Part shown: positions 1-64,000 of the stretch, piece after piece
Layout: each line of letters starts with the position of its first letter
Position numbering within the stretch: position 1 is the first letter of the stretch
The notes under the pieces: model-generated
What the model saw: only the letters and a program-made list of their open reading frames with translations
Database searches by the model: none
Told to the model about the DNA's origin: nothing
From: a virus
Taxonomy: Duplodnaviria > Heunggongvirae > Uroviricota > Caudoviricetes
Strand: one strand, 5' to 3'
Length of the DNA stretch: 64,000 bases
IMG/VR virus record: IMGVR_UViG_3300029702_000002
Translations under genes and position numbers: made by a program

Positions 1-908
1 TTACGTGATACCTCCTGGCTTATGCCTAATGCTGGGAAGTAACTACGCGCAGTACGGCGCAAATCTCGGGGTGTAAATGGCTCAAGCTCCATCAGTTCTG
101 GTCGTTCCAGAATACGACGTAATGCCTGGGCTATTGCCACTTTAGACATAGGAAGGTCTTTCCCGATTTTTTTATTCGAAGGCACGAGCCACTGGCTGTC
201 TTTACCATATTCGAACAACTCTTCAATACAAGTGCGCATTAATGAGCTTAAAGGCAGAGAATGCTCACGGGCAGATTTGTTCCTCTTGCCTTGATTCCAA
301 ACCCCACGCTTAAGATTGAACTCACTTTTTTTAGCCCGCAGTACTTCGTCAGGTCGTCTTGCGGATACAAGACATAGCCTGGCCGCCCATTTTGTACCAG
401 CACACACATTGAAGTAGTCCCATATATTCCAGAACACCCATACCTCTGCGTCGGTCAGCTTCCGCTCGCGAGGTGTGGGCTTTGCGCCACCGGCAACTTT
501 GTTAAGTGACATATCGTTTAACGGTGACACGTCTATCATCCCCTGGAAGGCGCACCAGCTAAGGAACTGCTTCATCAGAGAGAAAACGCGGCGGCCCATA
601 ACAATTTTGCCATCCAGTATTAGTGGGTTGACCAGTTGGTTCACCATGAACCTATTAATGTCACTTACTTTTACATCGGCAATGTGCGGCAAAACATGTA
701 TCAAAATACAATGAACAGCGATCTCTGGCCGACGTCTGGTTATCAGCAGAGATAAGCGAGTGAATAACATGAATGCGTCCGAGAATCTCATGTCATTGCT
801 GACCTGGGAGATCATAACGGCCTGCATTTGAGATGCTCTTTCGAGATACTCTATCGCCTCTTTTGAGGTGTTCTCCGCAGCGCGTGCTCTGTCAAAGCTA
901 TTTTTCAT
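1..908 (-). CDS. int: Tyrosine integrase (phage integrase family), partial; C-terminus outside window
   Basis: Minus-strand ORF from ATG at 908 with no stop in window; translation ends ...FTPRDLRRTARSYFPALGISQEV matching integrase box II region, with an upstream ARRPDEV...HSLPLS box I-like region. Confidence 0.6.
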   Translation of the reverse strand, partial: MKNSFDRARAAENTSKEAIEYLERASQMQAVMISQVSNDMRFSDAFMLFTRLSLLITRRRPEIAVHCILIHVLPHIADVKVSDINRFMVNQLVNPLILDGKIVMGRRVFSLMKQFLSWCAFQGMIDVSPLNDMSLNKVAGGAKPTPRERKLTDAEVWVFWNIWDYFNVCAGTKWAARLCLVSARRPDEVLRAKKSEFNLKRGVWNQGKRNKSAREHSLPLSSLMRTCIEELFEYGKDSQWLVPSNKKIGKDLPMSKVAIAQALRRILERPELMELEPFTPRDLRRTARSYFPALGISQEVSR

Positions 909-1010
909 ATGACAATCACCGAGTTACGCCGATGCACTGTATAAGTAAACAGTATATTAGGCATAGATTCTTATAGGATCAAGAGTAAAAGTAACTCATT
1001 TTCAGCAATG

Positions 1011-1041
1011 ATTCCATACATAGTAGGTATGGAATCATTGT
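1011..1041. promoter_or_regulatory. Perfect 12-bp inverted repeat ATGATTCCATAC-N7-GTATGGAATCAT about 100 bp upstream of int start; candidate operator
   Basis: Read directly from sequence; half-site copies recur at 4080-4101 and 5083-5101. Confidence 0.4.
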
Positions 1042-1158
1042 GGGCATTTTTTATAAAATCTGTGATTCTTCTCAGGATAAATTATCTAAACTAAAAATTG
1101 TGTTTTGTGTTGGCATCTGCTTGAATAGACGCATGTTTATTCAGATATGGAATAATCA

Positions 1159-1695
1159 GTGAACAACCAAATTCATTGGGACTACCCATTCTCAGAAGAA
1201 TTCGGCAGTGGGATGGTACACAGACAATTCACTGTGGGAAGCACTATTTATGCCGTTGGGTTTGAACAAATATTGACGATGGATGATTTCACACGTAAGG
1301 GAGTTGATATCCTAAATGTACATCCAACATTCCGGTTTCCTCTGAGTGGTGTATGGGGAGTGATTTTTGACGAAATTGACCCTGTAGAAATGGATTTCAA
1401 AGGATTTCGGCATATCCAACATCAAGGCTTGGCAGGTGGTCAAGTGCTTTTGAATGTTGCAAGTATAATCTTTGACCATTATACTGTTTGTAACGCAGGA
1501 GCTTATGTCTTCTCCGCCGCAGTCGACCATCAGCATTTACGCAGAACTGACTTGGTAGACATTTACTGTAAGATACTGGGTCTAAATGGAAAACGTAAAA
1601 GTAGATTGTTCGCCAATGGTTTTCCTGGATGGGAGGCATACTGTGATGTACCAACAGGAGGAAGAGGCTATGTCGTCACGACTGAAAGTTATTAA
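1159..1695 (+). CDS. Hypothetical protein (178 aa, GTG start)
   Basis: ORF with stop overlapping the next gene start; no recognisable motif. Confidence 0.45.
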   Translation: MNNQIHWDYPFSEEFGSGMVHRQFTVGSTIYAVGFEQILTMDDFTRKGVDILNVHPTFRFPLSGVWGVIFDEIDPVEMDFKGFRHIQHQGLAGGQVLLNVASIIFDHYTVCNAGAYVFSAAVDHQHLRRTDLVDIYCKILGLNGKRKSRLFANGFPGWEAYCDVPTGGRGYVVTTESY

Positions 1696-1897
1696 TTATT
1701 ACCCCACCTCTGCAGAACGTTTGAGCCTTGAAATGGGCGAAAGACTACAGAAAGCTGCTGGTCAGGATTTAAAGAACAAGTTGGGTTCAGGGGAAATTAA
1801 ACTGATTAACGGTAAATATGTAGGTGAAAGCCTGAAAGTTAATAGCACCTCTATGCTAAAAGCGCGGTTGCGTAAAGCGTATATCCCCGCTAAATGA
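1670..1897 (+). CDS. Hypothetical small protein (75 aa)
   Basis: ATG at 1670 preceded by AGGAGGAAGAGG ribosome-binding site; overlaps stop of upstream ORF; followed by hairpin terminator. Confidence 0.45.
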   Translation: MSSRLKVINYYPTSAERLSLEMGERLQKAAGQDLKNKLGSGEIKLINGKYVGESLKVNSTSMLKARLRKAYIPAK

Positions 1898-1926
1898 AAA
1901 GGCCTATATGGGCCTTTTCATTTTTA
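1897..1926. terminator. Bidirectional intrinsic terminator hairpin (AAAAGGCC-TATAT-GGGCCTTTT)
   Basis: GC stem flanked by A-run and T-run between convergent genes. Confidence 0.6.
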
Positions 1927-2169
1927 TAGTGTACTCACCAGCGCCGCAAATTCCGTATACCCCCCAATATGCTCTCCATGTATGAATATCTGAGGTATGG
2001 TATCCACTGGTTTACCAACCAGGTTGCTCAACGTTTCTTTGTTGATCCCCGCAGATGTAATATCTATATACTCATAATCACCGTAGCCATGTCCCTTTAG
2101 TTGCTTCGCCAGCTCGACCGCACGTTTGCAGTATGAGCAGTTATCTCGTCCGTAGATAGTGATCGTCAT
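1924..2169 (-). CDS. Glutaredoxin/NrdH-like redoxin (81 aa)
   Basis: N-terminal CSYC active-site motif (YGRDNCSYCKRA) and glutaredoxin-like length. Confidence 0.7.
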   Translation of the reverse strand: MTITIYGRDNCSYCKRAVELAKQLKGHGYGDYEYIDITSAGINKETLSNLVGKPVDTIPQIFIHGEHIGGYTEFAALVSTL

Positions 2170-2342
2170 AACTTAACAAATACCTTTATAAATATTGATT
2201 CGAACATATCAGACTATACTACAAACAGATTTTTTTGATAAGTATGTAGTAACTTATTGATTGACTAGTAAACAATTGAAGTGATTACGACAATAGATTA
2301 CAGTAAGGATTGCCTTGAAATGTACATTTTATAGAGGTTTTA

Positions 2343-3251
2343 ATGATTGGTAAGTTGTCTGATTCTTTGATTGAAAATAAATACAACGAATTTAGAGAAG
2401 AAATATCTTTACTTTTTGACTATTTAAATCAGATAAATGATACAACAAAGAAAAATATAAAACGTCTTCTTAAAGAAGTGGAGTATGCACAAAATCCAGA
2501 TACTATTATTAATATTAATGAAACTATTAAGATTAAGTGTGGCACAACGTTAGCTCGCCATTTATGTTCAAACCCATATACAGGTTCAACATTAGAGATA
2601 GGTAACAGCGCCATTGATTTAGAAGAAAAGATAAGATTGTGTAATACTTTGAAAAATAAACAATATCAGTGGGTTATTACTGAAGCCTATGAGTTACTGG
2701 AAGACTATATTGAGGCAATATATGTCTATACTGTATGTGTTCGAAATGATTTATGGTCCTCAAGTGATTTTGGTAAGGTTGAAGATGATGAAATTGGGAA
2801 AAGGGAAGTTTATTACAGATTATTAAAAGCAAAAAGTAACCCATCGAAAAAAATAACTAAAATTTTCAGAAATAAAATACCTGGCTTCAAAGAGATAGAA
2901 ACAAACAACAAGATTGGCAAAAACTATCGCTTTAACATCAAGCTAATTGAACTACTAAGACATACAATAGTACACAATAGTGGACGATTCAATGATACAG
3001 AAAAATTTATAAATAAGGTTTTAGATGAATCTGAAATAAACGGTAAGAAAAGAGTTATTGGAGAAAGAGCTGTTAGAAGTTACATTACTAAAGTGCAAGA
3101 AGATGATATTGTGATGCTCTTAGAAAGACCATCTGAAATTTTAGGTTCTTTTGGTGGGTATTTTAACAGAGCAAAATTTTTACTAAGTGATATTTTAGAA
3201 TACTCACTAATCATTAAAGAAGAACTAAAATCATATCTAGGCAATCATTAA
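2343..3251 (+). CDS. AT-rich hypothetical protein with HEPN-like Rx4H motif (LRHTIVHNSG); candidate abortive-infection protein
   Basis: 302-aa ORF with markedly lower GC than neighbours; R-x4-H motif in C-terminal half; own terminator. Confidence 0.5.
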   Translation: MIGKLSDSLIENKYNEFREEISLLFDYLNQINDTTKKNIKRLLKEVEYAQNPDTIININETIKIKCGTTLARHLCSNPYTGSTLEIGNSAIDLEEKIRLCNTLKNKQYQWVITEAYELLEDYIEAIYVYTVCVRNDLWSSSDFGKVEDDEIGKREVYYRLLKAKSNPSKKITKIFRNKIPGFKEIETNNKIGKNYRFNIKLIELLRHTIVHNSGRFNDTEKFINKVLDESEINGKKRVIGERAVRSYITKVQEDDIVMLLERPSEILGSFGGYFNRAKFLLSDILEYSLIIKEELKSYLGNH

Positions 3252-3252
3252 C

Positions 3253-3282
3253 AAAAAAGGGGCCGAAGCCCCTTTGGATTTT
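3253..3282 (+). terminator. Intrinsic terminator (AGGGGC-CGAA-GCCCCT followed by T-run)
   Basis: GC hairpin plus U-tract directly after stop of 2343-3251. Confidence 0.65.
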
Positions 3283-3429
3283 GCGCTTAAAAAAGTGTTG
3301 CTAGGATGTTAGCAAGCTATGGTTAAGAACGTCTGCCGTAATTGTCTATCACAGCGTTGAGCTGTCTGGTTTATGTTAGCGGAGTCTTAATCGAGTTGAT
3401 TAAAAGGCCAAACCGCTCAACGCTGTGTC

Positions 3430-3516
3430 TGGCGGAGAGTAATGGAATCGAACCATCATCGCTTGCGCAATGGGACGGTTTTCAAGACCGCTTGAGCACC
3501 ATGCTCCCTACTCTCC
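3430..3516 (-). tRNA. tRNA-Ser (anticodon UGA), long variable arm, CCA encoded
   Basis: Manual cloverleaf: acceptor GGAGAGT/ACTCTCC, anticodon loop CUUGAAA, T-loop TTCGATT, 3' GCCA. Confidence 0.85.
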
Positions 3517-3729
3517 AATTGTTGTGGTGCCGGGTGCTTCCCGGTGTCCTTTGGCTGGTTATCCACCGTGGACGGAGCCAATAGTCATCACAAAGGATCA
3601 ATATAACCATTTCCCCGCGTGCGCTTAGCCGCATTCACCACAACGAAAAGAGCACTGTATGACGTTTGCACGGACTTACGCTTCAAACAGGGCAGTCTCG
3701 GCGGTTCTCAATGCTCTTTCCTGTTGTGT

Positions 3730-3805
3730 TGGTGCCGGTTAACGGATTCGAACCGCTGACATCCTGCTTACAAGGCAGGTGCTCTACCAACTGAGCTAAA
3801 CCGGC
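3730..3805 (-). tRNA. tRNA-Thr (anticodon UGU), CCA encoded
   Basis: Acceptor GCCGGTT/AACCGGC, D-arm TAGCTCAGTTGGTAGAGC, anticodon loop CUUGUAA, T-loop TTCGAAT. Confidence 0.9.
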
Positions 3806-3807
3806 AT

Positions 3808-3882
3808 TGGCGATGGTGGGTGGATTCGAACCACCGACCAGTTGGTTAACAGCCAACTGCTCTACCGCTGAGCTACACCATC
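3808..3882 (-). tRNA. tRNA-Asn (anticodon GUU), CCA encoded
   Basis: Acceptor GATGGTG/CACCATC, anticodon stem GTTGG/CCAAC with loop CUGUUAA, T-loop TTCGAAT; 2 nt from tRNA-Thr. Confidence 0.85.
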
Positions 3883-4342
3883 AATTCGGCACTGCCAGTA
3901 TTTATTACTCAACAGTGCCAATCGCGACGGTTTAGTTTCTGCCAGGAAACGCACCGCTACTTGCACTTTTCGTTAGTGCCAGACGCTTTCGACTTCGCTC
4001 AATAGTAGAAGGCAAAATCTTTAAGTAGATGATGTTTCTGAGGACTGCACCTACTTTGTAATTTATACAATGTGATGTATGGAATCATTTGTTGTGAAAA
4101 CAGGCACCAATGGCAACAGTGGTTAAACCTACACAACTATCCTGTCTTCACAACGTTGAGGCCACTACTCCGATTGAATGTTTGCCCAACATGTTACATA
4201 TCAACGCTCGCCGGTATCTCTGTGAATAGAACCTTAGAATTGATAAAAATGTAATGGCCTCAACGTTGTGTGCTGGCTAACCATACCAGCCGGGCTACGT
4301 CGCCGCTTTTTAACCCAGTATAAACGACATAATTGAACAAAA

Positions 4343-4457
4343 TGACGTAACAGGATGGGCGGTCATTGGCTAAGAATCCGGGAGTCGTATATGAGTTGAA
4401 AATATACTGACCGCCCATCCTGTTACTTCATCGGAGGGAACATTCATGTTCCCTCCT
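4343..4457. ncRNA. Candidate structured RNA: 23-bp near-perfect inverted repeat (4343-4365 / 4408-4430, 42-nt loop) immediately followed by 10-bp GC hairpin (4434-4457)
   Basis: Arms TGACGTAACAGGATGGGCGGTCA and its complement read directly; no ORF support; next to tRNA cluster. Confidence 0.35.
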
Positions 4458-4661
4458 GCGTTCTGCAATCACACTCGCTCAGTGTGTCCCATTTCGGTAA
4501 CGAGGCTGGAAACTGACCTCGCTGGTGTTTGGCTTATTAGGCTACTGCCAGATAGACTTCTTCGTTTGCACTTGTATTTAAGTTCAAACAGTCGCGTCTC
4601 AACGAAAACAAAGTCATCTTATACATAAAAGATAAGTAAGTAAATACTTATCATTGTGTTT

Positions 4662-4952
4662 TTATTCGGTTGCGACTTTTTTGATCAAGGCCACTCTACG
4701 ACTAGGTGTTCTTGTGATGGTGGCAGTGAATCGTTTCGCTTGGATAGTAATGGTTTCGTTCTCCTTAAGTTGCCCGTAGCGAGTTTCCACCAGGGTGCCA
4801 AGACGCCACAGACCATCATCGATACGTTTATGACTAGCAAATTTAATCAGCAACAGTTTTACGACTAACTGACCTACGTAAAAGGCGAATGCGACTCCGG
4901 CCGCTAAGAAATAGGTGGCCAACCACCAGTCCCAAGAAGTTAAATTGCTCAT
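4662..4952 (-). CDS. Small membrane protein (96 aa, N-terminal hydrophobic segment)
   Basis: ORF start overlaps stop of upstream small ORF (ATGA). Confidence 0.5.
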   Translation of the reverse strand: MSNLTSWDWWLATYFLAAGVAFAFYVGQLVVKLLLIKFASHKRIDDGLWRLGTLVETRYGQLKENETITIQAKRFTATITRTPSRRVALIKKVATE

Positions 4953-5101
4953 TTTCTAACCTTTGTTTCATGAACTACCCGATACACACGCTTTCCGATG
5001 CACAGTGTTTTGGTTTTAAGTTCCTGCTTAATTAAATCACGACAGATGCCGAAGCCGATAAGGAAGCCACCCATAAAAGCTAATGAGATGTATGGAATCA
5101 T
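4949..5101 (-). CDS. Small hydrophobic protein (50 aa, MIPYISLAFMGGFLIGFGIC...)
   Basis: Below ORF-track size cut-off; ATG overlaps upstream stop (ATGA) and own stop overlaps downstream start; AGGAG site 8 nt upstream. Confidence 0.4.
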   Translation of the reverse strand: MIPYISLAFMGGFLIGFGICRDLIKQELKTKTLCIGKRVYRVVHETKVRK

Positions 5102-5313
5102 ATTAACACTCCTGATTCTACTAATTGCTGTAGCAATACTTTCCCTTTATCAGTTAACTGGTAGTTGGCCGAACACCACGTTTCAGAAACGTTTGCAACC
5201 AACCCTAAACGCTCTAACTTAGCTCGCGTTTTAGGCTTCCAGTACTCAGGGAACTCCGGCCACTTACTTATTTCATGAAGCGTTTCTTTCTCCCGTTTAC
5301 TTAATACGATCAT
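5098..5313 (-). CDS. Hypothetical protein (71 aa)
   Basis: Translationally coupled to ligase stop. Confidence 0.5.
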   Translation of the reverse strand: MIVLSKREKETLHEISKWPEFPEYWKPKTRAKLERLGLVANVSETWCSANYQLTDKGKVLLQQLVESGVLI

Positions 5314-6632
5314 TCTTTATCTCCGATTCGATCTTCGGTATCGCGTAAGCAACGCGGCCATTTCAGTCGTGGGTGGCGTAAGCTGCCGTCCGGTGTTTTC
5401 TCGTGACAATGAACCTCAACAATACGACCACGGTACTTCTCTTTGTTGTTCCAGATCTCGTCCAGATATTTATGCTTAATACCGCTCGCACGAACGATGA
5501 CGCCGTTTTCAAGACGAATAACAATTTTTCCAAGTGTGTTGGCAAAACCAGAGTCCGGGTCGCCCGGCTCAAAGTCGATAATTTCACCATCTTCTGAATC
5601 TTCGTCTTTTAACTTCCACCAGCTGCGGGTACGTTTAAACTCGTAAACAGAGTTCGGATCTTTGCCCATCTCCCCTTCTTCGTTATCGTCCAGGCGTTTC
5701 ATGAAGCGTTCGATGAAGTCTTCGTGGCTATGGATGATATAGAACGGATGCAGGTGAATGTCTTGTGTGTAGCCTTCACTGCGATCGTTTTTGAACAACG
5801 CCACCAGCATAGCCAGGCGCTCTTTCAGCTTCATACCTGTCTTTGCATACTCTTTGGATTTAGCCTGTGCTCGCCATTCCGGTAGGAAGAAGTCGAAAAC
5901 ATGATAAATAGCGCCAATTGCCTGCACGTTCTTTTTGCGCAATGCAGATACGGACTGGTTAAATGAACCGGCAGTTCCTTCACCATCGAAGAAGATGTGT
6001 TTGTGGCCTGAAAGTTTGCCTAATTCGAGCATGGCTGGCTTTAGGTGATCGAGAGACGTGATTGGATTACCAGTACGAGAAAGGAAGTTAACCTCTTCCT
6101 CGTCAACAATAACCTCGCAAATTACTCGCAAACCATCGAGCTTAAGACTGCCAATCATCGGCCATTTTGCTTTAGGATTTGGCTTGAAGGGGTATTTGTC
6201 GCCTTTTTCTTTATACGGTGACGCCAGCTGCACCTCGAATTTCGGAATGGGATTTTCAAAAACCTTGTTGCATAGGCTAATCCCAACGCCAGCTTTCGGG
6301 TCTTTTAAGAGGAAACGACGGAACACGTCCTGCCCATCGGCGCACATTGACGCCACGATAGACTCAACAGCTGCTATTGCTGCGTTCCCCGTTAGCTCGC
6401 GAGAGGCCAGCTTATTCAGTACATCAATGGCTTTTTCGTCACTTGGGATGGACTCACTAAGCGGCTCTGCCACTTTGTATTTCTTTACCCCAAAACGGAT
6501 GAAAGGGTTGAGCATCAATGAAACCATGCTTTGTTCAAAGTCATCCATGTTGGCCAATGCCTCTTTTTTTGCATTGGTTCCCATAGCTTTCATTTCGTCC
6601 AGCTTATGCTTAAGTGCGATCAACTTTTTCAT
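5310..6632 (-). CDS. ATP-dependent DNA ligase
   Basis: Adenylation motif I KLDGLR, FDGE motif and WWKLK motif V in 440-aa ORF. Confidence 0.8.
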   Translation of the reverse strand: MKKLIALKHKLDEMKAMGTNAKKEALANMDDFEQSMVSLMLNPFIRFGVKKYKVAEPLSESIPSDEKAIDVLNKLASRELTGNAAIAAVESIVASMCADGQDVFRRFLLKDPKAGVGISLCNKVFENPIPKFEVQLASPYKEKGDKYPFKPNPKAKWPMIGSLKLDGLRVICEVIVDEEEVNFLSRTGNPITSLDHLKPAMLELGKLSGHKHIFFDGEGTAGSFNQSVSALRKKNVQAIGAIYHVFDFFLPEWRAQAKSKEYAKTGMKLKERLAMLVALFKNDRSEGYTQDIHLHPFYIIHSHEDFIERFMKRLDDNEEGEMGKDPNSVYEFKRTRSWWKLKDEDSEDGEIIDFEPGDPDSGFANTLGKIVIRLENGVIVRASGIKHKYLDEIWNNKEKYRGRIVEVHCHEKTPDGSLRHPRLKWPRCLRDTEDRIGDKE

Positions 6633-7111
6633 TGTTGTTTTGCCTCCATATGTTGATCGATTTGCTCATGTGTTTTTTTTGTTGTTTCTTCAAGCAACGC
6701 CGCATACACGTCAGTGATCGCTGTTTGTGATGTGGCGCTCTTCTTAACCATGCTATTAATCGTTACACTGTCACGTTTTCGTTTTATAGTTCTGGCTTGT
6801 TTATTCCGTTCTTCAACCTCCTTAATGAGCGCGGTCATATCTTCGAAATACAGAGATTCTCCTTTACGAATCTCTTCAACCATCATTTTTAACGCCTTGC
6901 ATTTGCCTGCTTTGATAGCGGTTGCGCACGACTGGAATGAAGTTCGAGGAAGACGGTTTTCTTTGAAGGCAAGAATGGTGTGCTGGCAAACGGAGTAGCT
7001 GCAATATGCCGACTCACCGTTTATCTTTACTTCCTCACAACGAAGTGAATAACCATTATTTCCTGAAATAGAGGGGATTTTTGACAAATCAGCTTTCACA
7101 ACTACCGCCAT
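6629..7111 (-). CDS. Hypothetical protein (160 aa, Cys-rich N-terminus)
   Basis: ORF overlapping ligase start by 4 nt. Confidence 0.5.
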   Translation of the reverse strand: MAVVVKADLSKIPSISGNNGYSLRCEEVKINGESAYCSYSVCQHTILAFKENRLPRTSFQSCATAIKAGKCKALKMMVEEIRKGESLYFEDMTALIKEVEERNKQARTIKRKRDSVTINSMVKKSATSQTAITDVYAALLEETTKKTHEQIDQHMEAKQQ

Positions 7112-7166
7112 AAATAATCTTGTACTTACCTATCGTTATTTGCGTAAAAAACGACGCGCGGAGAGA

Positions 7167-7943
7167 TTACCAACTTCCCCAGCTAATCATCTTGCGCTGA
7201 TCGCTTTCTAAGCGATAAGGGGCAAGAAGCTCTGTGACATGATTGGTGGCGTATGATTTAGCCTCTTGCTTAATCATCGGTAATTCGTTAGCAATCCTGA
7301 CCATCTTCCCAGCAAATTCCGCCATTACGCCATCACAAGCCTTCCCCGCATCAACAACGATATGCACAAGATCCAACTGGCTTTTGCACATATCCCAAAG
7401 AGACGCGTATTCACTCTCTCTGATTACATTTACGGCACTATTAGCCCCTTTATTAATCAAAACTTCCAACAGATTTTTCGGGGTAACGAAATCTGCTTTC
7501 AGAGATAATGTCTTTTCACCACTTATCGAACGCAAGTACTCTTCGTAGTTATTCTTCATCAAACCGCTGCTGCGCATTGCTAGAACTGCTTCTTGAATGG
7601 CCGCTTCAATAGTTTCGTCGTTTGAAAGACAAAAAACGGTATTTGTGTAGATCACTCTGCCATCAAGCCATGCTCCAACCTGCACTTTAAGACTGAGCGG
7701 GTTTTCTTTGCTAATAAAAACAACTAATGCAGAACGCCGTGCACAAGAAGGTTCGCCCCATACGTGTAACTCAACTTTCAGATAAGGCAACCCTGGTAGC
7801 GGGATCTCGTCCATACGAGCAGCGATATGATTCATTGCTGTATTGACGGCCTTTCCAATGATGTCTAGTCGACTGCCCTCGCTGATTTCTAAACCTGTTT
7901 TATCAATGATGTCACAGGCCAATTTCTGAATTTCGTCTTTCAT
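7167..7943 (-). CDS. Hypothetical protein (258 aa)
   Basis: First gene of leftward operon 7943 to 4662. Confidence 0.55.
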   Translation of the reverse strand: MKDEIQKLACDIIDKTGLEISEGSRLDIIGKAVNTAMNHIAARMDEIPLPGLPYLKVELHVWGEPSCARRSALVVFISKENPLSLKVQVGAWLDGRVIYTNTVFCLSNDETIEAAIQEAVLAMRSSGLMKNNYEEYLRSISGEKTLSLKADFVTPKNLLEVLINKGANSAVNVIRESEYASLWDMCKSQLDLVHIVVDAGKACDGVMAEFAGKMVRIANELPMIKQEAKSYATNHVTELLAPYRLESDQRKMISWGSW

Positions 7944-8068
7944 ACCAACTCCTAGCTAACAGATGAAAGTATTCTTACAAAAAACTAAGTATGTATCTAC
8001 TTATCATTTTAGGCGCAATAGTTCCCTATACGAAGATGCCGGGCTTATAGTCTGCCCGGCATTCACCA

Positions 8069-8482
8069 TTAATGAGCTACAGCCTCACTGTTGCACATCT
8101 TTCTGTAGACCTGCTTATAACGCTGTAAGTCATGAGGATCATTAGGTGCCAACGACTTCGATAGGATTTTGTATACCACCCCTTTCGAAAACATGCCCTT
8201 TGGCTTCATTTCGAGTTCAACAACATATGAGTGATAGCCCACGTATGCACCAAAGCCATTTTTGGCGTTTAATTCACCACACACAAAGCCTGTCACACTC
8301 CCATCGTCATGATCAGTCCTGACAAACTTATCTTTCCTAAACATCACCGACGTGGGATCTTTCATGTCATCCGCAATGGCCTGTTGGCCCAGAGTAATAG
8401 CCTTCTCGTCTGTAGGCTTACACCCAACTAATGCAAACAAAGACAATAAAGCACCTGTTAAAATCAGCTTCTTTTTGCTCAT
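8069..8482 (-). CDS. Lipoprotein (137 aa); candidate superinfection-exclusion/lysogenic conversion protein
   Basis: Signal peptide with lipobox LVGC; isolated gene with own hairpin. Confidence 0.6.
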   Translation of the reverse strand: MSKKKLILTGALLSLFALVGCKPTDEKAITLGQQAIADDMKDPTSVMFRKDKFVRTDHDDGSVTGFVCGELNAKNGFGAYVGYHSYVVELEMKPKGMFSKGVVYKILSKSLAPNDPHDLQRYKQVYRKMCNSEAVAH

Positions 8483-8714
8483 TTTGACTTCCCTTTATTT
8501 ATATTTATCGTAGGTATTAGTTAACCAAAACACGAGCAGTGTCACAATAATTCCATAACTTATTATTTCCACTAGTGATTAATACCACATCAACTTTACG
8601 GTTCATAAATTAAATTATCAAAGCTGACAGATTAACTAAATTTAAGTACCCTTTTCGCACACTTGACGCTTGCCGCGTCTAAACTGTTCATCCTATATCA
8701 ACAGAATAAAAAAC

Positions 8715-9860
8715 ATGAAATACATAAAATCTTCTTCGTTGCTGGCATTAACTTTGCTTTTTAGCTCTGGATTCGTTAACGCAGACAATAAACAAACGTT
8801 GATAGAAGCCGCTACCGCAGGTGATACCGCAGCACAAAGTGAGTTAGGGACAAATTATTTGGATGGTGTCAATGGTTTTGATAAGGATGTAGTTGAGGCA
8901 AAGAAGTGGATTGATCTCGCTGCAGAAAAGGGAGATAAAGTAGCATATTATGCACTTGGAGTTATGTACACATTTGGCGAGGGTGTAGATAAAGACCTAA
9001 ATAAAGCTGTTGAGTACTACAAACTTGCGGGGGATGCTCGTGAAGGTAGAGCCTACAACAATCTTGGTGCTATTTATCAAAAGGGGATGCTTGGTAAAGT
9101 AGATCATGCACTCGCCATTAAATACTTCAAACTAGCCTCTGATGTCGGGTATGTTAAAGCAACTTCAGTTCTTGGGGCGTATTACCAATATGGTAAAGGC
9201 GTTAAAAAGAATTATAAAAAGGCTTTTACTTATTACAAAAAGGCGGCAGACCAAGGCAGTTCAGAAGCTATGATAGGATTAGGAATACTATACGATGATG
9301 GGTTAGGCGTTAAACGCAATGATGCAGAAGCAGTTAAGTGGTATAAAAAGGCAGCGGAACTTGGAAACGCCGACGCCATAACCAATCTTGGCATTATGTA
9401 TGAGAATGGGGAAGGTGTAAAAAAGGACTATAAAAAAGCAGCCGACCTTTATCAGACTGCTTGCAATAAAGGAGAAAAAAGAGGCTGTGAATACATTGCT
9501 GAACTGAAAGAAAGCGGAAAATATCGAGTATCTGATTCCAAAGCCAAATCAAAATCAGATGTACAGCGACTTATTGCTAAATCCATTGATAAAGGCGTTA
9601 ACGCAACATTTACCTGGCAGGGTGATGATGCCGTCTTCACCGCTAATGATGGCAAAGTTGACTGCACCTTCTTGAAGGATTTTTCAGAGAAAGGAGGCAA
9701 TCTGGCTACCTCGTTTGTTTGCACCGATAACGTTCAAATCATCCTGAAGCAATTCAGAGATACCAAGAATGCCTACCTCGCGGTAATGACTGACAACTTC
9801 AACACAGAAGTTAAATCATTTTCGGTCAATGTTTACGTGACTAATACTGGTTCAAACTAA
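8715..9860 (+). CDS. Secreted Sel1-repeat (TPR-like) protein
   Basis: Signal peptide MKYIKSSSLLALTLLFSSGFVNA then at least 6 Sel1-type repeats (G-x-x-Y/N-x-x-G-x-G-V-x-K-D/N-x-x-x-A-x-x-W/Y-Y-K-x-A-A); start taken at ATG 8715 inside longer ORF 8670. Confidence 0.7.
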   Translation: MKYIKSSSLLALTLLFSSGFVNADNKQTLIEAATAGDTAAQSELGTNYLDGVNGFDKDVVEAKKWIDLAAEKGDKVAYYALGVMYTFGEGVDKDLNKAVEYYKLAGDAREGRAYNNLGAIYQKGMLGKVDHALAIKYFKLASDVGYVKATSVLGAYYQYGKGVKKNYKKAFTYYKKAADQGSSEAMIGLGILYDDGLGVKRNDAEAVKWYKKAAELGNADAITNLGIMYENGEGVKKDYKKAADLYQTACNKGEKRGCEYIAELKESGKYRVSDSKAKSKSDVQRLIAKSIDKGVNATFTWQGDDAVFTANDGKVDCTFLKDFSEKGGNLATSFVCTDNVQIILKQFRDTKNAYLAVMTDNFNTEVKSFSVNVYVTNTGSN

Positions 9861-11105
9861 TGCTGCTATACCTTTTACCTTGCTTAAAAGTTCAAGCTGT
9901 CGTGAGTAAGGTTTTGCGCAATAGTAGGCTTTGATAATCTGCCCCGGTGTCGCATCGCCGGGGTCGAGTCCTTCCTCGCCCAAACACGCAACTTTGACAT
10001 TAAGACCAATACTTGTGAGTCGCCTGGCTGCGGCCATAGTGTTGCGTATAGCTTGCTTTTCACTATCCCACATCATGATCACATTACGTAATCCACGCGC
10101 CTTGAGCGTCAGGAACGCGCCCAGCTGATCTTCTGCATCCTGAGTGGTGTTGCCAGATAGATGCATCCCGAACGTTCCTATTGGTTCCACGTAATCACGT
10201 AATGTTTCTTCGTCAAAAATAGCTCGTTTGACCCCCATAACATCGAACGCCCCCTCACAGACAACTACCGTCTGTTTGCCGACTGCATTATGGCCGTTGT
10301 AGAGAAACTTACCTGAAGCTGGAAGCTGCATAGGAAAGAGGTAGCGACGTTCTGCTGTACCGGTAATGTCTCGTCCCTGAAATGTCTTCATTACCCCATC
10401 CAGATCGTAAACCGGTATGAGTATTCGCATATCGAATATCTGTCCTTTTACCTGATCTGTATACGGATCTACATAGGCGTGTTTGCCTTCGACGCAGTAT
10501 CGTAGGTCAAAATACTTTGCCATTTCAGGCGATATGTTTCGTTCAACCAGATAGTCTGGAAGACGGCCATCTATAGGCAGTTCGTAATGACGAGGGAGGG
10601 CAACTGGTCCCTCTAACTCGACTGTGCTTGCAAGCACTATCTCTTCTTTCTTTGGTGTCCATCCCTGAGAAAGAAGGGCGTTCTGCACATATTCTTCGAA
10701 CTGTCGCCGTGATTTACCGCTGTAGTGCTTGAGGAACACCAGCTTATTAAATTGTATTTCTTCAGGATGGTCGCCAGCGAAACATTTACCCACACCACTG
10801 GTCAGATTGAAATATACCTTCCAGTTGGAGCTGCCGCATACCGGACACTCCTTGATATTCACTTCACGACCGCGAGCACTCACGCCTCCGCGCCGATAAA
10901 TGATACCTTCAGTGTCCAACCATTGTTCAAAATCTAATTCGGTAATTAGCTCTTTCAGCTCGCTCACGATAATTCCACTTTTAACAGGCAATATTGTGAC
11001 CAACCTAAATGTTGATATAACATAAAGGCTCATGTGTTTTTCTTTTGTGGTTTGGCAAAAGAAAAGTTGTTTCACCAATGAATCAAGCGTGGAGGCGTTC
11101 TCCAC
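9852..11105 (-). CDS. DNA primase (zinc-ribbon + TOPRIM)
   Basis: CPVCGSSNWKVY...C zinc-binding motif and TOPRIM VVVCEGAFDVMG; true start probably internal (GTG near 10967 with GGA site or ATG 11033). Confidence 0.8.
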   Translation of the reverse strand: MENASTLDSLVKQLFFCQTTKEKHMSLYVISTFRLVTILPVKSGIIVSELKELITELDFEQWLDTEGIIYRRGGVSARGREVNIKECPVCGSSNWKVYFNLTSGVGKCFAGDHPEEIQFNKLVFLKHYSGKSRRQFEEYVQNALLSQGWTPKKEEIVLASTVELEGPVALPRHYELPIDGRLPDYLVERNISPEMAKYFDLRYCVEGKHAYVDPYTDQVKGQIFDMRILIPVYDLDGVMKTFQGRDITGTAERRYLFPMQLPASGKFLYNGHNAVGKQTVVVCEGAFDVMGVKRAIFDEETLRDYVEPIGTFGMHLSGNTTQDAEDQLGAFLTLKARGLRNVIMMWDSEKQAIRNTMAAARRLTSIGLNVKVACLGEEGLDPGDATPGQIIKAYYCAKPYSRQLELLSKVKGIAALV

Positions 11106-11114
11106 GCTTATTTT

Positions 11115-12455
11115 TTAGGTAACGTCTAAGATTCGCTCAATGAAGCGCATTTGTTCGAGGTTTTGTTTAACGCGAATGCTGATCCCTCCCTGCTGGTTAC
11201 GTGAACCAGCAAAGTAGAGACGAGCCTCTCCTTTCGCTTCTTCTTCTTCGGTTTTGTTGATCGTTATTACCAGGTCAGCAATACGTACTTTTTCGATGTT
11301 GTCGGCAGCGTGCATCATTGTGGCAACTTCTGACGCGCCACCTTCACGGTTTGTCTGCGATGCCGTGATCCCAGCAACGTTATGCTTGTCATAAAGAGCA
11401 CGTAAATCGGTGTAGATACTACGAATGTTGGCGCGATCATCACGAAGGTCATAACTGGCACGCATCAAATCTGCGTAGTCGACAACAACCATGTCAGGCA
11501 CCATGCCGTTGGCTTTCATGCTGTTAAGCATACGGTCCAGATCTGCCGGTGACATACTTCCTGACGGACGCTCAACCACCCACAAACTACCAATCCCCTT
11601 CGTGGCTCCCAACTCTGCCAACTTACGATGAACCTCATCGCGCCGTTCCACCAGCTTGGACATTTCTGTCTCCGACAATCTTGCATCAAAACGGTCGGAT
11701 AAAATGGTGGTGTGAACCTCCAGCGAGAGATACAGAACATTGTAGCCAGCAAGCGTTGCGTTTATGGAAAACTCACCCATTGCGGTCGATTTGCCGGATT
11801 TAGCGAACCCCATGAAGAGCACCATTTCACGCTTCGCCCAGCCTTTTTGGTACAGCAACCTATCGAGCAGAGGGAGTCCAGTTGTAATGCTGTTTGGCAC
11901 ATACTCCTCTGAAGCCTCATATTCACGCGCTTTCAATCGCTCACTTGCGGAGGTGTAGTAGTCATAGATTCCGGTCGCTTCGTTCGAGCCTATCTGCTGA
12001 ACCTTGGCCATGATTGCCATCGCCCCCTGAAAGTCGCCCTTCTCTTTCAGTTCAGCAGCTTTAATCAGAGCATCATCAAACGCTACACTTTTTGCGAATG
12101 TGGATACCTGGTCAACCATGTACGAGGTATCAGACAATTTTTCTGCAAGGATGCGCTTAAACGCAGCAACAACATCCGGGAAGAGTTCCTCACGGATGGT
12201 CTTATCGCGTTTCGCGCGCTTAAGCATATCCAGAATCGCAGATGAAGAAGGCGCGCTCTTGTACATACGGTAATAGCCCGAAACCATATTAACCAATATG
12301 GCATTGGCCGCATTGGCAAATTGGCTAGGCACAACCAGATCTCCCGCACGAGTAAGAAACTCGTGATCACGACAAAAATATGCCGTCAGTCTGTTCTGGA
12401 AATCTTCATCAAACTCTTCGGACAGCCCGCGTCCTGTATGGCAAAGTTCGGTCAT
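11115..12455 (-). CDS. Replicative DNA helicase (DnaB-like)
   Basis: Walker A GFAKSGKST, Walker B VVVDYADLM, DnaB C-terminal domain architecture. Confidence 0.85.
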   Translation of the reverse strand: MTELCHTGRGLSEEFDEDFQNRLTAYFCRDHEFLTRAGDLVVPSQFANAANAILVNMVSGYYRMYKSAPSSSAILDMLKRAKRDKTIREELFPDVVAAFKRILAEKLSDTSYMVDQVSTFAKSVAFDDALIKAAELKEKGDFQGAMAIMAKVQQIGSNEATGIYDYYTSASERLKAREYEASEEYVPNSITTGLPLLDRLLYQKGWAKREMVLFMGFAKSGKSTAMGEFSINATLAGYNVLYLSLEVHTTILSDRFDARLSETEMSKLVERRDEVHRKLAELGATKGIGSLWVVERPSGSMSPADLDRMLNSMKANGMVPDMVVVDYADLMRASYDLRDDRANIRSIYTDLRALYDKHNVAGITASQTNREGGASEVATMMHAADNIEKVRIADLVITINKTEEEEAKGEARLYFAGSRNQQGGISIRVKQNLEQMRFIERILDVT

Positions 12456-12498
12456 GTGCTTTCCTTTGTTTTTTAAACAAATTGTTTTCTAGTATTAG

Positions 12499-13248
12499 TT
12501 AATTAGATAGGGGATCAATAAACCGCCGTGCTTCTTCCAGTTCTTCTGGAAAGTGGGCGGAAATAAGGCGCTCTGGAACGATTTCCATTAGCCAGATAGC
12601 GGAGAAAATTGCGCGTATGCGCTTGCTGCGAGGTATGGTGCGCAAACGCTCCAGAATCCACTCAAAATAGCTTTCCTGAATCGGGTTGAACTGCATGTCT
12701 CCCATATGCTTAAAGCTAACAAGAGAGTCATCCAGACGGGTTGTTGCGCGTCTGGCTAATTTCTCTTCAAATATCTCAATCAGTTCTGGCTGCCACAAAT
12801 GCTGTGGGCGCGGCAGCTTGTCCCACAGCCGTCGTGCAGCTGCGGAAAGAACGGTGGAGATAAAGTAGTCGTATGAGCAGCAATAGCGATCCGCAAACTG
12901 GCGTGCTTTCCATAGCGACGTTTTGTTGGCAGTCGACAACTCCTGATAAGGCAGGCGTTTTAACCCGGTGGTGAACGGAGCTGTTTCAAAGTGTTCGCGA
13001 CCGTGCGTCAGCATGATATTTGAGTACTGACGTTTGTATGCCTCCGTAAAAAGACAGGTGGCCATGAGAGGATGCATGTCGCGGTAATCAAACCACTTCG
13101 TCTCGAAGAGTTCAGCCTCGTCTTTACAGCGCGACAAACCAATGTTTTCAGCGACCCACTTGTCCATAACAGCGGTATTCCACTCTGTCATGAAGTCGTA
13201 CTGGTCGTTGTCGATGGTATCGAAAAAGATTTGGCTCATGTGGCTCAC
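12499..13248 (-). CDS. Hypothetical protein (249 aa), possibly replication-associated
   Basis: ORF immediately upstream of helicase in same orientation. Confidence 0.55.
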   Translation of the reverse strand: MSHMSQIFFDTIDNDQYDFMTEWNTAVMDKWVAENIGLSRCKDEAELFETKWFDYRDMHPLMATCLFTEAYKRQYSNIMLTHGREHFETAPFTTGLKRLPYQELSTANKTSLWKARQFADRYCCSYDYFISTVLSAAARRLWDKLPRPQHLWQPELIEIFEEKLARRATTRLDDSLVSFKHMGDMQFNPIQESYFEWILERLRTIPRSKRIRAIFSAIWLMEIVPERLISAHFPEELEEARRFIDPLSN

Positions 13249-13355
13249 CTGGTAGGTAGTTACTTACTTATCACAATGAGCGGATGATAGCGACTGGTGG
13301 CAGTTTTTGGAAGTGGAAACGGAAGGGAGTTGTTCTGGTGGTGTCTTTTAAAAGA

Positions 13356-13410
13356 CCTGCTTCCGTATATATTTAATAAGTTACTTATTATTTATATATA
13401 CAGAAGCAGG
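13356..13410. repeat. 55-bp AT-rich near-palindrome, copy 1 (identical to 44652-44706)
   Basis: CCTGCTTCCGTATATATTTAATAAGTTACTTATTATTTATATATACAGAAGCAGG read in both places. Confidence 0.9.
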
Positions 13411-13521
13411 CATAACTTGTCGTCTTAGACGCCCAGAAGCTCTACACTTTGAGCCTGTTAAATTGATTAAAAACTTATGTGTAAAATAGAACGCATTAGT
13501 CAGTAGCAAAGAGATGCAATA

Positions 13522-14289
13522 ATGGACGATTTATCGGTATACGCGAGATCATTGGATAAGGCTAAATACTATGTTTACTGTCTCTATGATACAGAAGACA
13601 AGATGAAAAGACCGTTTTACATAGGAAAAGGCAAATCGACTCGTTGTCTCGATCACATCAAGTATCCCGATGACTCTCCCAAATCCATGCGGATCAAAGA
13701 ACTTTTGGCTAATAAAAAATTAGGCATAGATATACTTCGTCATGGTATGGATGAAACCACAGCCAAACTTGTTGAGGCGACATGCATCGACCTTATGGGG
13801 GTCGGAGAGCTTACGAATAAGGTACGAGGAAGTGGTTCCATGATGGGCAGAATATCACTGGACGCCTACCATCACTTAGTGCTGCAAGAGGAAACTGAAA
13901 TTGCTCCTGAGCACGCCGGTCTTGCCTTCCTGCTAAACAGCACCTACAAGTCAGGAATGTCCGCTCTGGCATTATATGAAGCTACGCGTGGCGTATGGGC
14001 AAAGGTTCCAAGAGACGAGAATCTCAAATATGCCTACGCTACATATGGTGGGCTGATAATGGAAGTTTATCAGATTGAATGCTGGGTCAAAGCCGGTTCT
14101 CAGCAGTACTTTACAAGGGATATAGCTCTTGGCCCCGACACAAAACGTTATGAATTTGTTGGCAGAATAGCCGATGAGCATATTAGAAAACTGTATGTAG
14201 GCAAATTAATCAAGAAGCCACCAAGCTACGGTAGCCCTTTTGTGAAGGTTGGGGTGGTTAGGACTGAACATAGTGTTAGCGCGGCATAA
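13522..14289 (+). CDS. GIY-YIG nuclease domain protein (free-standing, 255 aa)
   Basis: N-terminal YYVYCLYD...PFYIGKGKSTRCLDH matches GIY-YIG catalytic motif; lone plus-strand gene in minus-strand region. Confidence 0.7.
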   Translation: MDDLSVYARSLDKAKYYVYCLYDTEDKMKRPFYIGKGKSTRCLDHIKYPDDSPKSMRIKELLANKKLGIDILRHGMDETTAKLVEATCIDLMGVGELTNKVRGSGSMMGRISLDAYHHLVLQEETEIAPEHAGLAFLLNSTYKSGMSALALYEATRGVWAKVPRDENLKYAYATYGGLIMEVYQIECWVKAGSQQYFTRDIALGPDTKRYEFVGRIADEHIRKLYVGKLIKKPPSYGSPFVKVGVVRTEHSVSAA

Positions 14290-14341
14290 AGCTGACACTG
14301 TAGTTATGCATTGGCGCAATGTACGCGCCAATGCATGATTT

Positions 14342-14701
14342 TTAACCTTTCTTCATCAACTCTCGTTTGATTTCATCGGTACGCATCGTGACATCGGCAG
14401 CGGTGATCGCCTCATTCAATTTCACGATGTCCTCGATTTCCTGCGGTGACTTCTCTGCCAGATGGAAAATGGCTGCTCGAATCACGTCAGAACGAGTGAA
14501 CTTCTCGAAGCGAGGGATGAACTTCATCATCTCCAGCAGTTCGAAGTATTCGTCCTCCAGTGACATTGTGCGGCTTTTAATTTTCTCTTTGCCACGAGTC
14601 GGGCGTCCCTGTGGTCTGACTGGTTGGCGCAAAGGAGTTGTGTTCTTAGCCGGTGCATCAGGCTCTTTGCGCTTTGCTAGGTCACCCATTTTCATGGACA
14701 T
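14342..14701 (-). CDS. ParG-like small partition protein (basic N-terminal tail, putative ribbon-helix-helix C-terminus)
   Basis: 119-aa ORF translationally coupled (ATGA) to ParA-like gene. Confidence 0.5.
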   Translation of the reverse strand: MSMKMGDLAKRKEPDAPAKNTTPLRQPVRPQGRPTRGKEKIKSRTMSLEDEYFELLEMMKFIPRFEKFTRSDVIRAAIFHLAEKSPQEIEDIVKLNEAITAADVTMRTDEIKRELMKKG

Positions 14702-15369
14702 TATTCTTCTTCCTCCAGACTCAACAGATAATCTACAAATTCTTCAAACTCGGCTTCCGCCTTTTTGTCGCGCTCGCTACCGGTCATTTCAAAGATAGAA
14801 CGACCAGACTCTTCCGCATCATCATAGACGTTGCGGTTATATAGATTGACTGGCGCAGACTCGATTCCAAACGTCTCAACAATCTCTTTAGCCGCCAGAA
14901 TGCGAGACACTTGTGATGGCAAAGCCGGGCACTGGTTCATGACCGCGCGGACCTTCACTTTATCGTTTACATTGCGAACATTGTCGATAATAGGATCGAT
15001 GTCACGTAAAGATTTCAAATCACGACGCTTAGGACGCAGCGGGATAATGATAACGTCAGCCATCAGCATCGCTTGTCGCTGAATTTCGGAGTCGAAGCCA
15101 CCAGCATCTACCACTACAAACTCAGCTCTACCCTGAAGCGATTTTAGGTGCTTAATGATGTCATCCTGAACGTATGCAAAAGGAATCAGCTCCAGGTCTT
15201 CGTTCTGTCGACGGTCTTCACACCAGCTCGTTGTCGTGCGCTGAATATCTATATCGGTAATATAAACCTTCTTCTTCTTTTTGACTTTCAGGCAAACGGC
15301 AATTTGCTGGGCAACGGTGGATTTGCCAGGCCCGCCCTTTGTGCCGCCAACCACAAAGATCTTGGTCAT
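14701..15369 (-). CDS. ParA/MinD-family partition ATPase
   Basis: Deviant Walker A KIFVVGGTKGGPGKST at N-terminus, 222 aa. Confidence 0.85.
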   Translation of the reverse strand: MTKIFVVGGTKGGPGKSTVAQQIAVCLKVKKKKKVYITDIDIQRTTTSWCEDRRQNEDLELIPFAYVQDDIIKHLKSLQGRAEFVVVDAGGFDSEIQRQAMLMADVIIIPLRPKRRDLKSLRDIDPIIDNVRNVNDKVKVRAVMNQCPALPSQVSRILAAKEIVETFGIESAPVNLYNRNVYDDAEESGRSIFEMTGSERDKKAEAEFEEFVDYLLSLEEEE

Positions 15370-15687
15370 TGGAGAGTTCCCTTTGCGTATATAATTATCG
15401 TCTGAAACAACTTGTTTTCTTATATGTGATATAGCCTAAATGCCTACGGCTGCGGTGTAAAGGTTAAATGGTAGGTTGTGATTAACAATTGGCAAACATA
15501 GCTTGTATTTGTCTGTTGAAAAAAGTAACAATGACCTCTATATTACAAGTACGGTGATATGCCGTACACAATTTGATAATGCACACGTAATGGGCTATAG
15601 CCTTTTAAAGTAATTTTTGAGTCGAAAACTCAGTTTGAACAGAGGAGATTGATGGCCTTCCTACATCACGGCCATCAGGAGGAATAC

Positions 15688-15957
15688 ATGTCAGCACTAA
15701 AAAAGCAGCGCATCGATTTGAGATTAACCGATGACGATAAAAGCATCATCGAGGAAGCTGCCGCAATGTCTAACCAGAGCATTACTCAGTTTATGGTTAG
15801 CAGTGCATCTGAACGTGCCGTGAAAGTTATAGAGCAACACCGTAGACTAGTTCTGAATGAAGAATCCTGGAATCTGGTTATGGACGCTATAAGCAATCCT
15901 CCGGCACCGAACGACAAGCTGAAACGAGCTGCTGATCGTCTGAAAAGCATGGAGTAG
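15688..15957 (+). CDS. DUF1778/TacA-like antitoxin
   Basis: Small ORF immediately upstream of GNAT toxin; ATG 15688 preceded by CAGGAGGAA. Confidence 0.7.
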   Translation: MSALKKQRIDLRLTDDDKSIIEEAAAMSNQSITQFMVSSASERAVKVIEQHRRLVLNEESWNLVMDAISNPPAPNDKLKRAADRLKSME

Positions 15958-15964
15958 TTTACTC

Positions 15965-16486
15965 GTGGATAATATAAAGATAGAAATTTTCTCTGGAGAG
16001 AAAGATTATGATTTGAATGGTTTTGATTGCGGTGAAGAATCACTAAATGCCTTTTTAACCAACCACTTAAAAAGGCAGCATGAGGGAAAAATTCTTCGCG
16101 CTTATGTGCTTTGCACGAAAGAAGGCAGACCAAAAGTGTTAGGGTATTACACTTTGTCAGGTAGCTGCTTTGAAAAGGAGTCCTTACCTTCAAGAAGCCA
16201 GCAAAAGAAGGTACCTTATCGGAATGTTCCAAGTGTTACTTTGGGTAGGCTGGCTTTGGACAAGTCCCTTCAAGGTCAAGGATTTGGCTCAATGCTTGTA
16301 ACACATGCAATGCGCGTTGTGTACAATGCATCTCTTGCTGTAGGCATTCATGGACTTTTCGTTGAGGCGTTAAATGACAAAGCCAAGGCGTTTTATAAAA
16401 GTTTAGACTTTATCCAGCTGGTTGGTAACAACGAGCGTTCTTTGTTCTATCCTACAAAATCTATCGAAAAATTGTTCGAAGAATAA
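15965..16486 (+). CDS. GNAT acetyltransferase toxin (TacT/AtaT-like)
   Basis: 173-aa GNAT fold with LQGQGFGSMLV acetyl-CoA motif, 8 nt after antitoxin stop; GTG start. Confidence 0.75.
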   Translation: MDNIKIEIFSGEKDYDLNGFDCGEESLNAFLTNHLKRQHEGKILRAYVLCTKEGRPKVLGYYTLSGSCFEKESLPSRSQQKKVPYRNVPSVTLGRLALDKSLQGQGFGSMLVTHAMRVVYNASLAVGIHGLFVEALNDKAKAFYKSLDFIQLVGNNERSLFYPTKSIEKLFEE

Positions 16487-16517
16487 TGTACTCCCCTCAA
16501 GTGAGGGGAACTTCGCA

Positions 16518-16733
16518 TCACCAACCGCAAACTCTCTCTCCCATCGTATTGTGAAAAAGGATTTGGCGTTCGGTTTCTTCGGTCATCACATCATTATTGC
16601 TGATATAGATAGGCCCAGCTCCATCGCAGAACAATACGCTGGCGGTTTGTGGTTTAATGACGCACCCACTTATCATACAACTCACGATGAACGGCAGAAG
16701 CATCTTTCTGACGTATTTTATTGCTCGTCTCAT
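16518..16733 (-). CDS. Outer-membrane spanin (Rz1-like lipoprotein), overlapping i-spanin
   Basis: Signal peptide with lipobox ISGC; ORF overlaps 3' end of 16654-16905 in another frame. Confidence 0.5.
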   Translation of the reverse strand: MRRAIKYVRKMLLPFIVSCMISGCVIKPQTASVLFCDGAGPIYISNNDVMTEETERQILFHNTMGERVCGW

Positions 16734-16905
16734 TCACCACTTCCACTGTGCTTTGAAGTCGTTTTCTGTCTTCCTGTTTTGCCTTCTCTTCCATTGCTCG
16801 TCGCGCCGCATTCCCGCCCATCGTGTAAGCGCCGACAAGAACGAAAAGAACGGCAGCCAGCGTAATCAAAGCAACTTTTAGCTTTGTCATCAGGCTGCCT
16901 AGCAT
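16654..16905 (-). CDS. Inner-membrane spanin (Rz-like)
   Basis: N-terminal transmembrane segment then charged coiled-coil-like region; directly downstream of endolysin. Confidence 0.5.
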   Translation of the reverse strand: MLGSLMTKLKVALITLAAVLFVLVGAYTMGGNAARRAMEEKAKQEDRKRLQSTVEVVNETSNKIRQKDASAVHRELYDKWVRH

Positions 16906-16906
16906 A

Positions 16907-17626
16907 TTAGACCATCCCTTTCTGGTATTTTCTTACCTGCGACCAGGCAATGAATCCTGCCACAACAATAGTGGCAATACCGAAGATGATGCGTACTGTA
17001 TCCCCGCTAGAGATATGACCTTGTGCTTTATCCATAGCAGCGGAAACCTGCGGCATAACATCGGCCAGCTGCGCCAGACCAATACCTGCTGTAACAGTTG
17101 CGCCTGCAGTTTCTTTAGTTACAGGAACAGCCTTCACGGTTTTCACCGGCTTAACAACGCCAGCTCGACGCAGACCTTCCTCAATAACTTCTGCCGCATA
17201 CCAGGTGTTCAGCGTTTTTAGCGGGCCTCGGCCATTCTCGTGGCGAATGATTGCCTCAACCAAAGGTCGAAGGATGTCGTAATCATGCAGATCGATGATC
17301 ATGTCTGCGGTTACACCAACGGCTTTAGACACCTCATTAATGTAGGCGTCAGTATTGTTTTCATTCGGCGGTGCCCAGCGTTCAATAACTTCACGAATGG
17401 TATCGATACTTGTGCCGTCTTTTGCGCGACGTTTATCGTGGTAGGTAATTAGAGTCACCGCCAGCGCACGAATCCCCCAAACAGGGTCTTTAAACGTGCA
17501 AAAGCGCGGTTCGTCTGGATTCGCAACCAGACCTTGCCACGGTGATCCTTTATCAAGATTACCGGGGTTATTATTACGAATGCCTCTCGGAGTCTTCATC
17601 CTTGATCTCCTGTTATTGCAGTCCAC
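16907..17626 (-). CDS. Putative endolysin/peptidoglycan hydrolase with C-terminal hydrophobic segment
   Basis: GIRNNNPGNL motif-containing domain, position between holin-like and spanin genes; C-terminal VRIIFGIATIVVAGFIAW hydrophobic stretch. Confidence 0.55.
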   Translation of the reverse strand: MDCNNRRSRMKTPRGIRNNNPGNLDKGSPWQGLVANPDEPRFCTFKDPVWGIRALAVTLITYHDKRRAKDGTSIDTIREVIERWAPPNENNTDAYINEVSKAVGVTADMIIDLHDYDILRPLVEAIIRHENGRGPLKTLNTWYAAEVIEEGLRRAGVVKPVKTVKAVPVTKETAGATVTAGIGLAQLADVMPQVSAAMDKAQGHISSGDTVRIIFGIATIVVAGFIAWSQVRKYQKGMV

Positions 17627-17948
17627 TTTTTACGCCATACGCGGCTAACCCCAAAAGCAGTGCGGTAATAATGAACGACGTTATTTTAGAAACAATGCCG
17701 CCAAAGAACCCACTTGAGATGGAATCTAACCGGTTAAGGAGTTTGTCCAGATTGGAGTGTTGAATACTATGTTGCGCCGGGGTCATATCACCAAAGTAGG
17801 TTTTCAGCTGATCATTGACCTCCTGGCCAATTTCTTCACGTAGCTCTTTACCTAATTTGCCAACAACCTCCCGAGCAACGATCGCGGCAATACGCTCAAC
17901 TTGCTCTGTTGTAACGCCCGCCATCTCGTTCGACATGTTTTCCTCCAT
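17613..17948 (-). CDS. Holin-like membrane protein (single C-terminal TM)
   Basis: Position upstream of endolysin; C-terminal ITSFIITALLLGLAAYGV segment. Confidence 0.4.
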   Translation of the reverse strand: MEENMSNEMAGVTTEQVERIAAIVAREVVGKLGKELREEIGQEVNDQLKTYFGDMTPAQHSIQHSNLDKLLNRLDSISSGFFGGIVSKITSFIITALLLGLAAYGVKSGLQ

Positions 17949-18138
17949 GAAAAGTCAAATCGGGATGGCGGATTTATATCACACTTCTCCTTTCAATTAT
18001 AGGTATATACTTACCTATCTATGCATATGCCGTTTAACGGCTGTTCAAATTCGTATCTAGTAACTCACTAATATATCCCTATGATTGCGGCTGTGAGATC
18101 GCATTTTAAACCTCACAGCCATATAAATAATGTCTAAA

Positions 18139-21100
18139 TCAGTTACTTGTTGCCCCAACAGTACCTGCAAATTTCAGCCATTGACCTGACGGACTTCTAT
18201 TACTACGGTAGTGATAAACGAGGATTGCGTTTGTAACTCCACCGTAGTCAGCTTTATGTGACGTTGTTAAACGAATTGTATAATCACCGTTAGGTAGATT
18301 AAAAACTTCGATTATAGATTCTGCTAATTCTACAGCACCAAATCCCGTTATATTGTTGATACTGCCAGCATTGAATCCCATAGCATCGCCAAAGCCAATC
18401 CAATAACTTTTGCTAAACGCCCCATTTGATTTTAGGTGGCTAATGAATGCGGACAAGCTCATGCCCATATCCCCACCTGAAACAGAGGAAGTTCGCACAG
18501 TCATGCTTGGAAGAGCACTGCTCTTCACATAGGAACTTAGAAGGTTTGTTACCTCTGTTTTCGTGTAAGCATTAAGGTTAGCCGCAGTCAAAGTTATATC
18601 GGCAGAGCCATCAAACGCCACACCAGCAATTTTCCTTGCTGTCTGCAATTTTGTGGCGGTTGCGGCATTACCAGTAGTGTTCTGATTACCAGTTGTATTC
18701 ACACCAGGGATTGAATCCTTAGCGGTATATACCTGCGCCCACGCTGACCATGCCGCACCTGTGTTATCTCTTCGTGAGCGAATGAAAACTGGCGCATGTG
18801 CACCGCTCGTACCACTCCAGCCAATAAGCAACTCTCCCTCACCAGCAGCACTCGCACCTTTCATGTGCAATACGTTGCCATACATGGTCGGGTAGCTATT
18901 GTTGTACGCCTCATACATTTGAATGCCAGCAGTGCCTTGAGTAGAGCCGCTTAACGCCGTAACTCGGCCACGAGATACCAATGTATTAATATTGATATCG
19001 CCTGAACCATCAAACTTAACACCATTGATGTTTCTCGCTGTTTGCAACTTCGTAGCTGTTGAAGCATTACCGTTCAAACTACCATTTACGCCACCAGTCA
19101 CATTTAGTCCATTACCAATTGATACAGCACCGCTGGTATTATTAATTGTAATAGGTCGCAAACCGTTCCATGAACCTAATGTGTCTCCTGATGCTGTTAG
19201 CATGAAATATGTGTTCGATCCATCATTACGGATAAAGAACCCAAAGCTACCGTAAGCAATGCGGAAACCATTTGCATATTTTGAAATGATCTCGCCAGAA
19301 GATGTCAAACCTCCAGATAATGTACCACCGGTAAGAGGTAATGCACCGACATCAGAGGCTGTTGGTTTGTTTTTCGTGTTATATACTCTTCGCCATCCTG
19401 GAGAATAATCTGTGCCATTAAATACATAGATAAACTCCGCATTAGTGAGAGCACCGGAAACACTTGTCGTTGTGGCCGTTGTTATGCGGATCGTATAATT
19501 ATTTGAACTACTACCGTTATTAAATACTTCTATAACAGCTCCTGCCAATGGAATAACGCCACAACCAGTTTCACTATTTGGTATGGTTGCGCTATTGGCA
19601 TAGGCCCACGCACATCGAGCAATCCATGCCTTTGTGTTAAAGGCTCCATTATTTTGCAATAACGTCACTAACTGGGCTGTTGTTATTGCTCCGCCATTAC
19701 TTCCTGTAGTTAACCAACCAGTAGGAGATGCTGGGCAACCTATATTTGCTGGTGACAAGGAAATATTTGCCGAACCGTCAAACGACACCCCATTAATAGT
19801 ACGCGCAGTCTGCAACTTCGTAGCAGTAGCCGCATTACCTGTTGTATTCTGATTACCAGTCGTATTAACACCTGGCAAATTAATATTTGCAGTACCATCA
19901 AAGCTCACGCCGCCGATAGTTCTTGCCGTCTGTAGTTTTGTAGCAGTTGCGGCATTACCAGTGGTGTTCTGATTACCCGTAGTGTTTACACCTGGAAGAT
20001 TAATATTGGCAGAACCGTCGAAACCAACTCCACCGATAGATCTTGCCGTCTGTAATTTCGTTGCTGTAGCAGCATTTCCTGAAAGACTTGAAATAAATGG
20101 ATGTGAACAGTAATAACCTCGTCCATTTTTAAAGTCCAAAATTATCTGTGCATTCGTACTTTCTGATAAAGGATCAGTTGCCCCCCACTTATAAGTGGTT
20201 TGACCAACTGCATAATCAGCCGTTGGAACAATCACATTTAATCCTTCCTCAGCAAAAATCTGGATAGGGAATGCTCTTGTCTCAACGTAAAATACACTAC
20301 ACAAATCATCATCTTTCACGCTTGCGATAATCGAGTGTATAGATCGTTCAACGGTTGAATATATTGAGAAAAAACCAACAGCATATGAACCGCGATCAGA
20401 CCAACCGCCCGGCATAACAAAACCATTAAACTCACAATTATTCATAGCGTATCCGCCAGCTGAGGAATAAGTGGTGATAACCACTCGTGAGGCTAATTCA
20501 TCTGTGCCACCACCAGTTCGGCGAAAGACTACAGGATACCACTTACCGCTTACTGCATTTGCAGGAGCAGAGAAAGTGTATTTTCGCATCCCCTTTTTCT
20601 TATCCACTTCACCTTTGCTGTAAACATTAATGTTATTCAGGAAGCGGCCCTTGTCGGGGATATCAGCACCATTCTGATCCTTCTGTAGTCTTTTTTCAGC
20701 ATTATCATATGCGGCCTTAACTGCTTTTGGCGTTGCGGCCAGCGATTCACTGGTGCTATCGACAGCACTGCTAAGTTTCACAACACCTTTAGTTGTAAGG
20801 CTTGCGTCTTCCATCGCAACTGCACCGGCAATCTCTTCAGCACGATCAGCAGCAGCTTCCGCACGGGTCGCAGCGGATTCAGCAGCAGTTTTGCTCTGAG
20901 ATGCTGCCGTCGCACTGCCTGCCGCCTCTGTTGCTTTCGTGGATGCTGTCGTGGCGCTGCCCTTCGCTGCGGACGCTTGTCTGGTCGCCTCATCTTTTGA
21001 AGCAGACGCCGATGATGCCGATGACGCTGCCGAACTGGCGGACGATGCGGCTGCCGTTTTTGAGGATTCTGCACGGGTTTCCGACGCTTTCGCGTTCGTT

Positions 21101-22176
21101 TCGGATGTCTTCGCTGCGGAAGCAGACCTCGCTGCTGCGCTGGCCTGTTCAGTGGCTTCGCCAGCCTTCGTTGTGGCTGTTGAAGCAGACGATGCGGCAC
21201 TTTCTGCCGATTTTCCGGCGGCGGTGGCACTGGCTGAGGCCTGCCCGGCACTTGTTGACGCGGCACTGGCAGACGACGCAGCCGCTGTTTTTGAGCCTGC
21301 CGCAGCCGAAGCGCTCTGTCCCGCTGCCGTTTCAGAAGACCTGGCGTTCGTCTCGGACGTTTTTGCCGCCTTCGCGGAATTTCCTGCCGCCGTTGCCGAG
21401 GAAGCGGCATTACTGGCGCTCGAGGCTGCGCTCGTTTCTGATGATTTCGCTGCCTCTTTTGAGGCCGCCGCATCCCGGGCTGAGGTGGCAGCTTCTGACG
21501 CTTTCGTGGTCGCGGTGGATGCAGAAGTGGCTGCTGATTGTTGTGACGCTGCGGCATTCGTTTCAGATTTTTTCGCAGCAGTTGCACTCGCACTTGCGGC
21601 ACTTTGTGAGGATGCCGCAGCGGATGCACTTTGAGACGCTTGAGAGGCTTTTTCTCCAGCGGTATTGGCGCTTTCTGCTGCTGCGGCAGCACTGGCCGCC
21701 GCCTCACGAGCTTTGTCGCCAGCAGCATCAATCGCGTCAGTGTTATTTTTATACCACTCAACGTTTTCGTTGTGCTCGTTGACGATCTGCATTAGCGGCT
21801 TAACGGTTACTTCTGTACCGTCTTCACGCTCGATTGTCACCTCATCCAGAGCAGTCAACCAACTGCGCATAGACTTGGAATCAGCCGACATACGCGACAT
21901 TAGTGCTGTAAAGCGCGCGCTAAACTGTGTTAAGTCGCCTTCATAGGTCGTAATGATTCGGCACGGAACCTCAGACTGAGTTTCGCCGGTATAAGGTTCT
22001 GAGAGAACAATATTCGTATCGCTTATTACGCGCTTGATCTCATACAGCTTATTGTCGGGGCCAATGACGATCATCCCCGGCAACACACCATTAGCTGTTA
22101 CGTTCCAGGCTGTCCCTGCCCCAACCAGAGTATTGCTACCCTGTGTAAATGTGATAGTACCTTCCCTGTACCACAT
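18139..22176 (-). CDS. Tail fibre protein (1345 aa)
   Basis: Long Ala/Ser-rich low-complexity region followed by at least 5 copies of NTTGNAATATKLQTAR..GV.FDGSA fibre repeat. Confidence 0.9.
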   Translation of the reverse strand: MWYREGTITFTQGSNTLVGAGTAWNVTANGVLPGMIVIGPDNKLYEIKRVISDTNIVLSEPYTGETQSEVPCRIITTYEGDLTQFSARFTALMSRMSADSKSMRSWLTALDEVTIEREDGTEVTVKPLMQIVNEHNENVEWYKNNTDAIDAAGDKAREAAASAAAAAESANTAGEKASQASQSASAAASSQSAASASATAAKKSETNAAASQQSAATSASTATTKASEAATSARDAAASKEAAKSSETSAASSASNAASSATAAGNSAKAAKTSETNARSSETAAGQSASAAAGSKTAAASSASAASTSAGQASASATAAGKSAESAASSASTATTKAGEATEQASAAARSASAAKTSETNAKASETRAESSKTAAASSASSAASSASSASASKDEATRQASAAKGSATTASTKATEAAGSATAASQSKTAAESAATRAEAAADRAEEIAGAVAMEDASLTTKGVVKLSSAVDSTSESLAATPKAVKAAYDNAEKRLQKDQNGADIPDKGRFLNNINVYSKGEVDKKKGMRKYTFSAPANAVSGKWYPVVFRRTGGGTDELASRVVITTYSSAGGYAMNNCEFNGFVMPGGWSDRGSYAVGFFSIYSTVERSIHSIIASVKDDDLCSVFYVETRAFPIQIFAEEGLNVIVPTADYAVGQTTYKWGATDPLSESTNAQIILDFKNGRGYYCSHPFISSLSGNAATATKLQTARSIGGVGFDGSANINLPGVNTTGNQNTTGNAATATKLQTARTIGGVSFDGTANINLPGVNTTGNQNTTGNAATATKLQTARTINGVSFDGSANISLSPANIGCPASPTGWLTTGSNGGAITTAQLVTLLQNNGAFNTKAWIARCAWAYANSATIPNSETGCGVIPLAGAVIEVFNNGSSSNNYTIRITTATTTSVSGALTNAEFIYVFNGTDYSPGWRRVYNTKNKPTASDVGALPLTGGTLSGGLTSSGEIISKYANGFRIAYGSFGFFIRNDGSNTYFMLTASGDTLGSWNGLRPITINNTSGAVSIGNGLNVTGGVNGSLNGNASTATKLQTARNINGVKFDGSGDININTLVSRGRVTALSGSTQGTAGIQMYEAYNNSYPTMYGNVLHMKGASAAGEGELLIGWSGTSGAHAPVFIRSRRDNTGAAWSAWAQVYTAKDSIPGVNTTGNQNTTGNAATATKLQTARKIAGVAFDGSADITLTAANLNAYTKTEVTNLLSSYVKSSALPSMTVRTSSVSGGDMGMSLSAFISHLKSNGAFSKSYWIGFGDAMGFNAGSINNITGFGAVELAESIIEVFNLPNGDYTIRLTTSHKADYGGVTNAILVYHYRSNRSPSGQWLKFAGTVGATSN

Positions 22177-22269
22177 GTTGAATATGCTCCTTGATTTGGC
22201 GGGTTATCCTTGCCCGCCATTAAGTAAATACTTACCTATTTTTACCGATATAAAATTTTTTTTCCACCA

Positions 22270-25200
22270 TCACAGACGGCCAATTCTTACTCGTAGGACG
22301 TTGTTATCGTCATAAACGTCAATCCGCTGACCATTTATAACCAATCGCCCATTGCCGCCGCTATTACCGTTGATCTCAAGCGTTCCATTTTTGCCGAACC
22401 GCCATCCAGATCTACCGCTAACAAAATTGGTAGATTGCAGATCGCCTACTTTTGCATTGGTGATTGTGCCATCCTTGATATACGCTCCATTCATATAGGC
22501 GATACTGTTTTCGATAACAAATGGCGTTGTGATCTTCCCGTTAACAGAGTTGACCAAACCAAACCTGTCCGCCTGAACCAAAAACTGAGATAGCCCAGTG
22601 GTGTCAATACCAAGCGCAATACCGGCAACATACTTCTGCCCTCCGCTCGTTGAAGTCTCCATTTTCAACGTCCACGCGGTTGACACTTTTTTGTTGGTAT
22701 CAGCAATAGCTGTTGCCTGCTGTTGAATTGTCGCGGTATTTCCATCCACCTCTGCTTTCAGAGTATCGATTCGCCCACTTAGAGCATTATCTGCCTGCGT
22801 TCTCGCTGTCGTTTCAGTTGTGACCGCCGCAGAAATGTTGGCTGCTGTTTGAGACTCTAAGTTTGTGATTTGGGTCGCCAATGCCGCATCTTGCTCTGTA
22901 CGCGTTTTCGTTTCGGTTGCCACAGCCGCTTTAATATCCTCTTTGTATTGAGAGGTCAGCTTGGTGATCTGAGATGACAACGCCGAGTCAGCATCAGTTC
23001 GAGCCTGCGTTTCCACTGCAACGGCCGCACTAATATCTTTCGCAGTCTGTGCTTTTAAACTTGAAACCTCTTTTGTTAAAGCGGTATCACCATCTGCACG
23101 AGCCGTTGTTTCTTTGGCAAGAGACGCCTCGAGATCATTAGCTTTTGCTGTAAGAGATGTAATCTGGCTGGACAATGCACTATCGGCGTCAGTCCTTGCC
23201 TTTGTCTCTACAGCAACGGCTGCGGCAATGTCAGTTCCGGTCTGCGCCCGCAGGCTGTTAATTTCTCGTGAGAGCGCCTCGTCAGCACTTGCTCTGGCCT
23301 CCTGCTCCTGAGTGATGGCGGCTGATATATCACCGTCAACCTTTGCTTGAAGCTGGTTTATTTGTTTAGCTAACGCAGAGTCTCCGCTCGCACGAGCCTC
23401 CTGCTCACTGCGTATTGCAGCAGAAATATCATCATCAACTTTTGCCTGAAGTTGGGTGATCTGGCTTGCCAGAGCCGAATCTTCCGTTGCTCGGGCTTCT
23501 TGCTCTTCCTTAATGGCTGCGACAATATCGTTGCTTACTTTCGACTCAAGCTGAGTTATTTGTTTCGTCAAAGCTTCATCGGCAGATGTACGAGCCTCCT
23601 GTTCTGTACTAATCGCCGCGCTGATATCTCCTTCAAACTTAGATTGCAGCTGAGTGACACGCTTTGCCAACGCTTCATCGCCATCGGCACGAGCGGTGGA
23701 CTCTTCCAGAATACTGGCCTTAATGTCTTCGCCAATTTCTACGCGAATTTCTTCAACCTTCGTAGCCATTGCAGACATATCATCAGCAAAGGTTTTCTGT
23801 GTTGTTGCGATCTTCGCGTTATTGACCATCTGCTTGTGCTGGTCTTCATCTTGACGAAGAGCCAGGTCAATATTTGTTTTGGCTAACGCCTCAATGTTCG
23901 TAGTCAGTTCTGCACTTGCACGATCGACCTCTGCAACCGTCTTTTTCATTTCTTCAACGGCAGCGGAGCTTTCCTCTACCGTTGACTGCAACACTTCCAG
24001 TTGTTTAGCGTTTGCAGCATCGCCTTCAACACGAGCCTCGCTTTCCTTAGCAATAAGAGCCGCCGCTTCATCTCTTGCAGCCTTTATTGCCTCGACTGTA
24101 TTAGCGAGAGCTTTATCGTGTTCAGATACGGTATTTTCGATTTCAACAATTGCAGCATCAGTAGCATCAATTTTTTCAAACGCTTCATTGACCTTGTCGA
24201 TCGTTGCCGAAACCTCACCTTTAAGCTCGGTTTGTGCGTTCTCCAAAGCATCGCTACGCTCGTTGAATTTTATTTCAAAATCCGCGAGGTTATCGCTGAA
24301 CTGCTTATCTAATTCAGCTATATCTTCCTTAACGTCGTTTACCGCCCCCTCCAAAGATTCGACGCTCTGGTTGATATGCTCATTTAACTCGTCAACGGCT
24401 TCTTGAGAGGCTTTGCTGTTGATGTCCTCAAGCAGAGCCTGACCAAGCTCGGAAGATGTAATTTTGCCAGTCAGGAACGACAGTACATCGCGAGTTGTCG
24501 CCTCTGTACCCAAGTTTGAGTTCGGAGGACTTAACATACCTCGCTTGTTCGATGCTCGAACCCAGTAATACCACGTTTCGCTATCCCCAAGACCAGCATG
24601 TGTAAAGGTGGTGCTTGCAGACTCTGCGATCAGTTTCGCCGTATCCAGATTATTGGTCTGGGACGCGTAAACATTAATGTGATCAAGGTCTACCGAATCT
24701 GGATTAACCCAATTCAGTATCACATTACGATAGTCTCCAACGGCCGTTAATGACGTTGGGGCATCTGGCGGTGTCATTGTGCCCAGCACCTGATAAACGG
24801 TACTGATAATCTCTGTTTTTTTACCGTTGAATGAAACCGCATACAGCTGGAAGTCGTAGCGTCCATTCTCCGCAACATTAACGATTTCGTATTGCTCTTC
24901 GGTTACACGCGCCGATTGCCAGTTCGATACATTGTTTTCATCAGAACGTCGCCAACTGATCCAATACTCTGGAGATTTCCCTTCCCATGTTGCAGTCAGT
25001 TTTACTGACAGGTTGCCAGGGCTTGAGAGATAAGTCCCTTCGGTGATTTGCAAATTAGACGGCTTGGAGTAAGTCGGGTCCAATACCGTCGTATTTTGCG
25101 GGATAAGCGTTGCACCATTGTCGATCGCCTCATATTTAGACGGATTGTTCTCAACAGCGGTGATGTCAAAGCTACCCGGCGTTTCCCCCTGCGCGATGTT

Positions 25201-27003
25201 AACGATGCGAACGCGCATAGGTTCGAGGTCTGGTTCTGTAATAGTCCAGACGCCGTTCAAAACAGGCGTTTCAGCCGAAGACAGGGCTTTTGAAAACGTA
25301 ACTTTTGTTATATTTTCGCCAGTTTCAAGAACATCGCGTTCAACGATTTTGCCTTCCTGATTCAGTATTCGAATAAAGCAGCCGCCTTTGGCTAACGACA
25401 CAGGCGCATCGAGTGTGACGCTGTTTTTGGTAAACGCCACAATTCGACCTGAGTTACGTTTGCCTGCGCGATATTTGTTCTGAATCAGAACGGTTTCACC
25501 AGGCATCAGAAATGACGCGTCTAAGCCGGCAGTAAATGTAATTACATCCGACTCCATTCTGGCGGTATATAAAAGCCATAAACCAACTCGGTGAGCCTGC
25601 CCTCGGCTTGTACAGCCAAATGCTACGACTTCTGTCTTACGCTCACCATAACGGCGCATTGCGTCCTGATCTTCAACGTACTCGATGTTTTGCTTATAAC
25701 CGTCCTCCTTGTTGTTGTAGGTTACGAGCGCAACGGATGGGCGATCTTTACGCGCAGAACCTTTATAGGTAAACAATCCATCTTTGACGTTAGAGTTGGT
25801 AAACATCATTACCGGATCTGATGGGCTATCCTGCATGATGTTAACCATCCCACCAGCCCAAAACACCATGCCGCGGAATGCTCCAGCAATATCCTGAATT
25901 AGCCGGTATGCGTCCTGTCGACTGGTGATCTGCGTATTGATTGCAAAGCGTTTCTCTTTGCCACCAAAGCCATCATCGACCTCTTCGTCACAATATCGAC
26001 CAATCTGGTACAACTGGCCAAGGTCAATCATAGATTCCGACACATACTGACCAAGGCCATATCGAGCATTGGTCAGCAAATCAAAGAGAATCCACGCGGG
26101 GTTCGAAGAAGACAACAGCTTAAAAGTACCATCCCATACCCCAGCGTAAGTGTTACTTGACTCGTTATAGTTTGAAGGTACTCGAATTTTTAGGCCACGC
26201 ACCAGATAAGAGCGAGATGGCATGGTGCTGCCGAATTGCTCAGAGTTTACCTTCAATCCAACCAAAACAGAGTTTGGATAGTTCATCGGTGTATCGACAA
26301 TTTCCCCGATTGAATCCACCCATGTATCGTTATAGAGATACTGGCTACTGTTATCATCGGTAATACGGACTACACGAACCTTGTATGCGCGTCCAGGCTT
26401 AGGCAGCTTAAGCTCGTAGCTACGGTAATAAACGCCGGTCTTCTTTGCTGTTAGCTTAATGCCAACGCTTTTTTCACCTTCCGCGACCACATCTACAAAT
26501 GTTGAGTCGCCATTTGCTATCTGGAACTTGTACTCAACAGTCGTACCGTTCGTGTCACCAGTTTTTTTATCTATGCTTCGCAAAGAAGGAAACTTCATGA
26601 TGACACGAACCCGATCAGCTTCATCGTTATCGATTGAAACCGTTACATAATGTGTTTTTTTTAACTGGATATTGACGGATTTAGGCGTTTCAACGAAATC
26701 AAAGCCAGACATTGGAGTCTGGTCTTGTGAACCGTCGCGAAAATCCCATGTGATTCCGCTGAAGTTGGAGGAACCGTCTTCATTTACAATCGGCAGATCG
26801 TCGATAAAAATAGATCTTGCGCCATTTACTAAGCCGCCAATTACCCCTTCCCCAAGAAGATCGAGGATAGCGGCCATTGCACGAGAATTTACGGTATCGT
26901 CGGCTTCAACCGGTGTACGGCTGGAGCTTTTGCTGCTTTTTTTACCACCCGCACCGGCAATAAACAGCGGTAGCTTTTTCTTCTTGAACTGTTCCATGTT
27001 CAA
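22270..27003 (-). CDS. Tail tip/host specificity protein, lambda J-like (1577 aa)
   Basis: N-terminal two-thirds aligns by eye with lambda J (NPAWILFDLLTNARYGLG, SYLVRGL); C-terminal third has about 10 tandem coiled-coil repeats (ISAAI..EQEARA.ADEAL...ITQLQ.KV). Confidence 0.9.
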   Translation of the reverse strand: MNMEQFKKKKLPLFIAGAGGKKSSKSSSRTPVEADDTVNSRAMAAILDLLGEGVIGGLVNGARSIFIDDLPIVNEDGSSNFSGITWDFRDGSQDQTPMSGFDFVETPKSVNIQLKKTHYVTVSIDNDEADRVRVIMKFPSLRSIDKKTGDTNGTTVEYKFQIANGDSTFVDVVAEGEKSVGIKLTAKKTGVYYRSYELKLPKPGRAYKVRVVRITDDNSSQYLYNDTWVDSIGEIVDTPMNYPNSVLVGLKVNSEQFGSTMPSRSYLVRGLKIRVPSNYNESSNTYAGVWDGTFKLLSSSNPAWILFDLLTNARYGLGQYVSESMIDLGQLYQIGRYCDEEVDDGFGGKEKRFAINTQITSRQDAYRLIQDIAGAFRGMVFWAGGMVNIMQDSPSDPVMMFTNSNVKDGLFTYKGSARKDRPSVALVTYNNKEDGYKQNIEYVEDQDAMRRYGERKTEVVAFGCTSRGQAHRVGLWLLYTARMESDVITFTAGLDASFLMPGETVLIQNKYRAGKRNSGRIVAFTKNSVTLDAPVSLAKGGCFIRILNQEGKIVERDVLETGENITKVTFSKALSSAETPVLNGVWTITEPDLEPMRVRIVNIAQGETPGSFDITAVENNPSKYEAIDNGATLIPQNTTVLDPTYSKPSNLQITEGTYLSSPGNLSVKLTATWEGKSPEYWISWRRSDENNVSNWQSARVTEEQYEIVNVAENGRYDFQLYAVSFNGKKTEIISTVYQVLGTMTPPDAPTSLTAVGDYRNVILNWVNPDSVDLDHINVYASQTNNLDTAKLIAESASTTFTHAGLGDSETWYYWVRASNKRGMLSPPNSNLGTEATTRDVLSFLTGKITSSELGQALLEDINSKASQEAVDELNEHINQSVESLEGAVNDVKEDIAELDKQFSDNLADFEIKFNERSDALENAQTELKGEVSATIDKVNEAFEKIDATDAAIVEIENTVSEHDKALANTVEAIKAARDEAAALIAKESEARVEGDAANAKQLEVLQSTVEESSAAVEEMKKTVAEVDRASAELTTNIEALAKTNIDLALRQDEDQHKQMVNNAKIATTQKTFADDMSAMATKVEEIRVEIGEDIKASILEESTARADGDEALAKRVTQLQSKFEGDISAAISTEQEARTSADEALTKQITQLESKVSNDIVAAIKEEQEARATEDSALASQITQLQAKVDDDISAAIRSEQEARASGDSALAKQINQLQAKVDGDISAAITQEQEARASADEALSREINSLRAQTGTDIAAAVAVETKARTDADSALSSQITSLTAKANDLEASLAKETTARADGDTALTKEVSSLKAQTAKDISAAVAVETQARTDADSALSSQITKLTSQYKEDIKAAVATETKTRTEQDAALATQITNLESQTAANISAAVTTETTARTQADNALSGRIDTLKAEVDGNTATIQQQATAIADTNKKVSTAWTLKMETSTSGGQKYVAGIALGIDTTGLSQFLVQADRFGLVNSVNGKITTPFVIENSIAYMNGAYIKDGTITNAKVGDLQSTNFVSGRSGWRFGKNGTLEINGNSGGNGRLVINGQRIDVYDDNNVLRVRIGRL

Positions 27004-27014
27004 AAAATCCTTGT

Positions 27015-27608
27015 TTACATTAGCTGGTCAATCGTGATTGAAGAACTCACAACCTGTGAGCCAACCAGAATTTCCTCGCCATAGATAAGTTGTACTGGGT
27101 TGCCCTGGTTTTCTGTATTTTGAGGGCCGTCGAAATAATAAGAGTTCGAGTTATCTGCCTGTCTCACACTTTCGTTAGTGGCTTGCGGCGATATGATTTG
27201 TGATATGCCGCCCATCATCAGTGACAAACCGAGAGGTGCTAAAGCAGGCATCACTACCGCCGATACAACCAACAAAGCGGCCCCTACTACCGTCTGAAAC
27301 CACCCAAAAGCAGATCCACCGCTTCCTCGCGGAACAGGTGTAATGCGGATTTTGGCAATGTTGTCAGACTGCCCCATCATCTGATATTCACTTTCGTCAA
27401 CAGACCACTTGTGGCCCTGTTTATTGGTGATCTGGATGTGGTAACTGTCATAGGTTTTGATATTGCGCTTCATCCATGCTTTAAACCCAGGCTTGTTGGC
27501 TTCAATTAAATCCAGAGCCTGTTTTGTATTGCGCACCTTTAGATGCCAGTGGCGACCAAAATGTTTAGCCATAGGTCCGCCAAGCTGCACATGAACTAAC
27601 TCAGACAC
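27015..27608 (-). CDS. Tail assembly protein, lambda I-like
   Basis: Position between K-like and J-like genes; RITPVPRGSGG motif and C-terminal hydrophobic segment. Confidence 0.75.
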   Translation of the reverse strand: MSELVHVQLGGPMAKHFGRHWHLKVRNTKQALDLIEANKPGFKAWMKRNIKTYDSYHIQITNKQGHKWSVDESEYQMMGQSDNIAKIRITPVPRGSGGSAFGWFQTVVGAALLVVSAVVMPALAPLGLSLMMGGISQIISPQATNESVRQADNSNSYYFDGPQNTENQGNPVQLIYGEEILVGSQVVSSSITIDQLM

Positions 27609-28420
27609 GTCTCATCTCCCTTGAGCAAGTCTCTGTGACGCAAGTGATGCGTCGTATGTTTCTGATACATTCCGCCGTAATAAGCACGACAACTAAGACG
27701 GTCGATCTGGTGATGAAGAATCATTCCATCGCCGATATAAACCGCGCAGTGATCTGGCATTTTCCCGTATTGAATAAAGAAGACGTCCCCACGTTGAGGC
27801 TCTGTTCCAGGCGCAAGCCGTACCAACCCTTCGTTTCGGTAGTTCTGGTCGAGAATGTCGTTATCGCCGGTGTACCACGATGGAATATGCAGGTGTGCGT
27901 TCGGGTTAAGCTCGACGTTAAACTCACGCTTCAAATAGTCCCGACACAACATCCAGCAATCGAATACGCCAAATACATACGGTCTACCCAGGTATGGCAT
28001 TTCGAAACCATCAGGTGTGATCACATTCATCTCGCTAAAATGGAAAGGGGCATCTCCCTCAACATTCTTGCGAATAGCCAGAATCATCCACGGAACTTCC
28101 GTCGCTTCACAGCCTGCACGATCGGCATCAGATGCTTCTGCTGATTCATCAGTATGTGAATGCCAGATTGCGATTACGTCACCTGCATCCTCTGCCGCTA
28201 TAATGTCGTCAACGTGCATTACAAAAGTGTTCTGCGGGTTCTCCGAAACATTTCGCGCTTCCATAAAGCGATATTTGTCGCCATTAGTTCTCACCAGAAA
28301 GCCACACGCTTCATTAGGGTAGCGATTTATGGCGCAGAGATAGATTTGCTGCATAACATCAGAGCCAAGCTCAGGGATTGCTTTATTACCCATATCGCGT
28401 AGCTCCAATAAACCCGCCAA
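27596..28420 (-). CDS. Tail assembly protein, lambda K-like (JAB/MPN + NlpC/P60)
   Basis: EACGFLV...AIWHSHTD JAB motif and Cys/His NlpC-like C-terminus, similar to lambda K. Confidence 0.8.
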   Translation of the reverse strand: MAGLLELRDMGNKAIPELGSDVMQQIYLCAINRYPNEACGFLVRTNGDKYRFMEARNVSENPQNTFVMHVDDIIAAEDAGDVIAIWHSHTDESAEASDADRAGCEATEVPWMILAIRKNVEGDAPFHFSEMNVITPDGFEMPYLGRPYVFGVFDCWMLCRDYLKREFNVELNPNAHLHIPSWYTGDNDILDQNYRNEGLVRLAPGTEPQRGDVFFIQYGKMPDHCAVYIGDGMILHHQIDRLSCRAYYGGMYQKHTTHHLRHRDLLKGDETCLS

Positions 28421-29084
28421 AATGGATCACTCCGTTGGCAAAATAATTCCGACGCGCATTACAGGCGTCATAACGTTTTGTGCAGTAATCAGCACCAGAC
28501 ATAGACGTCTGCTGGTTATTTTTGTCGAAATATGGACCGGTATAGCCGCATTCTGGCCCTCGGTATTTCCACGGGCAGGTGTTTTTAATGATCTGACGAT
28601 ACGGCAGTTGCACCCCCATCAAATCGAACACACTGGACAACTCAAACTCGACAACCTGATGAGTTTCGAGCGTTTTCTGTTCGATAAACCACATTTCATC
28701 CGGGAAATGTTGGTTTGGATCTGCTGTTGGATTACCGTCTTTAAAATTAACGGCATCGAGGAAGCGAGCCAGCGTCATCTTGCGAATAATGCGGCAGCCA
28801 ACAAGATCGTCGTTTGCCTGAACTTCCGCAGAGACGGTTCCGGCAAAGTTCGATACCTGAATTTTTGGACGTGGCAACGTTCCCTGGCCCGTTTTGTCAA
28901 AGCCTGATGCTTTGATTGGCCACGGCTCGTATGTCACTCCTTGCCAGACGACCGGTTGCATCAGTTCGTTTGTTCCGGCGTGGAAGAATAGCTTCCCCCC
29001 TGAAGTTGTGTTCGACATATCCAGTACGAACAACTCAATGAGTGCAGAGGGAGATAAGCTCTGAATATCAGCTTTAATTCCCAT
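28386..29084 (-). CDS. Minor tail protein, lambda L-like
   Basis: ARFLDAVNF and RGPECGYTGP motifs match lambda L; start set at ATG 29084 with AAGGA site (longer ORF to 29117 runs into hairpin). Confidence 0.8.
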   Translation of the reverse strand: MGIKADIQSLSPSALIELFVLDMSNTTSGGKLFFHAGTNELMQPVVWQGVTYEPWPIKASGFDKTGQGTLPRPKIQVSNFAGTVSAEVQANDDLVGCRIIRKMTLARFLDAVNFKDGNPTADPNQHFPDEMWFIEQKTLETHQVVEFELSSVFDLMGVQLPYRQIIKNTCPWKYRGPECGYTGPYFDKNNQQTSMSGADYCTKRYDACNARRNYFANGVIHFGGFIGATRYG

Positions 29085-29166
29085 TGTTTCATCCTTGAAA
29101 TAAGTAGGCGCTAACATCCTGTCAGCGCCACAATGATAGTAAATTAGTACTTACTTATCCAGATAC

Positions 29167-29502
29167 TTAAGCCTCAAATACTTGTCTGAATGGAGCGGTT
29201 AATACTGCGTACCCCTGATATCGCTTGACCGTATGACTGTCACATACAACTACAATCCGTTTTCCTCTTGGATTAACCCAATAGAACGACTCAACGCCTG
29301 CTCGCTCAGTCAGGAAGTCATCGATTGCATTAATTTCGTTGTATGATCTGGTAAAGGTTAACGACCATTCTTCTTTAATACGATTAAGACCTTGAGCCTG
29401 TCGCTGCTCGTAGTCATCACCAAAATTAAGTACCGTTACATTCGGTTTTACGCTTTTTTCAGATTCGTAATCTGGATACCAATTAAACGTTTGTCTTTCC
29501 AT
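29167..29502 (-). CDS. Minor tail protein, lambda M-like
   Basis: 111 aa; position and FGDDYEQRQAQGLN similarity to lambda M. Confidence 0.75.
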   Translation of the reverse strand: MERQTFNWYPDYESEKSVKPNVTVLNFGDDYEQRQAQGLNRIKEEWSLTFTRSYNEINAIDDFLTERAGVESFYWVNPRGKRIVVVCDSHTVKRYQGYAVLTAPFRQVFEA

Positions 29503-29544
29503 CTCACATCCTTGTGAGACTGCCCCGACCGGGGCAGTCGATAG

Positions 29545-32500
29545 TTAGTTACGTTGAGTGTTTGGGTTGAGTGATCCGCCAGGGCGTTTCTCTTGAGCGA
29601 TAGTCTCAAGCGCGATTGCTTTCATCCGTTGAGCGGCATTGTTCCATATGCTTTCTGTATCGCCGGATTCAGTTGTGCTACCGTCACTATGGACGTTGAT
29701 CTCAATTGATACCGGAGAAAGAACATTTCCTCCTCCACTCATACCATCGGTACTGAGCGTTACAGGGATTGTTCGACCATCAGGCAATGGAACATACGCC
29801 TCATTCATATCGCCTTCCCCAAACAACGCCAATTGAGGTGAGTTGGCGATACCGCCTTTCTGGTATGCCCGGAGCGGGATCACGCCGTCTTTTCCGAATA
29901 TGCCACCATTTGCAAACTTCGGAATTGCAGGAATACCATTCGTGCCATCGGCAGCAGAACTGGTCAGATTGTTGAACCCGGAAGTTGAGCCAGAAGAACC
30001 GGACATCAATCCATCGAATCCACCACCAGCCCATACTGAAACCAAACCAGATGCAACTGTCGCGCCGAAATTCAACCACTTATTACCAGAGCCGGAAGCA
30101 TTAGCTCCAAGCATTGCAAACGCGGCAGACAGAGCGCCGGTAACAGAGCTGAGGTTCTGCATCGAGAAGATGGAGTCCTTCACTGCTTTTGTCTCAGCAT
30201 CTTTGGCTTCGGTGCTATCAAATAGCCCCGATACCCAGCTACCAATCGCATTTGTTGCTGTGCCAATTGCGCTGGTGGTCTGCTGTGTTGTTTGCCCCAA
30301 TCCAGTTACCGAACTGGACGTCTCCTTCGTGGCTTCTCCTACAGACTTGTCGCCGTTAACAGTGTTGCCCATTCGTACCCCTTGATTGGCAACGGCGGAA
30401 GCAACCCCGGTCAGCAAATTACCACTCTGTGAACTACCAGCAGCGGTGGTTCCCATCCCCAACATGTTCATTAGAGGCAGCGTGATCTGCGACTTCACGA
30501 CCATATTGGTGATATCTTTCAAAATGGACTGAGATAGGCTGGAGAAGCTCATCTTCCCGTTAATAACGAAATCAGTCAGGACATCAGTTAAGCCACTAAA
30601 CAAATCAGTCCAGGTGCTTTCGATCTGCTCTGCCAGGTTTTCGTATTCCAGTGCCAACTTCTGCGTCGCAGTCCCCGTCTCTTTAATAAGCGCGGTATTG
30701 CCAGCAGCAATCAGTTGATTGATTTTCTTTGTATAAAGCGCCACAACTTTAGGATCAGACGCCTTATCACGAAGTTCTATCAACGCTTTGAGATTGCGGT
30801 TGTAGGTGTCTTCGAAATCAGCAACTTTATCTTCGCGAGACGGCGTATAGCCAGCACTAATAATGGAATCCGACTCCGGTGCCCAGGTGGAGATCATCTG
30901 CTCAACATTGCGGCGATTAAACATCTCGCGATATTCAGGTGTCGCATTTTTGAGGTCTTCAAGACGTTTTTTCGCCTTGTCGATCATCTCTTGAGTGATG
31001 AACTCGTTAGGAACCGCATTAGCCAAATCTGTCAGCGATTTCGTTGTATCGCGAAGAGACTGATCAAACGATACCGTAGCCTTAGAGCTTTCACCCATTT
31101 GCCCCATAAGCTGATCGGCTTTGTCCAGAGCCTTCTGGTATCCGGCTGCCAGTTTCTGTTGCGCTGCCTGTTCCTTCTTGGCCGCACGCTGCGAGGCGTT
31201 AGCTGATCGTTGGGCTGCTTTCTCGGCAGCTGCTGCATCCTGTTCACGAGCTTTAGTCAGTGCAGCAATAGCTGCGGCACGCTCTTCATCGCTCATTTTC
31301 TCCAGAGAGCTGGCGCTGGATGCTTTCTGCAAATTAAGCTGCGTCTTGAGTTGTTTAGGCCCAATAATCGGCTTACCTTCGAAGTCCATCATCGGAGTGC
31401 CGTCAGGCAAAGTACGTTGATAAGTCGCAGAATCCATCTGGTTTCGCATATATTGCGCCAGCGCCTTCTGAGCAGCTTTATCAGTTGTACCTAACCCAAG
31501 AACAGTCCCCTGGTTTGACATTACGCCCTTACCAGTTTTGGCCGCGTTATCTCTCTCGAACTCTGCCTGAGTCAGCTCCTGAGCAACGGCTTCCAAATGC
31601 TCCTGATAACCACGAATACTGCCTTGCAGTTTCTGGATCTGCTCGGTATTTCCATCCTTTTTGGCTTTTTCAAGCTGATCATTAAGAGTCGCAATTTGCT
31701 TCTCGGTCGCATTCTTACGAGAAGAAAGTGAATCAACCAGTTTTTGCGCAGGCTCCAGATAGCTTTTGTTTACCGTTTCACGTAACGGTGCCAATAGCTT
31801 GTTCTTTTCGTCATCTGAAAGTGAACCGTCATCATTGATTTTCTGGATCTTATCCAGAGCCTCTTGCCGGGCTTTCACGAATGTTGCCGCGAAAATCTGG
31901 TTTTCCGCTCGAATTTTCTCAATCTGAGATTCGGCAGCCTCTTTAGCCAAACGCTTTGCTACAGCGCCGTCACCAAGAGCTATCGTGCCGGTTATCTTTT
32001 GATACTCCTCCTGATTTTTTTTCAGGCGTGCTTCGATGTCAGCCTTCGACTCTTTGTGAGTAATAACACCGGCAGAGTTAGATACGTAATTAACACCCTC
32101 ACCAGTTTTTAATGCTCGTTGATCAGCAAGAATCTGCTTTTCGAGCTTTTCTGCGCGGTCGGCCATTTGTGCACGTTTGGCCGCTGTCATCGCTTCTGGT
32201 ATTTTCCTAATCTCGTCAACGACCTTTGAAGTTTCGCTGCGGAGCATGGTCATGTACGTGATTAGGCCAGCAACAGCTACAGTGGCAACTGTAAATGCTG
32301 CCCCTATAGGGTTTGCTGCAATGAACGCCGTTAATCCAGCAAAAGCGCCTTTAAGCCCCGTAATCGCCCCACGGATGGCGAAAATAAGAGAGGGGATCGG
32401 AGCCAGCCCCATACGTGCCGCACGATTGAATCGAGTTACTGCTGTAGCGCCGAGGTTAAATGGAGTCTGTATGGCGGTCGCCATCGTGGCAAAGGTGCTA

Positions 32501-34125
32501 ACCATCTGGCTCCCAGCGCCAACTACCCCCATGATCCCTGCTCGCATCAGTTTGAACGCAACCATCGCGGCCACGACCTTACCGAGATTAATTACCAGCT
32601 CTTGGTTCTTTGCTAACCATTGAGCAAGCTGACGCAACCCATCGATTGCCGTTGTTAACCCCGAACCTAAAGAATTGGCAAACGAAATCCCTTCGGCGCT
32701 ATTCATGATTGAAGCCAGTTCTTTCATCCCCTTCGATAGAGAATCCAGATATCCGGCCTGACCAACCCGATCAGCAAATAACGTGAATGACGTCTGAAGT
32801 TGCGCCAGCGCACCTGTGTAGGTTTGCATCATGTCTTTCGCTGCGTTCTCATTCTCCGCACGCAGACCAACAAACATCAGAGACAACGCCTGTTTTGCCT
32901 CAACCGTACCGCTGGCAACGGCTTTAGTCAGTTCCCCCATAGTGATGCCTGCGGCGTCTGCCATTGCCTGCATCGCGTTAGGAACGGCTTCACCTAATTG
33001 CTGACGTAGCTCTTCCATTGACACAACGCCCTTACCGGACATCTGCTGAACGGCCACAGCCGCACGTTTCAACAGCTCACTATCACCACCAAAACGAGCA
33101 ACGGAGTCCACCAGCGCCTTCAGAGAACCATCGGTTGGATCTAAGCCAGCAGAACGAAACTTCACGAAGGAGTCTGTTAACGCCTGCATCGCGAACGGCG
33201 CATTTTGAGCCATGTCTACGATGTACTTCATATCATCAGCGGCAGCCTGGCCCGGGTTGGACTTCTCCTTATTCAACCCTCGAAGCATCACCCGCATACG
33301 TTCCATTTCGGCCGCAGCTTCAACAATAGGCTTCTGCCACCCAAACATGATGTCAGTAACCGTTCTGGCTGCATCTCCGATCTCGCCAAGCAGGAAAATG
33401 TTGCCACGCAGGCCAGAGAACATACCTCCTTCGTTACTTTTACCGCTATGGCCAGAAGCGCCGCTACGCCGCCCGCTACCACCATCACCACTTCCAGATG
33501 TACGAACGCGTACCGGCTTGCTAATCAGTTGCTGACGTCCGATAACTTCGTCCATCTGCTCACGAACCTTTTTCAGTCCCTCGGCAGCCTGACTCGTTGT
33601 GACACCCCAATTACTGAGTCGCTTCGTCGTGGTATTAAGGCGCGTATTCATGCCACTCACGGACGCAGAGGCTTCTTTGACCTCCGTACCAAAGCGGCTT
33701 GCGCTTTTGCTTGCATAGGTCGCCCAATCAGAGAAATCATTTAGCTCTGATTGCACTTTACGTAATGACGCGGTGAGTTTATCTACTGAAGAAGTTGTCG
33801 TATCGACGCGCTCAATCAGGGCTTTAAGGCTGGTGATGTTGCCACGCATTTTACGCGTAGCATCTGAAGCAAGCTCAAAACCGGCAGCTACATCCTGTAG
33901 TTTATCTGCCGTAGAATCGAGCTTGCTTTCCAGAACGCCAATGATACGGGCGACCGAACCCAAAGAGCGTTCAAAGGTTTGGATTTTTTGAGCAGGCTTT
34001 GTTACCTGCTCACCAAATCGAGTAAGCAGTTTCCCCGCACGATCGATTGACGCTGTAAACTGTTTGTCTTCCAGCGACAGGATAAACTCTACGTTTTGTG
34101 ACATTCCCTTGTCATCCTCTGCCAA
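29545..34125 (-). CDS. Tail tape measure protein (1526 aa)
   Basis: Size, coiled-coil-rich N-half, Gly/Ala-rich hydrophobic segments, position upstream of M/L/K/I/J. Confidence 0.9.
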   Translation of the reverse strand: MAEDDKGMSQNVEFILSLEDKQFTASIDRAGKLLTRFGEQVTKPAQKIQTFERSLGSVARIIGVLESKLDSTADKLQDVAAGFELASDATRKMRGNITSLKALIERVDTTTSSVDKLTASLRKVQSELNDFSDWATYASKSASRFGTEVKEASASVSGMNTRLNTTTKRLSNWGVTTSQAAEGLKKVREQMDEVIGRQQLISKPVRVRTSGSGDGGSGRRSGASGHSGKSNEGGMFSGLRGNIFLLGEIGDAARTVTDIMFGWQKPIVEAAAEMERMRVMLRGLNKEKSNPGQAAADDMKYIVDMAQNAPFAMQALTDSFVKFRSAGLDPTDGSLKALVDSVARFGGDSELLKRAAVAVQQMSGKGVVSMEELRQQLGEAVPNAMQAMADAAGITMGELTKAVASGTVEAKQALSLMFVGLRAENENAAKDMMQTYTGALAQLQTSFTLFADRVGQAGYLDSLSKGMKELASIMNSAEGISFANSLGSGLTTAIDGLRQLAQWLAKNQELVINLGKVVAAMVAFKLMRAGIMGVVGAGSQMVSTFATMATAIQTPFNLGATAVTRFNRAARMGLAPIPSLIFAIRGAITGLKGAFAGLTAFIAANPIGAAFTVATVAVAGLITYMTMLRSETSKVVDEIRKIPEAMTAAKRAQMADRAEKLEKQILADQRALKTGEGVNYVSNSAGVITHKESKADIEARLKKNQEEYQKITGTIALGDGAVAKRLAKEAAESQIEKIRAENQIFAATFVKARQEALDKIQKINDDGSLSDDEKNKLLAPLRETVNKSYLEPAQKLVDSLSSRKNATEKQIATLNDQLEKAKKDGNTEQIQKLQGSIRGYQEHLEAVAQELTQAEFERDNAAKTGKGVMSNQGTVLGLGTTDKAAQKALAQYMRNQMDSATYQRTLPDGTPMMDFEGKPIIGPKQLKTQLNLQKASSASSLEKMSDEERAAAIAALTKAREQDAAAAEKAAQRSANASQRAAKKEQAAQQKLAAGYQKALDKADQLMGQMGESSKATVSFDQSLRDTTKSLTDLANAVPNEFITQEMIDKAKKRLEDLKNATPEYREMFNRRNVEQMISTWAPESDSIISAGYTPSREDKVADFEDTYNRNLKALIELRDKASDPKVVALYTKKINQLIAAGNTALIKETGTATQKLALEYENLAEQIESTWTDLFSGLTDVLTDFVINGKMSFSSLSQSILKDITNMVVKSQITLPLMNMLGMGTTAAGSSQSGNLLTGVASAVANQGVRMGNTVNGDKSVGEATKETSSSVTGLGQTTQQTTSAIGTATNAIGSWVSGLFDSTEAKDAETKAVKDSIFSMQNLSSVTGALSAAFAMLGANASGSGNKWLNFGATVASGLVSVWAGGGFDGLMSGSSGSTSGFNNLTSSAADGTNGIPAIPKFANGGIFGKDGVIPLRAYQKGGIANSPQLALFGEGDMNEAYVPLPDGRTIPVTLSTDGMSGGGNVLSPVSIEINVHSDGSTTESGDTESIWNNAAQRMKAIALETIAQEKRPGGSLNPNTQRN

Positions 34126-34381
34126 ATATTTGCATCAGTTGCTCTTTGGCGTCAGGGTCTGCCTTATCCTGGCTTGGATCGTAGACTTTATCTGTTACGA
34201 CTGGTCTTCCAATCCTGAGTTGCAAACCCTCCATGAACGCCTTCACAGCCTCGCCATCCGCCTGGGACGCACGAGCGACTTGTAAGTTGCGGACATCCTC
34301 TTCCGCACGCAGACGGTCTATATTGCGACTGAGCATCCAGAACATCGTGAGAGGAACGTTCAGTAGCTCTAATGGCGACAC
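34112..34381 (-). CDS. Tail assembly chaperone extension (lambda T-like; probable -1 frameshift product with upstream G-like ORF)
   Basis: ORF frame is open across the stop of 34462-34779 and is -1 relative to it; canonical G/T position before tape measure. Confidence 0.45.
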   Translation of the reverse strand: MSPLELLNVPLTMFWMLSRNIDRLRAEEDVRNLQVARASQADGEAVKAFMEGLQLRIGRPVVTDKVYDPSQDKADPDAKEQLMQIFGRG

Positions 34382-34461
34382 GGCGTAGTGAGCAACTACA
34401 CGACTGAAATAGAATCCGAGATCTATTGAGACGGTCCTTGTCCCGGATTCATCGCGGGAAA

Positions 34462-34779
34462 TTACTTTGCCCCTTCGCCAGCCGCTTTTTCGTTTTCTTC
34501 ATCAATCACTTCCATAGCGAAGGTGAAGATCTGCTGGAGTTGCGGAACAGTCAGTTTTTCAAGAACTTCGTCAGGTACTGAAGGGATAACCTTACGAACC
34601 AGATCTGCATAAGCTGTCACTTGCTCAACAGGAGACATGTTCATGAGATCTTTGCCTTCCATCTGCTTGATGGAAACGAACAGACCTACCGTCATTTCAA
34701 CGATGGGATATTCCTGACCGCCAAATTTGATGCTTTTCTTCGGAGGCAGAATGGAATCGAGATCGAGTAATTTGGTCAT
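34462..34779 (-). CDS. Tail assembly chaperone (lambda G-like)
   Basis: 105-aa acidic ORF between major tail protein and tape measure. Confidence 0.55.
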   Translation of the reverse strand: MTKLLDLDSILPPKKSIKFGGQEYPIVEMTVGLFVSIKQMEGKDLMNMSPVEQVTAYADLVRKVIPSVPDEVLEKLTVPQLQQIFTFAMEVIDEENEKAAGEGAK

Positions 34780-34834
34780 TGGTTAAAATCCTTTTAAAAG
34801 AGAGGCTCATCCTGAGCCTCTGCTTAATTACTGA

Positions 34835-35617
34835 TTAACCTGCGGAGTTAATCGTTACTGACTTAGTAGCCTTCTTAGAACCGCTATTGCTGGTGAAGGA
34901 GATGTTTGCAGTACCCTGCGCCACACCGCGCACAAGACCCGTTTGATCTACCGTGGCCTTTTCCTGGTCTTCGGATTCCCAAACACCGGTTTTGTCTGCG
35001 GCATCAGCTGGAGTGATTTCGGCTGTCAGTTGCACAGTTTCTCCAGCTTTTACGGTTGGAGATTCCGGTTTGATCGACACGGTTTTTACCGGTTTAGGGC
35101 CGCTCATTCTTCCCAGAACGCCTTCGTCATCAGGGTACGCACTGAACTGAACAGAGAACACACGAACATCATCAGACTGGTAAGTCATGGTGAAGTTACC
35201 TGCGGTCGCAGCTTTCGGGATGGTCAGAACGTAGTCGGTAGTGTCCTGCGGAGTCAGAACCAGCTCTTTGGCTACGTCGATCAGGTTGACACCCTGTGCG
35301 GAAGTGATGGTCACAGCGTTGTCGTCTTCGTTCAGAGTAGACCCCGGCATCAGATCGACCATATTTTTCAACACAGACTCGGCCAGCGGCGCAGTAATGG
35401 TAATGTTACGACCCTGCACCAGCTCGGACATAATTGTCTGCCCGTGCTGGTCGACAGTGACTTTCAGCGTTTCAGTGGCTACTTCAACCTGAACACCACC
35501 TTTGGTGTAACCCAAATCCACACCACCAAACGACACCTTACAGGCACCAAGTTTGATGTTTTTTACATGGGTATTAGACATTGATGGAAAACTCCTTTTT
35601 CCGTTAATTCTACGCAT
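34835..35617 (-). CDS. Major tail protein with C-terminal Ig-like (Big_2) domain
   Basis: Position; C-terminal VKTVSIKPESPTVKAGETVQLTAEITPADAADKTGVWESEDQEKATVDQTGLVRGVAQGTANI is a Big_2-type repeat. Confidence 0.65.
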   Translation of the reverse strand: MRRINGKRSFPSMSNTHVKNIKLGACKVSFGGVDLGYTKGGVQVEVATETLKVTVDQHGQTIMSELVQGRNITITAPLAESVLKNMVDLMPGSTLNEDDNAVTITSAQGVNLIDVAKELVLTPQDTTDYVLTIPKAATAGNFTMTYQSDDVRVFSVQFSAYPDDEGVLGRMSGPKPVKTVSIKPESPTVKAGETVQLTAEITPADAADKTGVWESEDQEKATVDQTGLVRGVAQGTANISFTSNSGSKKATKSVTINSAG

Positions 35618-35655
35618 TCATTGCGCTAATAGTAAGTATATACTTACCGATTAAC

Positions 35656-36039
35656 TTAATTCAATAAATAGCCAGCAAATTCAACAGGAATGCCTGCTTC
35701 TATTAATGCTCCATCATTTTTGGGATAAATGATTGGCATCGCAATCGGTCGTACCAGTCGAAAATAAACACCACCAGATTCCGTTTCCTCTACTGGAAAC
35801 ATCTCAATGATTTTATTGGCTTTCTCAACCGTCGTAGTAATTGACGAACCACGCACAATGATTGTGAATGATTCGTGATAAAAGCCCTGTAGCTCATGAT
35901 CGATGCTGATACCGGTATTTGGGTTAATAAGCAGGACGCCAGATTTCACATTGGCAGGCAAGTAGTGACAGAAAATGTCAGTCCCGACCGTGCCAATCTT
36001 TGCCTTCTGCATCAAACTTGCAAACGCTTCAATAAACAC
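35656..36039 (-). CDS. Tail completion/terminator-type protein (start uncertain)
   Basis: ORF 35656-36162 overlaps upstream gene; GTG at 36039 with GAGAGG site chosen. Confidence 0.45.
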   Translation of the reverse strand: MFIEAFASLMQKAKIGTVGTDIFCHYLPANVKSGVLLINPNTGISIDHELQGFYHESFTIIVRGSSITTTVEKANKIIEMFPVEETESGGVYFRLVRPIAMPIIYPKNDGALIEAGIPVEFAGYLLN

Positions 36040-36040
36040 A

Positions 36041-36514
36041 TTAACCTCTCGTAAATCCGGCTTTTCTGGCAGCCTCAAGAATCGCTTCTGAGAACTGCTT
36101 CTCGCTAATTTCCACCGCTCTTTCCAGAAAGTGTGGCCCAACACGGGGTTTAACACCGGCAATTGGTGGGTTTGTCACGTTCTTCATTCGAGAAAGATAA
36201 CCGAGTCGGTATTTACCCAGCTCCATGTACTTAGCATAGTCACCTACTTCTACGCCCGGATGCCCCTGACGTGGTTTTGCTCCAGACACAGAAAGCTCAA
36301 TACGCAGCCCTGAATAACCTTCTTTAATCACCCTGGCAAAGATGGCTGTCTCCAGAGATCCGGTTTCCAGCGGGGCCATTGCACGGCTGAGGCGCTCAAC
36401 CAAACGCGCCAGCTTTTCCATGTCCCGAATAAGATATCGCTTAAATGCTTTCTGGCTGTTGTTGAGTCTATTCCCCGCACGTTTGAACTGATGCGCATCG
36501 TATTTCAGACCCAT
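36041..36514 (-). CDS. Head-tail joining/neck protein (hypothetical, 157 aa)
   Basis: Position in head-tail connector region. Confidence 0.5.
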   Translation of the reverse strand: MGLKYDAHQFKRAGNRLNNSQKAFKRYLIRDMEKLARLVERLSRAMAPLETGSLETAIFARVIKEGYSGLRIELSVSGAKPRQGHPGVEVGDYAKYMELGKYRLGYLSRMKNVTNPPIAGVKPRVGPHFLERAVEISEKQFSEAILEAARKAGFTRG

Positions 36515-36849
36515 ATATTCGCCCCTACTTCAAGATGCCCAGGTCTTCCTCGTAGCCCCCAGCGGCGATGAACACTGGACACCTTTAATTTTTGACCTTC
36601 AAGGATCAGTACATCATCAAGTTGTACAGCCGCTTCTAAAGGGACAACTAACACAGCATCAAACAGCTCCAGACTCGCCTTACCACGACTACCAGAGCTA
36701 TCAGCACGAACTGACGATTTCTCATTACTCTGTTCGAACTTAACCACGCCGACATTCGTCTTCCTGACGAATTGTAATTGCGCCTCACCGTAAACGTTCT
36801 TTGCGCCAAAGCGGTAGATCGCAATTTCTGTTTGCCATGAAATATTCAT
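36505..36849 (-). CDS. Head-tail adaptor-like protein (hypothetical)
   Basis: Start placed at internal ATG with GGGAGAGAGC site; longer ORF to 36945 also possible. Confidence 0.45.
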   Translation of the reverse strand: MNISWQTEIAIYRFGAKNVYGEAQLQFVRKTNVGVVKFEQSNEKSSVRADSSGSRGKASLELFDAVLVVPLEAAVQLDDVLILEGQKLKVSSVHRRWGLRGRPGHLEVGANIWV

Positions 36850-36928
36850 GCTCTCTCCCTGTTGTTGTCGGTCGCTCTCATTACTGGCCAAAAAACCTTT
36901 CGACCAAAAGTAAATAATGCGACTGGCG

Positions 36929-37762
36929 TTACGCACGGCGAACAATCATACGGTTGTTGATGTAACTGACCAGCAAGCGCCAGGTACTACGAGCCACATG
37001 CACGTTTGCAGCTTTACCGGTACGGTACATGTTGGTTGTTTCACCGATGGACTCTGACAAAATGCCATCCTCTCGTGCTGCGGCTACATCATTGCCATTT
37101 GCGATCTCACACGCTTCGTTGACAACGGCAAGCATCAACGCTTCTTTGAAGTAGTCAGGGAACTCTTCAAACTTCTCCTGCGTCATCTTTTCCCAATCGA
37201 CTAAATCATGCCGGTACGCTCCATCTGCTCCCCACGGAATGTCATACACATTCAGCATATTTTGAGGGCGATCGTATCGGTCAAAGTCGATACGTAGAAT
37301 TTTGCGGATTGAGAACGGTAAAGTTTTAATTCGTCTGGTAGCCTCAATGAGACGCTTGCGCATTAAGCCTTCACCATCCGACAGCAAAGTGTCCCCATTC
37401 AGCATATCGATCGCCTGCATTTGAGCATCAGCGACAGTTGCAAACGACTGTTCTGGTATCGACAGTTCAAAACTATTCAGCAGAACATACATTTGCCGCT
37501 CTTCATGCGTCAGACCCGATGCAACAGCCTTCACAATGACGTACCGCAGATCTCGCTCTTTCTCAGAGAGCTGGTTATATTCAGCCGACACGACAACCGG
37601 AATCGACATTTGACCGATGGTAATTTCTAGCGGCTCGCCATCAACGAGAATAGCCCCGGTGCTGTCCTTTACTGTGTAGGTGGCAGATTCGATATCCAGC
37701 ACGTTGAAGGCAAATGAAAGAGAAACAGCTTCACCGCTACGATACGAGTCGATCTGCGCCAT
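36929..37762 (-). CDS. Hypothetical virion morphogenesis protein (277 aa)
   Basis: ORF in structural operon. Confidence 0.55.
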   Translation of the reverse strand: MAQIDSYRSGEAVSLSFAFNVLDIESATYTVKDSTGAILVDGEPLEITIGQMSIPVVVSAEYNQLSEKERDLRYVIVKAVASGLTHEERQMYVLLNSFELSIPEQSFATVADAQMQAIDMLNGDTLLSDGEGLMRKRLIEATRRIKTLPFSIRKILRIDFDRYDRPQNMLNVYDIPWGADGAYRHDLVDWEKMTQEKFEEFPDYFKEALMLAVVNEACEIANGNDVAAAREDGILSESIGETTNMYRTGKAANVHVARSTWRLLVSYINNRMIVRRA

Positions 37763-38196
37763 TACTCACCGCCTTGTGCTTTCAGGATGCCGTCAATCAT
37801 TTCGACAATTCCTTTCGCTTTGACACCAACCTGATTACCAATAACTCGTAGACCGGCAATACCTTCGTTGTCTGCAATTGACTCCAGCTCTTCTCGTGTG
37901 AAAGTCTGGATCTGTTTGGCCGGTTCATCTGGTGTCCCACGTTTCATTGGCACAATGTCAGGCGCTGCTGGCTCGGTAATCAGGTCTGCTGTCAATTCAC
38001 CACGATCACTGTATGCGGCAGACGGAGAAACATTTTTGCCCTCTACTGTTGACGCTCGCATTGAAGCACAAATCCTTTGCTGATCGATAAAAGGCAACTC
38101 CGCTACGGACACCCCGTTCTCGAACTGAACGCCGCACAACATTCCCGAATAACCGGAAAATTGCGGTTCTAATAAAACAATTTTTGCTGGTTTCAT
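37762..38196 (-). CDS. Hypothetical structural protein (144 aa)
   Basis: ORF in structural operon, ATGA overlap with next gene. Confidence 0.5.
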   Translation of the reverse strand: MKPAKIVLLEPQFSGYSGMLCGVQFENGVSVAELPFIDQQRICASMRASTVEGKNVSPSAAYSDRGELTADLITEPAAPDIVPMKRGTPDEPAKQIQTFTREELESIADNEGIAGLRVIGNQVGVKAKGIVEMIDGILKAQGGE

Positions 38197-38240
38197 AACG
38201 CATTCTCTCTACATGGGCGGCTTTCGCCGCCCAATATTGA

Positions 38241-39161
38241 TTATTCCTGTGCAGCAGTGACTTCTACGGTCGCTGTCGCTTTGTGGCTACCATCTTGGGT
38301 AGTAACCTCGATTGTGGCAGTACCAGCCGCAACACCAGTTACAACACCGGTTTCGCTGTCAACCGTTGCAAACTCGGTATTTTTAGATTCCCAAGTAACG
38401 GTTTTATTTGTGGCTCCTGCCGGCTCGACATTTGCTGTCAGCTGAACAGTTTTGTTTGCCTCAACGGTTGTGCTATTTGGGTCGATTTCGACGCCGGTAA
38501 CAGCCACAACAGGCGCAGTTACTTCCACCGTTGCAGTTGCCTTTTTGCTACCATCTTGGGAAACGATCTCAATCGTCGCAGTGCCAACTTCTACACCAGT
38601 TACGTTCCCGCTCTGGTCTACCGTTGCCTTATCTTCATTTTTGGAAGACCAGGTAACAGCCTTATTCGTCGCATTTGACGGCTGAACATTCGCTTTCAGA
38701 CTGACTGATTTTCCTTTCTCAACAGAGGTTGAGTCTGGCGTTACCGTTACGGATTGAACGGCTACCGGATTTACGGTGACTTCCACTGAAGCGGAAAGCT
38801 GGGTTTCCTGATCAGTTGCAGTAATTTTTACTTTACCTGGGGCTACGCCAGTTACTAATCCAGTGCCGTTAACGGTTGCAATTTGGTCATTGGCTGACTT
38901 CCAGGTGAATGAACTGGCACTCTTACCCATACTAATACCTGCACTAAGTTGAACAGTTTTCCCAACCAAAACTGACGGTGAAGCCGGGGTTATGTTTACG
39001 GATTGGGAGAGGGGAACCGCCTGCAAACAAGCAGATAGCTGACTTTGTTGCCGCTCGGTTAAAGGTTCATCGGAGATAGAATTGGTAAATCCGGCACGGC
39101 ACATATGCCCCGTAAAATCCGAAAATGCCTCTTCCGTAATCTTCATCTTTTGTTCTGGCAT
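38241..39161 (-). CDS. Ig-like (Big_2) repeat protein, probable capsid decoration protein
   Basis: Three tandem Big_2-like repeats (VTVTP..T.V..GK.V.L.A.V.P..ATNK.VTW.S.N...ATVD..G.VTGV..GTATI). Confidence 0.7.
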   Translation of the reverse strand: MPEQKMKITEEAFSDFTGHMCRAGFTNSISDEPLTERQQSQLSACLQAVPLSQSVNITPASPSVLVGKTVQLSAGISMGKSASSFTWKSANDQIATVNGTGLVTGVAPGKVKITATDQETQLSASVEVTVNPVAVQSVTVTPDSTSVEKGKSVSLKANVQPSNATNKAVTWSSKNEDKATVDQSGNVTGVEVGTATIEIVSQDGSKKATATVEVTAPVVAVTGVEIDPNSTTVEANKTVQLTANVEPAGATNKTVTWESKNTEFATVDSETGVVTGVAAGTATIEVTTQDGSHKATATVEVTAAQE

Positions 39162-39234
39162 TTCTCGCTCCTACAAAAAGGGTGGGCGTATAGCCCACCC
39201 TTTAACATAGATAACTACTTATCTACTACACTGA

Positions 39235-40110
39235 TTAAATTTTTACATTGGTCAGTGCAGCGATAGCCTTATCGTGCTTATTCGCCAGAGAGCAGTACCA
39301 CTTCACACGGGTACGTACTGCGTCTTTGTTCTGTACAGTACCAATGTTTTCAACAACGATACCTGCGTTGTCGCCGCCATACAGACCAGTAACGCCGTTC
39401 TCTTCTGACAGATGCAGGCAGTAGATGCTTGCTTTGCCAGAATCGGTCGGGATGAAGTCGTTGATGATGAACGGAACGCCGTTATGACACAGCATCGGAC
39501 GACCGAAGTTCTCCATCATGATTTCAGACGGACCTACGTTTACTGTACGCAGCAGCGCACGGTAAGCACGCAGGTGCTCTGAACGCATCATGATGCAGTC
39601 AGCACCAAGATCTTTCACCGCATCGACCAGTTCGTCGAACATAGAGAAAGTCATAGATGCACCGGCGATATCGATCTTCTGATCTGCGTGCATCAGGCGT
39701 GGAATGCCGTCAAACGCCTTGTTGTTGGAGCTGGAGTCACCCAAAATCAGGTTGCGACGGAACGCACGAGCCAGACCTTTAACTTTCTGACGAACCTGAA
39801 TAGCCAACTGGTTGTTGGTGTCGGCCATAGTGGTCGCCAGGAATTTATCAACGTCTACGTCACCAGCCAGAATACGCAGTTTCGCAACGCATTCTTCGAA
39901 GGTTGCTGCACCTTCAGGGATGGTGTCGTTAACGTCGATGAAGGTAGCTTCACTCAGCGTTTTTTCACGGTTGTACAGATATGCCTTTGAATTAATTTTC
40001 ATAAAAGGCAGGATGGCAAACAGGTCATCGCGATCGATGATAGTTTCGATCACACCCTGTTCAAGTTCGTTGTTAGACAGCTTTTCAGCTTCTTCACGCA
40101 GTAATGGCAT
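39235..40110 (-). CDS. Major capsid protein
   Basis: 291-aa ORF after scaffold-like gene and before decoration protein; strong codon bias. Confidence 0.75.
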   Translation of the reverse strand: MPLLREEAEKLSNNELEQGVIETIIDRDDLFAILPFMKINSKAYLYNREKTLSEATFIDVNDTIPEGAATFEECVAKLRILAGDVDVDKFLATTMADTNNQLAIQVRQKVKGLARAFRRNLILGDSSSNNKAFDGIPRLMHADQKIDIAGASMTFSMFDELVDAVKDLGADCIMMRSEHLRAYRALLRTVNVGPSEIMMENFGRPMLCHNGVPFIINDFIPTDSGKASIYCLHLSEENGVTGLYGGDNAGIVVENIGTVQNKDAVRTRVKWYCSLANKHDKAIAALTNVKI

Positions 40111-40135
40111 CTATCAATTCCCTTTGATTTAGATG

Positions 40136-41023
40136 TTACTTAAGTCCAATTTTCCCCAGACCGGAGGCCAACTTATCCATAGTCGACTTGTTCTTCGGTT
40201 GGGATATTGTGTAGGTCGATTTGGAATGTGAGCCTACACCCTGCTTGGCTTCGCTACGCATCAATGCGTCAGCTTCCGGATCTGCCCGCACAATGCGTTC
40301 AATCGCGGATTCAAACGGCAACGGCTTACCTTCACCGTCAACCAGAACAGCTCGTTCTTTATGACCTGCCGGTTTGTCATAACCCACTACGCTACCGTCT
40401 TCACCCACTTCAAAATGAGAACCGTAGATCACGCGGGCTTTTGCCGGGGTCATCAGAACTTTGTCACGTAGGAAGAGAGAGTTACTGAAGGAAGCGCCCA
40501 CGGTCATCTCGACTAATTGAGATTTCAGTGATGCGTTTTCACTTTCCAGTGCTGCATAACGTTCGTCACGCTGTGCCAGCTCTGCCTGGTGTGCTTCGAT
40601 CATCTGTTTTTTAACAGCATCGAACTCACCACGACGCTCCAGTTCAGCTTGCTCCGCCTCACGACGTGCGTTTTCTGCGGCCTGTTCAGCTTCTAAAAGC
40701 TGGCGAGCACGAGCCGGATCGATATCACCGTACTGAGCAAGCTGATCGGCCAATGTGCGCTCTTTCTCTTTGCGCTTCATGTTCTCCTTCAGCAGTTCAG
40801 CACCAGCTTTCTTGGTTTTACGAAGTTCGGCCAGTAACTCTTCCTGAGTCATGCCAGCGTATTCGTCATCGCCCTTCGGCTGCTCTTTTTGTTCACCCTG
40901 TTTGTCAGGATCTTGTGTACTCTGCTCATTATCAGCAGCTACACCGCCAGCGCCTCCACGCTCATGCGCTTCAGCGACATCCATCAGACCACGACGGGCC
41001 AAAAGCATTTGCCACAGATTCAT
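40136..41023 (-). CDS. Scaffolding protein
   Basis: Charged, E/Q/A-rich coiled-coil-type 295-aa ORF between portal and capsid genes. Confidence 0.6.
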   Translation of the reverse strand: MNLWQMLLARRGLMDVAEAHERGGAGGVAADNEQSTQDPDKQGEQKEQPKGDDEYAGMTQEELLAELRKTKKAGAELLKENMKRKEKERTLADQLAQYGDIDPARARQLLEAEQAAENARREAEQAELERRGEFDAVKKQMIEAHQAELAQRDERYAALESENASLKSQLVEMTVGASFSNSLFLRDKVLMTPAKARVIYGSHFEVGEDGSVVGYDKPAGHKERAVLVDGEGKPLPFESAIERIVRADPEADALMRSEAKQGVGSHSKSTYTISQPKNKSTMDKLASGLGKIGLK

Positions 41024-41044
41024 AAAAATTCCTTTTGTTACTTA

Positions 41045-42619
41045 TCACTCGTTCTCTTGAGTAGATGAGTCCCCATTCCCTCGGGGTTGATCTTGCCCGC
41101 TTTCTTGGGCTGCACCACGATCATAAGTAAGTACTGACTTATTTTCAAGGGTATTTAGATCATTTTTTGGAGGAAAATTCAAGAGATCTTTATCAAATTC
41201 CTTTTTCATCGCCTCAGTAATGTTCGGGAAAATCTTCTCAATAAGCATTTCCATCTGGTGACGACGTACAGAGTCCGGTGCCTGAAGTAATGACAGTTTC
41301 TCGGCAACAGAAAATTCATCAGTAAGGCCACGAATATCGAAACTTTCTGGATACGCAATTAAAGAGTGGTCTTCGTCCAGATCTACCCCCATCCATTTCG
41401 CAACCAGTAGCATGATTTGGCGTTCAGCCCTTTCCAGACGCTCTGCTTTTGTGACAAGCAAGCTATTTACACGCTGGAAGTCATACATTTTTGCGGCACC
41501 AGATGAATTATCGATTCCCTGTGCGTTGTCCTGCTTCGTTCGCTCACCAGCTACACCAACTGAATGGTAGATTTCGTTAATCACCGTCTTAATCGTAGTG
41601 ATGATCATCTGAGCTTGTTTCGGGTCTGGTGACAGATAAAACGGCTGGTTTCCACCTTCAGAATCGTAGGTGAAGACTCGCTTTGTGCCCATTTCAAGCA
41701 CTTTAGTGTGGTTTTCATCACCAGGTAAAAGCGACTGTACCGGTATAGCCAACTGGCTAAATGTCTGATCCTGAATAATGGCATCAAGGTTTGACAGATA
41801 GTTTGCAACCGCACGATCAAGATAAGCGATATCATCGATCAACGATGGGCTGAAATACGGTGATTCACTTTCTCCAATACAATCAACAGGAAACACAGGA
41901 ACTACGCCGAGATTATGCTCACCGCTATCCTCTAAAATAACTTTTGCCTGACGGCGACCTGCTCCACCAGCGCCCTTCTTCACTTCCTCACGGAACAGAT
42001 ACCACTCGTTTTGTGTCCACAGACGATAACGTTGGTATTCCTGACCTGTAGAAGTAAAAGGATCTGCGTCATCACGAGCGACTTCCACAATTAACGCCCA
42101 CAACATATTCCCGTCGTCGTCCCATGCCACATCCAGCATTTGCTGAGGTGAAATCCAGTAGGCGTAGGCGCGAGCATCTTTCTTTTTCTCGTCAGCTACT
42201 GACTCAACATCACCACTCATCGTGCTATCGACAACAACCCATATGCGACCGTAAATAGACGACTGCAAATCAATAGCGGCCATAAATGAGTCAATAGAGG
42301 CATTCTGGCGAGTCGCACGTTTCCAGAAATTGCGGATCTGCTCTGGTGCCTCTTCGATATTTCTATGAATGTCTTCTTTAAAGAGATATTTGTTGATGAG
42401 GTTTACCACCTCACGAGTGTGGTTGAAGCGATAAGCACGCTCAACTCGCTCCTTAAACTCCTGATCTCCCTCTTTAAAGTAACGAAAGATATTGTCTGTA
42501 AACCAACCACGCCCGCCAGCGTAAGTGCTGGCGAGGAAGTCCCAATGTTCTTTTTTCTTTTCGTATTCCGGGTGGCGTCGCGCCACCAGATCCTTAATTT
42601 GTTTGTCGTTCAATTCCAT
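41045..42619 (-). CDS. Portal protein
   Basis: 524-aa ORF directly after large terminase. Confidence 0.8.
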   Translation of the reverse strand: MELNDKQIKDLVARRHPEYEKKKEHWDFLASTYAGGRGWFTDNIFRYFKEGDQEFKERVERAYRFNHTREVVNLINKYLFKEDIHRNIEEAPEQIRNFWKRATRQNASIDSFMAAIDLQSSIYGRIWVVVDSTMSGDVESVADEKKKDARAYAYWISPQQMLDVAWDDDGNMLWALIVEVARDDADPFTSTGQEYQRYRLWTQNEWYLFREEVKKGAGGAGRRQAKVILEDSGEHNLGVVPVFPVDCIGESESPYFSPSLIDDIAYLDRAVANYLSNLDAIIQDQTFSQLAIPVQSLLPGDENHTKVLEMGTKRVFTYDSEGGNQPFYLSPDPKQAQMIITTIKTVINEIYHSVGVAGERTKQDNAQGIDNSSGAAKMYDFQRVNSLLVTKAERLERAERQIMLLVAKWMGVDLDEDHSLIAYPESFDIRGLTDEFSVAEKLSLLQAPDSVRRHQMEMLIEKIFPNITEAMKKEFDKDLLNFPPKNDLNTLENKSVLTYDRGAAQESGQDQPRGNGDSSTQENE

Positions 42620-42645
42620 TTGAATAACCTTAGATAATTACTTAC

Positions 42646-43902
42646 CTATCGAGAACCACCAAGAATAACACGGTTTTTGACTGGATACCTACGATGTACT
42701 GGATAGCCCAATGCGTCTGCACTATGCTCAATGCCACCTGTCTTATCCATATCTCGTGTTCCAGGCTTGTAGATGACTTTTTCCAGTGAATCAATCAAAT
42801 GCTTGCACTTCGGATCGATATACAACCGGATATCTCCAGATGCGGTCATCAGCATTCGGTTAACAGCATTAACACGATCCGCAATTGGCGGGTGCTTTTT
42901 CGAATAATCGACACGTAAGAATCCCTTCTCTTTGAATATGTCGACGTCAGACTCCCCGCGAGCATGTTGGCGATAAGCACCTGCCGGATCTGGAAATACC
43001 GTTATCTGTGATTTCCAGCGCCAGAAGCGTCTCTCAAGCTCATCACAAACCTCTGCCGTGTTAGAGGAAAAGAGCACCAATTCATCAATTGCCCATAGCT
43101 CACCATTTGGCTGAGGTTGCAAAATTACTGAAGACATCGGGTCAATGTTGAAGTCCTGCCCTACCCATATAGGCAACCGAGGGTTGAACTGAAGCGGTTT
43201 TACATGCACGTTACGATCGAACGGGTAGTAAACGCGCCCGGACATGTTCTCAAAGCTCGCCAGGTACTCCTGAGCGAACGATTTCGGGTCCATATCGTTC
43301 TTAGCAGCTTCAATTTCCGCCGTAGGCACAAACGGAGAATCGGCAGTTACAAACTGCCAGCTCTTCCACTGTCCCTTTCTTTGCAGCTCTACGTTCTGGC
43401 CTATAGTCCACAGTTTGTGAAATTCCGAGAAACCTTTTGGCGTACCAATGATCAGTGCACCGCCGCGTGTCGATGAAAGAGTAGGTCGTAACACCTTGTA
43501 CCAGGTGTCAGCCTTCATATCCTGAAATTCATCAAGCACTACAAAATGCAACGCTACGCCGCGCAGAGTGTCAGGCTTATCAGCACCTTTGAGGGCGATC
43601 TCCGAACCGTTCTTCAACACGATTGTCATCGTGGTGTCGTTCTTTTTCCTAACCCACTTACGAGGCAGAACTTCCTGTAGATCGTCCCACAAAATCTGGC
43701 GAGCCATCTGGTAAGTAGGAGCGACATACCAGACCCTTTGCTTTTTTTCCTTTGCCGCCGCACGAATAATAGTGGAGATCGACAACCGGGATTTTCCCCA
43801 GCGTCGACCAGCACAAACAACTTTAAATCGATGCGGAGACTGGAAGACTTTCATCTGTCCAGAATGCAGTTGCACAAGACTGAGCGAGGACGGGATTGCC
43901 AT
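42646..43902 (-). CDS. Terminase large subunit
   Basis: N-terminal Walker A VVCAGRRWGKS, ATPase + nuclease two-domain size, overlaps terS stop. Confidence 0.9.
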   Translation of the reverse strand: MAIPSSLSLVQLHSGQMKVFQSPHRFKVVCAGRRWGKSRLSISTIIRAAAKEKKQRVWYVAPTYQMARQILWDDLQEVLPRKWVRKKNDTTMTIVLKNGSEIALKGADKPDTLRGVALHFVVLDEFQDMKADTWYKVLRPTLSSTRGGALIIGTPKGFSEFHKLWTIGQNVELQRKGQWKSWQFVTADSPFVPTAEIEAAKNDMDPKSFAQEYLASFENMSGRVYYPFDRNVHVKPLQFNPRLPIWVGQDFNIDPMSSVILQPQPNGELWAIDELVLFSSNTAEVCDELERRFWRWKSQITVFPDPAGAYRQHARGESDVDIFKEKGFLRVDYSKKHPPIADRVNAVNRMLMTASGDIRLYIDPKCKHLIDSLEKVIYKPGTRDMDKTGGIEHSADALGYPVHRRYPVKNRVILGGSR

Positions 43903-44534
43903 TATTCGTCCTCCCCTTCACTTCCATCATCTGTCGCATCAAATTCGCTTAGAGCTTCTTCTTCCAACGTCTCAAGCAATTCGTCATCGATGATTTCAGG
44001 CTCGTCGTCTTCCTGACGTAATTTCGCCACCTGGGAAGGCGTAAGCTCACCAAATACCAGGTTCGGAATTTCTTCCTCGTCATTTTCCGCATGATCCATG
44101 CCCAATGCTTTGGACGAAACTTCAAAGCATTTTGCAAGGGTATTACTGGCTCTCTGTAAGCTCTTGAGAGAATCCTCAATCGCCCCTAAAGGCTTACCCT
44201 CACGTTTGGCCGTAGTGACTTCGACCATCACCATCTGCCCCAACGCATACGCCCAGCCGTCATAACGTGTACGACGTTCTTCTATCTTTTCCGCACGGGC
44301 TTTAGCGCGAAGCTCTGCGTCAGATTTAAGAGACTCACGAACCATCTTCCCAACAGAGTCCGCGCCTTTCTCTAATCCTCGCTTTTTGAAATGTCTGGAG
44401 AGTGTTTCACGACGAATGCCGTACTCTTCCTCCAGCTTTGAGAGTGTATATTCGCCTGACGTCCATTTGGCTTCAGCTTCGGCCCACTCCGCTGGTGTCA
44501 GGCGAGTTTTTACCTCGTCTTTTTCGACCGTCAT
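43902..44534 (-). CDS. Terminase small subunit
   Basis: N-terminal HTH-like region, acidic C-terminal tail, immediately upstream of terL. Confidence 0.7.
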   Translation of the reverse strand: MTVEKDEVKTRLTPAEWAEAEAKWTSGEYTLSKLEEEYGIRRETLSRHFKKRGLEKGADSVGKMVRESLKSDAELRAKARAEKIEERRTRYDGWAYALGQMVMVEVTTAKREGKPLGAIEDSLKSLQRASNTLAKCFEVSSKALGMDHAENDEEEIPNLVFGELTPSQVAKLRQEDDEPEIIDDELLETLEEEALSEFDATDDGSEGEDE

Positions 44535-44651
44535 AGATCCCTCTAAAACACACAGAGCGCGTCCATGCGCTCTAAAACAACTTGTTTACTGCATTTTCTA
44601 ACCAACTTGTTTTCTGGGTTGTTTAATTAGGTCTGGGCATGTCTTATTAAG

Positions 44652-44706
44652 CCTGCTTCCGTATATATTTAATAAGTTACTTATTATTTATATATACAGA
44701 AGCAGG
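44652..44706. repeat. 55-bp AT-rich near-palindrome, copy 2 (identical to 13356-13410), about 120 bp upstream of terS
   Basis: Exact 55/55 identity to copy 1. Confidence 0.9.
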
Positions 44707-44730
44707 TCTTTAAATAAGCTCCCAGACCGA

Positions 44731-44997
44731 TTACATCACCAGTAACTTCGCTTTGGCTCGACCTAAAGTGGTTAACCCAAGAGTTCGGCGGTGATAGCGA
44801 TTGTCACTGCGTTGGCGCGTATGCCCTTTCTCCACAAGCCCCTTTTTTATCAGAGCGCGAATTGAGAACTGGATACTTTGCTTGGTTGTCTTGTACGGCA
44901 AAACTTCAAGCAATTCGTCCAGATCAAGTAGATGACCTCGCTCATAACCGAGATTGAGCGTTTTGATGATGTCCTTTTGTTTATCGGTTAACGTCAT
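44731..44997 (-). CDS. Small putative DNA-binding protein (88 aa)
   Basis: AAGGA site; basic C-terminus; last gene of ParB/ATPase/GNAT operon. Confidence 0.45.
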   Translation of the reverse strand: MTLTDKQKDIIKTLNLGYERGHLLDLDELLEVLPYKTTKQSIQFSIRALIKKGLVEKGHTRQRSDNRYHRRTLGLTTLGRAKAKLLVM

Positions 44998-45006
44998 GGC
45001 AAATCC

Positions 45007-45897
45007 TTATGCCGGTAAAGCAATTTCTAACGGTTTATCCAAAGGTTGTTTGTCGAATGCCAGCAGTGGCAGCGTGTCAGGCAGTCGACGACCAAAGTCA
45101 GGGTTTCGATACACCCCATACAACGGAGACGTAAAGCTCAGGTTGTGAATGTCCTTGAGCAACTTCACAATGCTGGCCTCGTCCACCAGACTGTCGGCAA
45201 TGTCCTGAATCGTCGTGCCACGATTCCGCCCAGCTTTTGCCAGGGAACTGTTCTTATGGTAGTCCGCCACCAGATCACGCAGTGCACGGCGACGACGAGA
45301 CTCGCTCATTGCGAACAACTCTTTGACGATCGCCTCGTTATCACCCGGGTCGGAACGAAAATGGCGCTGGAATACACGCAGTGCACTTTCATAGCTCTTC
45401 GGTCGCTCAGGGCGGATGAACTTAAACCCTGCTTTCATGGCGAAGGGATTGTATTTGCTCATCGAGGACTGGATCTCAATGATTGGCCGGTCATGCATCC
45501 TGCTAACCAGGTTAATCATTCGATAAGAGACGCCTACGCCACGATACTGAGTATCCACAACTGAGCGACTGATCACCGCAAAGTTGTTATTCACGTACCG
45601 ACCCCAGTACTGGTTAGCCACGGTGGTATTAGTGGTTGGTTTCAACTTAGGAAACATGCGGTGGCGAGGTGCCAACAGTAGTTTCGGGTAAGCCATAACC
45701 ACGACGCCCACCAGACGGTCATCAAGTTCGCAGCGATAGTAAGTTGGCGCGAAAGGTTTGCCGTCTGTTTTGTAGTGAAGCGACTTAAGAGCGTGCCAGT
45801 CCTCTACAGTTCCCTTTGTAACAGTCATTCGCTCCAGAAAGTCCAGATGACGCGGAAACTCTTCAGGGCGGTAGCGTTTAATGATGATGTCCGTCAT
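45007..45897 (-). CDS. GNAT-like acetyltransferase-fold protein with C-terminal extension (296 aa)
   Basis: VVDTQYRGVGVSYRMI resembles GNAT motif A (Q/R-x-x-G-x-G/A); 4-nt overlap with upstream ATPase. Confidence 0.45.
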   Translation of the reverse strand: MTDIIIKRYRPEEFPRHLDFLERMTVTKGTVEDWHALKSLHYKTDGKPFAPTYYRCELDDRLVGVVVMAYPKLLLAPRHRMFPKLKPTTNTTVANQYWGRYVNNNFAVISRSVVDTQYRGVGVSYRMINLVSRMHDRPIIEIQSSMSKYNPFAMKAGFKFIRPERPKSYESALRVFQRHFRSDPGDNEAIVKELFAMSESRRRRALRDLVADYHKNSSLAKAGRNRGTTIQDIADSLVDEASIVKLLKDIHNLSFTSPLYGVYRNPDFGRRLPDTLPLLAFDKQPLDKPLEIALPA

Positions 45898-46559
45898 GAA
45901 TGGACCTCATCATGACTACCATTGTGATATTCCACCTTCACGCGTTCTTTGTAGTGCTTGGTGATCTGCATATCCGGGCGCAGCGCGTTCTTCAGGTCTT
46001 CGTGAGTCGTCGCCACCATTACCGTCGCACCAACCTTTCGCGCGGCACGCTGGAGGTTAGACGCCACAACCTGAGCGGTTACACGGTCGAGAACAGCGCC
46101 GAACTCGTCAGCAGCCCACACTTTAGCGCCTGACTCAATCAGTTTGGCAATCTTGAGACGATATTTCTGGCCGTCTGACATTTCAGAAGGCTTGCGAACA
46201 AACAGATATGCATCGTTCAGACCAGCCATAGATAACAACCCAAGCGCATCACTGGTCGTTTTGCCCAACTGATCGATGACGTTAACCTCATTATCGAAGG
46301 TAAAATCATCGATGGAGGCTACAGACAGCCCTTCATCCTTCATCTGTCGTTGCAACTCGCGCAGCACAACGGATTTGCCGGAACCGGATTGGCCGGTGAT
46401 GTACACCACATCGCCCTGCTTCACTTCCAGCTCCAGATTGTCGTAAAGCGTCCACTCTTTTTCGTCCAGGCCAAGCCCGAACGACTCAGCGATTTCCAAC
46501 GTGCGCGTGGTTTTATTTACGCGTGTCTGAAACGATATGTTGATGATGTATTTGCTCAT
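45894..46559 (-). CDS. ABC-type ATPase (single nucleotide-binding domain, 221 aa)
   Basis: Walker A GQSGSGKS, signature-like MSDGQKYR, Walker B VWAADEF, H-loop TTHE. Confidence 0.7.
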   Translation of the reverse strand: MSKYIINISFQTRVNKTTRTLEIAESFGLGLDEKEWTLYDNLELEVKQGDVVYITGQSGSGKSVVLRELQRQMKDEGLSVASIDDFTFDNEVNVIDQLGKTTSDALGLLSMAGLNDAYLFVRKPSEMSDGQKYRLKIAKLIESGAKVWAADEFGAVLDRVTAQVVASNLQRAARKVGATVMVATTHEDLKNALRPDMQITKHYKERVKVEYHNGSHDEVHS

Positions 46560-47224
46560 GCAGCCATCTCCCCGGAAGAGATCTTCTCCGCATATGCCAC
46601 AAATGCGTCTACCCCGCTTTCTCCCGTCATTTCTTCCATATGGGCAAGCAAATCACCAACAACAATGGCAGAGCCAGCAGGGAGCGTTTTAAAGCCCAAT
46701 ACGTCGACAACACGTACTTCTTCCGCTGCAACTTCACGACTGATCTCGGTGTGTTCATCCTTCTGTCGTTTAGTTTCTTCGCCAAGATCGATAACTAGCG
46801 AGTCGGTGTCCATTTCTTCTGTCATACTGCCAACGAGAACATTCAACTCACGCTCTTCAAAGCCGAAAACCTCGATATCGTCCAGAACAAGCGACTCAAG
46901 CTCTTTCTGTAGCTTAATTGCATCGTAATCAATGCTGGCAAGTCGGTTATCTTCAAGGCGCTTCGCACGAACCTCGTCATCACTGAGATCATCGCGAACA
47001 ATAACCGGTACGCGCTCAAGTCCAGCAAAAATTGCAGCCTCACGGCGGCCGTGGCCAGTAATAATTACGTCGTTCTTATCGACCGTAATTGGCTGGTCAA
47101 ATCCGCGCTTTTTAATGGCTGCGGCCAGATCTCGGATCTGCTGTTCATCATGCTTTTTGGCATTCATCTCATAGGGAATAAGATCTGCCGGGTCGCGATA
47201 TACGATTTCAAACTTTTTGGTCAT
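46556..47224 (-). CDS. ParB-like nuclease domain protein
   Basis: ParB N-terminal motif ITGHGRREAA; start at ATG 47224 overlapping upstream stop. Confidence 0.65.
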   Translation of the reverse strand: MTKKFEIVYRDPADLIPYEMNAKKHDEQQIRDLAAAIKKRGFDQPITVDKNDVIITGHGRREAAIFAGLERVPVIVRDDLSDDEVRAKRLEDNRLASIDYDAIKLQKELESLVLDDIEVFGFEERELNVLVGSMTEEMDTDSLVIDLGEETKRQKDEHTEISREVAAEEVRVVDVLGFKTLPAGSAIVVGDLLAHMEEMTGESGVDAFVAYAEKISSGEMAA

Positions 47225-47922
47225 TACATACGCTCCTTGTAGTAGTCGACCAGCCACACCAGAGCCTCACCAGCGTTCTCCATTTCATTACCGGTGTTAA
47301 TAGCCTGCTCTTTGATGATGTTTTTTATGGTTTCTGCAACACGATCTGACGCATCGAAAGTTACTTTGAAGCGCATGGTCTGATGTTCCGCACCCACACG
47401 TTCGGTTTTCTCTCGTTTGTCGGTATCGACAGGCTCATCACTACCACGAGACAACGCCTCCAGTGCTTCAAGGTCGATTGCCGCCTCTTTTGCTAAAACC
47501 ATCGAGATTTCGTCGTCATACGGGGCGATTTCAGACAGTTGATAGTCAAGTTCTGACTGAATTTCTTCAATGAAGCGTTGCAATGCGATTTGGTCGTCTT
47601 CACCGTATCGCTCGTTGTCCACCAGTGACATCTGTTTAGCTACGACATCGCTAATTTTGCCCACAGAAAGCACCGGAACCGTTGAAATTCCTTGCTCAAT
47701 AGCAGCACGCCAGCGATGTTCGCCGCCGAGGATTTCAAAAAATCCATCTTCAAGTTCACGAGCCAAAATTGGCTTAAAAAAGCCCAATTTTTCGATAGAA
47801 CCTTTCAGTTTTTCAAAATTCTGCGCACCAACCGAATTGGTGTTCCAGGTATTCGGGCGAAGGTTGGCAACATCAACCTGCAAAATCGTGATTTTTACAT
47901 CCATTTTATTGCTACAATCCAC
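47224..47922 (-). CDS. ParB-like nuclease domain protein
   Basis: ParB N-terminal motif ILGGEHRWRAA. Confidence 0.65.
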   Translation of the reverse strand: MDCSNKMDVKITILQVDVANLRPNTWNTNSVGAQNFEKLKGSIEKLGFFKPILARELEDGFFEILGGEHRWRAAIEQGISTVPVLSVGKISDVVAKQMSLVDNERYGEDDQIALQRFIEEIQSELDYQLSEIAPYDDEISMVLAKEAAIDLEALEALSRGSDEPVDTDKREKTERVGAEHQTMRFKVTFDASDRVAETIKNIIKEQAINTGNEMENAGEALVWLVDYYKERM

Positions 47923-47986
47923 TAAGTAATCACTTACTTATTATAATAGCCAAATAACATACAAAAGGCACTAAGGAAAGAGGTTT

Positions 47987-49546
47987 ATGACTGTTCGGAT
48001 TGTATCTAACGCAGTTAATGCGCTTATTTCTGGCGCAGATGACAAGGTAAAGCAAATGGTGCAACAGATGTTGAGCTACGAAGTCGAGACTGGCGACTGG
48101 AAGGGCACAAGCACGATGTTCAACTGGAGTAAAAACTCGTTCCCTGCTGGCTTTGCCAAGCCTGTAGCGGCGAACTTGAACAAGGCGGGCATCAAATGTG
48201 TTCATATCCGCAAAGACAAAGCCCCGGCGCTTGGTAAACCAAATCCGGCGGTTAACCCATTCCCATACAATCCTGATTATGCGTATCAGGATCAGACTGT
48301 GGAAACACTGGTTCGAGAGGGAATGATGATTGCGCAGATCGCTACTGGTGGCGGGAAATCTAACGTTGCCTGCAAAGCAGCTGCACGTATCGGTCGAATG
48401 ACATTATTTTTAACAACCCGCTCTGTTCTGATGTTTCAAATGGCCGAAAACTTCCAGAGATCCATCGACTACCGCGCCGAAAATGGCGAACCGTGGTTAA
48501 AGGGCCAAAAGGTTGGAGTCATTGGCTCGGGTGAGTTCCAGGTATCACGACATATCAACGTCGCTACAGTTCAAACTCTGGCAAGTTTCCTTGAAGAACC
48601 ACCACGCGATGCAACACCAGATAAAAAGAGCTACCACCTCAAACGTCGGGAGTTGGTGAAACGCTTCCTTTCAAGTGTGTCTCTGCTTATTCTGGAAGAA
48701 GCGCATGAGTCTTCAGGCTCTAATTTCTATGACATTGCCAGATTATGTGTGAACGCAGACTATCGTCTGGCGCTTACAGCCACGCCGTTCATGAAGGATT
48801 CGACGGAAGCCAACATGCGCCTGATGGCGGTGGCCGGGCGAATTGAAATTAAAGTCACAGAAAAGTACCTGATTGATCGAGGCATTCTGGCAAAGCCGTA
48901 CTTCCTTTATCATAAAGTTGCCTACAAGCCAGACGAGGCCAGAATCAAGGCCGAACTTGCCAACAAACACCTCAATTTTAGAGTTGGTATGAGCACCGCC
49001 TACCAAAAGGCTTATCAGTTGGGGATCGTGTATAATTTGGGACGTAACGAGGCCATAGTGCGCGAGGCATTGCTTTATAAGCAACATTCACTCAACTGCA
49101 TGACTCTGGTTCGTCTTAAACGCCACGGGCAAATCCTGATGGAGATGATGAAGGAGTCAGGTCTTAAAGTTGATTTCATCTATGGGGAATCTAACCAGAC
49201 GACAAGGCAAGCAAAGCTGAACAGTTTAGCGTCTGGAGAAATAGATGTTTTAATAGGCTCGACTATTCTGGATGTCGGTGTTGATGTGCCAAGCGTTGGT
49301 GCGGTCATTCTTGCTGGTGGTGGGAAAGCAGAAGTTGAAATGAGGCAGCGTGTCGGTCGTGGCTTACGAGCCAAAAAAAATCAGGCAAACGTGTGTTTTA
49401 TCACTGATTTCATTGACATTAGCAACAAATACCTGTTGTCTCACTCTTATGAGCGAAAACACATCATCGACACCACACCTGGCTTTGCAGAAGGTGTATT
49501 GCCTATTGATGGAGCATTCGATTTTGGAGTTCTGAAACGAGATTAG
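47987..49546 (+). CDS. Superfamily 2 DNA helicase (DEAH box)
   Basis: Walker A ATGGGKSN, DEAH-like LILEEAHE, C-terminal helicase domain motifs. Confidence 0.8.
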   Translation: MTVRIVSNAVNALISGADDKVKQMVQQMLSYEVETGDWKGTSTMFNWSKNSFPAGFAKPVAANLNKAGIKCVHIRKDKAPALGKPNPAVNPFPYNPDYAYQDQTVETLVREGMMIAQIATGGGKSNVACKAAARIGRMTLFLTTRSVLMFQMAENFQRSIDYRAENGEPWLKGQKVGVIGSGEFQVSRHINVATVQTLASFLEEPPRDATPDKKSYHLKRRELVKRFLSSVSLLILEEAHESSGSNFYDIARLCVNADYRLALTATPFMKDSTEANMRLMAVAGRIEIKVTEKYLIDRGILAKPYFLYHKVAYKPDEARIKAELANKHLNFRVGMSTAYQKAYQLGIVYNLGRNEAIVREALLYKQHSLNCMTLVRLKRHGQILMEMMKESGLKVDFIYGESNQTTRQAKLNSLASGEIDVLIGSTILDVGVDVPSVGAVILAGGGKAEVEMRQRVGRGLRAKKNQANVCFITDFIDISNKYLLSHSYERKHIIDTTPGFAEGVLPIDGAFDFGVLKRD

Positions 49547-49649
49547 TTATGAGCGAAAAGAAAACAACTTATTGTCAGGTAGCATTGTCTGATAAGGCCA
49601 ATGACAAACTTGGAAAGTTTCAAGTGAAACTAAAAGAAAAAATATCAAA

Positions 49650-49826
49650 ATGTCTAAGGCTGAAGTCATAAATACCATTCTGGAACAATTGACAATGGCC
49701 GACTTTGACAAGGTTATATCTTCTGTCGGGGCTTCCGCTAAGACTCGTGAGAAAATCATGCGTATCTATGAGAACTCTAATATGACAAAGGAAGATCTCG
49801 AAACGCTATTAAGCAGATTAAAATAA
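49650..49826 (+). CDS. Small hypothetical protein (58 aa)
   Basis: Short ORF below track cut-off between helicase and lipoprotein gene. Confidence 0.3.
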   Translation: MSKAEVINTILEQLTMADFDKVISSVGASAKTREKIMRIYENSNMTKEDLETLLSRLK

Positions 49827-49852
49827 TCACGCTATCAATTAGGGAGACAAAG

Positions 49853-50317
49853 ATGAAGTCTCCCATACTGTTCACTTTCTGTTCTAAAACTATCATGAAA
49901 TACTCGCTTCTCCCTCTACTAACGTTACCAGTGTTGATGCTTACCGCGTGCCAATCACGCCCAATATCAATCCATGACGCCAAACCAGCACCGCAGGCCA
50001 AAGTGTTCAAGTATCAAAGCGCAGCGCCAGCTACGTTGGTGGTAATGAGAGACACAGGTTTTGTAGGAGCTGGATGTGATGCTTCCATTTTCATCAACGG
50101 CGAAACTGTCGCAAAACTGGCTACAGGCGAAAAAGCGACTTTCCATTTAAATGCCGGAGAATTAATTGTGGGTGCATCTCTTGAAGGTGCAGGTTTATGT
50201 GCTCTAAACCCCGCTCGTCAAGAGCGAGAAACGACTCTGAAGAATGGAGACACAAAAGCGTTCAGGGTGTTCACCAGCAATTCTGGTGACATCGACATTC
50301 TGCCAACAACTCTGTGA
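49853..50317 (+). CDS. Lipoprotein (lipobox LTAC)
   Basis: AGGGAGA site before ATG 49853; internal ATG 49895 would give a canonical 19-aa lipoprotein signal peptide. Confidence 0.6.
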   Translation: MKSPILFTFCSKTIMKYSLLPLLTLPVLMLTACQSRPISIHDAKPAPQAKVFKYQSAAPATLVVMRDTGFVGAGCDASIFINGETVAKLATGEKATFHLNAGELIVGASLEGAGLCALNPARQERETTLKNGDTKAFRVFTSNSGDIDILPTTL

Positions 50318-50321
50318 TGAC

Positions 50322-50846
50322 ATGACAACCAAAGATATTACCTACGGTATCCAAGCTGAACTCTGGCCGCGAGATTACACTAACGTTGAAAAACTACTGA
50401 TGTTCTGGCGCAGAGAACAAATTCCTGTAAGGGTCACTCTCGAAGATGGCCAGGCGTTTTGCATGTACGTTTATGGCCTCATGCCATCTCGTAACAAAGT
50501 TGACCTTTGCCCAGCCCCTTTTGACAAAGAAAATCGTATAAGGCTCCCACTTGAACGCATTAGTACAATTGAATCAGGTGTGGTTGACAGTATCGCTCAC
50601 GATTTCAAAGGTCGACTAACAGTTCACCCTGATTATGTCGATAATCGGCCATCACGCCGCGATTTTTTTGCAATTTGCAACCAAGCCTACAAAGCAAACA
50701 AATCTATAAGGGTGTACATGGCGGATGGCCGTGAAATTGAGGGGGTGTCAGCAGGCGCAGATGCTTGTCAGGTTACACTACGTGTCGAGAACGTTAGAAA
50801 AATAGTTGTTTTGTTCGATTGGGTTGAACGAATTTTGCCTTTTTGA
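50322..50846 (+). CDS. Hypothetical cytoplasmic protein (174 aa)
   Basis: ATG 5 nt after lipoprotein stop. Confidence 0.5.
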   Translation: MTTKDITYGIQAELWPRDYTNVEKLLMFWRREQIPVRVTLEDGQAFCMYVYGLMPSRNKVDLCPAPFDKENRIRLPLERISTIESGVVDSIAHDFKGRLTVHPDYVDNRPSRRDFFAICNQAYKANKSIRVYMADGREIEGVSAGADACQVTLRVENVRKIVVLFDWVERILPF

Positions 50847-50849
50847 GTT

Positions 50850-51158
50850 ATGAAATCGATATTGTTACCACCATTATTTTTACTTTGCTCAGTTGCGGCA
50901 AATGCAATGGACTATAAGCCTGTCATTCAGTCGCTGATGAATGACGTGTGCTCAACGTCTCAGAATGTATCAGTTTGCATGTATCAATTTTCGGCAGCCG
51001 TAAAAGCAGGAAAAGCGATAGGTGAGAATGTGGAACTGTGTAAGAAAGTGGCAAATGAAGAACGGGCAATGTTGGATTGCGAATCTAGCGAGTCATCGGC
51101 ACAGTTCGTTGATGCGCTATTTGACACCAATCGTAAGGCTGTAGAGTCTGTTCAATAA
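50850..51158 (+). CDS. Secreted small Cys-containing protein (102 aa)
   Basis: Signal peptide MKSILLPPLFLLCSVAANA; followed by hairpin 51171-51195. Confidence 0.55.
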   Translation: MKSILLPPLFLLCSVAANAMDYKPVIQSLMNDVCSTSQNVSVCMYQFSAAVKAGKAIGENVELCKKVANEERAMLDCESSESSAQFVDALFDTNRKAVESVQ

Positions 51159-51348
51159 ATCTATAAGGTTAATAACCGGCTAAGTCCGGTTATTATTTTT
51201 CACATCACTTCTTTATATCTATAAATCAAATAATCTAAATATATATAAGGTCGAAAGCCGGAATCGATTATTTATTTAGGGAACACCTTCGACGATCTCG
51301 CTTTTATTTCTAGGACTTTCATCCCTGCAAAAAATTTTAAAAAAACAC

Positions 51349-51377
51349 TTGCAATCTTTTTTCGCGTATCGATAATT
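51349..51377 (+). promoter_or_regulatory. Sigma70-like promoter (TTGCAA-N16-GATAAT) for AT-rich cassette
   Basis: Hexamers read from sequence about 65 nt upstream of ATG 51442. Confidence 0.45.
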
Positions 51378-51441
51378 GAACTCGTCGAAAGCGAAGACGC
51401 TAACGACAATAAATTTTAAATTTACATAAGGAAAAATTATC

Positions 51442-52092
51442 ATGGCTAACATTATCATTTCTAAAAAATCCATCATTGAAGCTGCTTCCATTGTATCCGA
51501 TGAACTGCGCGAAAAAGCAGATCTGGCAACTCAAACATATAACGAACATTATAAAAATGGTACGCACACTAAAGCAGACAAAGCAAATATGCAAGCTGCG
51601 ACCACTAAACTTGCTTACTTCATCAACAACGTCGTAAACGCAGTAGAAGACGAAAAATTATGCTCTGTTTTCTACTATGCGATTAAAGCAAGCAAACAAG
51701 CGCCAGAAGTATTTTTTCGTGATGCAATGACTAATAGTTATTCTCTGGAAAAACTGGTTTATCTGGTTAAATCAATTAAATCTGGTAAATGCGTTTATTC
51801 CATCGCTGATATGTCTGGATCTCGTGTATTCGCTTTAATCGATATGATTAACGACGAGATCGACACGTTCACCAATGGCGCTGTTTTCGATTTAATGAAT
51901 GAAGCTAAAAAAGCGTGTGAAATTAAATTGGACGCTGGCTATACTCAAGCCAACCAGTTGATCAATCTTTGCGAACGTCTTGGACTTGTTGAAAAAGTCA
52001 AAGGAGCTGGGAGTGCGAAAGCTGGTACTCAGCAATATCGCTTCATTAAAAATGATTTCTACAATTATTTAGCTGATGCTTTCAAAGCGTAA
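51442..52092 (+). CDS. AT-rich hypothetical protein (216 aa)
   Basis: Low-GC ORF with AAGGAAAAA site; no recognisable motif. Confidence 0.55.
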   Translation: MANIIISKKSIIEAASIVSDELREKADLATQTYNEHYKNGTHTKADKANMQAATTKLAYFINNVVNAVEDEKLCSVFYYAIKASKQAPEVFFRDAMTNSYSLEKLVYLVKSIKSGKCVYSIADMSGSRVFALIDMINDEIDTFTNGAVFDLMNEAKKACEIKLDAGYTQANQLINLCERLGLVEKVKGAGSAKAGTQQYRFIKNDFYNYLADAFKA

Positions 52093-52140
52093 TTAATGGA
52101 ATCAAGCGCCCATAGTGGGCGCTTTAAAGGAGCTTTAAAA

Positions 52141-52344
52141 ATGGTCAGCTATGACAAGATCCGCGCGGAATATCGCGCAAAGTATCGCGCTTATAAACTG
52201 GAATTAATCGATGATTTGATCGCGCAACGCGACCAATTAAATTTTACGTTTTCTGATTTGCTTAACAGCAAGCGAGATTGCAAGCGCAAACGTGAATACT
52301 TACGTTTAAGCGCATTAATCGGAAAACTTCAAAATTCTATTTAA
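52141..52344 (+). CDS. Small basic hypothetical protein (67 aa)
   Basis: ATG with AAAGGAGCTTTAAAA leader. Confidence 0.45.
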   Translation: MVSYDKIRAEYRAKYRAYKLELIDDLIAQRDQLNFTFSDLLNSKRDCKRKREYLRLSALIGKLQNSI

Positions 52345-52365
52345 TTTTTTTTAAGGAGCTTAATC

Positions 52366-52596
52366 ATGTTTGTTCTTATCGCTGGCGTTAACGTCCATAA
52401 TGAATATTATGTTAGTCGCATCGCTGGGATCGCTGGTTACGCTGGGCGCGCAGTCGAGCTTATAGATGAAACGACGCGCAAAATTGACTTATTGAGCGAC
52501 CAGGAGCGAAAAAAAGCAGACGTGAACGACGCTGATATATTTTTAATGCTGAAAGCGTTTGTAGAAATGGGATTTGAAATCAGTTTACATAAATAA
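52366..52596 (+). CDS. Small hypothetical protein (76 aa)
   Basis: ATG with TAAGGAGCTTAATC leader; strong terminator follows. Confidence 0.5.
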   Translation: MFVLIAGVNVHNEYYVSRIAGIAGYAGRAVELIDETTRKIDLLSDQERKKADVNDADIFLMLKAFVEMGFEISLHK

Positions 52597-52602
52597 AATC
52601 GA

Positions 52603-52632
52603 GCGCCCACTATGGGCGCTTTTTTCGTTTCC
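52603..52632 (+). terminator. Intrinsic terminator (GAGCGCCCACTATGGGCGCTTTTTT); tandem second hairpin at 52650-52680
   Basis: GC hairpin plus T-run after 52366-52596; same stem also at 52107-52125. Confidence 0.65.
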
Positions 52633-53069
52633 AATACTTCCACAATAACGCGCCATCAATGGCGCGTTTTTTATTGTCTTTAACTCACTCCAACAACATA
52701 AAAATAAGCACCAAAATAACGCCATAGACGCGCTTTTATATCCTTGCCAGTACATACCCATTACTTAACACATTAACGCGCTTAAAACGCGTTATATTGC
52801 GCTATAGAGTATGGTTAATCATTGGCTTTTAGTCTTGCTATGTGATCCGCGTTTATTTGTCGGTGCGGATCGGCATTTTGTTTTGTTCTGTATCCGCTCG
52901 CGTATTATGTGCGCGTGATTTTTCACATAATCACACCACTTAATCACGTATGTGATTATGCTACGAAAGAAATCTGGATGTCTCAGGTGACGAAAGTCAT
53001 CATAATTTTCCCCGCTCACCTGTCCGACAACCGCTGGTTGGATTCCACCAGCTTCCCGATGTTTTTCTA

Positions 53070-53155
53070 CATAAAGGCGAATGCAGCCGTTTCCCGAAAA
53101 AATCCTGTCCGTTCCCCGTCGGCTCATGAATACGTTCCTCGCCGTTTCTGAAAAT
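53070..53155. repeat. Iteron-like direct repeats (AGCCGTTTCCCGAAAA family), cluster A
   Basis: 3-4 imperfect copies at about 21-bp spacing; Chi-like GCTGGTGG at about 53145. Confidence 0.5.
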
Positions 53156-53211
53156 TTCCCTGCGGCAGCTGGTGGCTATAGAGAAAGGGCCGTTTCTGGC
53201 CCTCTTCTCAG

Positions 53212-53694
53212 TTACACGCCATCAAGGATGTGGATGCGGTTGCTTGCGTATACATTCAGCATAAAGTTAGCGCAAAACAGTTTCCATGTATCAACGCCAG
53301 CGGTATACGTAATGTTTTTGCATTTAATTGCATTGTTGGCGATCCGCATCCCCTGCGATACTGCTTCATCGTCGGAAAATTTGAACGACGATTGAGTTTT
53401 AATCCAGACAGAAATCTGCGTAGCGAACTCAATCAGCTTGGACTGGCAGAATCGCCCGGAGCGCACCGGAAAGACGAACGTTCCGAATCCAGAATTTACC
53501 ACATACGCTTTTTCAAATACCCGCGAGTAACGACGATTGCCAATGATGTCGCGTGCAATAATGCATTTTTCTTGTGCTGACAGTTCTACCGTCTCATTGT
53601 CGCGCCATGCACCAAGTACTCGTTTTTCAATGTCAGAGAACGTTACAGCGATATTGCCATGTGCGGGTGCGTTTACAGTAGCGATAAAATTCAT
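53212..53694 (-). CDS. Hypothetical protein (160 aa), monocistronic cassette
   Basis: Shared upstream promoter/operator element. Confidence 0.55.
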   Translation of the reverse strand: MNFIATVNAPAHGNIAVTFSDIEKRVLGAWRDNETVELSAQEKCIIARDIIGNRRYSRVFEKAYVVNSGFGTFVFPVRSGRFCQSKLIEFATQISVWIKTQSSFKFSDDEAVSQGMRIANNAIKCKNITYTAGVDTWKLFCANFMLNVYASNRIHILDGV

Positions 53695-53898
53695 GATTAA
53701 TTCCTTATCGTAAATAACAAATTGTTTTCTTGTTGGTGTTAATTATCGTTGTACGAATAAGGCGTCAAAGTGGAAAGTTACGGTAGCCGGACGGGAACAG
53801 GTGGGTTTGTCGGTTGCCTGGAGGTAAGAGGTTGGTGTTTTTAGCCTGCGGGAAACAAGATAGTCATTTAAGGCCACCAATGCTGGTGGCCTTAGCCT

Positions 53899-54180
53899 TT
53901 AGTGGAGCAGACCGATGTCGATGGTATCCCCTGAATCATCCACACGGATCATCAGCATGGCAAAGGCGTTTAGTGGATAGCTTGCGTGCCATTCAGGGAA
54001 GCGGTCATCTCGCATGAAGTCGACAATGTCGTAAACGCATCCCTCAAAGTGGAAGAATCGCGTGCTTACCTGCTCGTCATAATCCACATGATCCATTTCT
54101 TGCTGTTCTGTTTCCGGCAAGTCCAGCCATGATTCAAGAAATACATTTTGTGCTTTAGGGGTAATGGTGAAATCAGTCAT
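53899..54180 (-). CDS. Small acidic hypothetical protein (93 aa), monocistronic cassette
   Basis: ATG at 54180 with GAGGA site; conserved upstream element and 3' hairpin 53871-53895. Confidence 0.5.
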   Translation of the reverse strand: MTDFTITPKAQNVFLESWLDLPETEQQEMDHVDYDEQVSTRFFHFEGCVYDIVDFMRDDRFPEWHASYPLNAFAMLMIRVDDSGDTIDIGLLH

Positions 54181-54369
54181 GAGCATATCCTCACTGCGTA
54201 AACATGTTGTTTTCTTGTTGGTGTAATTATCGCAGTGTAGATAAGGCATAAAAGAAGTTAATACAGGCTGAATACACAAGAAAGGTTATGGAAGTTGATA
54301 GCCAGGTTTCAAACTAACCTTCGGTTATTAAAAGTCATTTAAGACCACCAATGCTGGTGGCCTTAATAA

Positions 54370-54513
54370 TTATCGCCCGATTACGCTAAGGATCTTTTCC
54401 TCAACTGATTTGTTGTTGCGACTAAACTGCCTTGCGTATCTGATGACAGAAGAGGCGTTTTGCTTTCTGACCATCTCGGCTCTTTCCTTCAGGCGTTTCT
54501 TGAAATCGCCCAT
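54370..54513 (-). CDS. Small basic protein (47 aa), coupled to upstream gene
   Basis: Short ORF starting 2 nt after stop of 54516-54890 and ending 5 nt before conserved hairpin. Confidence 0.3.
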   Translation of the reverse strand: MGDFKKRLKERAEMVRKQNASSVIRYARQFSRNNKSVEEKILSVIGR

Positions 54514-54515
54514 AT

Positions 54516-54890
54516 TTACCACCAGGCGCAGAAGGTCAGTCTGTTATTGTGAAAGTCGTGGTTCTTAATCAGATCTTCCACAAGCTCTTTCAACTGCCCC
54601 ACATCATGCCAGTAACCTTCATCGTACTCCTGACTGCCGAAGAAAAAACCTTCCCGGGTAGGCAAGTACTCTTCGCAATTACTTTCGTTTATGTGCATCA
54701 AATGAGCCTTCAGAAAACAAATGTCATTCATCGTTAATTCTAAAAGCTCACAATTTTCGACTTCACCTACGTTGCGCTCCATCCACCCAACGAGCGCATT
54801 GAACTTACGGAAGTAAGCAACCTGCTTTCTGGATGCCTCGTTATTCAGATCGTTTTTAGGCTGCGTCTCGATATAGATATCAAGTCCCAT
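54516..54890 (-). CDS. Hypothetical protein (124 aa), monocistronic cassette
   Basis: ATG 54890 with AAGGAAACC site; conserved upstream element. Confidence 0.5.
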   Translation of the reverse strand: MGLDIYIETQPKNDLNNEASRKQVAYFRKFNALVGWMERNVGEVENCELLELTMNDICFLKAHLMHINESNCEEYLPTREGFFFGSQEYDEGYWHDVGQLKELVEDLIKNHDFHNNRLTFCAWW

Positions 54891-55007
54891 GATGGTTTCC
54901 TTATTAAGTTGCTTCAGTGAAATCATTTTCACAAATCAGATAAGGCAGAAAACAAATTGTTATCGGGCATAATAAAATGGCGCGGTTTACGCGCCATTTA
55001 AAGAGGA

Positions 55008-55403
55008 TTAAGCGAATACGCTTTCAGGGATTAAGGTGTCGGCAGGAATGCCAGAGGTAATGCGCAGGCCGTACTGACCAATCCAGGTAGTGTTGGTATT
55101 CAGGCTGGAGGCGAATACGGTGTTAACCATATTCATCATGGTTTCAAACACCTCTTCATTAACCTGGCGGAAGTAGTTCTCGATTTTCAGCAGCAGCGGG
55201 TCAGTTGCATCGAGAATGGACTGGTATTGAGTCGCGTACTCGCCGCCGGAGGCATCACCTTTACGCACGATCGTACTGGCCTGGACTTCGGCACCAGTTT
55301 CGGTGTTGTACGTAACAACGGTGATTTTTGCCACATTCTTACCTTCGGCGGTTTCAGAGGCATAGTAAACATCAACTGTCAGTTTTTCGCGTTTAACGGT
55401 CAT
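55008..55403 (-). CDS. Hypothetical protein (131 aa)
   Basis: ATG 55403 with GGAGAG site. Confidence 0.5.
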   Translation of the reverse strand: MTVKREKLTVDVYYASETAEGKNVAKITVVTYNTETGAEVQASTIVRKGDASGGEYATQYQSILDATDPLLLKIENYFRQVNEEVFETMMNMVNTVFASSLNTNTTWIGQYGLRITSGIPADTLIPESVFA

Positions 55404-55529
55404 TTCACTCTCCGTAGTGTTTTGGTTATTTTTATATTCTATGATCGTAAGTATGTACTTACAATACAAAAAAGCCCCGTAAGGATGGCGGGGCTGTCGT
55501 ACGGTCGACTAATTACCACTTGCACATTA

Positions 55530-55841
55530 TCAGGCTATTGCCATCACTGATGCTCTCTGAATCTCTTGCTGGGCCACGCGGTTAACTTCCATCAAAGCCA
55601 GTTCGAGCTGATGTTCCGGCCACATTCTTTGAAATGCCACCCAGCCTTTTCCACGCTGGCGACGAACATTCATTACATAACGAGTAAAGGTGTTTTTATC
55701 GAAAGACACCGCTGTTTCACGGAACAGACGAATAGAGGTTCCATTGGCAACGATGTCCAGCAAAGTTAATTGAGCAACCAGCGCAGGCTTCTCTTTTCTC
55801 TTCTGGTCTTTGTCCAGACCAAGAACCAATGATTTTTTCAT
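55530..55841 (-). CDS. Hypothetical basic protein (103 aa)
   Basis: ATG 55841 with GGAG site; conserved upstream element at 55853-55867. Confidence 0.5.
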   Translation of the reverse strand: MKKSLVLGLDKDQKRKEKPALVAQLTLLDIVANGTSIRLFRETAVSFDKNTFTRYVMNVRRQRGKGWVAFQRMWPEHQLELALMEVNRVAQQEIQRASVMAIA

Positions 55842-55994
55842 CACAACTCCGTAAACAACTTGTTTTCTCAATGGCGTAAATAATACCAGTAAGAAAACGG
55901 CTACAAAGCATATTGATCAGGTGCATGAGCTATATGCAGGTTCTTCCCTGCGGCTATAGAGAAATTAAGCCAGCAATGCTGGCTTTGGTTGGGG

Positions 55995-56324
55995 TTACTC
56001 GAATACTTCAAGAAACTCCTGAACGTCCCAATGCTGGACGAGGTGAAGATAGACCTTAGAAATCACGTCATTTTCGCTATCGCATGTGAAGTAGTACTTC
56101 TGGCTGCGGTTGTATGTGTCCACACAAAATTCGCTCATATCCATAAAGTCAGCATCTTCACCCAGGTCGCTGATCATCAAAGCAGGTGCGTCATCACGAG
56201 TCATCAGTTCCAGCACCCATCTTGAATTGATCAGAGTGGAAGACCAACCTTCTAACTCATAAAACTGATCAAACTCTTTTTGAGTTAATTTCTTGATTTG
56301 GTTGATGTCGATATTTGTAAACAT
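55995..56324 (-). CDS. Small acidic hypothetical protein (109 aa)
   Basis: ATG 56324 with AAGGA site; conserved upstream element; 3' hairpin 55968-55986. Confidence 0.5.
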   Translation of the reverse strand: MFTNIDINQIKKLTQKEFDQFYELEGWSSTLINSRWVLELMTRDDAPALMISDLGEDADFMDMSEFCVDTYNRSQKYYFTCDSENDVISKVYLHLVQHWDVQEFLEVFE

Positions 56325-56679
56325 AAAGCAATCCTTAAACAACATGTTTTCTTGATGGTGTTATTATCGCAATAACGCACAGGCGAAAAAGGATTTTGTT
56401 CCGGTGAATGTGGTTTTGGCAGTGAGTTTTCAGGTTCAGTACCGAGTACACTTTTTACATTATTCTGATTTAGTGGCCGAAAGTGGCTGGTGGCAGAGTA
56501 ATCCTCTCCCCAAAAACCTACTGAAATCGATTGTGACCCGTTGGCTGTCTGGCACAATTACGCTGTAGCTGGGCATTCAGAGGGAATCCAGCGGTAAGCA
56601 AGTCCGCCTACGTGAGCGCCTCTCTTCTTCCCGCACATTACAGGTGGGTAGCCGCAACTCTCCCTCTCGCTATACCGGT

Positions 56680-56830
56680 ACGCCACCGTTCCTGAACCGG
56701 CATCGAGCCTTTTCCCGAAATCCACACAGGCAACTCGACCGTTTCCCTGAAAACCTCCAGCCGTTCCCCGAAGGCAACCCAGCCGTTTCTGTAGCGGGAT
56801 GCAGCCTTTTCCCTGTATGGACCGAAGGCT
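56680..56830. repeat. Iteron-like direct repeats (CCGTTTCCCTGAAAACC family), cluster B, 6 copies
   Basis: Six imperfect 20-23-bp units in tandem, same family as 53070-53155. Confidence 0.55.
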
Positions 56831-56859
56831 GACCGTAGGGGTGTTACGGGGGGATAAAA

Positions 56860-57780
56860 TCAGGAGTTGAATAAATACGAAAAAGGAGGCGACACCCCTC
56901 CTTCCCTCCCCACTTATACATACCTGGCTTCTTCGCTATACATGTTGTGTTTTATCTGTCTCAACCTCTCTATAGGCGTTAATGCTCACTCCTTCCAGAA
57001 TGTTCTATACGGCGACTATTTCTGTTGGTGAATTGGGTGTGTTGTTTTCTCTGTCGGTGTATGTGGTTTCGTTCGTTTTGCGGTGGTTCTTCTATGGGGT
57101 GTTCTCGTCGTTTTGGTGATTGTTCTTCTCCGTGTATGGAGTAATGGCAGGTGGGCGATTCCTTTCGTTGTTGTGTTTGAGTTGTTTGTCTGGAGTGTGT
57201 GAAAGGCTTTTGTAGTTATTCGTGTATTGGGTAATGGCGTTTCCCGTGATTGTTATGTTTCGTGTCTTTTGGGATTGAGAGAATCCTTGCGGTTACAGGC
57301 TTCGTTGGGGTTTCAGCGGTTCAGGTGTTTCTTCGCTGTTTGGGTAATGGCGTGTCGTGGGTATCGCGCGTATGAATGTTTTCGGATTGCCTGTGAAAGT
57401 TAGGTTGGTTGTCCGGTAGCCTGGGGAGAAGAGGTGGGTCTTTTCGGTAGCCTGCCATAAAGAGGTTGGTTGTTTTTGGGAATGGCATGTGTGTTATTTA
57501 GTTGTTTTGTTATGCCTGAAAATAAGTTGTTTATATGGTTGTGTAACGCAACGGGAGCGATTTTGAGCGTGTGTTTTTGTTGGTAGTGTGTTGGGTCGTC
57601 TGTGGTGAAAATTGGACGCTGTGGCGCTGTCTGCTGCGTAGCAGTTACGGGTATAAGAAGTGATGTGTGAAAACGTCAATTTTTTAGACCAAATCGGGTG
57701 AAAGCGTTGACGTTTCGTTGATCTGTTATTTAGTTGTTTTCTTATTTGTATAAACAACCATAACCTATTGATATTTAAGG
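56860..57780. repeat. ORF-free GT-skewed region with degenerate direct repeats of about 115 bp (units begin GGGTAATGGCG)
   Basis: Plus strand almost exclusively G/T-rich for about 900 bp; three GG(G/A)GTAATGGC copies and two CGGTAGCCTG copies. Confidence 0.55.
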
Positions 57781-57876
57781 GTATGATTGCAGGTATGGAA
57801 GGGGAGTAGTGGCGATCAACGGATTCTTATAGAAAAGAATCAAATTGTGACCGCCATTATCAATAAGTTGCAACCG

Positions 57877-58446
57877 TTAGTTGTTCAGATAAACATTTGG
57901 AACACGGACGTAGAAGTTCCTGTCACCGGTAAGTTCCAGAGTAATGTTAATGTCATTACCATTGTCTAGTGTAGCCGTTGCTCTATAGAACTTATCCGTC
58001 ACCTTGTCCTCTATTGTCACCTTCATACATTTTGGTGCAGTCGAACCGTTATTCTCTTTCAGAATAGTTGTCACGAGAGGGCAGGCTGCTTCTTCAAGAG
58101 CAACCTCGTCCTTGTGTGGGATGCCGATGAAGATAATCCAAGCCAGCGACGCAACGATTATGATAAATGGCACTCTGCTGCCTTTTGTAATAGTCGCGCG
58201 CTTCCAGAGATAGACAGGCAGGAGGAATACCCCCCATAGAATTGAAGGTGGTTCACAGCCAGACTCCGATAGAGCCATTCTGTCAGCTACTAACAAACCG
58301 ATGGTAGTTACACCCCCAATTATAATAGCGTAATTGGTATACTCTTCCGGCAATACTCCAAAGAAGAAAGGCATGAACGCTAGAATCCACGCATAAATGT
58401 TATTCAGAGGTTTTGTTTGTTGGTTCTGGGTTTCCATCACATCCAT
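57877..58446 (-). CDS. Integral membrane protein (189 aa)
   Basis: Several hydrophobic segments. Confidence 0.5.
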   Translation of the reverse strand: MDVMETQNQQTKPLNNIYAWILAFMPFFFGVLPEEYTNYAIIIGGVTTIGLLVADRMALSESGCEPPSILWGVFLLPVYLWKRATITKGSRVPFIIIVASLAWIIFIGIPHKDEVALEEAACPLVTTILKENNGSTAPKCMKVTIEDKVTDKFYRATATLDNGNDINITLELTGDRNFYVRVPNVYLNN

Positions 58447-58598
58447 TCCATCACATAAAAATCGCGTTTATATATTATCAATTTTCTCACTTGTATAACC
58501 TAAATACGCATCCGTTTATCAATCCACCTTCCACAAACATCAGCTTTGGCTATGAAAAATAACAATCTCAAAGTGAAACCATTATCATAGGATAACGA

Positions 58599-58784
58599 TT
58601 AGATGAGATGGTCTAATTCATCATCTATCATCGCTTTAACACTTGAGTCATTAACCCCGTATTGATTTATGAGCCGTTTCAGCTCCGGTGAAAACTGAAG
58701 GTAGATATCGTGGGCGTTTTTCACTGTAGGTTCAACGCCACGCATTTCAAGCGCCTTTAGTAGATATGAGTCTTCTTTAAGCAT
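58599..58784 (-). CDS. Small hypothetical protein (61 aa)
   Basis: Short ORF, weak support. Confidence 0.3.
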   Translation of the reverse strand: MLKEDSYLLKALEMRGVEPTVKNAHDIYLQFSPELKRLINQYGVNDSSVKAMIDDELDHLI

Positions 58785-58820
58785 AAATTCTCCGTTATCT
58801 AGTATGAAGCGATTGCCGGA

Positions 58821-59120
58821 TTACCATTGCCAGCACTCAAGCCCTTCAACGACCGGTGCGCCACAATCAAAATGTACAGAGTCAAAGCCTACATCAAGTA
58901 CTTTCTGAATGTTCGCAATCGCGCCCTCGGATATACCATATCGACGCAACTCATCTTTCCAGTCATCGTCCTGTAACCCGGCGTGGACAATGCAACCGTA
59001 CTCAATTTGTGAAACCCAATCCAGCTCATTGCTTGCGATCATGAATCGGCGAGCATCTTCCTCTGATGTATGAGATGAGCTGATCAATGCCACCTGGTAG
59101 GCTTGGGTAATGTTCAACAT
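58821..59120 (-). CDS. Hypothetical protein (99 aa); rightmost prophage gene
   Basis: Preceded by two copies of the shared AAACAA-N-TTGTTT operator element (59133-59148, 59184-59198). Confidence 0.5.
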   Translation of the reverse strand: MLNITQAYQVALISSSHTSEEDARRFMIASNELDWVSQIEYGCIVHAGLQDDDWKDELRRYGISEGAIANIQKVLDVGFDSVHFDCGAPVVEGLECWQW

Positions 59121-59236
59121 TTAAACCACTCCAAAACAAGTTGTTTTCTTATGTGGTTTATTATCTCAATCAACAAAAGGCAGAAAACAAATTGTTTTAG
59201 GGTATGTGTAAATCAGAAGGGATTGTGTCTAAATGA

Positions 59237-59265
59237 AAATGCCCAGCGTATTGCCGGGCATTGTG
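59237..59265 (-). terminator. metG intrinsic terminator
   Basis: GC hairpin (GCCCGGCAATACGCTGGGC on gene strand) with flanking T-run just after metG stop. Confidence 0.6.
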
Positions 59266-59281
59266 AAGAATGGTTGCTTAA

Positions 59282-61315
59282 TTACTTAACCTGGTGGCCT
59301 GGTTTAGCACCAGCATCCGGGCTTAACAGGAAGATATCTTTCCCGCCGGGGCCAGCAGCCATCACCATGCCTTCGGAGATACCGAAGCGCATTTTACGCG
59401 GAGCCAGGTTGGCCACCATAATGGTGTGACGACCAATCAGTGCCTGTGGATCTGGATAAGCGGAACGAATGCCGGAGAAGACATTACGTTTTTCGCCACC
59501 GAGATCCAGCGTCAGGCGAAGCAGTTTGTCAGAACCTTCGACAAACTCCGCGTTTTCAATCAGAGCCACGCGCAGGTCAACTTTGGCGAAGTCGTCAAAG
59601 GTGATGGTTTCCTGAATCGGATCATCTGCCAGTGGGCCAGTTACTGGCGCGGCAGCGGCTTTTACTTCCTCTTTGGATGCTTCCACCAGTGCTTCAACCT
59701 GCTTCATGTCGATGCGGTTATACAGTGCCTTGAACGGATTCACTTTATGGCCCAGCAGCGGTTGCTGGATACCATCCCAGGTCAGTTCTGTATTCAGGAA
59801 TGCTTCTGCACGTTCAGTCAGTTTCGGCAGTACCGGTTTCAGGTACGTCATCAGCACGCGGAACAGGTTAATGCCCATAGAGCAAATCGCCTGCAGATCG
59901 GCATCGCGCCCTTCCTGCTTCGCCACCACCCACGGAGCCTGTTCATCGACATAGCGGTTAGCCAGATCAGCCAGCGCCATGATTTCACGAATCGCTTTAC
60001 CAAATTCGCGGCTTTCCCATGCTTCACCAATCACTTCAGCAGCATCAGTAAAGGTTTTGTACAGTTGCGGGTCAGCCAGTTCGCTTGCCAGCACGCCGTC
60101 AAAACGCTTGTTGATAAAGCCTGCATTACGGGAGGCCAGGTTAACCACTTTGTTCACGATATCGGCATTCACGCGCTGAACGAAATCCTCCAGGTTGAGA
60201 TCGATATCATCAATGCGCGAAGAGAGTTTCGCAGTGTAGTAGTAACGCAGGCTGTCAGCGTCAAAATGATTCAGCCAGGTGCTGGCTTTAATAAAGGTGC
60301 CGCGAGACTTGGACATCTTCGCACCGTTCACCGTCACATAGCCATGAACAAACAGGTTGGTCGGCTTGCGGAAATTGCTGCCTTCCAGCATGGCAGGCCA
60401 GAACAGGCTGTGGAAGTAAACGATATCTTTACCGATGAAGTGGTACAGCTCGGCGGTGGAGTCTTTCTTCCAGTATTCGTCGAAGCTGGTAGTGTCGCCG
60501 CGTTTGTCGCACAGATTCTTGAAGGAACCCATGTAGCCAATCGGCGCGTCCAGCCAGACGTAGAAATATTTGCCCGGTGCGTTCGGAATTTCAAAACCGA
60601 AGTACGGCGCATCGCGGGAGATATCCCACTGTTGCAGGCCAGATTCAAACCACTCCTGCATTTTGTTTGCCACCTGCTCCTGCAACGCACCGCTGCGGGT
60701 CCATGCCTGCAACATTTCGCTGAAAGAAGGCAGATCAAAGAAGAAGTGTTCGGAATCACGCATTACCGGCGTAGCACCAGAAACTACCGATTTCGGCTCG
60801 ATCAGTTCAGTCGGGCTGTAAGTAGCGCCGCAGACTTCACAGTTATCGCCGTATTGATCCGGTGCTTTACATTTCGGGCAGGTGCCTTTCACAAAACGGT
60901 CCGGCAGGAACATGCCTTTTTCCGGATCGTACAGCTGAGAGATGGTGCGGTTTTTAATAAAACCGTTCTCTTTCAGGCGAGTATAGATAAGCTCGGACAA
61001 CTGACGGTTCTCTTCGCTGTGCGTCGAGTGATAGTTGTCATAGCTGATGTTAAAGCCTGCAAAATCAGTCTGGTGTTCCTGACTCATTTCGCCAATCATC
61101 TGTTCCGGTGTGATACCAAGCTGCTGTGCTTTCAGCATGATCGGTGTGCCGTGGGCATCGTCGGCACAGATGAAATTAACCTCGTGGCCGCGCATTCGCT
61201 GGTAACGAACCCAGACATCAGCCTGGATGTGCTCCAGCATATGGCCGAGGTGGATTGAGCCGTTAGCGTACGGCAGCGCGCACGTCACCAGAATTTTCTT
61301 CGCGACTTGGGTCAT
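59282..61315 (-). CDS. metG: Methionine--tRNA ligase
   Basis: Translation from [25 protein letters not shown] (HIGH motif), KMSKS motif, C-terminal ...AKPGHQVK; start placed at internal Met 44 of the 720-aa ORF to give the 677-aa enterobacterial MetG. Confidence 0.95.
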
Positions 61316-61472
61316 AGTAGGCATTACTTCTTTGTAGTGAAAAGGGGCTTGATAGTAACAAAATGGCCTTATGTCTGCCATGTGATAACAGCATTTCTCA
61401 TAAATGATTAAATGTCGTAGCTGGAGTACACTACAAGGCGACAATTGCGCAAATTAAAATAAAGGAGACGGG

Positions 61473-62573
61473 ATGAGCGAGTCCAAATCGCCGGATGCCC
61501 TGAGAGCAATGGTAGCCGGTACGCTGGCTAATTTTCAGCACCCAACCCTGAAACACAACCTGACTACGCTTAAAGCGTTACACCATGTTGCGTTGATGGA
61601 TGACACACTGCATGTCGAACTAATCATGCCTTTCGTGTGGAATAAGCCTTTTGAAGACCTGAAAGAGCAATGTAGTGGTGATCTGCTCCGTATCACTAGC
61701 GCAAAGGCTATTGACTGGAAGCTGTCGTACAACATTGCCACGCTTAAGCGCGTCAAAAACCAACCAGGCATTAATGGCGTGAAGAACATCATTGCGGTCA
61801 GCTCCGGTAAAGGCGGCGTGGGTAAATCCTCCACGGCGGTAAACCTGGCGCTGGCGCTGGCGGCTGAAGGTGCGAAAGTTGGTATTCTGGATGCCGATAT
61901 CTACGGGCCATCAATTCCAACCATGCTGGGCGCGGAAAACCAACGTCCAACCTCACCGGACGGTACTCACATGGCACCTATCATGTCTCATGGCCTGGCA
62001 ACCAATTCAATTGGCTATCTGGTCACCGACGACAATGCAATGGTGTGGCGTGGACCGATGGCCAGCAAGGCGCTGATGCAGATGTTGCAGGAAACACTGT
62101 GGCCTGATCTGGACTATCTCGTTCTCGATATGCCGCCGGGCACTGGTGATATTCAGTTGACGCTGGCGCAGAACATTCCTGTAACTGGTGCGGTTGTGGT
62201 AACTACGCCGCAAGACATCGCGCTGATCGATGCGAAGAAAGGCATTGTGATGTTCGAAAAAGTCGAAGTGCCGGTACTGGGTATCGTCGAAAACATGAGT
62301 GTGCATATTTGCAGTAACTGCGGTCATCACGAGCCAATTTTTGGCACCGGTGGCGCACAGAAACTGGCCGAGAAATACAACACGCAGTTGTTAGGCCAAA
62401 TGCCACTTCATATCTCTCTTCGTGAAGATCTGGATAACGGAACACCAACCGTTATTAGTCGTCCAGATAGCGAATTTACGGCTATTTATCGTGACCTCGC
62501 AGATCGCGTTGCTGCCCAAATGTATTGGCAAGGTGAAGTAATACCTGGCGAAATCGCATTCCGCGCAGTGTGA
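61473..62573 (+). CDS. apbC: Fe-S cluster carrier ATPase ApbC/Mrp
   Basis: AVSSGKGGVGKSSTAVNLALALA Walker A and CxxC motif; near-identical to enterobacterial Mrp by recall; divergent from metG as in E. coli. Confidence 0.95.
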   Translation: MSESKSPDALRAMVAGTLANFQHPTLKHNLTTLKALHHVALMDDTLHVELIMPFVWNKPFEDLKEQCSGDLLRITSAKAIDWKLSYNIATLKRVKNQPGINGVKNIIAVSSGKGGVGKSSTAVNLALALAAEGAKVGILDADIYGPSIPTMLGAENQRPTSPDGTHMAPIMSHGLATNSIGYLVTDDNAMVWRGPMASKALMQMLQETLWPDLDYLVLDMPPGTGDIQLTLAQNIPVTGAVVVTTPQDIALIDAKKGIVMFEKVEVPVLGIVENMSVHICSNCGHHEPIFGTGGAQKLAEKYNTQLLGQMPLHISLREDLDNGTPTVISRPDSEFTAIYRDLADRVAAQMYWQGEVIPGEIAFRAV

Positions 62574-62575
62574 TA

Positions 62576-62600
62576 AAAAGGCGGTGCATTGCACCGCCTA
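62576..62600. terminator. Bidirectional terminator hairpin (AGGCGGTGCATTGCACCGCCT) between apbC and the UmuD'-like gene
   Basis: GC palindrome flanked by A-run and T/A-rich sequence. Confidence 0.55.
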
Positions 62601-62610
62601 ATCAGTTCTC

Positions 62611-63000
62611 CTACATCACGGGACAATCATCAAACTCGCCACTTCTTGCGTCGTTGATAATGTGAGTGATCACACCAAACACGGCATTGCTGCCCGTGCA
62701 TCCATCGTCATCCTTTGGCAATGCTTCCTTCTTACCGGTTCTTAAATCCTCCAGATGCTGACGTGGGTACTTCCGGTATCTTTTTACGCGATATTCCCCA
62801 TCCAGAGCGCATACAAGCAGAGAACCATCAACCGGGGTAAGTGAGGAATCGACCACCAGCAATGCACCCTGTAATATTCCCTCACGATGATGACTATCAG
62901 CTGCCCTCATGAAGTAGGTCGCTGAAGGATGTCTAATTATCTGCTGATCAAGAGAAATACGGCTCTCAGCATAATCCGCCGCAGGAGAAGGGAAGCCCAT
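62611..63000 (-). CDS. UmuD'-like (S24 peptidase-fold, pre-processed form) protein, apparently lacking Ser/Lys dyad
   Basis: 129-aa product starts MGFPSPAADY (UmuD begins ...CGFPSPAADY after its cleavable N-terminus); SGDSM region replaced by AADSHH; no umuC partner downstream. Confidence 0.65.
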   Translation of the reverse strand: MGFPSPAADYAESRISLDQQIIRHPSATYFMRAADSHHREGILQGALLVVDSSLTPVDGSLLVCALDGEYRVKRYRKYPRQHLEDLRTGKKEALPKDDDGCTGSNAVFGVITHIINDARSGEFDDCPVM

Positions 63001-63016
63001 AATACTCGCCTCTTAA

Positions 63017-63036
63017 TACTGTATGCACATACAGTA
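63017..63036. promoter_or_regulatory. LexA (SOS) box TACTGTATGCACATACAGTA
   Basis: CTGT-N8-ACAG consensus, 17 bp upstream of UmuD'-like start codon. Confidence 0.8.
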
Positions 63037-63662
63037 TATATTGAAGCTATATATTTTTGAACTCTATCTCTTAAAAAAGATGTTAATAAGATGCTAACTA
63101 TTGAAAGGCATAAATATATACAATTCAAACAAACGTTATTTTTAACAAATTTTTTCTTCCCATTGACTTTTTCAAACGCCTTGTCCGGTCTAAAGTGCGC
63201 AGAAGTCACTTTTTCCTTCCTGAGTTATCCACAGGCTTATGCACTTGCATGAAAAATCTATTCACACTATCTTAATTCGCAAGACACTGATGTTGCAGTA
63301 TTGAGGGTATGTTGGGTTAAAAATAGACATTAAAAAGCCCAGTTGACTAGGCTGGGCTTTTTAAAAGGAAACAGAGTTTGCGGCTCTGTTCCTGAGCCAT
63401 AAGTATCTGGCGACTGAATTAAGATTAACCGAATGTACTGGATTCATCAAGAAACGTTGAGTGGTCATACCAGGTAATAATGACCATTTACTAAACATCG
63501 TTGTTCTCAAAGAAGATTTAAGTCCAGGTTTTTGGTGACTCTAAAACCTTACCTTAACTCGAAATCGTGCCGTAAGTATCTGGCGACTACAGATATTGCA
63601 ACTGCAAAGGCAAGCCCAAAGGTATTTGCAGCTAGGCGCGATAAAACTAAGTGAGGCCTGTT

Positions 63663-63746
63663 ATGGTTAACTTACTGTTCAAAATCGTGCCGCCGATGTT
63701 CGCGATTATCAAAGCGATCATTGAGTACGTAAACCAGCGTCCATAA
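63663..63746 (+). CDS. Candidate small hydrophobic peptide (27 aa, MVNLLFKIVPPMFAIIKAIIEYVNQRP)
   Basis: Short ORF with GTGAGG site; speculative. Confidence 0.2.
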   Translation: MVNLLFKIVPPMFAIIKAIIEYVNQRP

Positions 63747-63801
63747 CGCTAGTTGCTACAGGCCCCATCAAGAGCATGGGGCCTCTTTATCGTACTATTG
63801 C

Positions 63802-64000
63802 TTATTTTTTACGGACTGAGTTGTTCACTGCTCTGGCAATTTTCTCCCGCAATTGCTGCGCTCCGTGGTACTGAACCGCAATATCCCGCAACTCGTTCAC
63901 CAGTTCTCTAATCTGGTGATCTTTAAGCTCATTATTTGGGTGATGGGTAACAACTCTGGTTAATTCACCCTTGTCTTTTGCTCTTACGTATGCAGCTCTT
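63802..64000 (-). CDS. Hypothetical protein, C-terminal fragment (N-terminus outside window)
   Basis: Open frame to window end, stop at 63802-63804; product ends ...IRELVNELRDIAVQYHGAQQLREKIARAVNNSVRKK. Confidence 0.3.
   Translation of the reverse strand, partial: RAAYVRAKDKGELTRVVTHHPNNELKDHQIRELVNELRDIAVQYHGAQQLREKIARAVNNSVRKK

Follow-up and report, generated by a model that had tools for sequence, protein, structure and literature searches.

The terminal redundancies of the phages T5 (~10 kb) and SPO1 (~13 kb) hold pre-early or host-takeover genes arranged with promoters and terminators. Among partition systems, the centromere of pB171 is split and that of the phage-plasmid N15 is dispersed. 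The centromere of R1, parC, is split as well, and centromeres of type Ib are by definition located upstream of the par operon, where they double as its operator (PMC5016525). For Rhizobium phage B1VFA, a distant relative of the element described here, a direct terminal repeat of 3,605 bp was measured (PMC12509600). In the family of the SSU5-type phage-plasmids, the virion ends and packaging signals as well as the centromere of the ParA system have so far had no definition, and under packaging terms no virion termini are reported in the phage-plasmid induction paper (PMC9600943).

SSU5-type phage-plasmids are frequent among clinical Enterobacterales, and resistance genes are carried within the family. 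The window (the whole stretch of 64,000 nucleotides that was analysed) belongs to an E. coli phage-plasmid of the SSU5/pHCM2/Cyrano type; plasmid CP057798.1 is identical to it, and the full element comprises 109 kb. Two arrays of a short direct repeat in this window are also present in >700 PLSDB plasmids, among them pHCM2, Klebsiella plasmids of the pKPHS1 type, and (in part) pMT1; in none of the records examined were they annotated. Assigning a function to these two sites of 100-150 bp would bear on the mode of inheritance or packaging of the elements. Once fixed, it could provide a handle for curing or blocking SSU5-type elements and could mark the 3.6-kb block between the arrays as the first genes delivered, likely to harbour functions in host takeover or anti-defence.

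Repeat arrays and their conservation

Copies of the repeat core, GCCGTTTCCC(T)GAAA, were read directly from the sequence, all of them on the plus strand, with three to four copies within 53086-53160 and six within 56685-56813. Array A (53083..53175, plus strand) consists of three clear 22-bp-type units with cores at 53086 (GCCGTTTCCC), 53108 (TCCGTTCCCC), and 53141 (GCCGTTTCTG), and of a degenerate fourth unit (53151-53167, AAAATTTCCCTGCGGCA) directly followed by a conserved Chi site (GCTGGTGG, 53168-53175). A further "copy" at 53189 forms part of a terminator hairpin (GGGCCGTTTCTGGCCC) and probably does not belong to the array. Array B (56682..56820, plus strand) contains six units with cores at 56685, 56707, 56738, 56760, 56782, and 56804. 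The sequence-only reading had given a periodicity of about 21 bp; the actual period is 22 bp, since the core-to-core spacing is 22 and 33 bp in array A and 22, 31, 22, 22, and 22 bp in array B. All gaps are near a whole number of helical turns, and the GC content over the arrays is 0.52-0.59.

Counting the 10-mer with up to two mismatches yielded 70 matches compared with 45 ± 6 in shuffles. A 17-nt matrix, built from copies in other genomes only and applied at a cut-off of at least 11 bits, gave 14 matches compared with a mean of 4.1 in 200 Markov shuffles; eight of these 14 fall in two clusters (five within 150 bp and three within 60 bp), and the largest same-strand cluster in the 200 shuffles contained two. 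The earlier claim of two clusters of one repeat family was thus confirmed, and scanning CP057798.1 with the matrix revealed no further cluster in the rest of the 109-kb element. The repeat pattern supports a view of the arrays as phased, conserved direct repeats of a putative protein-binding type.

The repeats are present in related elements: position, orientation, and core of both arrays are kept in relatives from six genera (Salmonella, Klebsiella, Citrobacter, Enterobacter, Cronobacter, and Moellerella), and array A is kept in eight relatives as well as in pMT1. In a phylogenetic footprint across seven lineages, with identity measured against the window, the core 10-mers reached 0.91 (A) and 0.83 (B), compared with 0.64 and 0.51 for the spacers and 0.61 and 0.53 for the flanks. 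In ten relatives, 3.05-4.04 kb separate the two arrays, even though genes have turned over. Most proteins of the element diverge to 30-60% identity across hosts, while the array motif is invariant; in the Moellerella element, the array core (GCCGTTTCCCGAAAC) is unchanged, while GAAAACAANTTGTTTTC, the other widespread motif, is not kept.

The proposal that the arrays are iterons of the plasmid replication initiator was refuted, as RepA is encoded outside the window, its own iterons differ, and the replicon type varies. RepA (CYRAN_63) is flanked by >14 copies of CTCTCTATAGTGGATA, which are spaced at 21 bp and occur in at least 14 copies in the Cyrano repA region, where the core GCCGTTTCCC is not present. 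The same arrays were found across the replicon types rep_cluster_488, IncFIB, rep_cluster_763, and rep_cluster_711 and in one untyped element (MOB-suite). An origin of lytic (phage-mode) replication is a separate and improbable alternative, in which a phage initiator would recruit the DnaB-like helicase, primase, and Pol III alpha of the element, possibly at two origins as in SPP1 (oriL and oriR). The 22-bp spacing of the direct repeats corresponds to the classic iteron format, array B adjoins a conserved 1.5-kb non-coding region, and the polarity of Chi sites switches at array A. The same 9-mer with the same period also occurs in genuine origins inside the O-like gene of lambdoid prophages, which comprise a DnaA box, AT-rich 13-mers, and iterons; neither a rep gene nor a DnaA box or an AT-rich element was found adjacent to the arrays, and the only sequence like a DnaA box, located in the 31-bp gap, matches at 7/9 positions (AAATCCACA) and is not kept in relatives.

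Partner boxes, enclosed genes, and candidate virion ends

The arrays are parts of two modules that are conserved in six genera, are in register, and enclose promoter-equipped small genes. Box pair A (53777..53842, plus strand; tandem GGTAGCCTG-N7-AAGAGGTGGG-type boxes of repeat family D3) is located ~725 bp right of array A and, in the minus-strand sense, directly upstream of the promoter of a gene for a 160-aa protein. Box pair B (57410..57476, plus strand; the same tandem boxes) follows ~680 bp right of array B and shares 78% identity over 64 nt with box pair A (E-value 2e-9). The combination of array and boxes hence occurs twice in direct orientation, with an offset of 3652 bp for the arrays and 3603 bp for the box pairs. 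Similarity between the two modules is restricted to the array and box ends, their interiors being unrelated. The pairing of box and array at ~0.7 kb recurs in SSU5, pHCM2, and the Klebsiella, Citrobacter, Enterobacter, and Cronobacter elements.

The enclosed block (53212..56324, minus strand) comprises six to seven small genes without known function (160, 93, 50, 124, 131, 103, and 109 aa), which we propose may be early genes. Most of them have their own TTGACG-N17-GATAAT promoter (family D1), a consensus sigma70 promoter, as well as a GAAAACAANTTGTTTTC leader motif and a hairpin terminator. In the minus-strand sense, array A starts ~15 nt past the terminator hairpin of the 160-aa gene unit (53175..53205, minus strand), which is kept in relatives as GGGGCGTTTCCAGCCCC. 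Array B starts ~50 nt past a terminator-like hairpin (56878..56908, minus strand) without clear conservation in other genera, at the end of a 0.8-kb non-coding stretch (56900..57750) that separates array B from box pair B and reaches past the boxes. On its plus strand, this stretch has an extreme GC skew of +0.43 to +0.57 and an AT skew of -0.45 to -0.67, and the strand-asymmetric composition is kept in all relatives examined. A reverse-oriented Chi site (CCACCAGC, 53045..53052, plus strand) is located 34 bp left of array A, and forward Chi sites (GCTGGTGG) start at 53168, 53882, 54353, and 56486, i.e., four in 3.3 kb compared with ~0.05 expected. Judged from their orientation, RecBCD arriving from either outer side would meet active Chi sites bounding the block and would stop.

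Our preferred but tentative reading is that the arrays and their partner boxes are duplicate recognition modules at the boundaries of a ~3.6-kb direct terminal repeat of the virion DNA; that the module boundaries would be the virion ends, and which protein would bind them, we infer. In the plasmid state, the terminal-repeat region would be present once. Concatemers would be packaged by a complex of both terminase subunits, small and large, perhaps joined by the neighbouring ParB-nuclease-domain proteins; this complex would form on the phased repeats of the two boundaries and cleave at fixed positions. Either end of each virion DNA would then have a copy of the early-gene block, as is the case for T5 and SPO1, and the block genes with their host-type promoters would be the first expressed after injection. 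The Chi sites located just inward of the two boundaries would weaken the attack of RecBCD on the DNA ends after injection. A terminal repeat calls for related sequences in direct orientation at both candidate boundaries, which were found, and the candidate repeat holds genes with promoters of the host-RNA-polymerase type (predicted from sequence).

The packaging-side module (42646..47922, minus strand) contains one set of candidate binders: the large terminase (42646-43902), the small terminase (43902-44534), two ATPase/acetyltransferase-like genes (45007-46559), and two ParB N-domain proteins (46556-47922), all on the minus strand. This module is conserved among phages; Pseudomonas phage nickie has the full run from helicase via ParB-like protein and ABC ATPases to terminase, and B1VFA shares the arrangement of a helicase next to two ParB-like genes and encodes a full-length homologue of the ParB-like protein (37% identity). 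The measured terminal repeat of B1VFA agrees in length with the offsets of the modules, possibly by coincidence, because the position of that repeat was not located and no clear matching arrays were found in B1VFA. The B1VFA record is arbitrarily opened and its terminal repeat cannot be placed there; deposited SSU5-type records are likewise arbitrarily linearised. With 25% identity across 91% of its length (E-value 6e-19), the large terminase matched the enzymes of T5 and numerous T5-like phages, and scores were similar for Jersey- and HK578-like phages of 42-45 kb. This equal similarity counts against a terminal repeat, as do the distance of 8.5-12 kb between the arrays and the small terminase gene and the two most divergent relatives, pCAV1099-111 and the Moellerella element, which keep the arrays without boxes detected by pattern search.

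The ParB-like proteins that the sequence-only reading had named for binding assays are those of the packaging-side module. They have a ParB N-domain and a GEHRWRAA motif (cf. the CTP-binding motif GxxRxxA); no HTH, including an HTH_ParB domain, was detected in them, and their C-terminal halves are acidic. A ParB-parS system with a CTP-dependent clamp was rejected on this ground and because the repeats are direct and asymmetric, not palindromic. The same two observations weigh against the arrays acting as operators or insulators for an early-block silencer, to which we give little credence. A phage-encoded or conserved host protein would here loop or spread over 3.6 kb and keep the strong block promoters quiet in the plasmid state. 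The arrays do flank exactly the block of consensus promoters, their invariance across hosts fits a very conserved binder, and the half-site GTTTCCC presumably resembles half-sites of the ParB/Noc type. However, the block promoters already bear operator-like palindromes of their own, no candidate regulator was found, and in the Moellerella loci examined, the FljA-like and 160-aa neighbours show poor conservation or were not detected.

The partition proteins and a remote centromere

The second set of candidate binders is a ParA/ParG-like pair (14342..15369, minus strand). ParA (14701-15369, 222 aa) is of the small Walker type without an N-terminal DNA-binding domain (Pfam MipZ, AAA_31, CbiA, ParA). 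The ParG-like protein (14342-14701, 119 aa) has a disordered, Arg-rich tail (residues 1-40, with R25, R33, and R36 invariant), followed by an extended segment (41-47) and two helices (48-60 and 70-84) with an RSDVIRAA signature (model pTM 0.22). That no centromere lies beside this operon, as the sequence-only reading had remarked, holds: within 14250-15720, no array was found, only one GAAAACAANTTGTTTC palindrome at the promoter, and the par operons of pCAV1099-111 and the Moellerella element likewise have none.

The arrays may be the remote centromere (parC/parH-type) of this type Ib-like system 38 kb away, a doubtful reading in itself and yet a close rival, almost as likely as the terminal repeat. 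In this scheme, the phased repeats would be covered by ribbon-helix-helix dimers, and recruitment of ParA-ATP to the two covered arrays would segregate a plasmid prophage of about five copies. The copy number is ~5.5 (PMC9928086), and active partition is therefore needed. Besides the lack of arrays at the par operon, this reading is favoured by the arrays being the only multi-copy arrays of the element apart from the RepA iterons, and by the precedents for split (R1 parC, pB171) and dispersed (N15) centromeres. In the ParG-like protein, the MGDLAKR...R25, R33, R36 tail is conserved, IKSRTxSxEDE and RSDVxRAA are invariant, and the latter matches the usual signature of helix B in ribbon-helix-helix proteins. 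Even in Moellerella, where overall identity falls to 28% and the array core is unchanged, these segments are retained, so that the predicted DNA-reading residues show no change wherever the motif shows none. The genus distributions of array B (711 plasmid records) and of the ParG-like gene (797 plasmid records) are also near-identical; this co-occurrence is uninformative, however, because all core genes of the family co-occur, and the phage record MK422451.1 has both arrays but no ParG-like gene. Further points against a centromere are that the parA promoter bears no copy of the motif, unlike in the type Ib definition, that a 22-bp unit with a ~13-bp core is large for ribbon-helix-helix sites, and that a ribbon-helix-helix fold found no match in Pfam, PDB sequences, or Foldseek. 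The partner boxes and the bracketing of early genes are left unexplained by a centromere, and the terminal-repeat reading fits them at least as well.

Less probable than any of these readings is a dual use, in which the ParG-like protein would coat the arrays in the plasmid state, both as centromere and as a clamp to isolate or silence the putative host-takeover genes of the block, and arrays and boxes would set the terminase cuts after induction. If true, segregation of the plasmid, silencing of the early genes, and formation of the virion ends would be linked through one DNA element in the family to which S. Typhi pHCM2 and Y. pestis pMT1 belong.

Comparison with described systems

RepA-type plasmid origins (P1, F, and the RepFIB-like origin of pHCM2) share with the arrays the period of 21-22 bp, the direct repeats, and the occurrence in several clusters, whereas the real RepA iterons of the element are unlike the arrays in sequence and location. 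Phased direct repeats bound by ribbon-helix-helix proteins are known from TP228 parH, pB171 parC1/parC2, R1 parC, and pSK41 parC. Such type Ib/II centromeres are sometimes split in two clusters, and the element likewise has a small ParA with a partner of the tail-plus-ribbon-helix-helix-like kind. However, they adjoin the par operon as its operator, whereas 38 kb separate the arrays from the par operon of the element, whose promoter lacks the repeats, and the array unit of 22 bp is larger than in most of them. The sopC-like sites of N15 are a phage-plasmid centromere far from the partition operon and within phage gene regions, but are single palindromes for the HTH-type SopB (type Ia) instead of direct repeats.

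Among packaging sites, the R sites of lambda cosB, the pacL/pacR boxes of SPP1, and the pac hexamers of P1 are three to seven phased short direct repeats on which the packaging complex assembles, and T7 has arrays of short repeats on both sides of its terminal repeat, resembling the layout found here. Known terminase arrays are close to a single cleavage site, at a few hundred bp at most, and usually beside the small terminase gene, unlike the two clusters described here, which are 3.6 kb apart and >8 kb from that gene. With respect to T5 and SPO1, the terminal redundancy of the SSU5-type element is putative, the element is a temperate plasmid prophage, its block is much shorter, and phased 22-bp boundary arrays are not described there. 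The likeness to both phages consists in small genes with strong host-type promoters and in a block placed between two sites in direct orientation, and to T5 also in the distantly related large terminase.

Two repeat arrays and the element that carries them

Over the 5 kb surrounding the repeats, the sequence equals that of E. coli plasmid pRHB14-C22_3 (CP057798.1; 100% identity) and shares 97.6% identity with phage-plasmid Cyrano/pLF82; a recognisable relationship extends to Salmonella phage SSU5, to pHCM2, and to SSU5-like elements of Klebsiella, a family of medically widespread phage-plasmids. Cyrano is a plasmid prophage of ~5.5 copies, inducible by ciprofloxacin (PMC9928086). The gene order of the window runs from integrase, ligase, primase, DnaB-like helicase, ParA/ParG-like, lysis, tail, and head to terminase, followed by two ParB-N-domain genes, a UvsW-like helicase, an FljA-like regulator, and the array region. 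The regulator (50244-50846) matched the phase-1 flagellin repressor family FljA (PF03614) over its full length (E 5e-83), was merely 39% identical to its homologue in K. oxytoca pCAV1099-111, and had no detected homologue in the Moellerella loci examined. Two host-like genes are unusual cargo for a phage-plasmid: one encodes methionyl-tRNA synthetase (metG; listed at 59282-61444, minus strand), the other an ApbC/MinD-like ATPase (61473-62573, plus strand). Adjoining the terminase genes, a four-gene module (45007-47922, minus strand) encodes the two ParB-N-domain proteins, in neither of which an HTH was detected, as well as an ABC-type ATPase and a 296-aa protein elsewhere annotated as ATPase/acetyltransferase-like; siphophages of ~106-122 kb from Rhizobium, Pseudomonas, Stenotrophomonas, and Xanthomonas keep it, so its function belongs to the phage core and not to the plasmid.

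Repeat copies were read from the sequence on the plus strand in every case. In array A (53083-53175), cores, i.e., the conserved parts of the copies, start at 53086, 53108, and 53141 (spacing 22 and 33 bp), with a degenerate unit running into 53175; in array B (56682-56820), they start at 56685, 56707, 56738, 56760, 56782, and 56804 (spacing 22, 31, 22, 22, and 22 bp). Using a position matrix derived from copies in other genomes only, 14 sites of at least 11 bits were found versus 4.1 expected, eight of them inside the two clusters, and the largest same-strand cluster held five sites versus a maximum of two in 200 shuffles. The repeat clusters proposed by the sequence-only reading are thus real. 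No further cluster was found by matrix scan of the remaining 45 kb of CP057798.1, and no paper was found on these repeats or on SSU5-type virion ends.

Absence of the repeats from related elements was part of what would have refuted the same reading; they were found in relatives, divergent ones included. SSU5, pHCM2, and elements of Klebsiella, Citrobacter, Enterobacter, and Cronobacter carry both arrays at syntenic positions, in unchanged orientation and spacing pattern, with core 10-mers 83-91% conserved versus 51-64% for spacers and flanks, at a background identity of ~70%; this pattern indicates that selection acts on the arrays. The motif is retained in divergent relatives with proteins just 30-75% identical, such as K. 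oxytoca pCAV1099-111 (3 + 1 copies) and Moellerella pW18-2-b (2 + 4 copies, core GCCGTTTCCCGAAAC). Y. pestis pMT1 has array A intact and has lost array B by a deletion adjoining IS1541; the insertion sequence (locus L119, 8328-8786) lies where this deletion has also taken out the early-gene block, the non-coding region, and genes farther downstream. Array B alone was found in 711 PLSDB plasmids and was annotated in none. Judged by sequence and its conservation, the two clusters are a real, strongly conserved, and unannotated pair of predicted protein-binding arrays. Candidates next to the arrays were rejected: the 80-aa acidic ORF by array B of pHCM2 and Enterobacter is absent in this element, and the 160-aa, 216-aa, and FljA-like proteins diverge to 33-49% identity or went undetected in the Moellerella loci examined, in contrast to the invariant motif.

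Bipartite modules around the early-gene block

The 3.6 kb between the arrays hold six to seven small genes (53212-56324) on the minus strand, of unknown function and most with their own TTGACG-N17-GATAAT promoter, leader palindrome, and hairpin terminator, and at both arrays a terminator-like hairpin (minus-strand sense) is followed just beyond by the array. About 0.7 kb to the right of each array lies a tandem pair of partner boxes, GGTAGCCTG-N7-AAGAGGTGGG (53777-53842 and 57410-57476). Likeness between the two regions is confined to these end elements (arrays, E 1e-4; boxes, E 2e-9), their interiors, a 160-aa gene in one and a GT-rich non-coding stretch in the other, being unrelated, and in six genera array and boxes are paired at this ~0.7-kb distance. 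The locus therefore consists of two bipartite modules in direct register, with offsets of 3603 and 3652 bp.

Chi sites cluster locally at 53045 (CCACCAGC) and at 53168, 53882, 54353, and 56486 (GCTGGTGG), i.e., four forward sites in 3.3 kb of the array region, and the outermost two (53045 and 56486) are in active orientation for RecBCD entering from either side. The Chi beside array A is conserved across genera; in pMT1 it is mutated, as is the reverse Chi on the other side of the array. Two Chi sites are embedded in hairpin terminators (GGCCACCAATGCTGGTGGCC). Over the whole plasmid, Chi polarity switches roughly at array A (9:2 vs 3:8), and GC skew has no switch there.

The 0.8-kb non-coding stretch at 56900-57750 shows extreme strand asymmetry. 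Its plus strand is rich in G+T, and a transcript in minus-strand sense would accordingly be rich in C+A and Rho-loading-like; near 57680, the minus strand has a promoter-like TTGACG-N17-TTATAC. Its composition, not its sequence, is kept in SSU5, Klebsiella, pCAV1099-111, and Moellerella elements, and the two ORFs annotated there in Cyrano are probably spurious.

The near-palindrome GAAAACAANTTGTTTTC occurs 14 times in the window versus 0.7 expected (12473, 15403, 44573, 44598, 49560, 50797, 53713, 54198, 54948, 55851, 56335, 57518, 59132, and 59183), 10-40 nt upstream of minus-strand start codons and usually just past a consensus sigma70 promoter, in front of the helicase, parA, small terminase, and each small early gene. 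It is enriched in the E. coli elements and pCAV1099-111 (nine versus 0.35 expected in the latter) and probably serves a lineage-specific global repressor as its operator. Separately, a 17-bp inverted repeat (CCTGCTTCCGTATATAT / ATATATACAGAAGCAGG) around an AT-rich centre (13356-13410, in the intergenic region that precedes the 249-aa/helicase/primase operon) may act as a regulatory site or as an origin-like element.

Replication and RNA

Binding of a replication initiator, one option of the sequence-only reading, was excluded: RepA (CYRAN_63) is located elsewhere and surrounded by different iterons (CTCTCTATAGTGGATA), the Cyrano repA primers had no match to the window, and the same arrays are retained across relatives of four or more replicon types. 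Scanning viral contigs for GCCGTTTCC-N13-GCCGTTTCC returned 100 loci, 36 of them unrelated to the window, and 34 of these 36 were lambdoid-prophage origins that lie within an O-like gene and have ATTCGGC-N6-GCCGTTTCC as their iteron. Those origins also carry the motif at a 22-bp period; their iterons are longer palindrome-based units. Since this element encodes no homologue of the O-like initiator, homology was rejected and the shared 9-mer is regarded as coincidence. In the lambdoid prophages (loci L018-L112, e.g., L052, 4749-5777), the O-like replication gene (342 aa, no Pfam match) contains its own origin with a DnaA box, three AAGATCTGT 13-mer-like repeats, and the 22-bp iterons, which encode a PNGNGTNAE repeat.

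A lytic origin at the arrays is improbable, and one of classical iteron type is not favoured, because no AT-rich unwinding element adjoins either array, cumulative GC skew turns at the RepA region only, and the all-alpha protein upstream of the helicase resembles T4 gp59 weakly at best. An RNA element was rejected, as the arrays had no Rfam match and no excess folding on either strand (z −1.3 to +0.7).

Possible roles in partition or at virion ends

The best-supported mechanism, proposed tentatively on architectural and comparative grounds, is that virion DNA carries a direct terminal repeat whose boundaries are marked by the modules. The main rival, compatible with it and only slightly less probable, takes the arrays as a remote centromere for ParA (14701-15369) and the ParG-like protein (14342-14701). 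The sequence-only reading had noted no centromere beside this pair, and indeed no array accompanies the par operon in three divergent members of the family. The ParG-like protein has a predicted tail-plus-RHH layout, although no Pfam, PDB, or Foldseek match backs this fold. Two of its segments, the predicted DNA-reading strand (IKSRTxS) and the start of helix B (RSDVxRAA), stay unchanged at identities as low as 28%, in parallel with the array core; the other widespread motif of the element, GAAAACAANTTGTTTTC, is by contrast absent from the syntenic Moellerella region. However, the array location departs from the layout by which type Ib systems are defined (PMC5016525), the ParG-like gene is missing from one phage record that has the arrays, and a centromere leaves the partner boxes and the bracketing of the early genes unexplained. 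A ParG-like homologue in a 252-kb IncF plasmid was uninformative, being a truncated remnant beside a fragment of the non-coding region. A silencer or insulator function is as improbable as a lytic origin, and a small chance is left for something not considered.

For the terminal-repeat reading, duplicated, direct recognition modules would be what a fixed-end packaging system requires. The large terminase aligned to T5-type terminases over 91% of its length. Fixed termini and direct terminal repeats of 3,605 bp were reported (PMC12509600) for Rhizobium phage B1VFA, a distant relative that shares the helicase / ParB-like, ParB-like order and has a full-length ParB-like homologue (37% identity). 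The complete helicase-to-terminase run is present in Pseudomonas phage nickie; no convincing arrays matching those of the element were found in either distant relative, and neither record opens at a demonstrable terminus. In T5 and SPO1, the terminal repeats hold pre-early and host-takeover genes, which the promoter-equipped small genes enclosed here resemble.

Follow-up and report, generated by a model that had tools for sequence, protein, structure and literature searches.

A shared promoter-operator block in a small-gene array of an SSU5/pHCM2-like phage-plasmid suggests a common regulon and a route for cassette exchange

Why should a run of small, leftward phage genes carry nearly the same upstream block, gene after gene? 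This question was raised by a locus in the window, the whole 64-kb stretch of viral DNA that we analysed. The element is an SSU5/pHCM2-like phage-plasmid of E. coli: the window is 97.6% identical to phage Cyrano and occurs on plasmids only. The first-pass annotation had spoken of a prophage; the element is a phage-plasmid and not an integrated prophage. The gene coordinates and leftward orientation given there were as described and agree with the NCBI annotation of a plasmid 98% identical to the window, which has the same six ORFs. We consider it probable, as one joint explanation, that the region at 53160-59200 is a hyperplastic accessory-gene array of mono- or bicistronic cassettes, that a shared repressor acting at about 20 promoters keeps their genes silent in the plasmid state, that derepression gives rise to an earlier temporal class, and that the promoter block provides homology for exchange.

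The repeated block is real and, as read from the DNA, is a strong predicted promoter fused to a putative repressor-binding palindrome. It contains an extended -10 (TGnGATAAT), about 11 nt and then AGAAAACAA-N-TTGTTTw, with a weak -35 around GCCTTAT; the -10 boxes were assigned by eye, and the start points were inferred from them. A consensus promoter scan of the window did not pick up the block promoters, because their -35 elements are poor. A near-identical block had been attributed to at least seven genes, all seven of them named. This was borne out for five, while the gene at 54516-54890 has a variant and the gene at 55008-55403 has no block at all. Three minus-strand copies, ahead of the genes at 53212-53694, 53899-54180 and 55995-56324, are near-identical over about 55-68 bp, and two more, ahead of 55530-55841 and 58821-59120, are more diverged.

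All cassettes and their control elements lie on the minus strand. Gene A (53212-53694; 160 aa, pI 9.2, PHROG 1641, function unknown) follows a promoter-operator at 53712-53770 with a -35-like CGTCAA/GCCTTAT (53757-53768), GATAAT (53742-53747) and an operator at 53712-53730 centred at about +14 (PWM score 21.5); its AF2 model is confident and had no known fold neighbour. The promoter-operator of gene B (54197-54255) combines GCCTTAT, TGcGATAAT (-10 at 54226-54231) and an operator at 54197-54215 (score 24.1). The gene itself (53899-54180; 93 aa, pI 4.1, PHROG 1845) has homologues only in SSU5-like phage-plasmids, including those of Y. pestis, and its AF2 model, of low quality (pLDDT 65.7), had no match in a fold search. 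Gene E (55530-55841; 103 aa, pI 10.5, PHROG 5125) has its promoter-operator at 55850-55912, with TGgTATTAT (-10 TATTAT at 55880-55885) and the best palindrome of the window (55850-55868, score 27.1), and gene F (55995-56324; 109 aa, pI 4.2, PHROG 7645) has TGcGATAAT (-10 at 56363-56368) and an operator at 56334-56352 (score 22.5) within 56334-56376. The promoter of gene I (59131-59200), with TGaGATAAT (-10 at 59160-59165) and GCCTTTT, carries two operators, at 59131-59149 (about +14, score 26.0) and 59182-59200 (about -38, score 26.5), whose centres are 51 bp apart.

Two of the cassettes are bicistronic. Gene I (58821-59120, 99 aa) is closely followed by H (58599-58784, 61 aa), with no terminator between them, in a unit at 58599-59120. 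The cassette at 54370-54890 contains C (54516-54890; 124 aa, pI 4.75) and C2 (54370-54513; pI 11), the coupled 47-aa ORF of the first-pass annotation, which was found with a TAAatATG overlap. In its variant promoter (54925-54970), with TGtGAAAAT (-10 at 54925-54930), the operator (54947-54965, score 25.1) is directly upstream of GCCTTAT and centred at about -38, and the downstream operator is absent. Gene D (55008-55403; 131 aa, pI 4.6, PHROG 2473) belongs to a second, late-type promoter class, contrary to what had been supposed for all seven genes: its promoter (55436-55464, TTGTAA-17-TAGAAT) lacks the shared operator and is overlapped at 55447-55462 by the class-2 palindrome GTAAGTAcaTACTTAC, which is typical of structural and lysis genes. 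Several products are strongly acidic, as had been noticed (B, C, D, F and I, pI 4.1-4.75), and A, C2 and E are basic. No cassette product matched a known family, apart from the C-terminal domain of gene I, which is DUF5983 (PF19419, 7.5e-13).

Three of the cassettes end in hairpins that had been picked out from the sequence and that proved real. Those downstream of gene B (53862-53894, stem-loop 53868-53894, GGCCACCA-loop-TGGTGGCC) and of C2 (54333-54365, stem-loop 54339-54366) are 97% identical when 53862-53894 is compared with 54333-54365, and the one downstream of gene F (55967-55985), AAGCCAGCA-TT-GCTGGCTT followed by AATTTCTCT, is related. RNA folding gave -19.4, -17.4 and -12.4 kcal/mol (z-scores -3.2, -5.0 and -3.8), respectively; the T-tracts are weak, and a terminator scan accepted two of the three. 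The cassettes of genes A, D and E instead have canonical terminators, at 53180-53209 (GGGCC-N6-GGCCC then TTTCTCT; -19.6 kcal/mol, z -3.3), 54975-54999 (-15.2 kcal/mol, z -5.7) and 55473-55495 (AGCCCCG-N9-CGGGGCT then a T run). The idea of promoter-gene-terminator units with a shared promoter-operator is supported. Chi sites on the plus strand lie inside the first two hairpins (53882-53889 and 54353-54360), and another Chi site is found just past the gene A terminator (53168-53175).

To place the palindrome in its wider context, both strands of the 64 kb were searched for AAACAA-N-TTGTTT with at most one mismatch, which yielded 25 strand matches at 12 places against 3.15 +/- 1.94 in shuffled sequences, none of 100 of which reached 25. 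Every one of the 11 strong sites of the window falls between genes, on the gene strand and 12-75 nt before a start codon, and eight sites are clustered at 53.7-59.2 kb. Their centres are found at about +14, about -24 (in the spacer of the parA promoter) or about -38 (over the -35 region) relative to the predicted start, with 51 bp between dual sites; such positions suit a repressor and not an activator. Among 71 distinct sites there is almost no variation at positions -8 to -1 and +1 to +6. A left-flanking 'AG' is conserved on one side only and could be the mark of something else than a symmetric dimer.

The palindrome is not confined to the array. About 18-20 sites are present in Cyrano and 21 in SSU5, ahead of terminase, parA, helicase, RNR and other genes; the Klebsiella element pJN2-26 has 13 in 25 kb, diverged IMG/VR contigs hold further sites, and the palindrome sits at syntenic promoters across the family. 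On the minus strand of the window, a pair of operators (centres 44581 and 44606, within 44572-44615) precedes the small and large terminase genes and is followed by a leader hairpin (44546-44563), one operator (15402-15420, centre about -24) lies inside the promoter spacer of the operon encoding ParA (14701-15369) and a ParG-like RHH protein (14342-14701), and one (12472-12490) lies ahead of the operon for a DnaB-like helicase and primase. One operator at about 20 promoters, including those of terminase, parA, helicase-primase and RNR-beta, constitutes a single predicted regulon, and the array genes are therefore not individually regulated, as the first-pass annotation had it.

Comparisons between relatives showed that gene content differs while the promoter block is kept, in line with the suggestion that these are accessory genes, and that the homology breakpoints fall inside the block. 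The C-C2 cassette is absent from SSU5 and pJN2-26 and is thus an insertion; it lies exactly between two copies of TTTTnTGCCTTATC, and in the window it divides a dual-operator promoter of gene B that is a single unit in SSU5 and pJN2-26. At the position of gene F, these two relatives carry unrelated genes after the same promoter block, and the match of the gene F region to SSU5 is confined to a 40-bp promoter block (92.5%). The array is a swappable bank of small genes, for which an anti-defence role would be a candidate.

Expression was assessed with the normalised counts of the LF82 (Cyrano) transcriptome (S1 Table of PMC9928086). In these bulk RNA-seq data, which have low counts, concern a relative's genome, are unsynchronised and are tabulated without strandedness, the 15 operator-led first genes had a median of 7.45 in LB, against a prophage median of 9.8, and the Cyrano homologues of the array genes ranged from 5.7 to 25. 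This supports that the array genes are silent in the resident plasmid state. CYRAN_109, the homologue of C2, stood at 58, against 5.7 for C, and parA is an exception among the operator-led genes, being expressed in the lysogen (50 in LB) despite its operator. Operator-led genes rose by 2.0 log2 at 1 h in macrophages and reached a plateau afterwards, and the later rise was larger for second-motif genes (+1.29 against +0.31 log2; Mann-Whitney p = 0.009), so that the description of the array genes as early agrees with the earlier rise of the operator promoters in these data.

In the explanation that we favour, the cassette promoters would be sigma-70 promoters of the extended -10 type overlapped by the 17-19 bp operator, and a dimeric, element-encoded repressor would occupy this operator at about 20 promoters, keeping accessory cassettes, terminase, helicase-primase, RNR-beta, cobT and parA off during plasmid replication. 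When the repressor is absent, as in fresh infection, or inactivated, as on induction, the operator promoters would fire as an earlier class, and the second-palindrome promoters (structural and lysis genes, gene D) would fire later. The 3' hairpins may insulate adjacent units, and the promoter block may double as homology for cassette insertion and replacement. CYRAN_45, of the XRE type and the sole annotated lysogeny repressor of Cyrano, was rejected as the binder, because its own control region has no operator and it is absent from SSU5. Our best guess for the binder is the ParG-like RHH protein. A possible but clearly less favoured reading goes further and makes this protein the centromere-binding protein and global repressor at once, with the sites at 53.7-59.2 kb aiding the partition complex; it overlaps with the favoured explanation and differs in binder and purpose, the regulon being one of plasmid housekeeping and not that of a classical lysogeny repressor. 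Among the operator-led operons, parA-parG is alone in combining a DNA-binding product with expression in the lysogen (89 for the ParG-like gene), the operator in its own promoter fits autoregulation, and no other repeat array is visible near parA as a possible centromere. In relatives whose ParG-like protein has an overall identity of only 48-52%, no change is seen in the predicted beta-strand and helix B (KSRTMSxEDE, FTRSDVIRAAI) or in the operator, again ahead of parA and the helicase gene, although such joint conservation is expected of any core gene. The RHH assignment comes from a sequence pattern and a weak, sub-threshold NCBIfam match, a palindrome of 17-19 bp would be just as suitable for an HTH dimer, and it is not obvious how a partition protein that must stay bound for segregation would allow derepression at induction.

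Other readings give the palindrome a different role or none. Genes that are off in the lysogen and up on induction would be expected of an absent activator as much as of a present repressor, and with their poor -35 elements the promoters might depend on a phage activator site or a specialised determinant for lytic growth. This is unlikely, since the commonest site lies downstream of a good extended -10 and over the start, where activators do not normally act, positions from -38 to +14 are ill-suited to a single activation geometry, and five of the six cassette promoters, with TGn and a near-consensus -10, should work unaided. In most cases the palindrome is part of the predicted 5' UTR, 10-35 nt before the start codon, and might act in the mRNA leader, where an RNA-binding repressor would block translation or stabilise the message. 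FljA is a reported binder of the fliC mRNA leader, and among the products of the element is a full-length homologue of FljA (50325-50846; Pfam Flag1_repress, 1e-80) that weakly resembles Hfq/LSM proteins. We regard this as very unlikely: the sites at about -24 (parA) and about -38 (C, I and many in relatives) precede the predicted starts and have the opposite orientation, the hairpin would have only five to six A-U pairs and a 1-3 nt loop, and departures at symmetry-related positions were compensated in 0 of 32 cases, as expected of protein-DNA half-sites and not of an RNA helix. The most improbable reading is that there is no dedicated regulator and that the palindrome rides along with a promoter copied by recombination. 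Cassettes have clearly spread by recombination at the block, three copies of which are near-identical, but the promoters of core genes (helicase, terminase, parA, RNR, cobT) share the palindrome and not its flanks. It is also invariant across E. coli, Salmonella and Klebsiella relatives whose flanks fall to about 70% identity, and it occurs at three positions and in both orientations relative to the -10.

The arrangement has parallels in several known systems. The C1 operators of P1, the conserved inverted repeats of phiC31 and the 'stoperators' of L5 are dispersed operators at or after early promoters that silence prophage genes, and P1 is itself a plasmid prophage whose C1 targets include a dnaB-like helicase operon. 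One short operator is likewise repeated genome-wide at early-type promoters here, but its sequence is unrelated and it is a symmetric 17-19 bp site, whereas those of P1 and L5 are asymmetric. KorB/KorA of RK2 and omega (RHH) of pSM19035 are global regulators of plasmids with a second role in partition. They resemble our case in a palindrome of similar length at many promoters of a large plasmid, that of the partition operon included, with sites that overlap the core promoter or lie just upstream of the -35; here the targets include phage lytic functions, and the ParG-like protein is a candidate binder. In the CUP/ArdK system of the IncN/IncW plasmids pKM101 and R388, small establishment and anti-restriction genes, each with a conserved promoter-operator repeat upstream, are co-repressed by a regulator of the plasmid. 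The array shares this series of small genes behind one repeat, but it has no sequence or protein homology to that system, no conjugation context and no ardA, ardB or ssb-type genes. Integron gene cassettes, which are also small, tandem and each followed by an imperfect palindrome, were rejected as a model: in the array each cassette comes with a promoter of its own, neither an integrase nor attI is present next to it, the stems are simple, G+C-rich and perfect, and the junctions lie in the promoter and not in the hairpin. The PeSL (promoter-early stem-loop) cassettes of T4-type phages (Arbiol et al. 2010, PMC2839356; Comeau et al. 2014, PMC4122927) likewise form a hyperplastic region of small ORFans that are not essential, each with a strong, conserved sigma-70-like promoter on one side and a stem-loop terminator on the other. 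The present element differs in being a temperate siphovirus phage-plasmid, in the 80-120 bp from hairpin to next promoter, where PeSL is one compact composite motif, and in a promoter with a palindromic operator common to core operons genome-wide. In both, insertions, deletions and replacements among close relatives join within the conserved regulatory motif.

The array of minus-strand genes at 53160-59200 was found to hold together largely as the first-pass annotation had drawn it. The open reading frames (ORFs) listed there agreed with those found here and with the NCBI annotation of a plasmid 98% identical, and the picture of repeated promoter-gene-terminator units was upheld: of the seven genes said to share a promoter block, five matched the description, one was a variant and one an exception. 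The block was present as described, on the minus strand, before genes A (53212-53694), B (53899-54180), E (55530-55841), F (55995-56324) and I (58821-59120), in three near-identical and two more diverged copies. It contained, in order, an extended -10 element (TGnGATAAT or TGgTATTAT), a CA-rich stretch of 11-12 nt, the palindrome GAAAACAA-N-TTGTTT (the operator), and 10-25 nt leading to the start codon. In the variant, gene C (54516-54890), a TGtGAAAAT promoter with GCCTTAT as its -35 region had the palindrome on the 5' side of that region and none downstream. Gene I had two palindromes, one upstream and one downstream, 51 bp apart from centre to centre. The exception was gene D (55008-55403), which had no copy of the block and whose promoter, TTGTAA-17-TAGAAT, was overlapped by a different palindrome, GTAAGTAcaTACTTAC. 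Five of the six predicted cassette promoters combined TGn with GATAAT, TATTAT or GAAAAT, and the sixth had GATAAT with a TTGACG-like -35 element. The shared promoters were missed by a consensus sigma-70 scan because their -35 elements are poor; the gene D promoter was detected.

The three related hairpins reported at the 3' ends of cassettes were likewise confirmed. Two of them, each of 33 nt, were 97% identical, the third was related, and all folded well beyond shuffled controls. Their T-tracts were weak, and the other genes of the array carried canonical terminators at their 3' ends. The distance from these hairpins or terminators to the next -10 element was 80-120 bp, and mutual relatedness was limited to the three hairpins. 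The only members of known RNA families in the window were two tRNAs, both outside the region.

The 6-kb region carrying the array had matches in 245 of 5,426 complete E. coli genomes, with query coverage of at least 80% in 122 records, and all of the matches were on plasmids of about 100-115 kb. An integrated prophage adjoining metG was ruled out, since the region had no chromosomal match and both metG and apbC belong to the plasmid, which makes the element a phage-plasmid. Phage-plasmids of the SSU5/pHCM2/pMT1 type occur commonly in E. coli, Salmonella, Klebsiella and Yersinia, and they move resistance genes. The closest phage to the region was Escherichia phage Cyrano, at 97.6% identity, known in strain LF82 as the SSU5-like phage-plasmid pLF82 (PMC9928086), and weaker matches were obtained to Klebsiella phage-plasmids and Salmonella phage SSU5. 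The element carries its own methionyl-tRNA synthetase gene (metG) and an apbC copy at 59282-63000, 90-95% identical to the chromosomal genes, and a umuD-like S24 peptidase is also encoded in this stretch.

The repeated feature proved to be real and far beyond chance, and it was wider in scope than the first-pass annotation had seen, extending across the genome and the phage-plasmid family. Allowing at most one mismatch to AAACAA-N-TTGTTT, we found the operator at 12 places in the window. These gave 25 strand matches, where 3.15 were expected, and none of the shuffles reached that number. Outside the array, it was located before a DnaB-like helicase and primase operon (12481), within the spacer of the parA promoter (15411), and in two copies before the terminase genes (44581 and 44606). 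A weight matrix built from the window sites was used to scan the whole Cyrano genome, in which about 20 sites were found, nearly all of them 15-45 nt 5' of the first gene of an operon and on its coding strand. The genes behind them were terS, parA, the helicase gene, cobT, CYRAN_58, the RNR-beta gene, a tciA-like gene, CYRAN_87, CYRAN_93 and the cassette array. SSU5 had 21 sites at syntenic promoters, the Klebsiella phage-plasmid pJN2-26 had 13 in 25 kb, and sites were also present in diverged IMG/VR contigs of 90-112 kb; the operator was identical in the E. coli, Salmonella and Klebsiella relatives and in these contigs. Among 71 distinct sites, GAAAACAA and TTGTTT were almost invariant, and departures were compensated at the symmetry-related position in 0 of 32 cases, a conservation pattern that is characteristic of protein-DNA half-sites and not of an RNA helix. 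In the operator scan of the whole collection, the multi-match loci compared were all SSU5-like, with no second family pointing to a shared regulator. Our literature search found no description of SSU5-type operators and nothing on the regulatory circuitry of SSU5/pHCM2/pMT1-type phage-plasmids. In the terminase leader (44535-44575, minus strand), a hairpin GAGCGC-N6-GCGCTC followed by TGTGTGTTTT was located 3' of both operators; its z score was only -1.9, and it could be an attenuator or a terminator needing antitermination.

The palindrome of gene D is a member of a second family-wide motif, (GA)TAAGTAAGTA-NN-TACTTACTTA. The 16-nt core of this motif, with at most three mismatches, gave 20 overlapping matches in the window against 1.83 expected, at 12 places (2240, 4634, 7987, 13254, 17999, 22222, 29141, 35632, 41125, 42630, 47924 and 55447), every one of them intergenic. 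A -10-like hexamer came 0-8 nt after each copy, and the palindrome would therefore be centred near -24, a layout that we take to resemble that of P1 late promoters. The motif precedes structural and lysis genes, some genes of DNA metabolism, and gene D. In Cyrano, the genes behind the second motif were those for capsid, tail, fibre and holin, thyX, sbcD, a ParB-like operon and the homologue of gene D. The copy at 47924 adjoins a perfect TATAAT directed towards the operon of a helicase and an RHH protein, for which expression was seen in the lysogen.

With start points predicted, the operator centres were located at about +14 from the predicted -10 element at most promoters, at about -24 for parA, and at about -38 for genes C and I and for many of the promoters of relatives, positions that would suit the blocking of RNA polymerase by a bound protein and not activation. 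For expression we used the transcriptome of LF82 (S1 Table of PMC9928086), which carries Cyrano, the relative 97.6% identical to the window region. In LB, the median for the genes placed first after the operator was 7.45 normalised counts, compared with 9.8 for the prophage; values for the cassette homologues CYRAN_101, 105, 106, 108, 110 and 111 ranged from 5.7 to 25, and parA, at 50, was the only operator gene clearly on in the lysogen. In this relative the target genes of the operator, parA excepted, are silent in the resident state, and the lysogen transcriptome supports repression by blocking at the operator. In macrophages, where Cyrano transcripts increased overall, the operator genes rose by about 2 log2 at 1 h and reached a plateau afterwards, and between 1 h and 6 h the second-motif genes rose by 1.29 log2 against 0.31 for the operator genes (p = 0.009). 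From its second motif and this later rise, gene D is therefore a later-class gene inside an earlier-class array. The operator and the second palindrome appear to divide the genome of roughly 110 kb into an earlier and a later regulon, and this two-motif code offers a direct handle on the repressor and the induction switch.

In the same transcriptome, CYRAN_109, the homologue of the 47-aa basic ORF C2 (54370-54513), was at 58 in the lysogen, tenfold the 5.7 of its upstream partner, which suggests a promoter of its own or an antisense or small RNA there. Among Cyrano genes, CYRAN_43 had by far the highest lysogen reading (7,084, the median being 9.8); the ORF at 1159-1695 (plus strand) matches it by position, not by alignment, and has no counterpart in SSU5.

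BLAST comparisons of the region with SSU5, Cyrano and pJN2-26 showed that homology begins and ends at the promoter blocks, and that the gene content behind the conserved promoters varies among the window and these three relatives. In SSU5 and pJN2-26, a dual-operator promoter located immediately after the gene D terminator drives gene B. In the window, the left half of this promoter (terminator, upstream operator and TGCCTTATC) drives gene C, and the right half (TGCCTTATC, GATAAT and downstream operator) still drives gene B, so that the C-C2 cassette, bounded on both sides by TTTTnTGCCTTATC, splits the gene B promoter of SSU5 and pJN2-26. The place of gene F is occupied in these two relatives by unrelated genes, the promoter block being 92.5% identical over 40 bp, and this replacement is again bounded by promoter blocks. 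Genes G and H (57864-58820) are replaced in Cyrano by a different gene, CYRAN_102; the match to Cyrano is interrupted from 57864 and begins again at the gene I stop codon (58821). In its variable and rapidly exchanged small genes the region resembles an anti-defence or anti-restriction gene island, and the promoter block as a recombination junction explains cargo swapping in SSU5-like phage-plasmids. The G-H segment is low in GC; G encodes 189 aa with a hydrophobic, membrane-like N-terminal part, and H encodes 61 aa.

The same exchange-at-motif behaviour has been described for the PeSL cassettes of T4-type phages (PMC2839356). The array resembles them in that a conserved promoter, predicted to be strong and sigma-70-like, precedes each ORF or ORF pair and that the insertion or replacement junctions between relatives fall in the promoter motif. 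It differs from them in that stem-loop and promoter form no compact composite motif, that the promoter carries an operator, and that the carrier is an SSU5-like siphovirus phage-plasmid, whereas PeSL cassettes occur in T4-type myoviruses. The same short operator at many promoters, above chance, is a likeness to the dispersed-operator regulon of a global prophage or plasmid repressor, and so is the silence of the target genes in the Cyrano lysogen, parA excepted. An integron cassette array was rejected as an explanation, with no integrase in or beside the array and a promoter belonging to each cassette. The array combines a dispersed-operator immunity regulon with PeSL-like regulatory cassettes, both of known kinds: the operator is one of the two promoter codes of the whole phage-plasmid family, and this region attaches that code to exchangeable orphan genes.

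Co-variation of operator and regulator could not be used, because the operator is unchanged in all relatives reached, and the candidate repressors were ranked by logic only. These were a ParG-like RHH protein, the RHH homologue of CYRAN_117, a wHTH protein (44731-44997) and an FljA-like protein. CYRAN_45, an XRE-type 'putative repressor' encoded beside the integrase and just outside the window, has GGTAAG-type repeats instead of the operator in its own control region, and its module is missing from SSU5, which retains all operators; it was therefore excluded as the cognate repressor. By autoregulation logic, the best candidate for binding the operator is the 119-aa ParG-like protein of the parA operon (14342-14701), whose own operon carries the operator and whose lysogen expression was 89. 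This protein is only 48-52% identical in some relatives, yet neither its predicted DNA-binding strand and helix nor the operator differs there. It might tentatively be viewed as a KorB- or omega-like dual-purpose protein, a role that we hold to be possible though rather unlikely. The same autoregulation logic would make the second RHH protein (at about 49549), the CYRAN_117 homologue, the controller of the second palindrome class, its expression being 114 and its own promoter carrying the second palindrome beside a perfect TATAAT. We regard as doubtful the joint reading, in which the ParG-like protein is the genome-wide repressor of the early lytic and accessory genes of a functional phage and the second RHH protein controls the other class. 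If it were true, the same complexes would segregate the plasmid prophage and silence the lytic programme and the cassettes, and the phage-plasmid would be governed by two plasmid-style RHH regulators with no CI-type switch.

The RHH-like gene at 49549-49680 (plus strand), which follows a UvsW-type helicase gene, lacks 1 nt in an A-run, and its translation would end after 43 aa, the product being 92 aa in Cyrano, SSU5 and pLR4; this is a genuine frameshift or else a sequencing error in the homopolymer. The phase-1 flagellin repressor FljA has a full-length homologue encoded at 50325-50846 (plus strand), with a Pfam Flag1_repress match of 1e-80 for the Cyrano copy and weak Hfq/LSM-like similarity, and the expression of flagellin in the host may be a target of interference by the phage-plasmid. 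There were no LexA boxes in the array region. A LexA-box-like sequence, CTGTATAAGTAAACAG, is located at 937-956, near the left end of the window; in Cyrano it precedes the integrase adjoining the XRE repressor, and a second box is placed before the umuD-like gene.

The first-pass annotation had proposed the array as a bank of host-takeover or anti-defence candidates. All nine products were assigned to PHROGs of 'unknown function', and the sole above-threshold Pfam match was that of the gene I product to DUF5983. Sequence searches against NCBIfam, PADLOC and PDB returned nothing significant, and homology to known anti-defence proteins was absent in Pfam, NCBIfam, PHROGs and PDB. Homologues of proteins A and B were limited to SSU5-like elements of Enterobacteriaceae, Y. 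pestis included, and fold searches with both found no neighbours; protein B had a shallow alignment and a poor model (pLDDT 65.7), and fold matches to that model were dismissed as meaningless. Protein D resembled CARF/Csm6-type models at a level far below the cut-off (E 0.02-0.04), and protein H resembled T7 gp5.9 over 17 residues (E 0.005); both similarities were disregarded. Five products are strongly acidic, which is compatible with protein or DNA mimics and proves nothing; the early-class timing of the cassette genes is itself weakly supported. An anti-defence role is thus a reasonable guess from location, size, timing and turnover, not a finding. From the promoter code one can predict which of the orphan genes would be the first to be expressed on entry, and these are natural candidates for host-takeover and anti-defence screens.

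Chi sites (GCTGGTGG) were enriched about 12-fold in the window, with 16 sites against 1.31 expected, and were also numerous in Cyrano (25 sites) and SSU5 (31). They switch strand, being on the minus strand at 9 of 10 sites between 5.6 and 42 kb and on the plus strand at 5 of 6 between 49 and 56.5 kb. Four are in the array region (53168-53175, 53882-53889, 54353-54360 and 56486-56493), and both near-identical 3' hairpins hold Chi at the loop-stem junction. The loop of one hairpin is flipped in Cyrano, which places Chi on the other strand, and SSU5 also retains a Chi-containing hairpin. The stretch at 56400-57750, especially 57000-57700, comprises 1.3 kb without genes, is conserved at about 68-71% in SSU5 and pJN2-26, and had no Rfam match. 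Its strands are extremely asymmetric (GC skew +0.43 to +0.49, AT skew down to -0.58). It has internal repeats of the GGTAATGGC type (families D5, D7 and D8), a weak operator at 57518-57535 and a terminator-like hairpin at 56880-56906 (minus strand), and might represent a C/A-rich non-coding RNA of roughly 650 nt or an origin or priming region.

Follow-up and report, generated by a model that had tools for sequence, protein, structure and literature searches.

A conserved gene-free control region in SSU5/pHCM2-family phage-plasmids, with features suggestive of a Rho-type transcription barrier

Between two genes of the SSU5/pHCM2 family of circular phage-plasmids there is a gene-free block of about 1.5 kb, best understood as an intergenic control region, modular and conserved, that acts in cis, rather than as a gene or a structured RNA. 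It is described here from a window of 64,000 nucleotides (the whole stretch of DNA analysed, from IMG/VR record IMGVR_UViG_3300029702_000002; all positions are those of the window), in which it extends from about 56346 to 57876. What might such a region be for? The best reading, a tentative one, is that it is a Rho-type transcription barrier flanked by DNA arrays to which proteins would bind. A barrier was not among the options of an earlier note on this DNA (a replication origin, a partition centromere or a non-coding RNA locus), and is what best explains the marked strand skew. That note was right that so large a non-coding block is unusual, and the block is kept across genera, but the placing of it 'near the right prophage end' was wrong as the element, for which CP057798.1 is a near-identical record, is a circular phage-plasmid and not an integrated prophage.

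Conservation extends to hundreds of enterobacterial plasmids: 839 entries of PLSDB, representing at least 10 genera, have the block, and so do 4.5% of complete E. coli genomes (243 of 5426), where its carrier is always a plasmid of about 100 kb. (A scan of genome contigs with a pattern that was too degenerate gave chance matches only, in GC-rich genomes.) Because of this conservation across genera it is probably functional. Comparison of 18 lineages, with identities of 50–96%, shows that conserved blocks, repeat phasing and composition are all retained, and within the record it is the largest CDS-free gap seen. Its gene neighbours, PHROGs without assigned function, are co-directional and all on the minus strand, i.e., they are read from right to left. 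The right-hand neighbour varies between lineages and ends 12–36 bp from the conserved block, this being the distance of its stop codon from the inverted repeat at 57808–57856. Of 21 contexts, 19 have minus-strand genes to the right; plus-strand genes downstream are seen only for the remnant copy that large Klebsiella plasmids have and in a single viral contig. The literature on the family, as far as it is searchable, mentions the plasmid replicon, and in it our searches found no immunity circuit or cis-acting site described, nor any description of the block, of a lytic origin or of termini.

Could the block nevertheless be coding? The longest ORFs within 56346–57876 are of 87–90 aa, and PGAP places no gene between the flanking genes in CP057798.1 or in most RefSeq relatives. 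Some annotators do call ORFs inside the block. Across the 18 lineages ORF positions are not conserved, just 19 of 84 indel events have a length divisible by 3 (44 leave a remainder of 1 and 21 of 2), and Pfam and PHROG searches with eight ORFs from the block, including the 204-aa open frame of pHCM2 (no start required; the ATG/GTG/TTG-initiated ORF is of 186 aa), yielded zero matches. C/A-rich sequence has few stop codons, hence the long minus-strand ORFs. On frame conservation, indel phase and protein homology a coding or decayed coding gene is rejected; the ‘ORF-free’ of the earlier note is borne out, and a decayed remnant with frameshifted homologs is not what is seen. The ATG within GGGTAATGGC could start small hydrophobic peptides similar to type I toxins, but these too were rejected, their frames and lengths being variable.

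Table 1. Anatomy of the gene-free block and its left boundary, by position in the window
Feature	Position	Strand	Remarks
Promoter/operator module of left-hand small gene	56337–56368	-	GATAAT, about 11 nt, then AGAAAACATGTTGTTT; left boundary of block
Variable left spacer	56400–56680		small plus-strand gene instead in SSU5, pHCM2 and Enterobacter lineages
Chi site	56486–56493	+	inside left spacer
Array A, six direct iterons	56686–56826	+	CC(G/T)TT(T/C)(C/T)C; minus-strand consensus CAGGGAAACGGCTG
Purine-arm/pyrimidine-arm hairpin with U-rich tail	56880–56906 (RNA 56906–56880)	-	from terminator scan
G+T-rich core	56990–57620 (about 630 bp)		plus strand G 33%, T 40%, C 13%, A 14%
Repeat B, copy 1	57120–57148	+	TTCTCCGTGTATGGAGTAATGGC
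Repeat B, copy 2	57210–57238	+	
Repeat B, copy 3	57323–57351	+	
Repeat B, copy 4	57465–57487	+	degenerate in window (GGGAATGGCA), intact (GGGTAATGGC) in other lineages
Repeat C, two 31-bp copies	57414–57475	+	CGGTAGCCTG-N5-AAGAGGTGGGT-NTTT
Operator half-site and full copy of genome-wide palindrome AAACAAnTTGTTT	57500–57533		palindrome perfect in most lineages; AT-rich in all lineages
Conserved blocks TAACGCAACG (57544–57553) and TGAGCGT (57564–57570)	57544–57570		at least 88% of lineages per column; TAACGCAACG runs on as GGAGCG in most lineages
Promoter-like module TATAAG-N11-GAAAAC	57652–57674	+	both elements in at least 88% of lineages per column
Inverted repeat ACGTCAA(C) ... (G)TTGACGT	57672–57711		flanks highly conserved TTTTTAGACCAAATC
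Operator half-site, second TGTTATTTAGTTGTTTT copy (first: 57492)	57724–57745		starts GATCTGTTATTTA in E. coli lineage; conserved AT-rich patch (57719–57755, 72% AT, AT-rich in all lineages)
Inverted repeat TGGCGATCA ... TGACCGCCA, internal TCTTATAG	57808–57856		identical in 17 of 18 lineages

The anatomy (Table 1) is of several repeat families and conserved motifs set around and within a core of peculiar composition. On the left, array A has six iterons against 0.48 expected, with start-to-start spacing of 22, 31, 22, 22 and 22 bp, a pattern kept in most lineages. One of the iterons resembles those of lambda ori (TCCCTGAAAAC), but as a single copy that is treated as coincidence. Further in, degenerate units of about 115 bp with a shared start had been proposed. 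The start motif, G(G/A)GTAATGGC, does recur, at 57139, 57229, 57342 and, in degenerate form, 57478, but at spacings of 90, 113 and 135 bp; Tandem Repeats Finder found no array of about 115 bp, and the segments between motifs are scarcely more similar to each other than are shuffles (z 0.9–4.6). The repeat unit is therefore an irregularly spaced motif of about 28 nt (repeat B), present in 4–6 copies, all in one orientation. In repeat C the stretch GTAGCCTG is nearly invariant (at least 88% of the 18 lineages per column) and includes CGGTAGnnTG, the core of the ops element. The RfaH ops, or JUMPStart, leader has the consensus GGCGGTAGnnTG, and the two highly conserved plus-strand CGGTAGCCTG copies match 8 of its 10 specified positions; unlike ops they have no plus-strand operon following them in nearly all lineages, and no plus-strand promoter was found upstream of them. 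With the genes to the right on the minus strand in all but two of the contexts, an ops leader of a plus-strand cargo operon was rejected, and so, by eye, was a CRISPR-repeat mimic (GGGGATAAA is like the tail of a type I-E repeat), as the matching stem is absent.

The right part of the block is highly conserved, with operator copies, a promoter-like module and inverted repeats (Table 1). The palindrome AAACAAnTTGTTT recurs at many promoters of the element, that of the par operon included, and the operator half-site GTTGTTT is present 6 times against 1.0 expected, on a single strand only. The architecture TATAAG-N11-GAAAAC is that of four early-gene promoters, with 5 instances in the window against 0.28 expected. 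On the minus strand the operator and promoter modules are degenerate, and a generic scan for sigma-70-like promoters found none on either strand. The conserved spacing of the iterons, conserved blocks without covariation and the excess of half-sites on one strand give the flanks of the block the character of DNA sites.

The claim of a strong G/T skew was correct in kind but not in extent: it is real from about 56990 to 57700, where GC skew peaks at +0.49 and AT skew reaches a low of -0.56, and is narrower than the 1.4 kb first described, the left third of which (56500–56950) is rich in C and has a negative GC skew. In the 700-bp window with the highest value G+T is 72.6%, about 8 standard deviations above the plasmid mean of 50.1 ± 2.8%, the second best having 59.4%, and the skew is retained in all lineages. 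What this means for RNA depends on the strand. Minus-sense RNA of the core is 33% C and 13% G (C/G 2.6 over 631 nt) and almost structure-free: its 631 nt have an MFE of -75 kcal/mol, where windows drawn at random from the plasmid give -177 ± 22; it is thus 4.6 standard deviations weaker, and weaker even than the least stable of those windows (-107 kcal/mol). The plus-sense RNA has an ordinary folding energy. When the whole plasmid was scanned on both strands for stretches with C/G of at least 2 in every 78-nt window, the two longest were the minus-sense RNA of 57315–57689 and of 57093–57302. A C/G of 1.7–2.6 and weak folding were found in 12 of 12 lineages tested. The block has no G-quadruplex motifs, and the substitution spectrum, run as a test for selection on composition, was uninformative. 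That the Chi site and the G+T island together make a recombination hotspot was rejected since the geometry is wrong: RecBCD degrades the G+T tract side before reaching Chi at 56486.

Is the block a structured non-coding RNA? For that there is no support. Rfam gave zero matches at the gathering threshold and a best E-value of 3.2 at a lax one; sliding RNAalifold on both strands gave z-scores of about 0 in the G+T core; and in the right part covariation contributes just -1.25 of the -19.0 kcal/mol of the consensus fold, the predicted pairs being nearly all invariant. On its sequence the hairpin at 56906–56880 looks like an intrinsic terminator of a minus-sense RNA. Most lineages can form it, and many of its pairs are G-U, possible only in minus-sense RNA. 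In the alignment 90.7% of cells pair, to be read beside the 61–84% (about 80%) that still pair in slid registers, and the covariation is not significant, its score being reached by 43 of 500 shuffles.

Untranslated RNA of at least 80 nt with more C than G and little secondary structure is what Rho-dependent terminators have, and is what the minus-sense core would provide. The known ones with rut sites, e.g., lambda tR1, are of about 80–100 nt. Like them the tract here is past a stop codon, untranslated, C-rich, G-poor and unstructured, with expression dropping across it; unlike them the candidate zone is of about 600 nt and contains conserved repeat motifs. We infer Rho action, a terminator role for the hairpin and protein binding at the block. 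After transcribing the variable accessory gene on the right, which is expressed in lysogeny, RNA polymerase would enter the untranslated tract, whose nearly unfoldable transcript resembles a Rho loading zone; the hairpin and its U-rich tail would serve as a backstop, and the two would keep transcription from running on into the small genes on the left, an early-lytic cluster under operator control. Flanking the barrier or interleaved with it would be double-stranded DNA sites for proteins, namely the iterons, the B and C motifs, the operator copies and half-sites and the inverted repeats, and these probably give a second function at the level of DNA, either segregation or the start of phage-mode replication under repressor control. 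The block is silent between expressed neighbours in the lysogen of a relative: RNA-seq of LF82/Cyrano, with a different right-hand gene and with the handling of strandedness in the fpkm data unconfirmed, has 0–20 fpkm for ORF calls within the block against about 590 and about 220 for the flanking genes (PMC9928086, S1 table). There the reads are at floor no more than about 120 nt past the upstream stop codon (PMC9928086), and therefore termination or decay may precede the C-rich zone. A barrier does not explain the A-richness and U-poverty beyond what removal of structure needs, nor the conserved B and C motifs in the core, and at about 600 nt it is far longer than needed as one intrinsic terminator would suffice.

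The phased iterons, and a ParG-like protein that is 94% conserved, are why a lytic origin and a centromere have to be weighed against a barrier. An origin in the sense of the plasmid's RepA origin is excluded: RepA and its iterons (TATGCTGTCAGCGGT) are at record coordinates 108.7–2.0 kb, about 33 kb away, and those iterons are different and lineage-specific, the pHCM2 RepA being 50% identical with iterons of its own whereas array A is conserved. A separate origin for the phage mode, unlikely when taken singly, is nearly as likely as the barrier. An initiator would bind the phased iterons and/or the B repeats, and a repressor-controlled module (57652–57674 on the plus strand, or the operators at 57500–57533 and 57724–57745) would transcribe into an AT-rich patch, activating or priming; the skew would then reflect repeated exposure of the plus strand as ssDNA, or an easily loaded, structure-free strand. 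Six direct repeats at two helical turns, with their 22-bp phasing kept across lineages, are like the iteron-type origins and copy-control arrays of P1 (oriR/incA), F (oriS) and lambda (ori), and within the 17–22 bp of tandem, helix-phased repeats of theta origins. Unlike those, array A neither matches the element's Rep iterons nor has a cognate initiator gene adjacent, or any identifiable; DnaA boxes (TTWTNCACA) are absent from 56400–57900, and the conserved AT-rich patches are 700–900 bp from the iterons where an unwinding element would adjoin them. The other one-orientation repeat families are unique to the block, the size of the CDS-free gap and the master-operator copies are in keeping with an origin, and the element, with its RepA oriR elsewhere, yet encodes its own replisome (DnaE, DnaB-like helicase, primase, ligase, RNase HI and UvsW-like helicase). 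The T4 origins oriF and oriG are R-loop origins with a promoter and a downstream unwinding element, and the promoter-like module, with a conserved AT-rich patch 50–90 bp on, recalls them, as do the UvsW-like helicase and RNase HI; the difference is that the predicted promoter faces away from the G+T core. The insertion of IS100 at about 56696, found in a 52-kb derivative that is defective, has no virion genes and is maintained, fits a function that is lytic only. Against an origin are also flanking genes that do not diverge from the block and a strong G+T skew, which is not a recognised origin hallmark.

That same insertion breaks the left part of the block in a maintained plasmid and so counts against the block as centromere or incompatibility locus of the ParA/ParG-like pair, with the iterons or the half-site cluster putatively bound by the ribbon-helix-helix-like partner, to which we give very little credence. 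The par operon (14342–15369) is 41 kb distant, the A, B and C motifs are absent upstream of parA, the skew would be left unexplained, and the block is not, as in type Ib parH/parC-like systems, a repeat array beside and co-regulated with parA-parG. Yet parA has no adjoining repeat array, just one operator palindrome, and as the ParG-like proteins of pHCM2 and the E. coli lineage share 94% identity, a conserved site for them is to be expected, and the block repeats are conserved. Dispersed centromere or operator sites are known in pSM19035 (omega protein) and N15 (SopB sites), and similarly the short palindrome here recurs at many promoters, that of par among them, and inside the block; unlike those sites it may simply be the operator of the lysogeny repressor. 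Somewhat less improbable, but still improbable, is that the core is the template of a long non-coding RNA made in lytic growth only: an operator-controlled promoter in the right part would yield a C/A-rich, unstructured minus-sense RNA of about 650–850 nt ending at the 56880 hairpin, its motifs GCCAUUACCC...ACACGGAGAAGAA binding protein or RNA, e.g., as a Rho or Hfq decoy, or the RNA persisting as an RNA-DNA hybrid that primes the DnaE replisome at the iterons. Operator and promoter-like modules at the right end of the core, a terminator-like hairpin at the left, the conserved and exceptional absence of structure and the 4–6 motif copies in a single orientation would suit such an RNA, and silence in a lysogen is compatible with repression; however, the sigma-70-like promoter scan was empty, the minus-strand modules are degenerate, Rho should terminate such an RNA early, no transcript has been observed and no Rfam family matches. 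Least probable of all is a block that regulates nothing at present, whether as remnants of decayed early-gene cassettes or as a site for packaging or genome ends. Decay might leave degenerate early promoter/operator modules in both orientations, and the ORFs that some annotators place there, but not strongly conserved blocks, repeat phasing and composition across lineages as far apart as 50% identity, nor the absence of protein homology. Genome ends or a pac site are rejected, the T4-like terminase genes being 12 kb off and the block at the record end in 0 of 12 phage records.

A Rho-type barrier with protein-binding DNA sites around it thus stays the preferred, if tentative, account. Phage-plasmids of the SSU5/pHCM2/pKpn/pSLy3 type are common, and the family takes in pHCM2 of Salmonella Typhi as well as Klebsiella and Enterobacter elements that carry resistance genes. 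The block is the family's largest conserved non-coding element and holds copies of its apparent master operator. The extreme keto (G+T) skew, retained despite sequence drift, is also an example of unusual clarity for selection acting on strand composition, and a decoy RNA or a persistent priming hybrid, if true, would be a type of phage element of which phage-plasmids offer no described example. Once its function is known, the block may tell how expression of lysogenic cargo is kept apart from that of lytic genes and how the switch from plasmid to phage replication works, and would offer a defined target for curing, typing or engineering such elements.

Does the gene-free block at ~56346-57876 lie near the right end of a prophage, as the earlier note had it? 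Region 56300-57900 has a 100% match in the E. coli plasmid CP057798.1 (108,954 bp), matches of 92–98% in the Escherichia phages CMS-2020a, Cyrano and PhiR41_1 and, in Salmonella phage SSU5, one of 83% over 12% of the query in a near-identity search and of 68% over 98% in a distant search. Judged by these plasmid and phage matches, the element is a circular phage-plasmid of the SSU5/pHCM2 type and does not have the ends of an integrated prophage. Window and CP057798.1 coordinates are offset by 17900 at window 14701-15369 (record 32601-33269) and by 17913 at the block, so the window is a very close relative of that plasmid and not the plasmid itself; by this alignment the two differ by an indel of 13 nt, which lies between 15 and 56 kb of the window. 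The plasmid replicon, reconstructed from pieces of CP057798.1, is a classical RepFIB/P1-like unit with DnaA-box-like sequences, a GATC-rich stretch, repA and flanking iterons TATGCTGTCAGCGGT, and at ~108.7-2.0 kb of the record it is ~33 kb away from the block. Elsewhere in the window are two adjacent tRNA genes (3733-3882, minus strand, Rfam 76 bits each) near the integrase end, and upstream of the terminase genes a minus-strand operon (45007-47922) for two ParB N-terminal-domain proteins, an ABC-type ATPase and a 296-aa protein with no Pfam match.

The block is present in 839 PLSDB plasmids at 67–100% identity, the hosts being Klebsiella (431), Escherichia (224), Enterobacter (90) and Salmonella (49, pHCM2 among them), then Citrobacter, Cronobacter, Shigella and others. 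Its 243 occurrences among 5426 complete E. coli genomes are all on plasmids of ~95-116 kb, with none on chromosomes. A ~750-bp fragment of its right part is kept in many large Klebsiella IncFIB/IncHI1B plasmids (loci L004, at 4705-5460, and L005), truncated by an IS3-family end and upstream of a plus-strand DUF262 gene and a type I restriction-modification operon; its appearance suggests a leftover of recombination and not a separate use of the sequence. A 52-kb defective derivative (CP057437.1) which has lost the virion genes and kept RepA and ParA carries IS100 (39774-41729 of that record) at the position of window ~56696, where the iteron array begins on its left side, and the left edge of the block is thus dispensable for plasmid maintenance.

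That the block has no credible ORF, as first noticed, holds. No ORF exceeds 90 aa in the interval flanked by the minus-strand genes that end at 56345 and 57877, and PGAP calls no gene there in CP057798.1 or in most RefSeq relatives, though some submitters have annotated short ORFs. The 18 lineages compared, 50–96% identical, do not share ORF positions, and of their 84 distinct indel events only 19 have a length divisible by three. Nor does it read as a decayed coding remnant: Pfam and PHROGs searches with eight ORF translations gave zero matches, and the indels lack three-fold periodicity. A plus strand almost entirely rich in G and T had also been described; this is right for ~56990-57700, to which an extreme skew is confined (72.6% G+T in the richest 700-bp window, the plasmid as a whole having 50.1 ± 2.8% and its second-richest window 59.4%), and wrong for the left third of the interval first described, which is C-rich. 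The G+T-rich core (~56990-57620) stays at 67–73% G+T in every lineage, even where its sequence diverges. Of the supposed degenerate ~115-bp units, the recurring motif G(G/A)GTAATGGC survives and the units do not, as the spacings are 90, 113 and 135 bp, Tandem Repeats Finder reports no array in the block, and the segments between copies are barely more alike than shuffles.

The neighbouring genes are all on the minus strand, and any read-through RNA would therefore be the complement of the G+T strand. For the core its composition is 33% C, 13% G, 41% A and 14% U, and minus-sense 57315-57689 and 57093-57302 are the plasmid's two longest runs, on either strand, with C/G of at least 2 in every 78-nt window. 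The predicted folding energy of this RNA is -75 kcal/mol for 631 nt, compared with -177 ± 22 for 120 random plasmid windows, none of them weaker than -107, and an ordinary -156 for the plus-sense core. Across 12 lineages C/G is 1.7–2.6 and minimum free energy per nt -0.12 to -0.20 (background -0.28 ± 0.035). Untranslated, C-rich, G-poor, unstructured RNA, as at rut sites, is the textbook substrate for Rho loading.

What is known of transcription comes from Cyrano, 96% identical to the block, in E. coli LF82, where GSE154648 was re-analysed as log2(fpkm+5) over five conditions (PMC9928086, table S1). There CYRAN_103, over the core and right part (~57401-57757), is at 2.3–4.3 and CYRAN_104, over the iterons, at 2.6–4.7, while the flanking CYRAN_102 (right), scored as a lysogeny-expressed ‘moron’, and CYRAN_105 (left) peak at 9.2 and 7.8; the block thus appears silent in lysogens with both neighbours on, in a comparison where the right-hand gene differs from the window's and counts are possibly not strand-resolved. 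In the same cells CYRAN_43, an ORF adjoining the integrase with no Pfam match and with a homolog at window 1159-1695 (plus strand), is ~700-fold over prophage background with fpkm in the thousands; an abundant small RNA, or the real immunity factor, may be concealed in it.

The right-hand gene (window 57877-58446) is of 132, 172, 189, 208, 244 or 396-412 aa depending on lineage, a few lineages having none within ~0.5-0.7 kb; where present it ends 12-36 bp from a conserved inverted repeat. This gene content marks the slot as a hotspot of cargo exchange, with the conserved block as its boundary. GIY-YIG nuclease genes occur near it in Klebsiella and Enterobacter, and just to the right of the block the E. 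coli lineage has, as cargo, host-like genes for methionyl-tRNA synthetase (metG; 59282-61444, minus) and an ApbC/Mrp iron-sulfur carrier (61473-62573, plus), absent at this position in SSU5 and pHCM2.

Features of the block, left to right on the plus strand, and copies of the genome-wide palindrome (window coordinates)
Feature	Position	Details
Promoter/operator of left-hand gene	56337-56368	
Variable spacer		after left promoter; conserved plus-strand Chi site; small plus-strand gene instead in SSU5, pHCM2 and Enterobacter lineages
Array A	56686-56826	six direct iterons; start spacing 22/31/22/22/22 bp
Hairpin	56906-56880	minus strand; purine arm/pyrimidine arm, U-rich tail
Motif B	core	TTCTCCGTGTATnGRGTAATGGCR; one orientation; 4 copies (E. 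coli lineage) to 6 (SSU5 lineage)
Motif C	core, 57414-57475	two 31-bp copies of CGGTAGCCTG-N5-AAGAGGTGGGT
Most conserved 400 bp	57440-57860	mean column identity 0.8-0.93; palindrome copy and half-sites; blocks (at least 88% of lineages per column) TAACGCAACG(GGAGCG), GGGTATAAGA, GAAAACGTCAA, TTTTTAGACCAAATC, among others; TGTTATTTAGTTGTTTT twice; inverted repeat TGGCGATCA...TGACCGCCA
Palindrome AAACAAnTTGTTT	12475, 15405, 44575, 44600, 53715, 54200, 54950, 55853, 56337, 57520, 59134, 59185	

Is it RNA structure or DNA that is conserved? The block has no Rfam match, sliding consensus folding of 11 lineages on both strands gives z-scores near zero throughout the core, and in the right part (14 lineages) the covariation term is only -1.25 kcal/mol with nearly all predicted pairs invariant. 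What is conserved is therefore primary sequence, as one would expect of protein-binding double-stranded DNA. Array A has six copies where 0.48 are expected, identically spaced in most lineages, and motifs A, B and C and the conserved blocks are absent from the rest of the plasmid. In the hairpin 90.7% of cells pair, with many G-U pairs that can form only in minus-sense RNA; its covariation does not reach significance, and pairing persists in slid registers, so that a terminator is plausible, not proven. Chi (GCTGGTGG) has 16 sites in the window against 1.3 expected, a host-like density, e.g. 53168, 53882, 54353 and 56486 on the plus strand, several plus-strand copies being in intergenic gaps between the small minus-strand genes immediately to the left of the block.

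In many minus-strand genes the space from the -10 element (GATAAT or TATAAG) to the ribosome-binding site holds the palindrome AAACAAnTTGTTT, of which there are 12 copies against 0.5 expected. Among these genes are small ones on both sides of the block, parA, the terminase operon and the gene for the DnaB-like helicase; from this placement the palindrome is probably the family's master operator, with the XRE repressor, the ParG-like protein or a FljA-like protein as candidate binders. The protein of 50244-50846 (plus) matches Pfam Flag1_repress over its full length (E 5e-83), and its gene, conserved in the family, is annotated only as a transcriptional regulator. FljA, of that Pfam family, is an RNA-binding repressor of flagellin translation. 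The module [G/T]ATAA[T/G]-N9-12-GAAAAC occurs five times against 0.28 expected; four are early promoters and the fifth, made of two highly conserved blocks, is inside the block at 57652-57674 (plus). The G+T region has six copies of the half-site GTTGTTT where its composition predicts 1.0; all are on the plus strand and three are conserved. AT-rich patches are conserved at just two places in the block, 57506-57532 and 57719-57755, and both coincide with operator or half-sites.

What, then, might the block do? Its roles are judged from sequence and the one published Cyrano data set. The reading we tentatively prefer is a composite, a Rho-type transcription barrier with an intrinsic backstop together with protein-binding DNA sites: read-through RNA from the cargo slot would meet a strong Rho-type barrier, the distal hairpin serving as backstop. 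Composition, direction of flanking transcription, the distal hairpin, silence in lysogens and position after the cargo slot all fit the barrier. It leaves unexplained the phased iterons, motifs B and C and the operator copies, which look like protein-binding DNA, hence the composite. A lytic origin would give those sites a natural role, and we regard it as an alternative only slightly less probable: the element encodes a replisome of its own, together with RNase HI and a UvsW-like helicase, with no known phage-mode origin, and lambda and P1 gate lytic replication by repressor-controlled transcription next to iterons, but no DnaA box was found in the block, no initiator gene is nearby and gene orientation does not diverge. 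That the minus-sense RNA, rich in C and A, is itself the product, a lytic-phase lncRNA, seems improbable. The 94% conservation of the ParG-like protein would suit a centromere for it, which we consider quite unlikely, and decay, or a packaging site, is given the least credence of all.

With a variable right-hand gene on one side and, on the other, small left-hand genes of no PHROGs-assigned function, each with a predicted operator-controlled promoter, the block stands between a variable cargo slot and early genes under repression, and its operator copy, half-sites, promoter-like module and coinciding AT patches suggest that it is wired into the element's main repression circuit.

Follow-up and report, generated by a model that had tools for sequence, protein, structure and literature searches.

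The gene at positions 62611 to 63000 (minus strand) of the 64-kb window, by which we mean the whole stretch of DNA analyzed here, is very probably humD of an SSU5-like E. coli phage-plasmid, a HumD-family gene whose SOS-induced product would serve as a ready-made UmuD′ and work together with the UmuC protein of the host. An orphan, SOS-controlled, and pre-processed UmuD′ is as such already known, having been described for the HumD protein of phage P1 in 1999, and the RefSeq name of the window protein is likewise already "HumD family translesion DNA polymerase."

The humD reading frame is intact, consisting of 129 codons plus a stop in the list of open reading frames, with an in-frame stop five codons 5′ of its ATG; the 129-aa product reads MGFPSPAADYAESR...SGEFDDCPVM. 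This protein matches the NCBIfam equivalog model NF051876 ("HumD family translesion DNA polymerase") from end to end (219.8 bits versus a cutoff of 120; protein residues 1 to 129 on profile positions 1 to 129 of 129), while the NCBIfam model for the UmuD subfamily gives 87 bits, which is under its cutoff of 110. Pfam assigns the protein to Peptidase_S24 and PHROGs to "UmuD-like protein," and the best structure matches are to UmuD′ (1UMU, E = 6.7e-23; 1I4V) and UmuD (8GMT). Since an AlphaFold2 model built on a 35-sequence family alignment proved unusable (mean pLDDT, 45.9; pTM, 0.36), the fold assignment rests on these sequence matches to solved UmuD′ structures. HumD is identical to CYRAN_98 of Escherichia phage Cyrano and 91.5% identical to P1 HumD at the amino acid level, and the same protein on ∼110-kb E. 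coli plasmids goes by the RefSeq names "HumD family translesion DNA polymerase" or "S24 family peptidase." The full-length family match and the close similarity to P1 HumD bear out the original prediction in so far as it saw a pre-processed UmuD′ analogue of the phage and plasmid type.

Alignment with UmuD and P1 HumD, proposed as a check on that idea, yielded ∼38% and 91.5% identity, respectively, and the same UmuD′ start. Specifically, residues M1-G2 of HumD align with C24-G25 of UmuD, the site of RecA-mediated cleavage; the product indeed begins where UmuD′ begins and has no cleavable pro-segment. HumD thus has in common with E. coli UmuD/UmuD′, the accessory subunit of Pol V (1UMU, 1I4V, 1AY9), the same domain (E ∼1e-22 over residues 2 to 118), the Ser and Lys positions, the UmuD′ N terminus, and a LexA box upstream of the gene. 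It differs from UmuD in that it lacks the 24-residue pro-segment, and hence the RecA-dependent activation step, as well as in its degraded GDSM motif, the lack of an adjacent umuC, a 4-residue insertion ahead of the last strand, and a conserved, acidic C-terminal extension of 10 residues. A passage in PMC7092418 describes HumD as an already activated, shorter UmuD, and as an exception to the general rule that accessory subunits of the UmuD type need to be cleaved for activity.

With regard to the Ser/Lys dyad, which the protein had been thought to lack, the original prediction needs to be revised. Both HMMER and MAFFT alignments place S36 of HumD on S60 of UmuD and K73 on K97. The degradation is limited to the surrounding GDSM motif, which reads A-DSHH in HumD, one residue being deleted where the Gly would stand. 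Two dyad residues in place, together with the Pfam Peptidase_S24 match and database records that name such proteins "LexA family transcriptional regulator" or "S24 family peptidase," could be taken as signs of S24 peptidase activity or of a LexA-like regulatory role, in which HumD would cleave itself, host UmuD, or LexA, or else repress genes. We consider this highly improbable. The 129 residues correspond to the C-terminal (S24) domain only, with no N-terminal winged-helix DNA-binding domain, and the lexA model TIGR00498 matches HumD at model positions 91 to 166 only, with 27 bits against a cutoff of 111; a LexA-like repressor was rejected for lack of a DNA-binding domain. As for peptidase activity, no N-terminal segment is left to be cleaved off, since HumD starts right at the Gly of the old site, and the degradation of GDSM likewise speaks against it.

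The conservation of the two dyad positions adds to this argument. In a MAFFT alignment of 123 sequences, composed of the best 120 of the 561 protein clusters that match HumD at E ≤ 1e-5 plus window HumD, UmuD, and P1 HumD, the position of K73 is almost invariant (Lys in 120 of 123) and in itself compatible with catalysis, whereas the nucleophile position (HumD residue 36; window 62893 to 62895) is occupied by Ser in 78, Thr in 43, and Ala in 2 sequences, within a family consensus of x-[ST]-H-[FYH]-R. Given this Ser/Thr/Ala mix and the absence of a substrate segment, we read the pattern as relaxed selection on catalysis in the HumD family, and because the Lys is nearly invariant while the Ser position varies, the Lys may owe its conservation to something other than proteolysis. 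Ser60 was reportedly dispensable for mutagenesis in an engineered UmuD′ studied by Nohmi and colleagues in 1988.

The control region of humD contains a LexA (SOS) box, TACTGTATGCACATACAGTA on the plus strand at 63017 to 63036, which corresponds to the 20-mer TACTGTATGTGCATACAGTA on the humD coding strand (63036 to 63017) and is separated from the humD ATG by 16 nt. With its CTGT-N8-ACAG core and 17 of 20 positions in agreement, it is the sole site in the 64 kb within three mismatches of the consensus TACTGTATATATATACAGTA; none of 100 dinucleotide-preserving shuffles contained a site that close, and the box is beyond chance. It is identical in 19 of 20 positions to the SOS box of K-12 recA (TACTGTATGAGCATACAGTA, read from MG1655), of the same type as the box of K-12 umuDC (TACTGTATATAAAAACAGTA), and placed like the annotated LexA site 5′ of P1 humD. 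The strong LexA box that had been noted just 5′ of the gene is therefore confirmed.

A consensus scan further revealed a sigma-70 promoter-like site at 63033 to 63061 (minus strand; TTCAAA, a 17-nt spacer, and TATACT), a pattern match of a kind that is no more frequent in this region than in shuffled sequence, and from which we infer the transcription start. Its −10 hexamer, TATACT, overlaps the LexA box in the first four bases of the latter, an arrangement consistent with LexA repression at 63017 to 63036. Direct reading also identified a Shine-Dalgarno sequence, GAGG, at 63009 to 63012 (minus strand), 8 nt 5′ of the humD ATG.

At the other end of the gene, a terminator scan found a terminator-like hairpin at 62579 to 62599 (minus strand; a 9-bp stem with seven G-C pairs, followed by TTTTAT). 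The hairpin starts 11 nt past the humD stop codon and lies between humD and the convergent apbC, so that humD looks like a self-contained, monocistronic unit. Comparison with P1 humD (85.5% nucleotide identity) gave a dN/dS of 0.05 at a dS of 0.80, values which show that humD is held under strong purifying selection and is not decaying. The opposite view, that humD is a functionless remnant of umuDC left to decay after umuC had been lost and umuD truncated at its 5′ end, could point to the missing partner polymerase and to the absence of the first 24 umuD codons. It is barely conceivable, though, for a gene that has its own promoter-like site, LexA box, Shine-Dalgarno sequence, ATG, and terminator-like hairpin, and whose product fits a curated equivalog model from end to end and is matched by 561 protein clusters (E ≤ 1e-5), the best 120 of which are nearly all 123 to 130 aa long and share a common start. 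A decaying umuD pseudogene was rejected on the grounds of the dN/dS value and the full-length family match.

As to a partner polymerase, none is encoded downstream, where the hairpin is followed by convergent apbC, just as the original prediction had it. To look beyond the immediate vicinity, we ran tblastn with K-12 UmuC (from MG1655) against both the 64-kb window and the complete 108-kb Cyrano genome, which returned no homologue (best E = 0.16), nor does the Cyrano annotation list a Y-family polymerase. An intact dyad and a umuC homologue farther downstream had been named as findings that would count against an orphan UmuD′; the dyad residues are in fact intact, while a umuC homologue is absent from the window and from the complete Cyrano genome.

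We then considered 39 related loci taken from species-representative genomes, 29 of which belong to the HumD family. The pre-truncated start is seen in 28 of these 29 loci, and 27 match the query essentially over its full length. In none of the 29 does a UmuC homologue occur within 6 kb. One or two LexA boxes are present ≤70 nt upstream in 18 of them, typically at −37, or at −63 and −39. Judging from these numbers, the combination of a LexA box with an orphan, pre-cut UmuD′ is a property of the family and not a peculiarity of the window. Since the remaining 11 of the 29 loci have no recognizable box, SOS control is not universal in the HumD family. Among the more distant relatives in the set, three (L036, L038, and L041) have UmuC immediately downstream.

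Some chromosomal and prophage HumD-family genes show a two-box arrangement. Tandem LexA boxes lie 63 to 65 and 38 to 41 nt upstream of humD at five loci (L010, L011, L012, L021, and L022), and at two others (L008 and L009) there are also two boxes, the proximal one being degraded.

The closest characterized counterpart is P1 HumD (AAQ14181), which has the same length of 129 aa, the same start (MGFPSPAADY), and the same C-terminal tail, and whose gene has a LexA box at the same upstream place and is likewise not in an operon with umuC. The carriers are different, P1 being a P1-like myovirus phage-plasmid and the window an SSU5-like siphovirus phage-plasmid, and so are the surroundings: P1 humD is flanked by lxr upstream and phd-doc downstream, whereas window humD has upstream non-coding DNA with a fragment resembling ypaB and the region upstream of nrdA, plus a candidate type I toxin-antitoxin locus, and convergent apbC downstream. 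A tblastn search with P1 lxr found no homologue in the window or in Cyrano. The two boxes differ in their central bases (ATAAATGA in P1 versus ATGTGCAT in the window). In an alignment of P1 with the window, the related DNA extends from about the LexA box to the humD stop codon, with essentially unrelated flanks, so that LexA box and humD travel as one cassette, which is common to two unrelated phage-plasmid backbones, P1-like and SSU5-like. In the GenBank record of P1, HumD is said to be one that "functionally complements E. coli UmuD′," and a LexA site is annotated for lxr/humD.

Other mobile elements also carry UmuD-family genes, which allows the window gene to be placed in a wider context. 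The mucAB, impCAB, rumAB, and samAB loci of plasmids and integrative and conjugative elements (ICE) are SOS controlled and combine, in one operon, the gene of a full-length UmuD-like protein that can be cleaved with a Y-family polymerase gene of their own. Window humD is unlike these in that it is pre-truncated and comes with no polymerase of its own. Nearer relatives are found in N15 (gp26), ΦKO2, HK140, BTP1, and other temperate phages, whose UmuD-like proteins belong to the HumD family with 60 to 71% identity over nearly the full query length, on the different backbones of linear-plasmid, lambdoid, and P22-like prophages.

Taken at face value, these features would fit the following sequence of events. 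In an undamaged cell, host LexA would sit on the operator overlapping the −10 hexamer and the likely transcription start, keeping humD off. Upon DNA damage, RecA filaments would form and promote LexA self-cleavage, releasing synthesis of a monocistronic humD mRNA. Because the product begins at the residue that forms the N terminus of UmuD′ after cleavage, HumD is predicted to be active as made, with no need for RecA-mediated processing. By analogy with P1 HumD, and resting on the 91.5% identity to it, the protein should then dimerize and bind RecA filaments as well as UmuC from the host chromosome, which we assume to be present; borrowing of the host UmuC polymerase is the most likely mode of action. 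The result would be a Pol V-like translesion polymerase formed without the delay caused by slow UmuD cleavage, which could help both damaged phage-plasmid DNA and damaged host DNA to replicate. For P1 HumD itself, McLenigan and colleagues reportedly observed, in the Journal of Bacteriology in 1999, that cells defective in umuD regained mutagenesis and survival after UV when it was present and that the protein dimerized and interacted with UmuC as well as with RecA filaments, although it is said to have complemented well only when overexpressed. Both P1-like and SSU5-like elements are frequent in clinical E. coli, where they may contribute damage-induced mutagenesis.

Alternatively, HumD might act as a "polymerase manager" which binds the alpha, epsilon, and beta subunits of Pol III, in the replisome of either the host or the element, and modulates how the element replicates under SOS conditions. 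Several observations are compatible with such a role: the element has no UmuC; the Cyrano genome has genes of its own for Pol III alpha and an epsilon-like exonuclease (CYRAN_49 and CYRAN_77); P1 humD lies near hot, which encodes a Pol III theta homologue, with only lxr in between; and both UmuD and UmuD′ are said to bind alpha, epsilon, and beta, as reported by Sutton and colleagues in PNAS in 1999. Nonetheless, we regard this role as distinctly unlikely, given that the P1 orthologue is on record as complementing UmuD′ and that this complementation reportedly depends on UmuC. We thus favor a HumD that joins host UmuC in the manner of UmuD′.

One part of the protein is nevertheless not accounted for by simple UmuD′ mimicry, namely, its strongly conserved C-terminal tail. 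HumD-type proteins run 10 residues past the end of UmuD, and this tail, SGEFDDCPVM in window HumD (residues 120 to 129; 62614 to 62643, minus strand), has no counterpart in UmuD or UmuD′. Five of its residues are strongly conserved in the 123-sequence alignment (best 120 of 561 clusters plus 3): E122 in 119 sequences, F123 in 118, D124 in 119, D125 in 114, and P127 in 118. In a library of representatives at 50% identity, and by a tail rule defined after the sequences had been seen, an acidic tail with a hydrophobic end occurs in 9 of the 24 homologues that are pre-truncated but in none of the 56 that have an N-terminal extension (Fisher p = 5.6e-6). Variants include EFDDxPVM, EFDDTPF, EFHDNLPF, and EEFDAEPFLI, and the tail resembles the protein-interaction tip at the C terminus of E. 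coli SSB, which ends in ...MDFDDDIPF.

It is tempting to speculate that the HumD-type tail mimics the SSB tip, a notion we put forward as unlikely on present sequence resemblance yet of some consequence if true. Such a tail could tether the phage-made UmuD′ to a host protein that binds the SSB C terminus, or to a factor whose usual ligand at stalled forks is SSB. The N-terminal arm of UmuD carries a contact to the beta clamp, and tethering of this kind would compensate for the arm that HumD is missing. Orphan HumD would then be more than a simple pre-cut UmuD′, and its tail, if functional, a small addition to how mobile elements tap host translesion synthesis. A literature search for phage mimics of the SSB tail, the scope of which did not extend to the primary HumD and P1 genome papers, returned nothing on HumD or its tail.

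The assignment of humD to a phage-plasmid follows from the window as a whole. The entire window is colinear with Cyrano/pLF82, in reverse orientation and across the ends of the Cyrano sequence, at mostly 97 to 98% nucleotide identity. In E. coli LF82, Cyrano is known as the phage-plasmid pLF82; this SSU5-like siphovirus has a copy number of ∼5.5 per cell (PMC9928086). Its 108-kb genome has annotated terminase, capsid, and tail genes along with ParA/ParB, RepA, DnaE, and nrdAB. The K-12 chromosome is similar to the window only at positions 59281 to 62569, which hold a divergent metG-apbC (mrp) pair at 89% nucleotide identity (MetG, 99%, and ApbC, 94.5%, at the amino acid level); the homology stops at the two gene ends, and the gene that follows mrp in K-12 is yehE. 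From the colinearity and the confined K-12 similarity, we conclude that metG-apbC is a block of host DNA captured by a mobile element and that humD is an accessory gene of that element. This reverses the initial view of humD as a second acquired element beside a chromosomal apbC, and with it the first reading of the window as chromosome: it is the metG-apbC pair that is the captured piece. A chromosomal island next to apbC was rejected in view of the colinearity of the whole window with the phage-plasmid. With the captured pair, the SSU5-like phage-plasmid carries a second gene for methionyl-tRNA synthetase along with one for an Fe-S carrier.

Several other features of the window deserve brief mention. 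A search of the whole window with Rfam at gathering thresholds detected two tRNAs and nothing else; their genes lie at 3733 to 3805 and 3811 to 3882 (both minus strand; 76.5 and 75.5 bits) and map to a Cyrano cluster annotated as tRNA-Asn, tRNA-Thr, and tRNA-Ser.

Just 5′ of humD is a candidate type I toxin-antitoxin locus that is unannotated in the related records we checked, with elements at 63329 to 63410 (minus strand), 63396 to 63415 and 63569 to 63588, 63663 to 63746 (plus strand), and 63760 to 63784. It comprises a 27-aa hydrophobic open reading frame, MVNLLFKIVPPMFAIIKAIIEYVNQRP, with a GAGG Shine-Dalgarno sequence and its own terminator-like hairpin, and a divergent small-RNA candidate which matches Rfam AgrB over the full length, below threshold (27.6 bits versus a gathering score of 40; E ∼0.02), and which ends in a bidirectional terminator-like hairpin. 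By virtue of a 20-nt direct repeat (19 of 20 positions identical), the small-RNA candidate would be complementary to the 5′ UTR of the small open reading frame. This layout matches that of the SOS-regulated dinQ-agrB locus, whose DinQ is also 27 aa long. The 27-aa peptide matched no PHROG family and shows no similarity to DinQ, and a blastn comparison of K-12 dinQ-agrAB with the DNA 5′ of humD gave no significant similarity.

Between the LexA box and the small-RNA candidate, non-coding DNA at 63135 to 63273 (and 63063 to 63252) is ∼83% identical to the chromosomal ypaB region, a similarity that is present in all 5426 complete E. coli genomes; ypaB itself lies just upstream of nrdA. The segment carries a DnaA-box-like sequence, TTATCCACA, near 63223, and P1-like plasmids such as NZ_AP018798.1 have an 84%-identical counterpart ∼1.5 kb 5′ of their humD gene.

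Finally, a second LexA-box-like site, CACTGTATAAGTAAACAGTA, is present at window positions 935 to 954, with the CTGT-N8-ACAG core and four mismatches to the consensus. It lies 27 nt 5′ of a gene that starts at position 908 on the minus strand and is an integrase in the Cyrano annotation, such that the recombinase of the element may be under SOS control as well.
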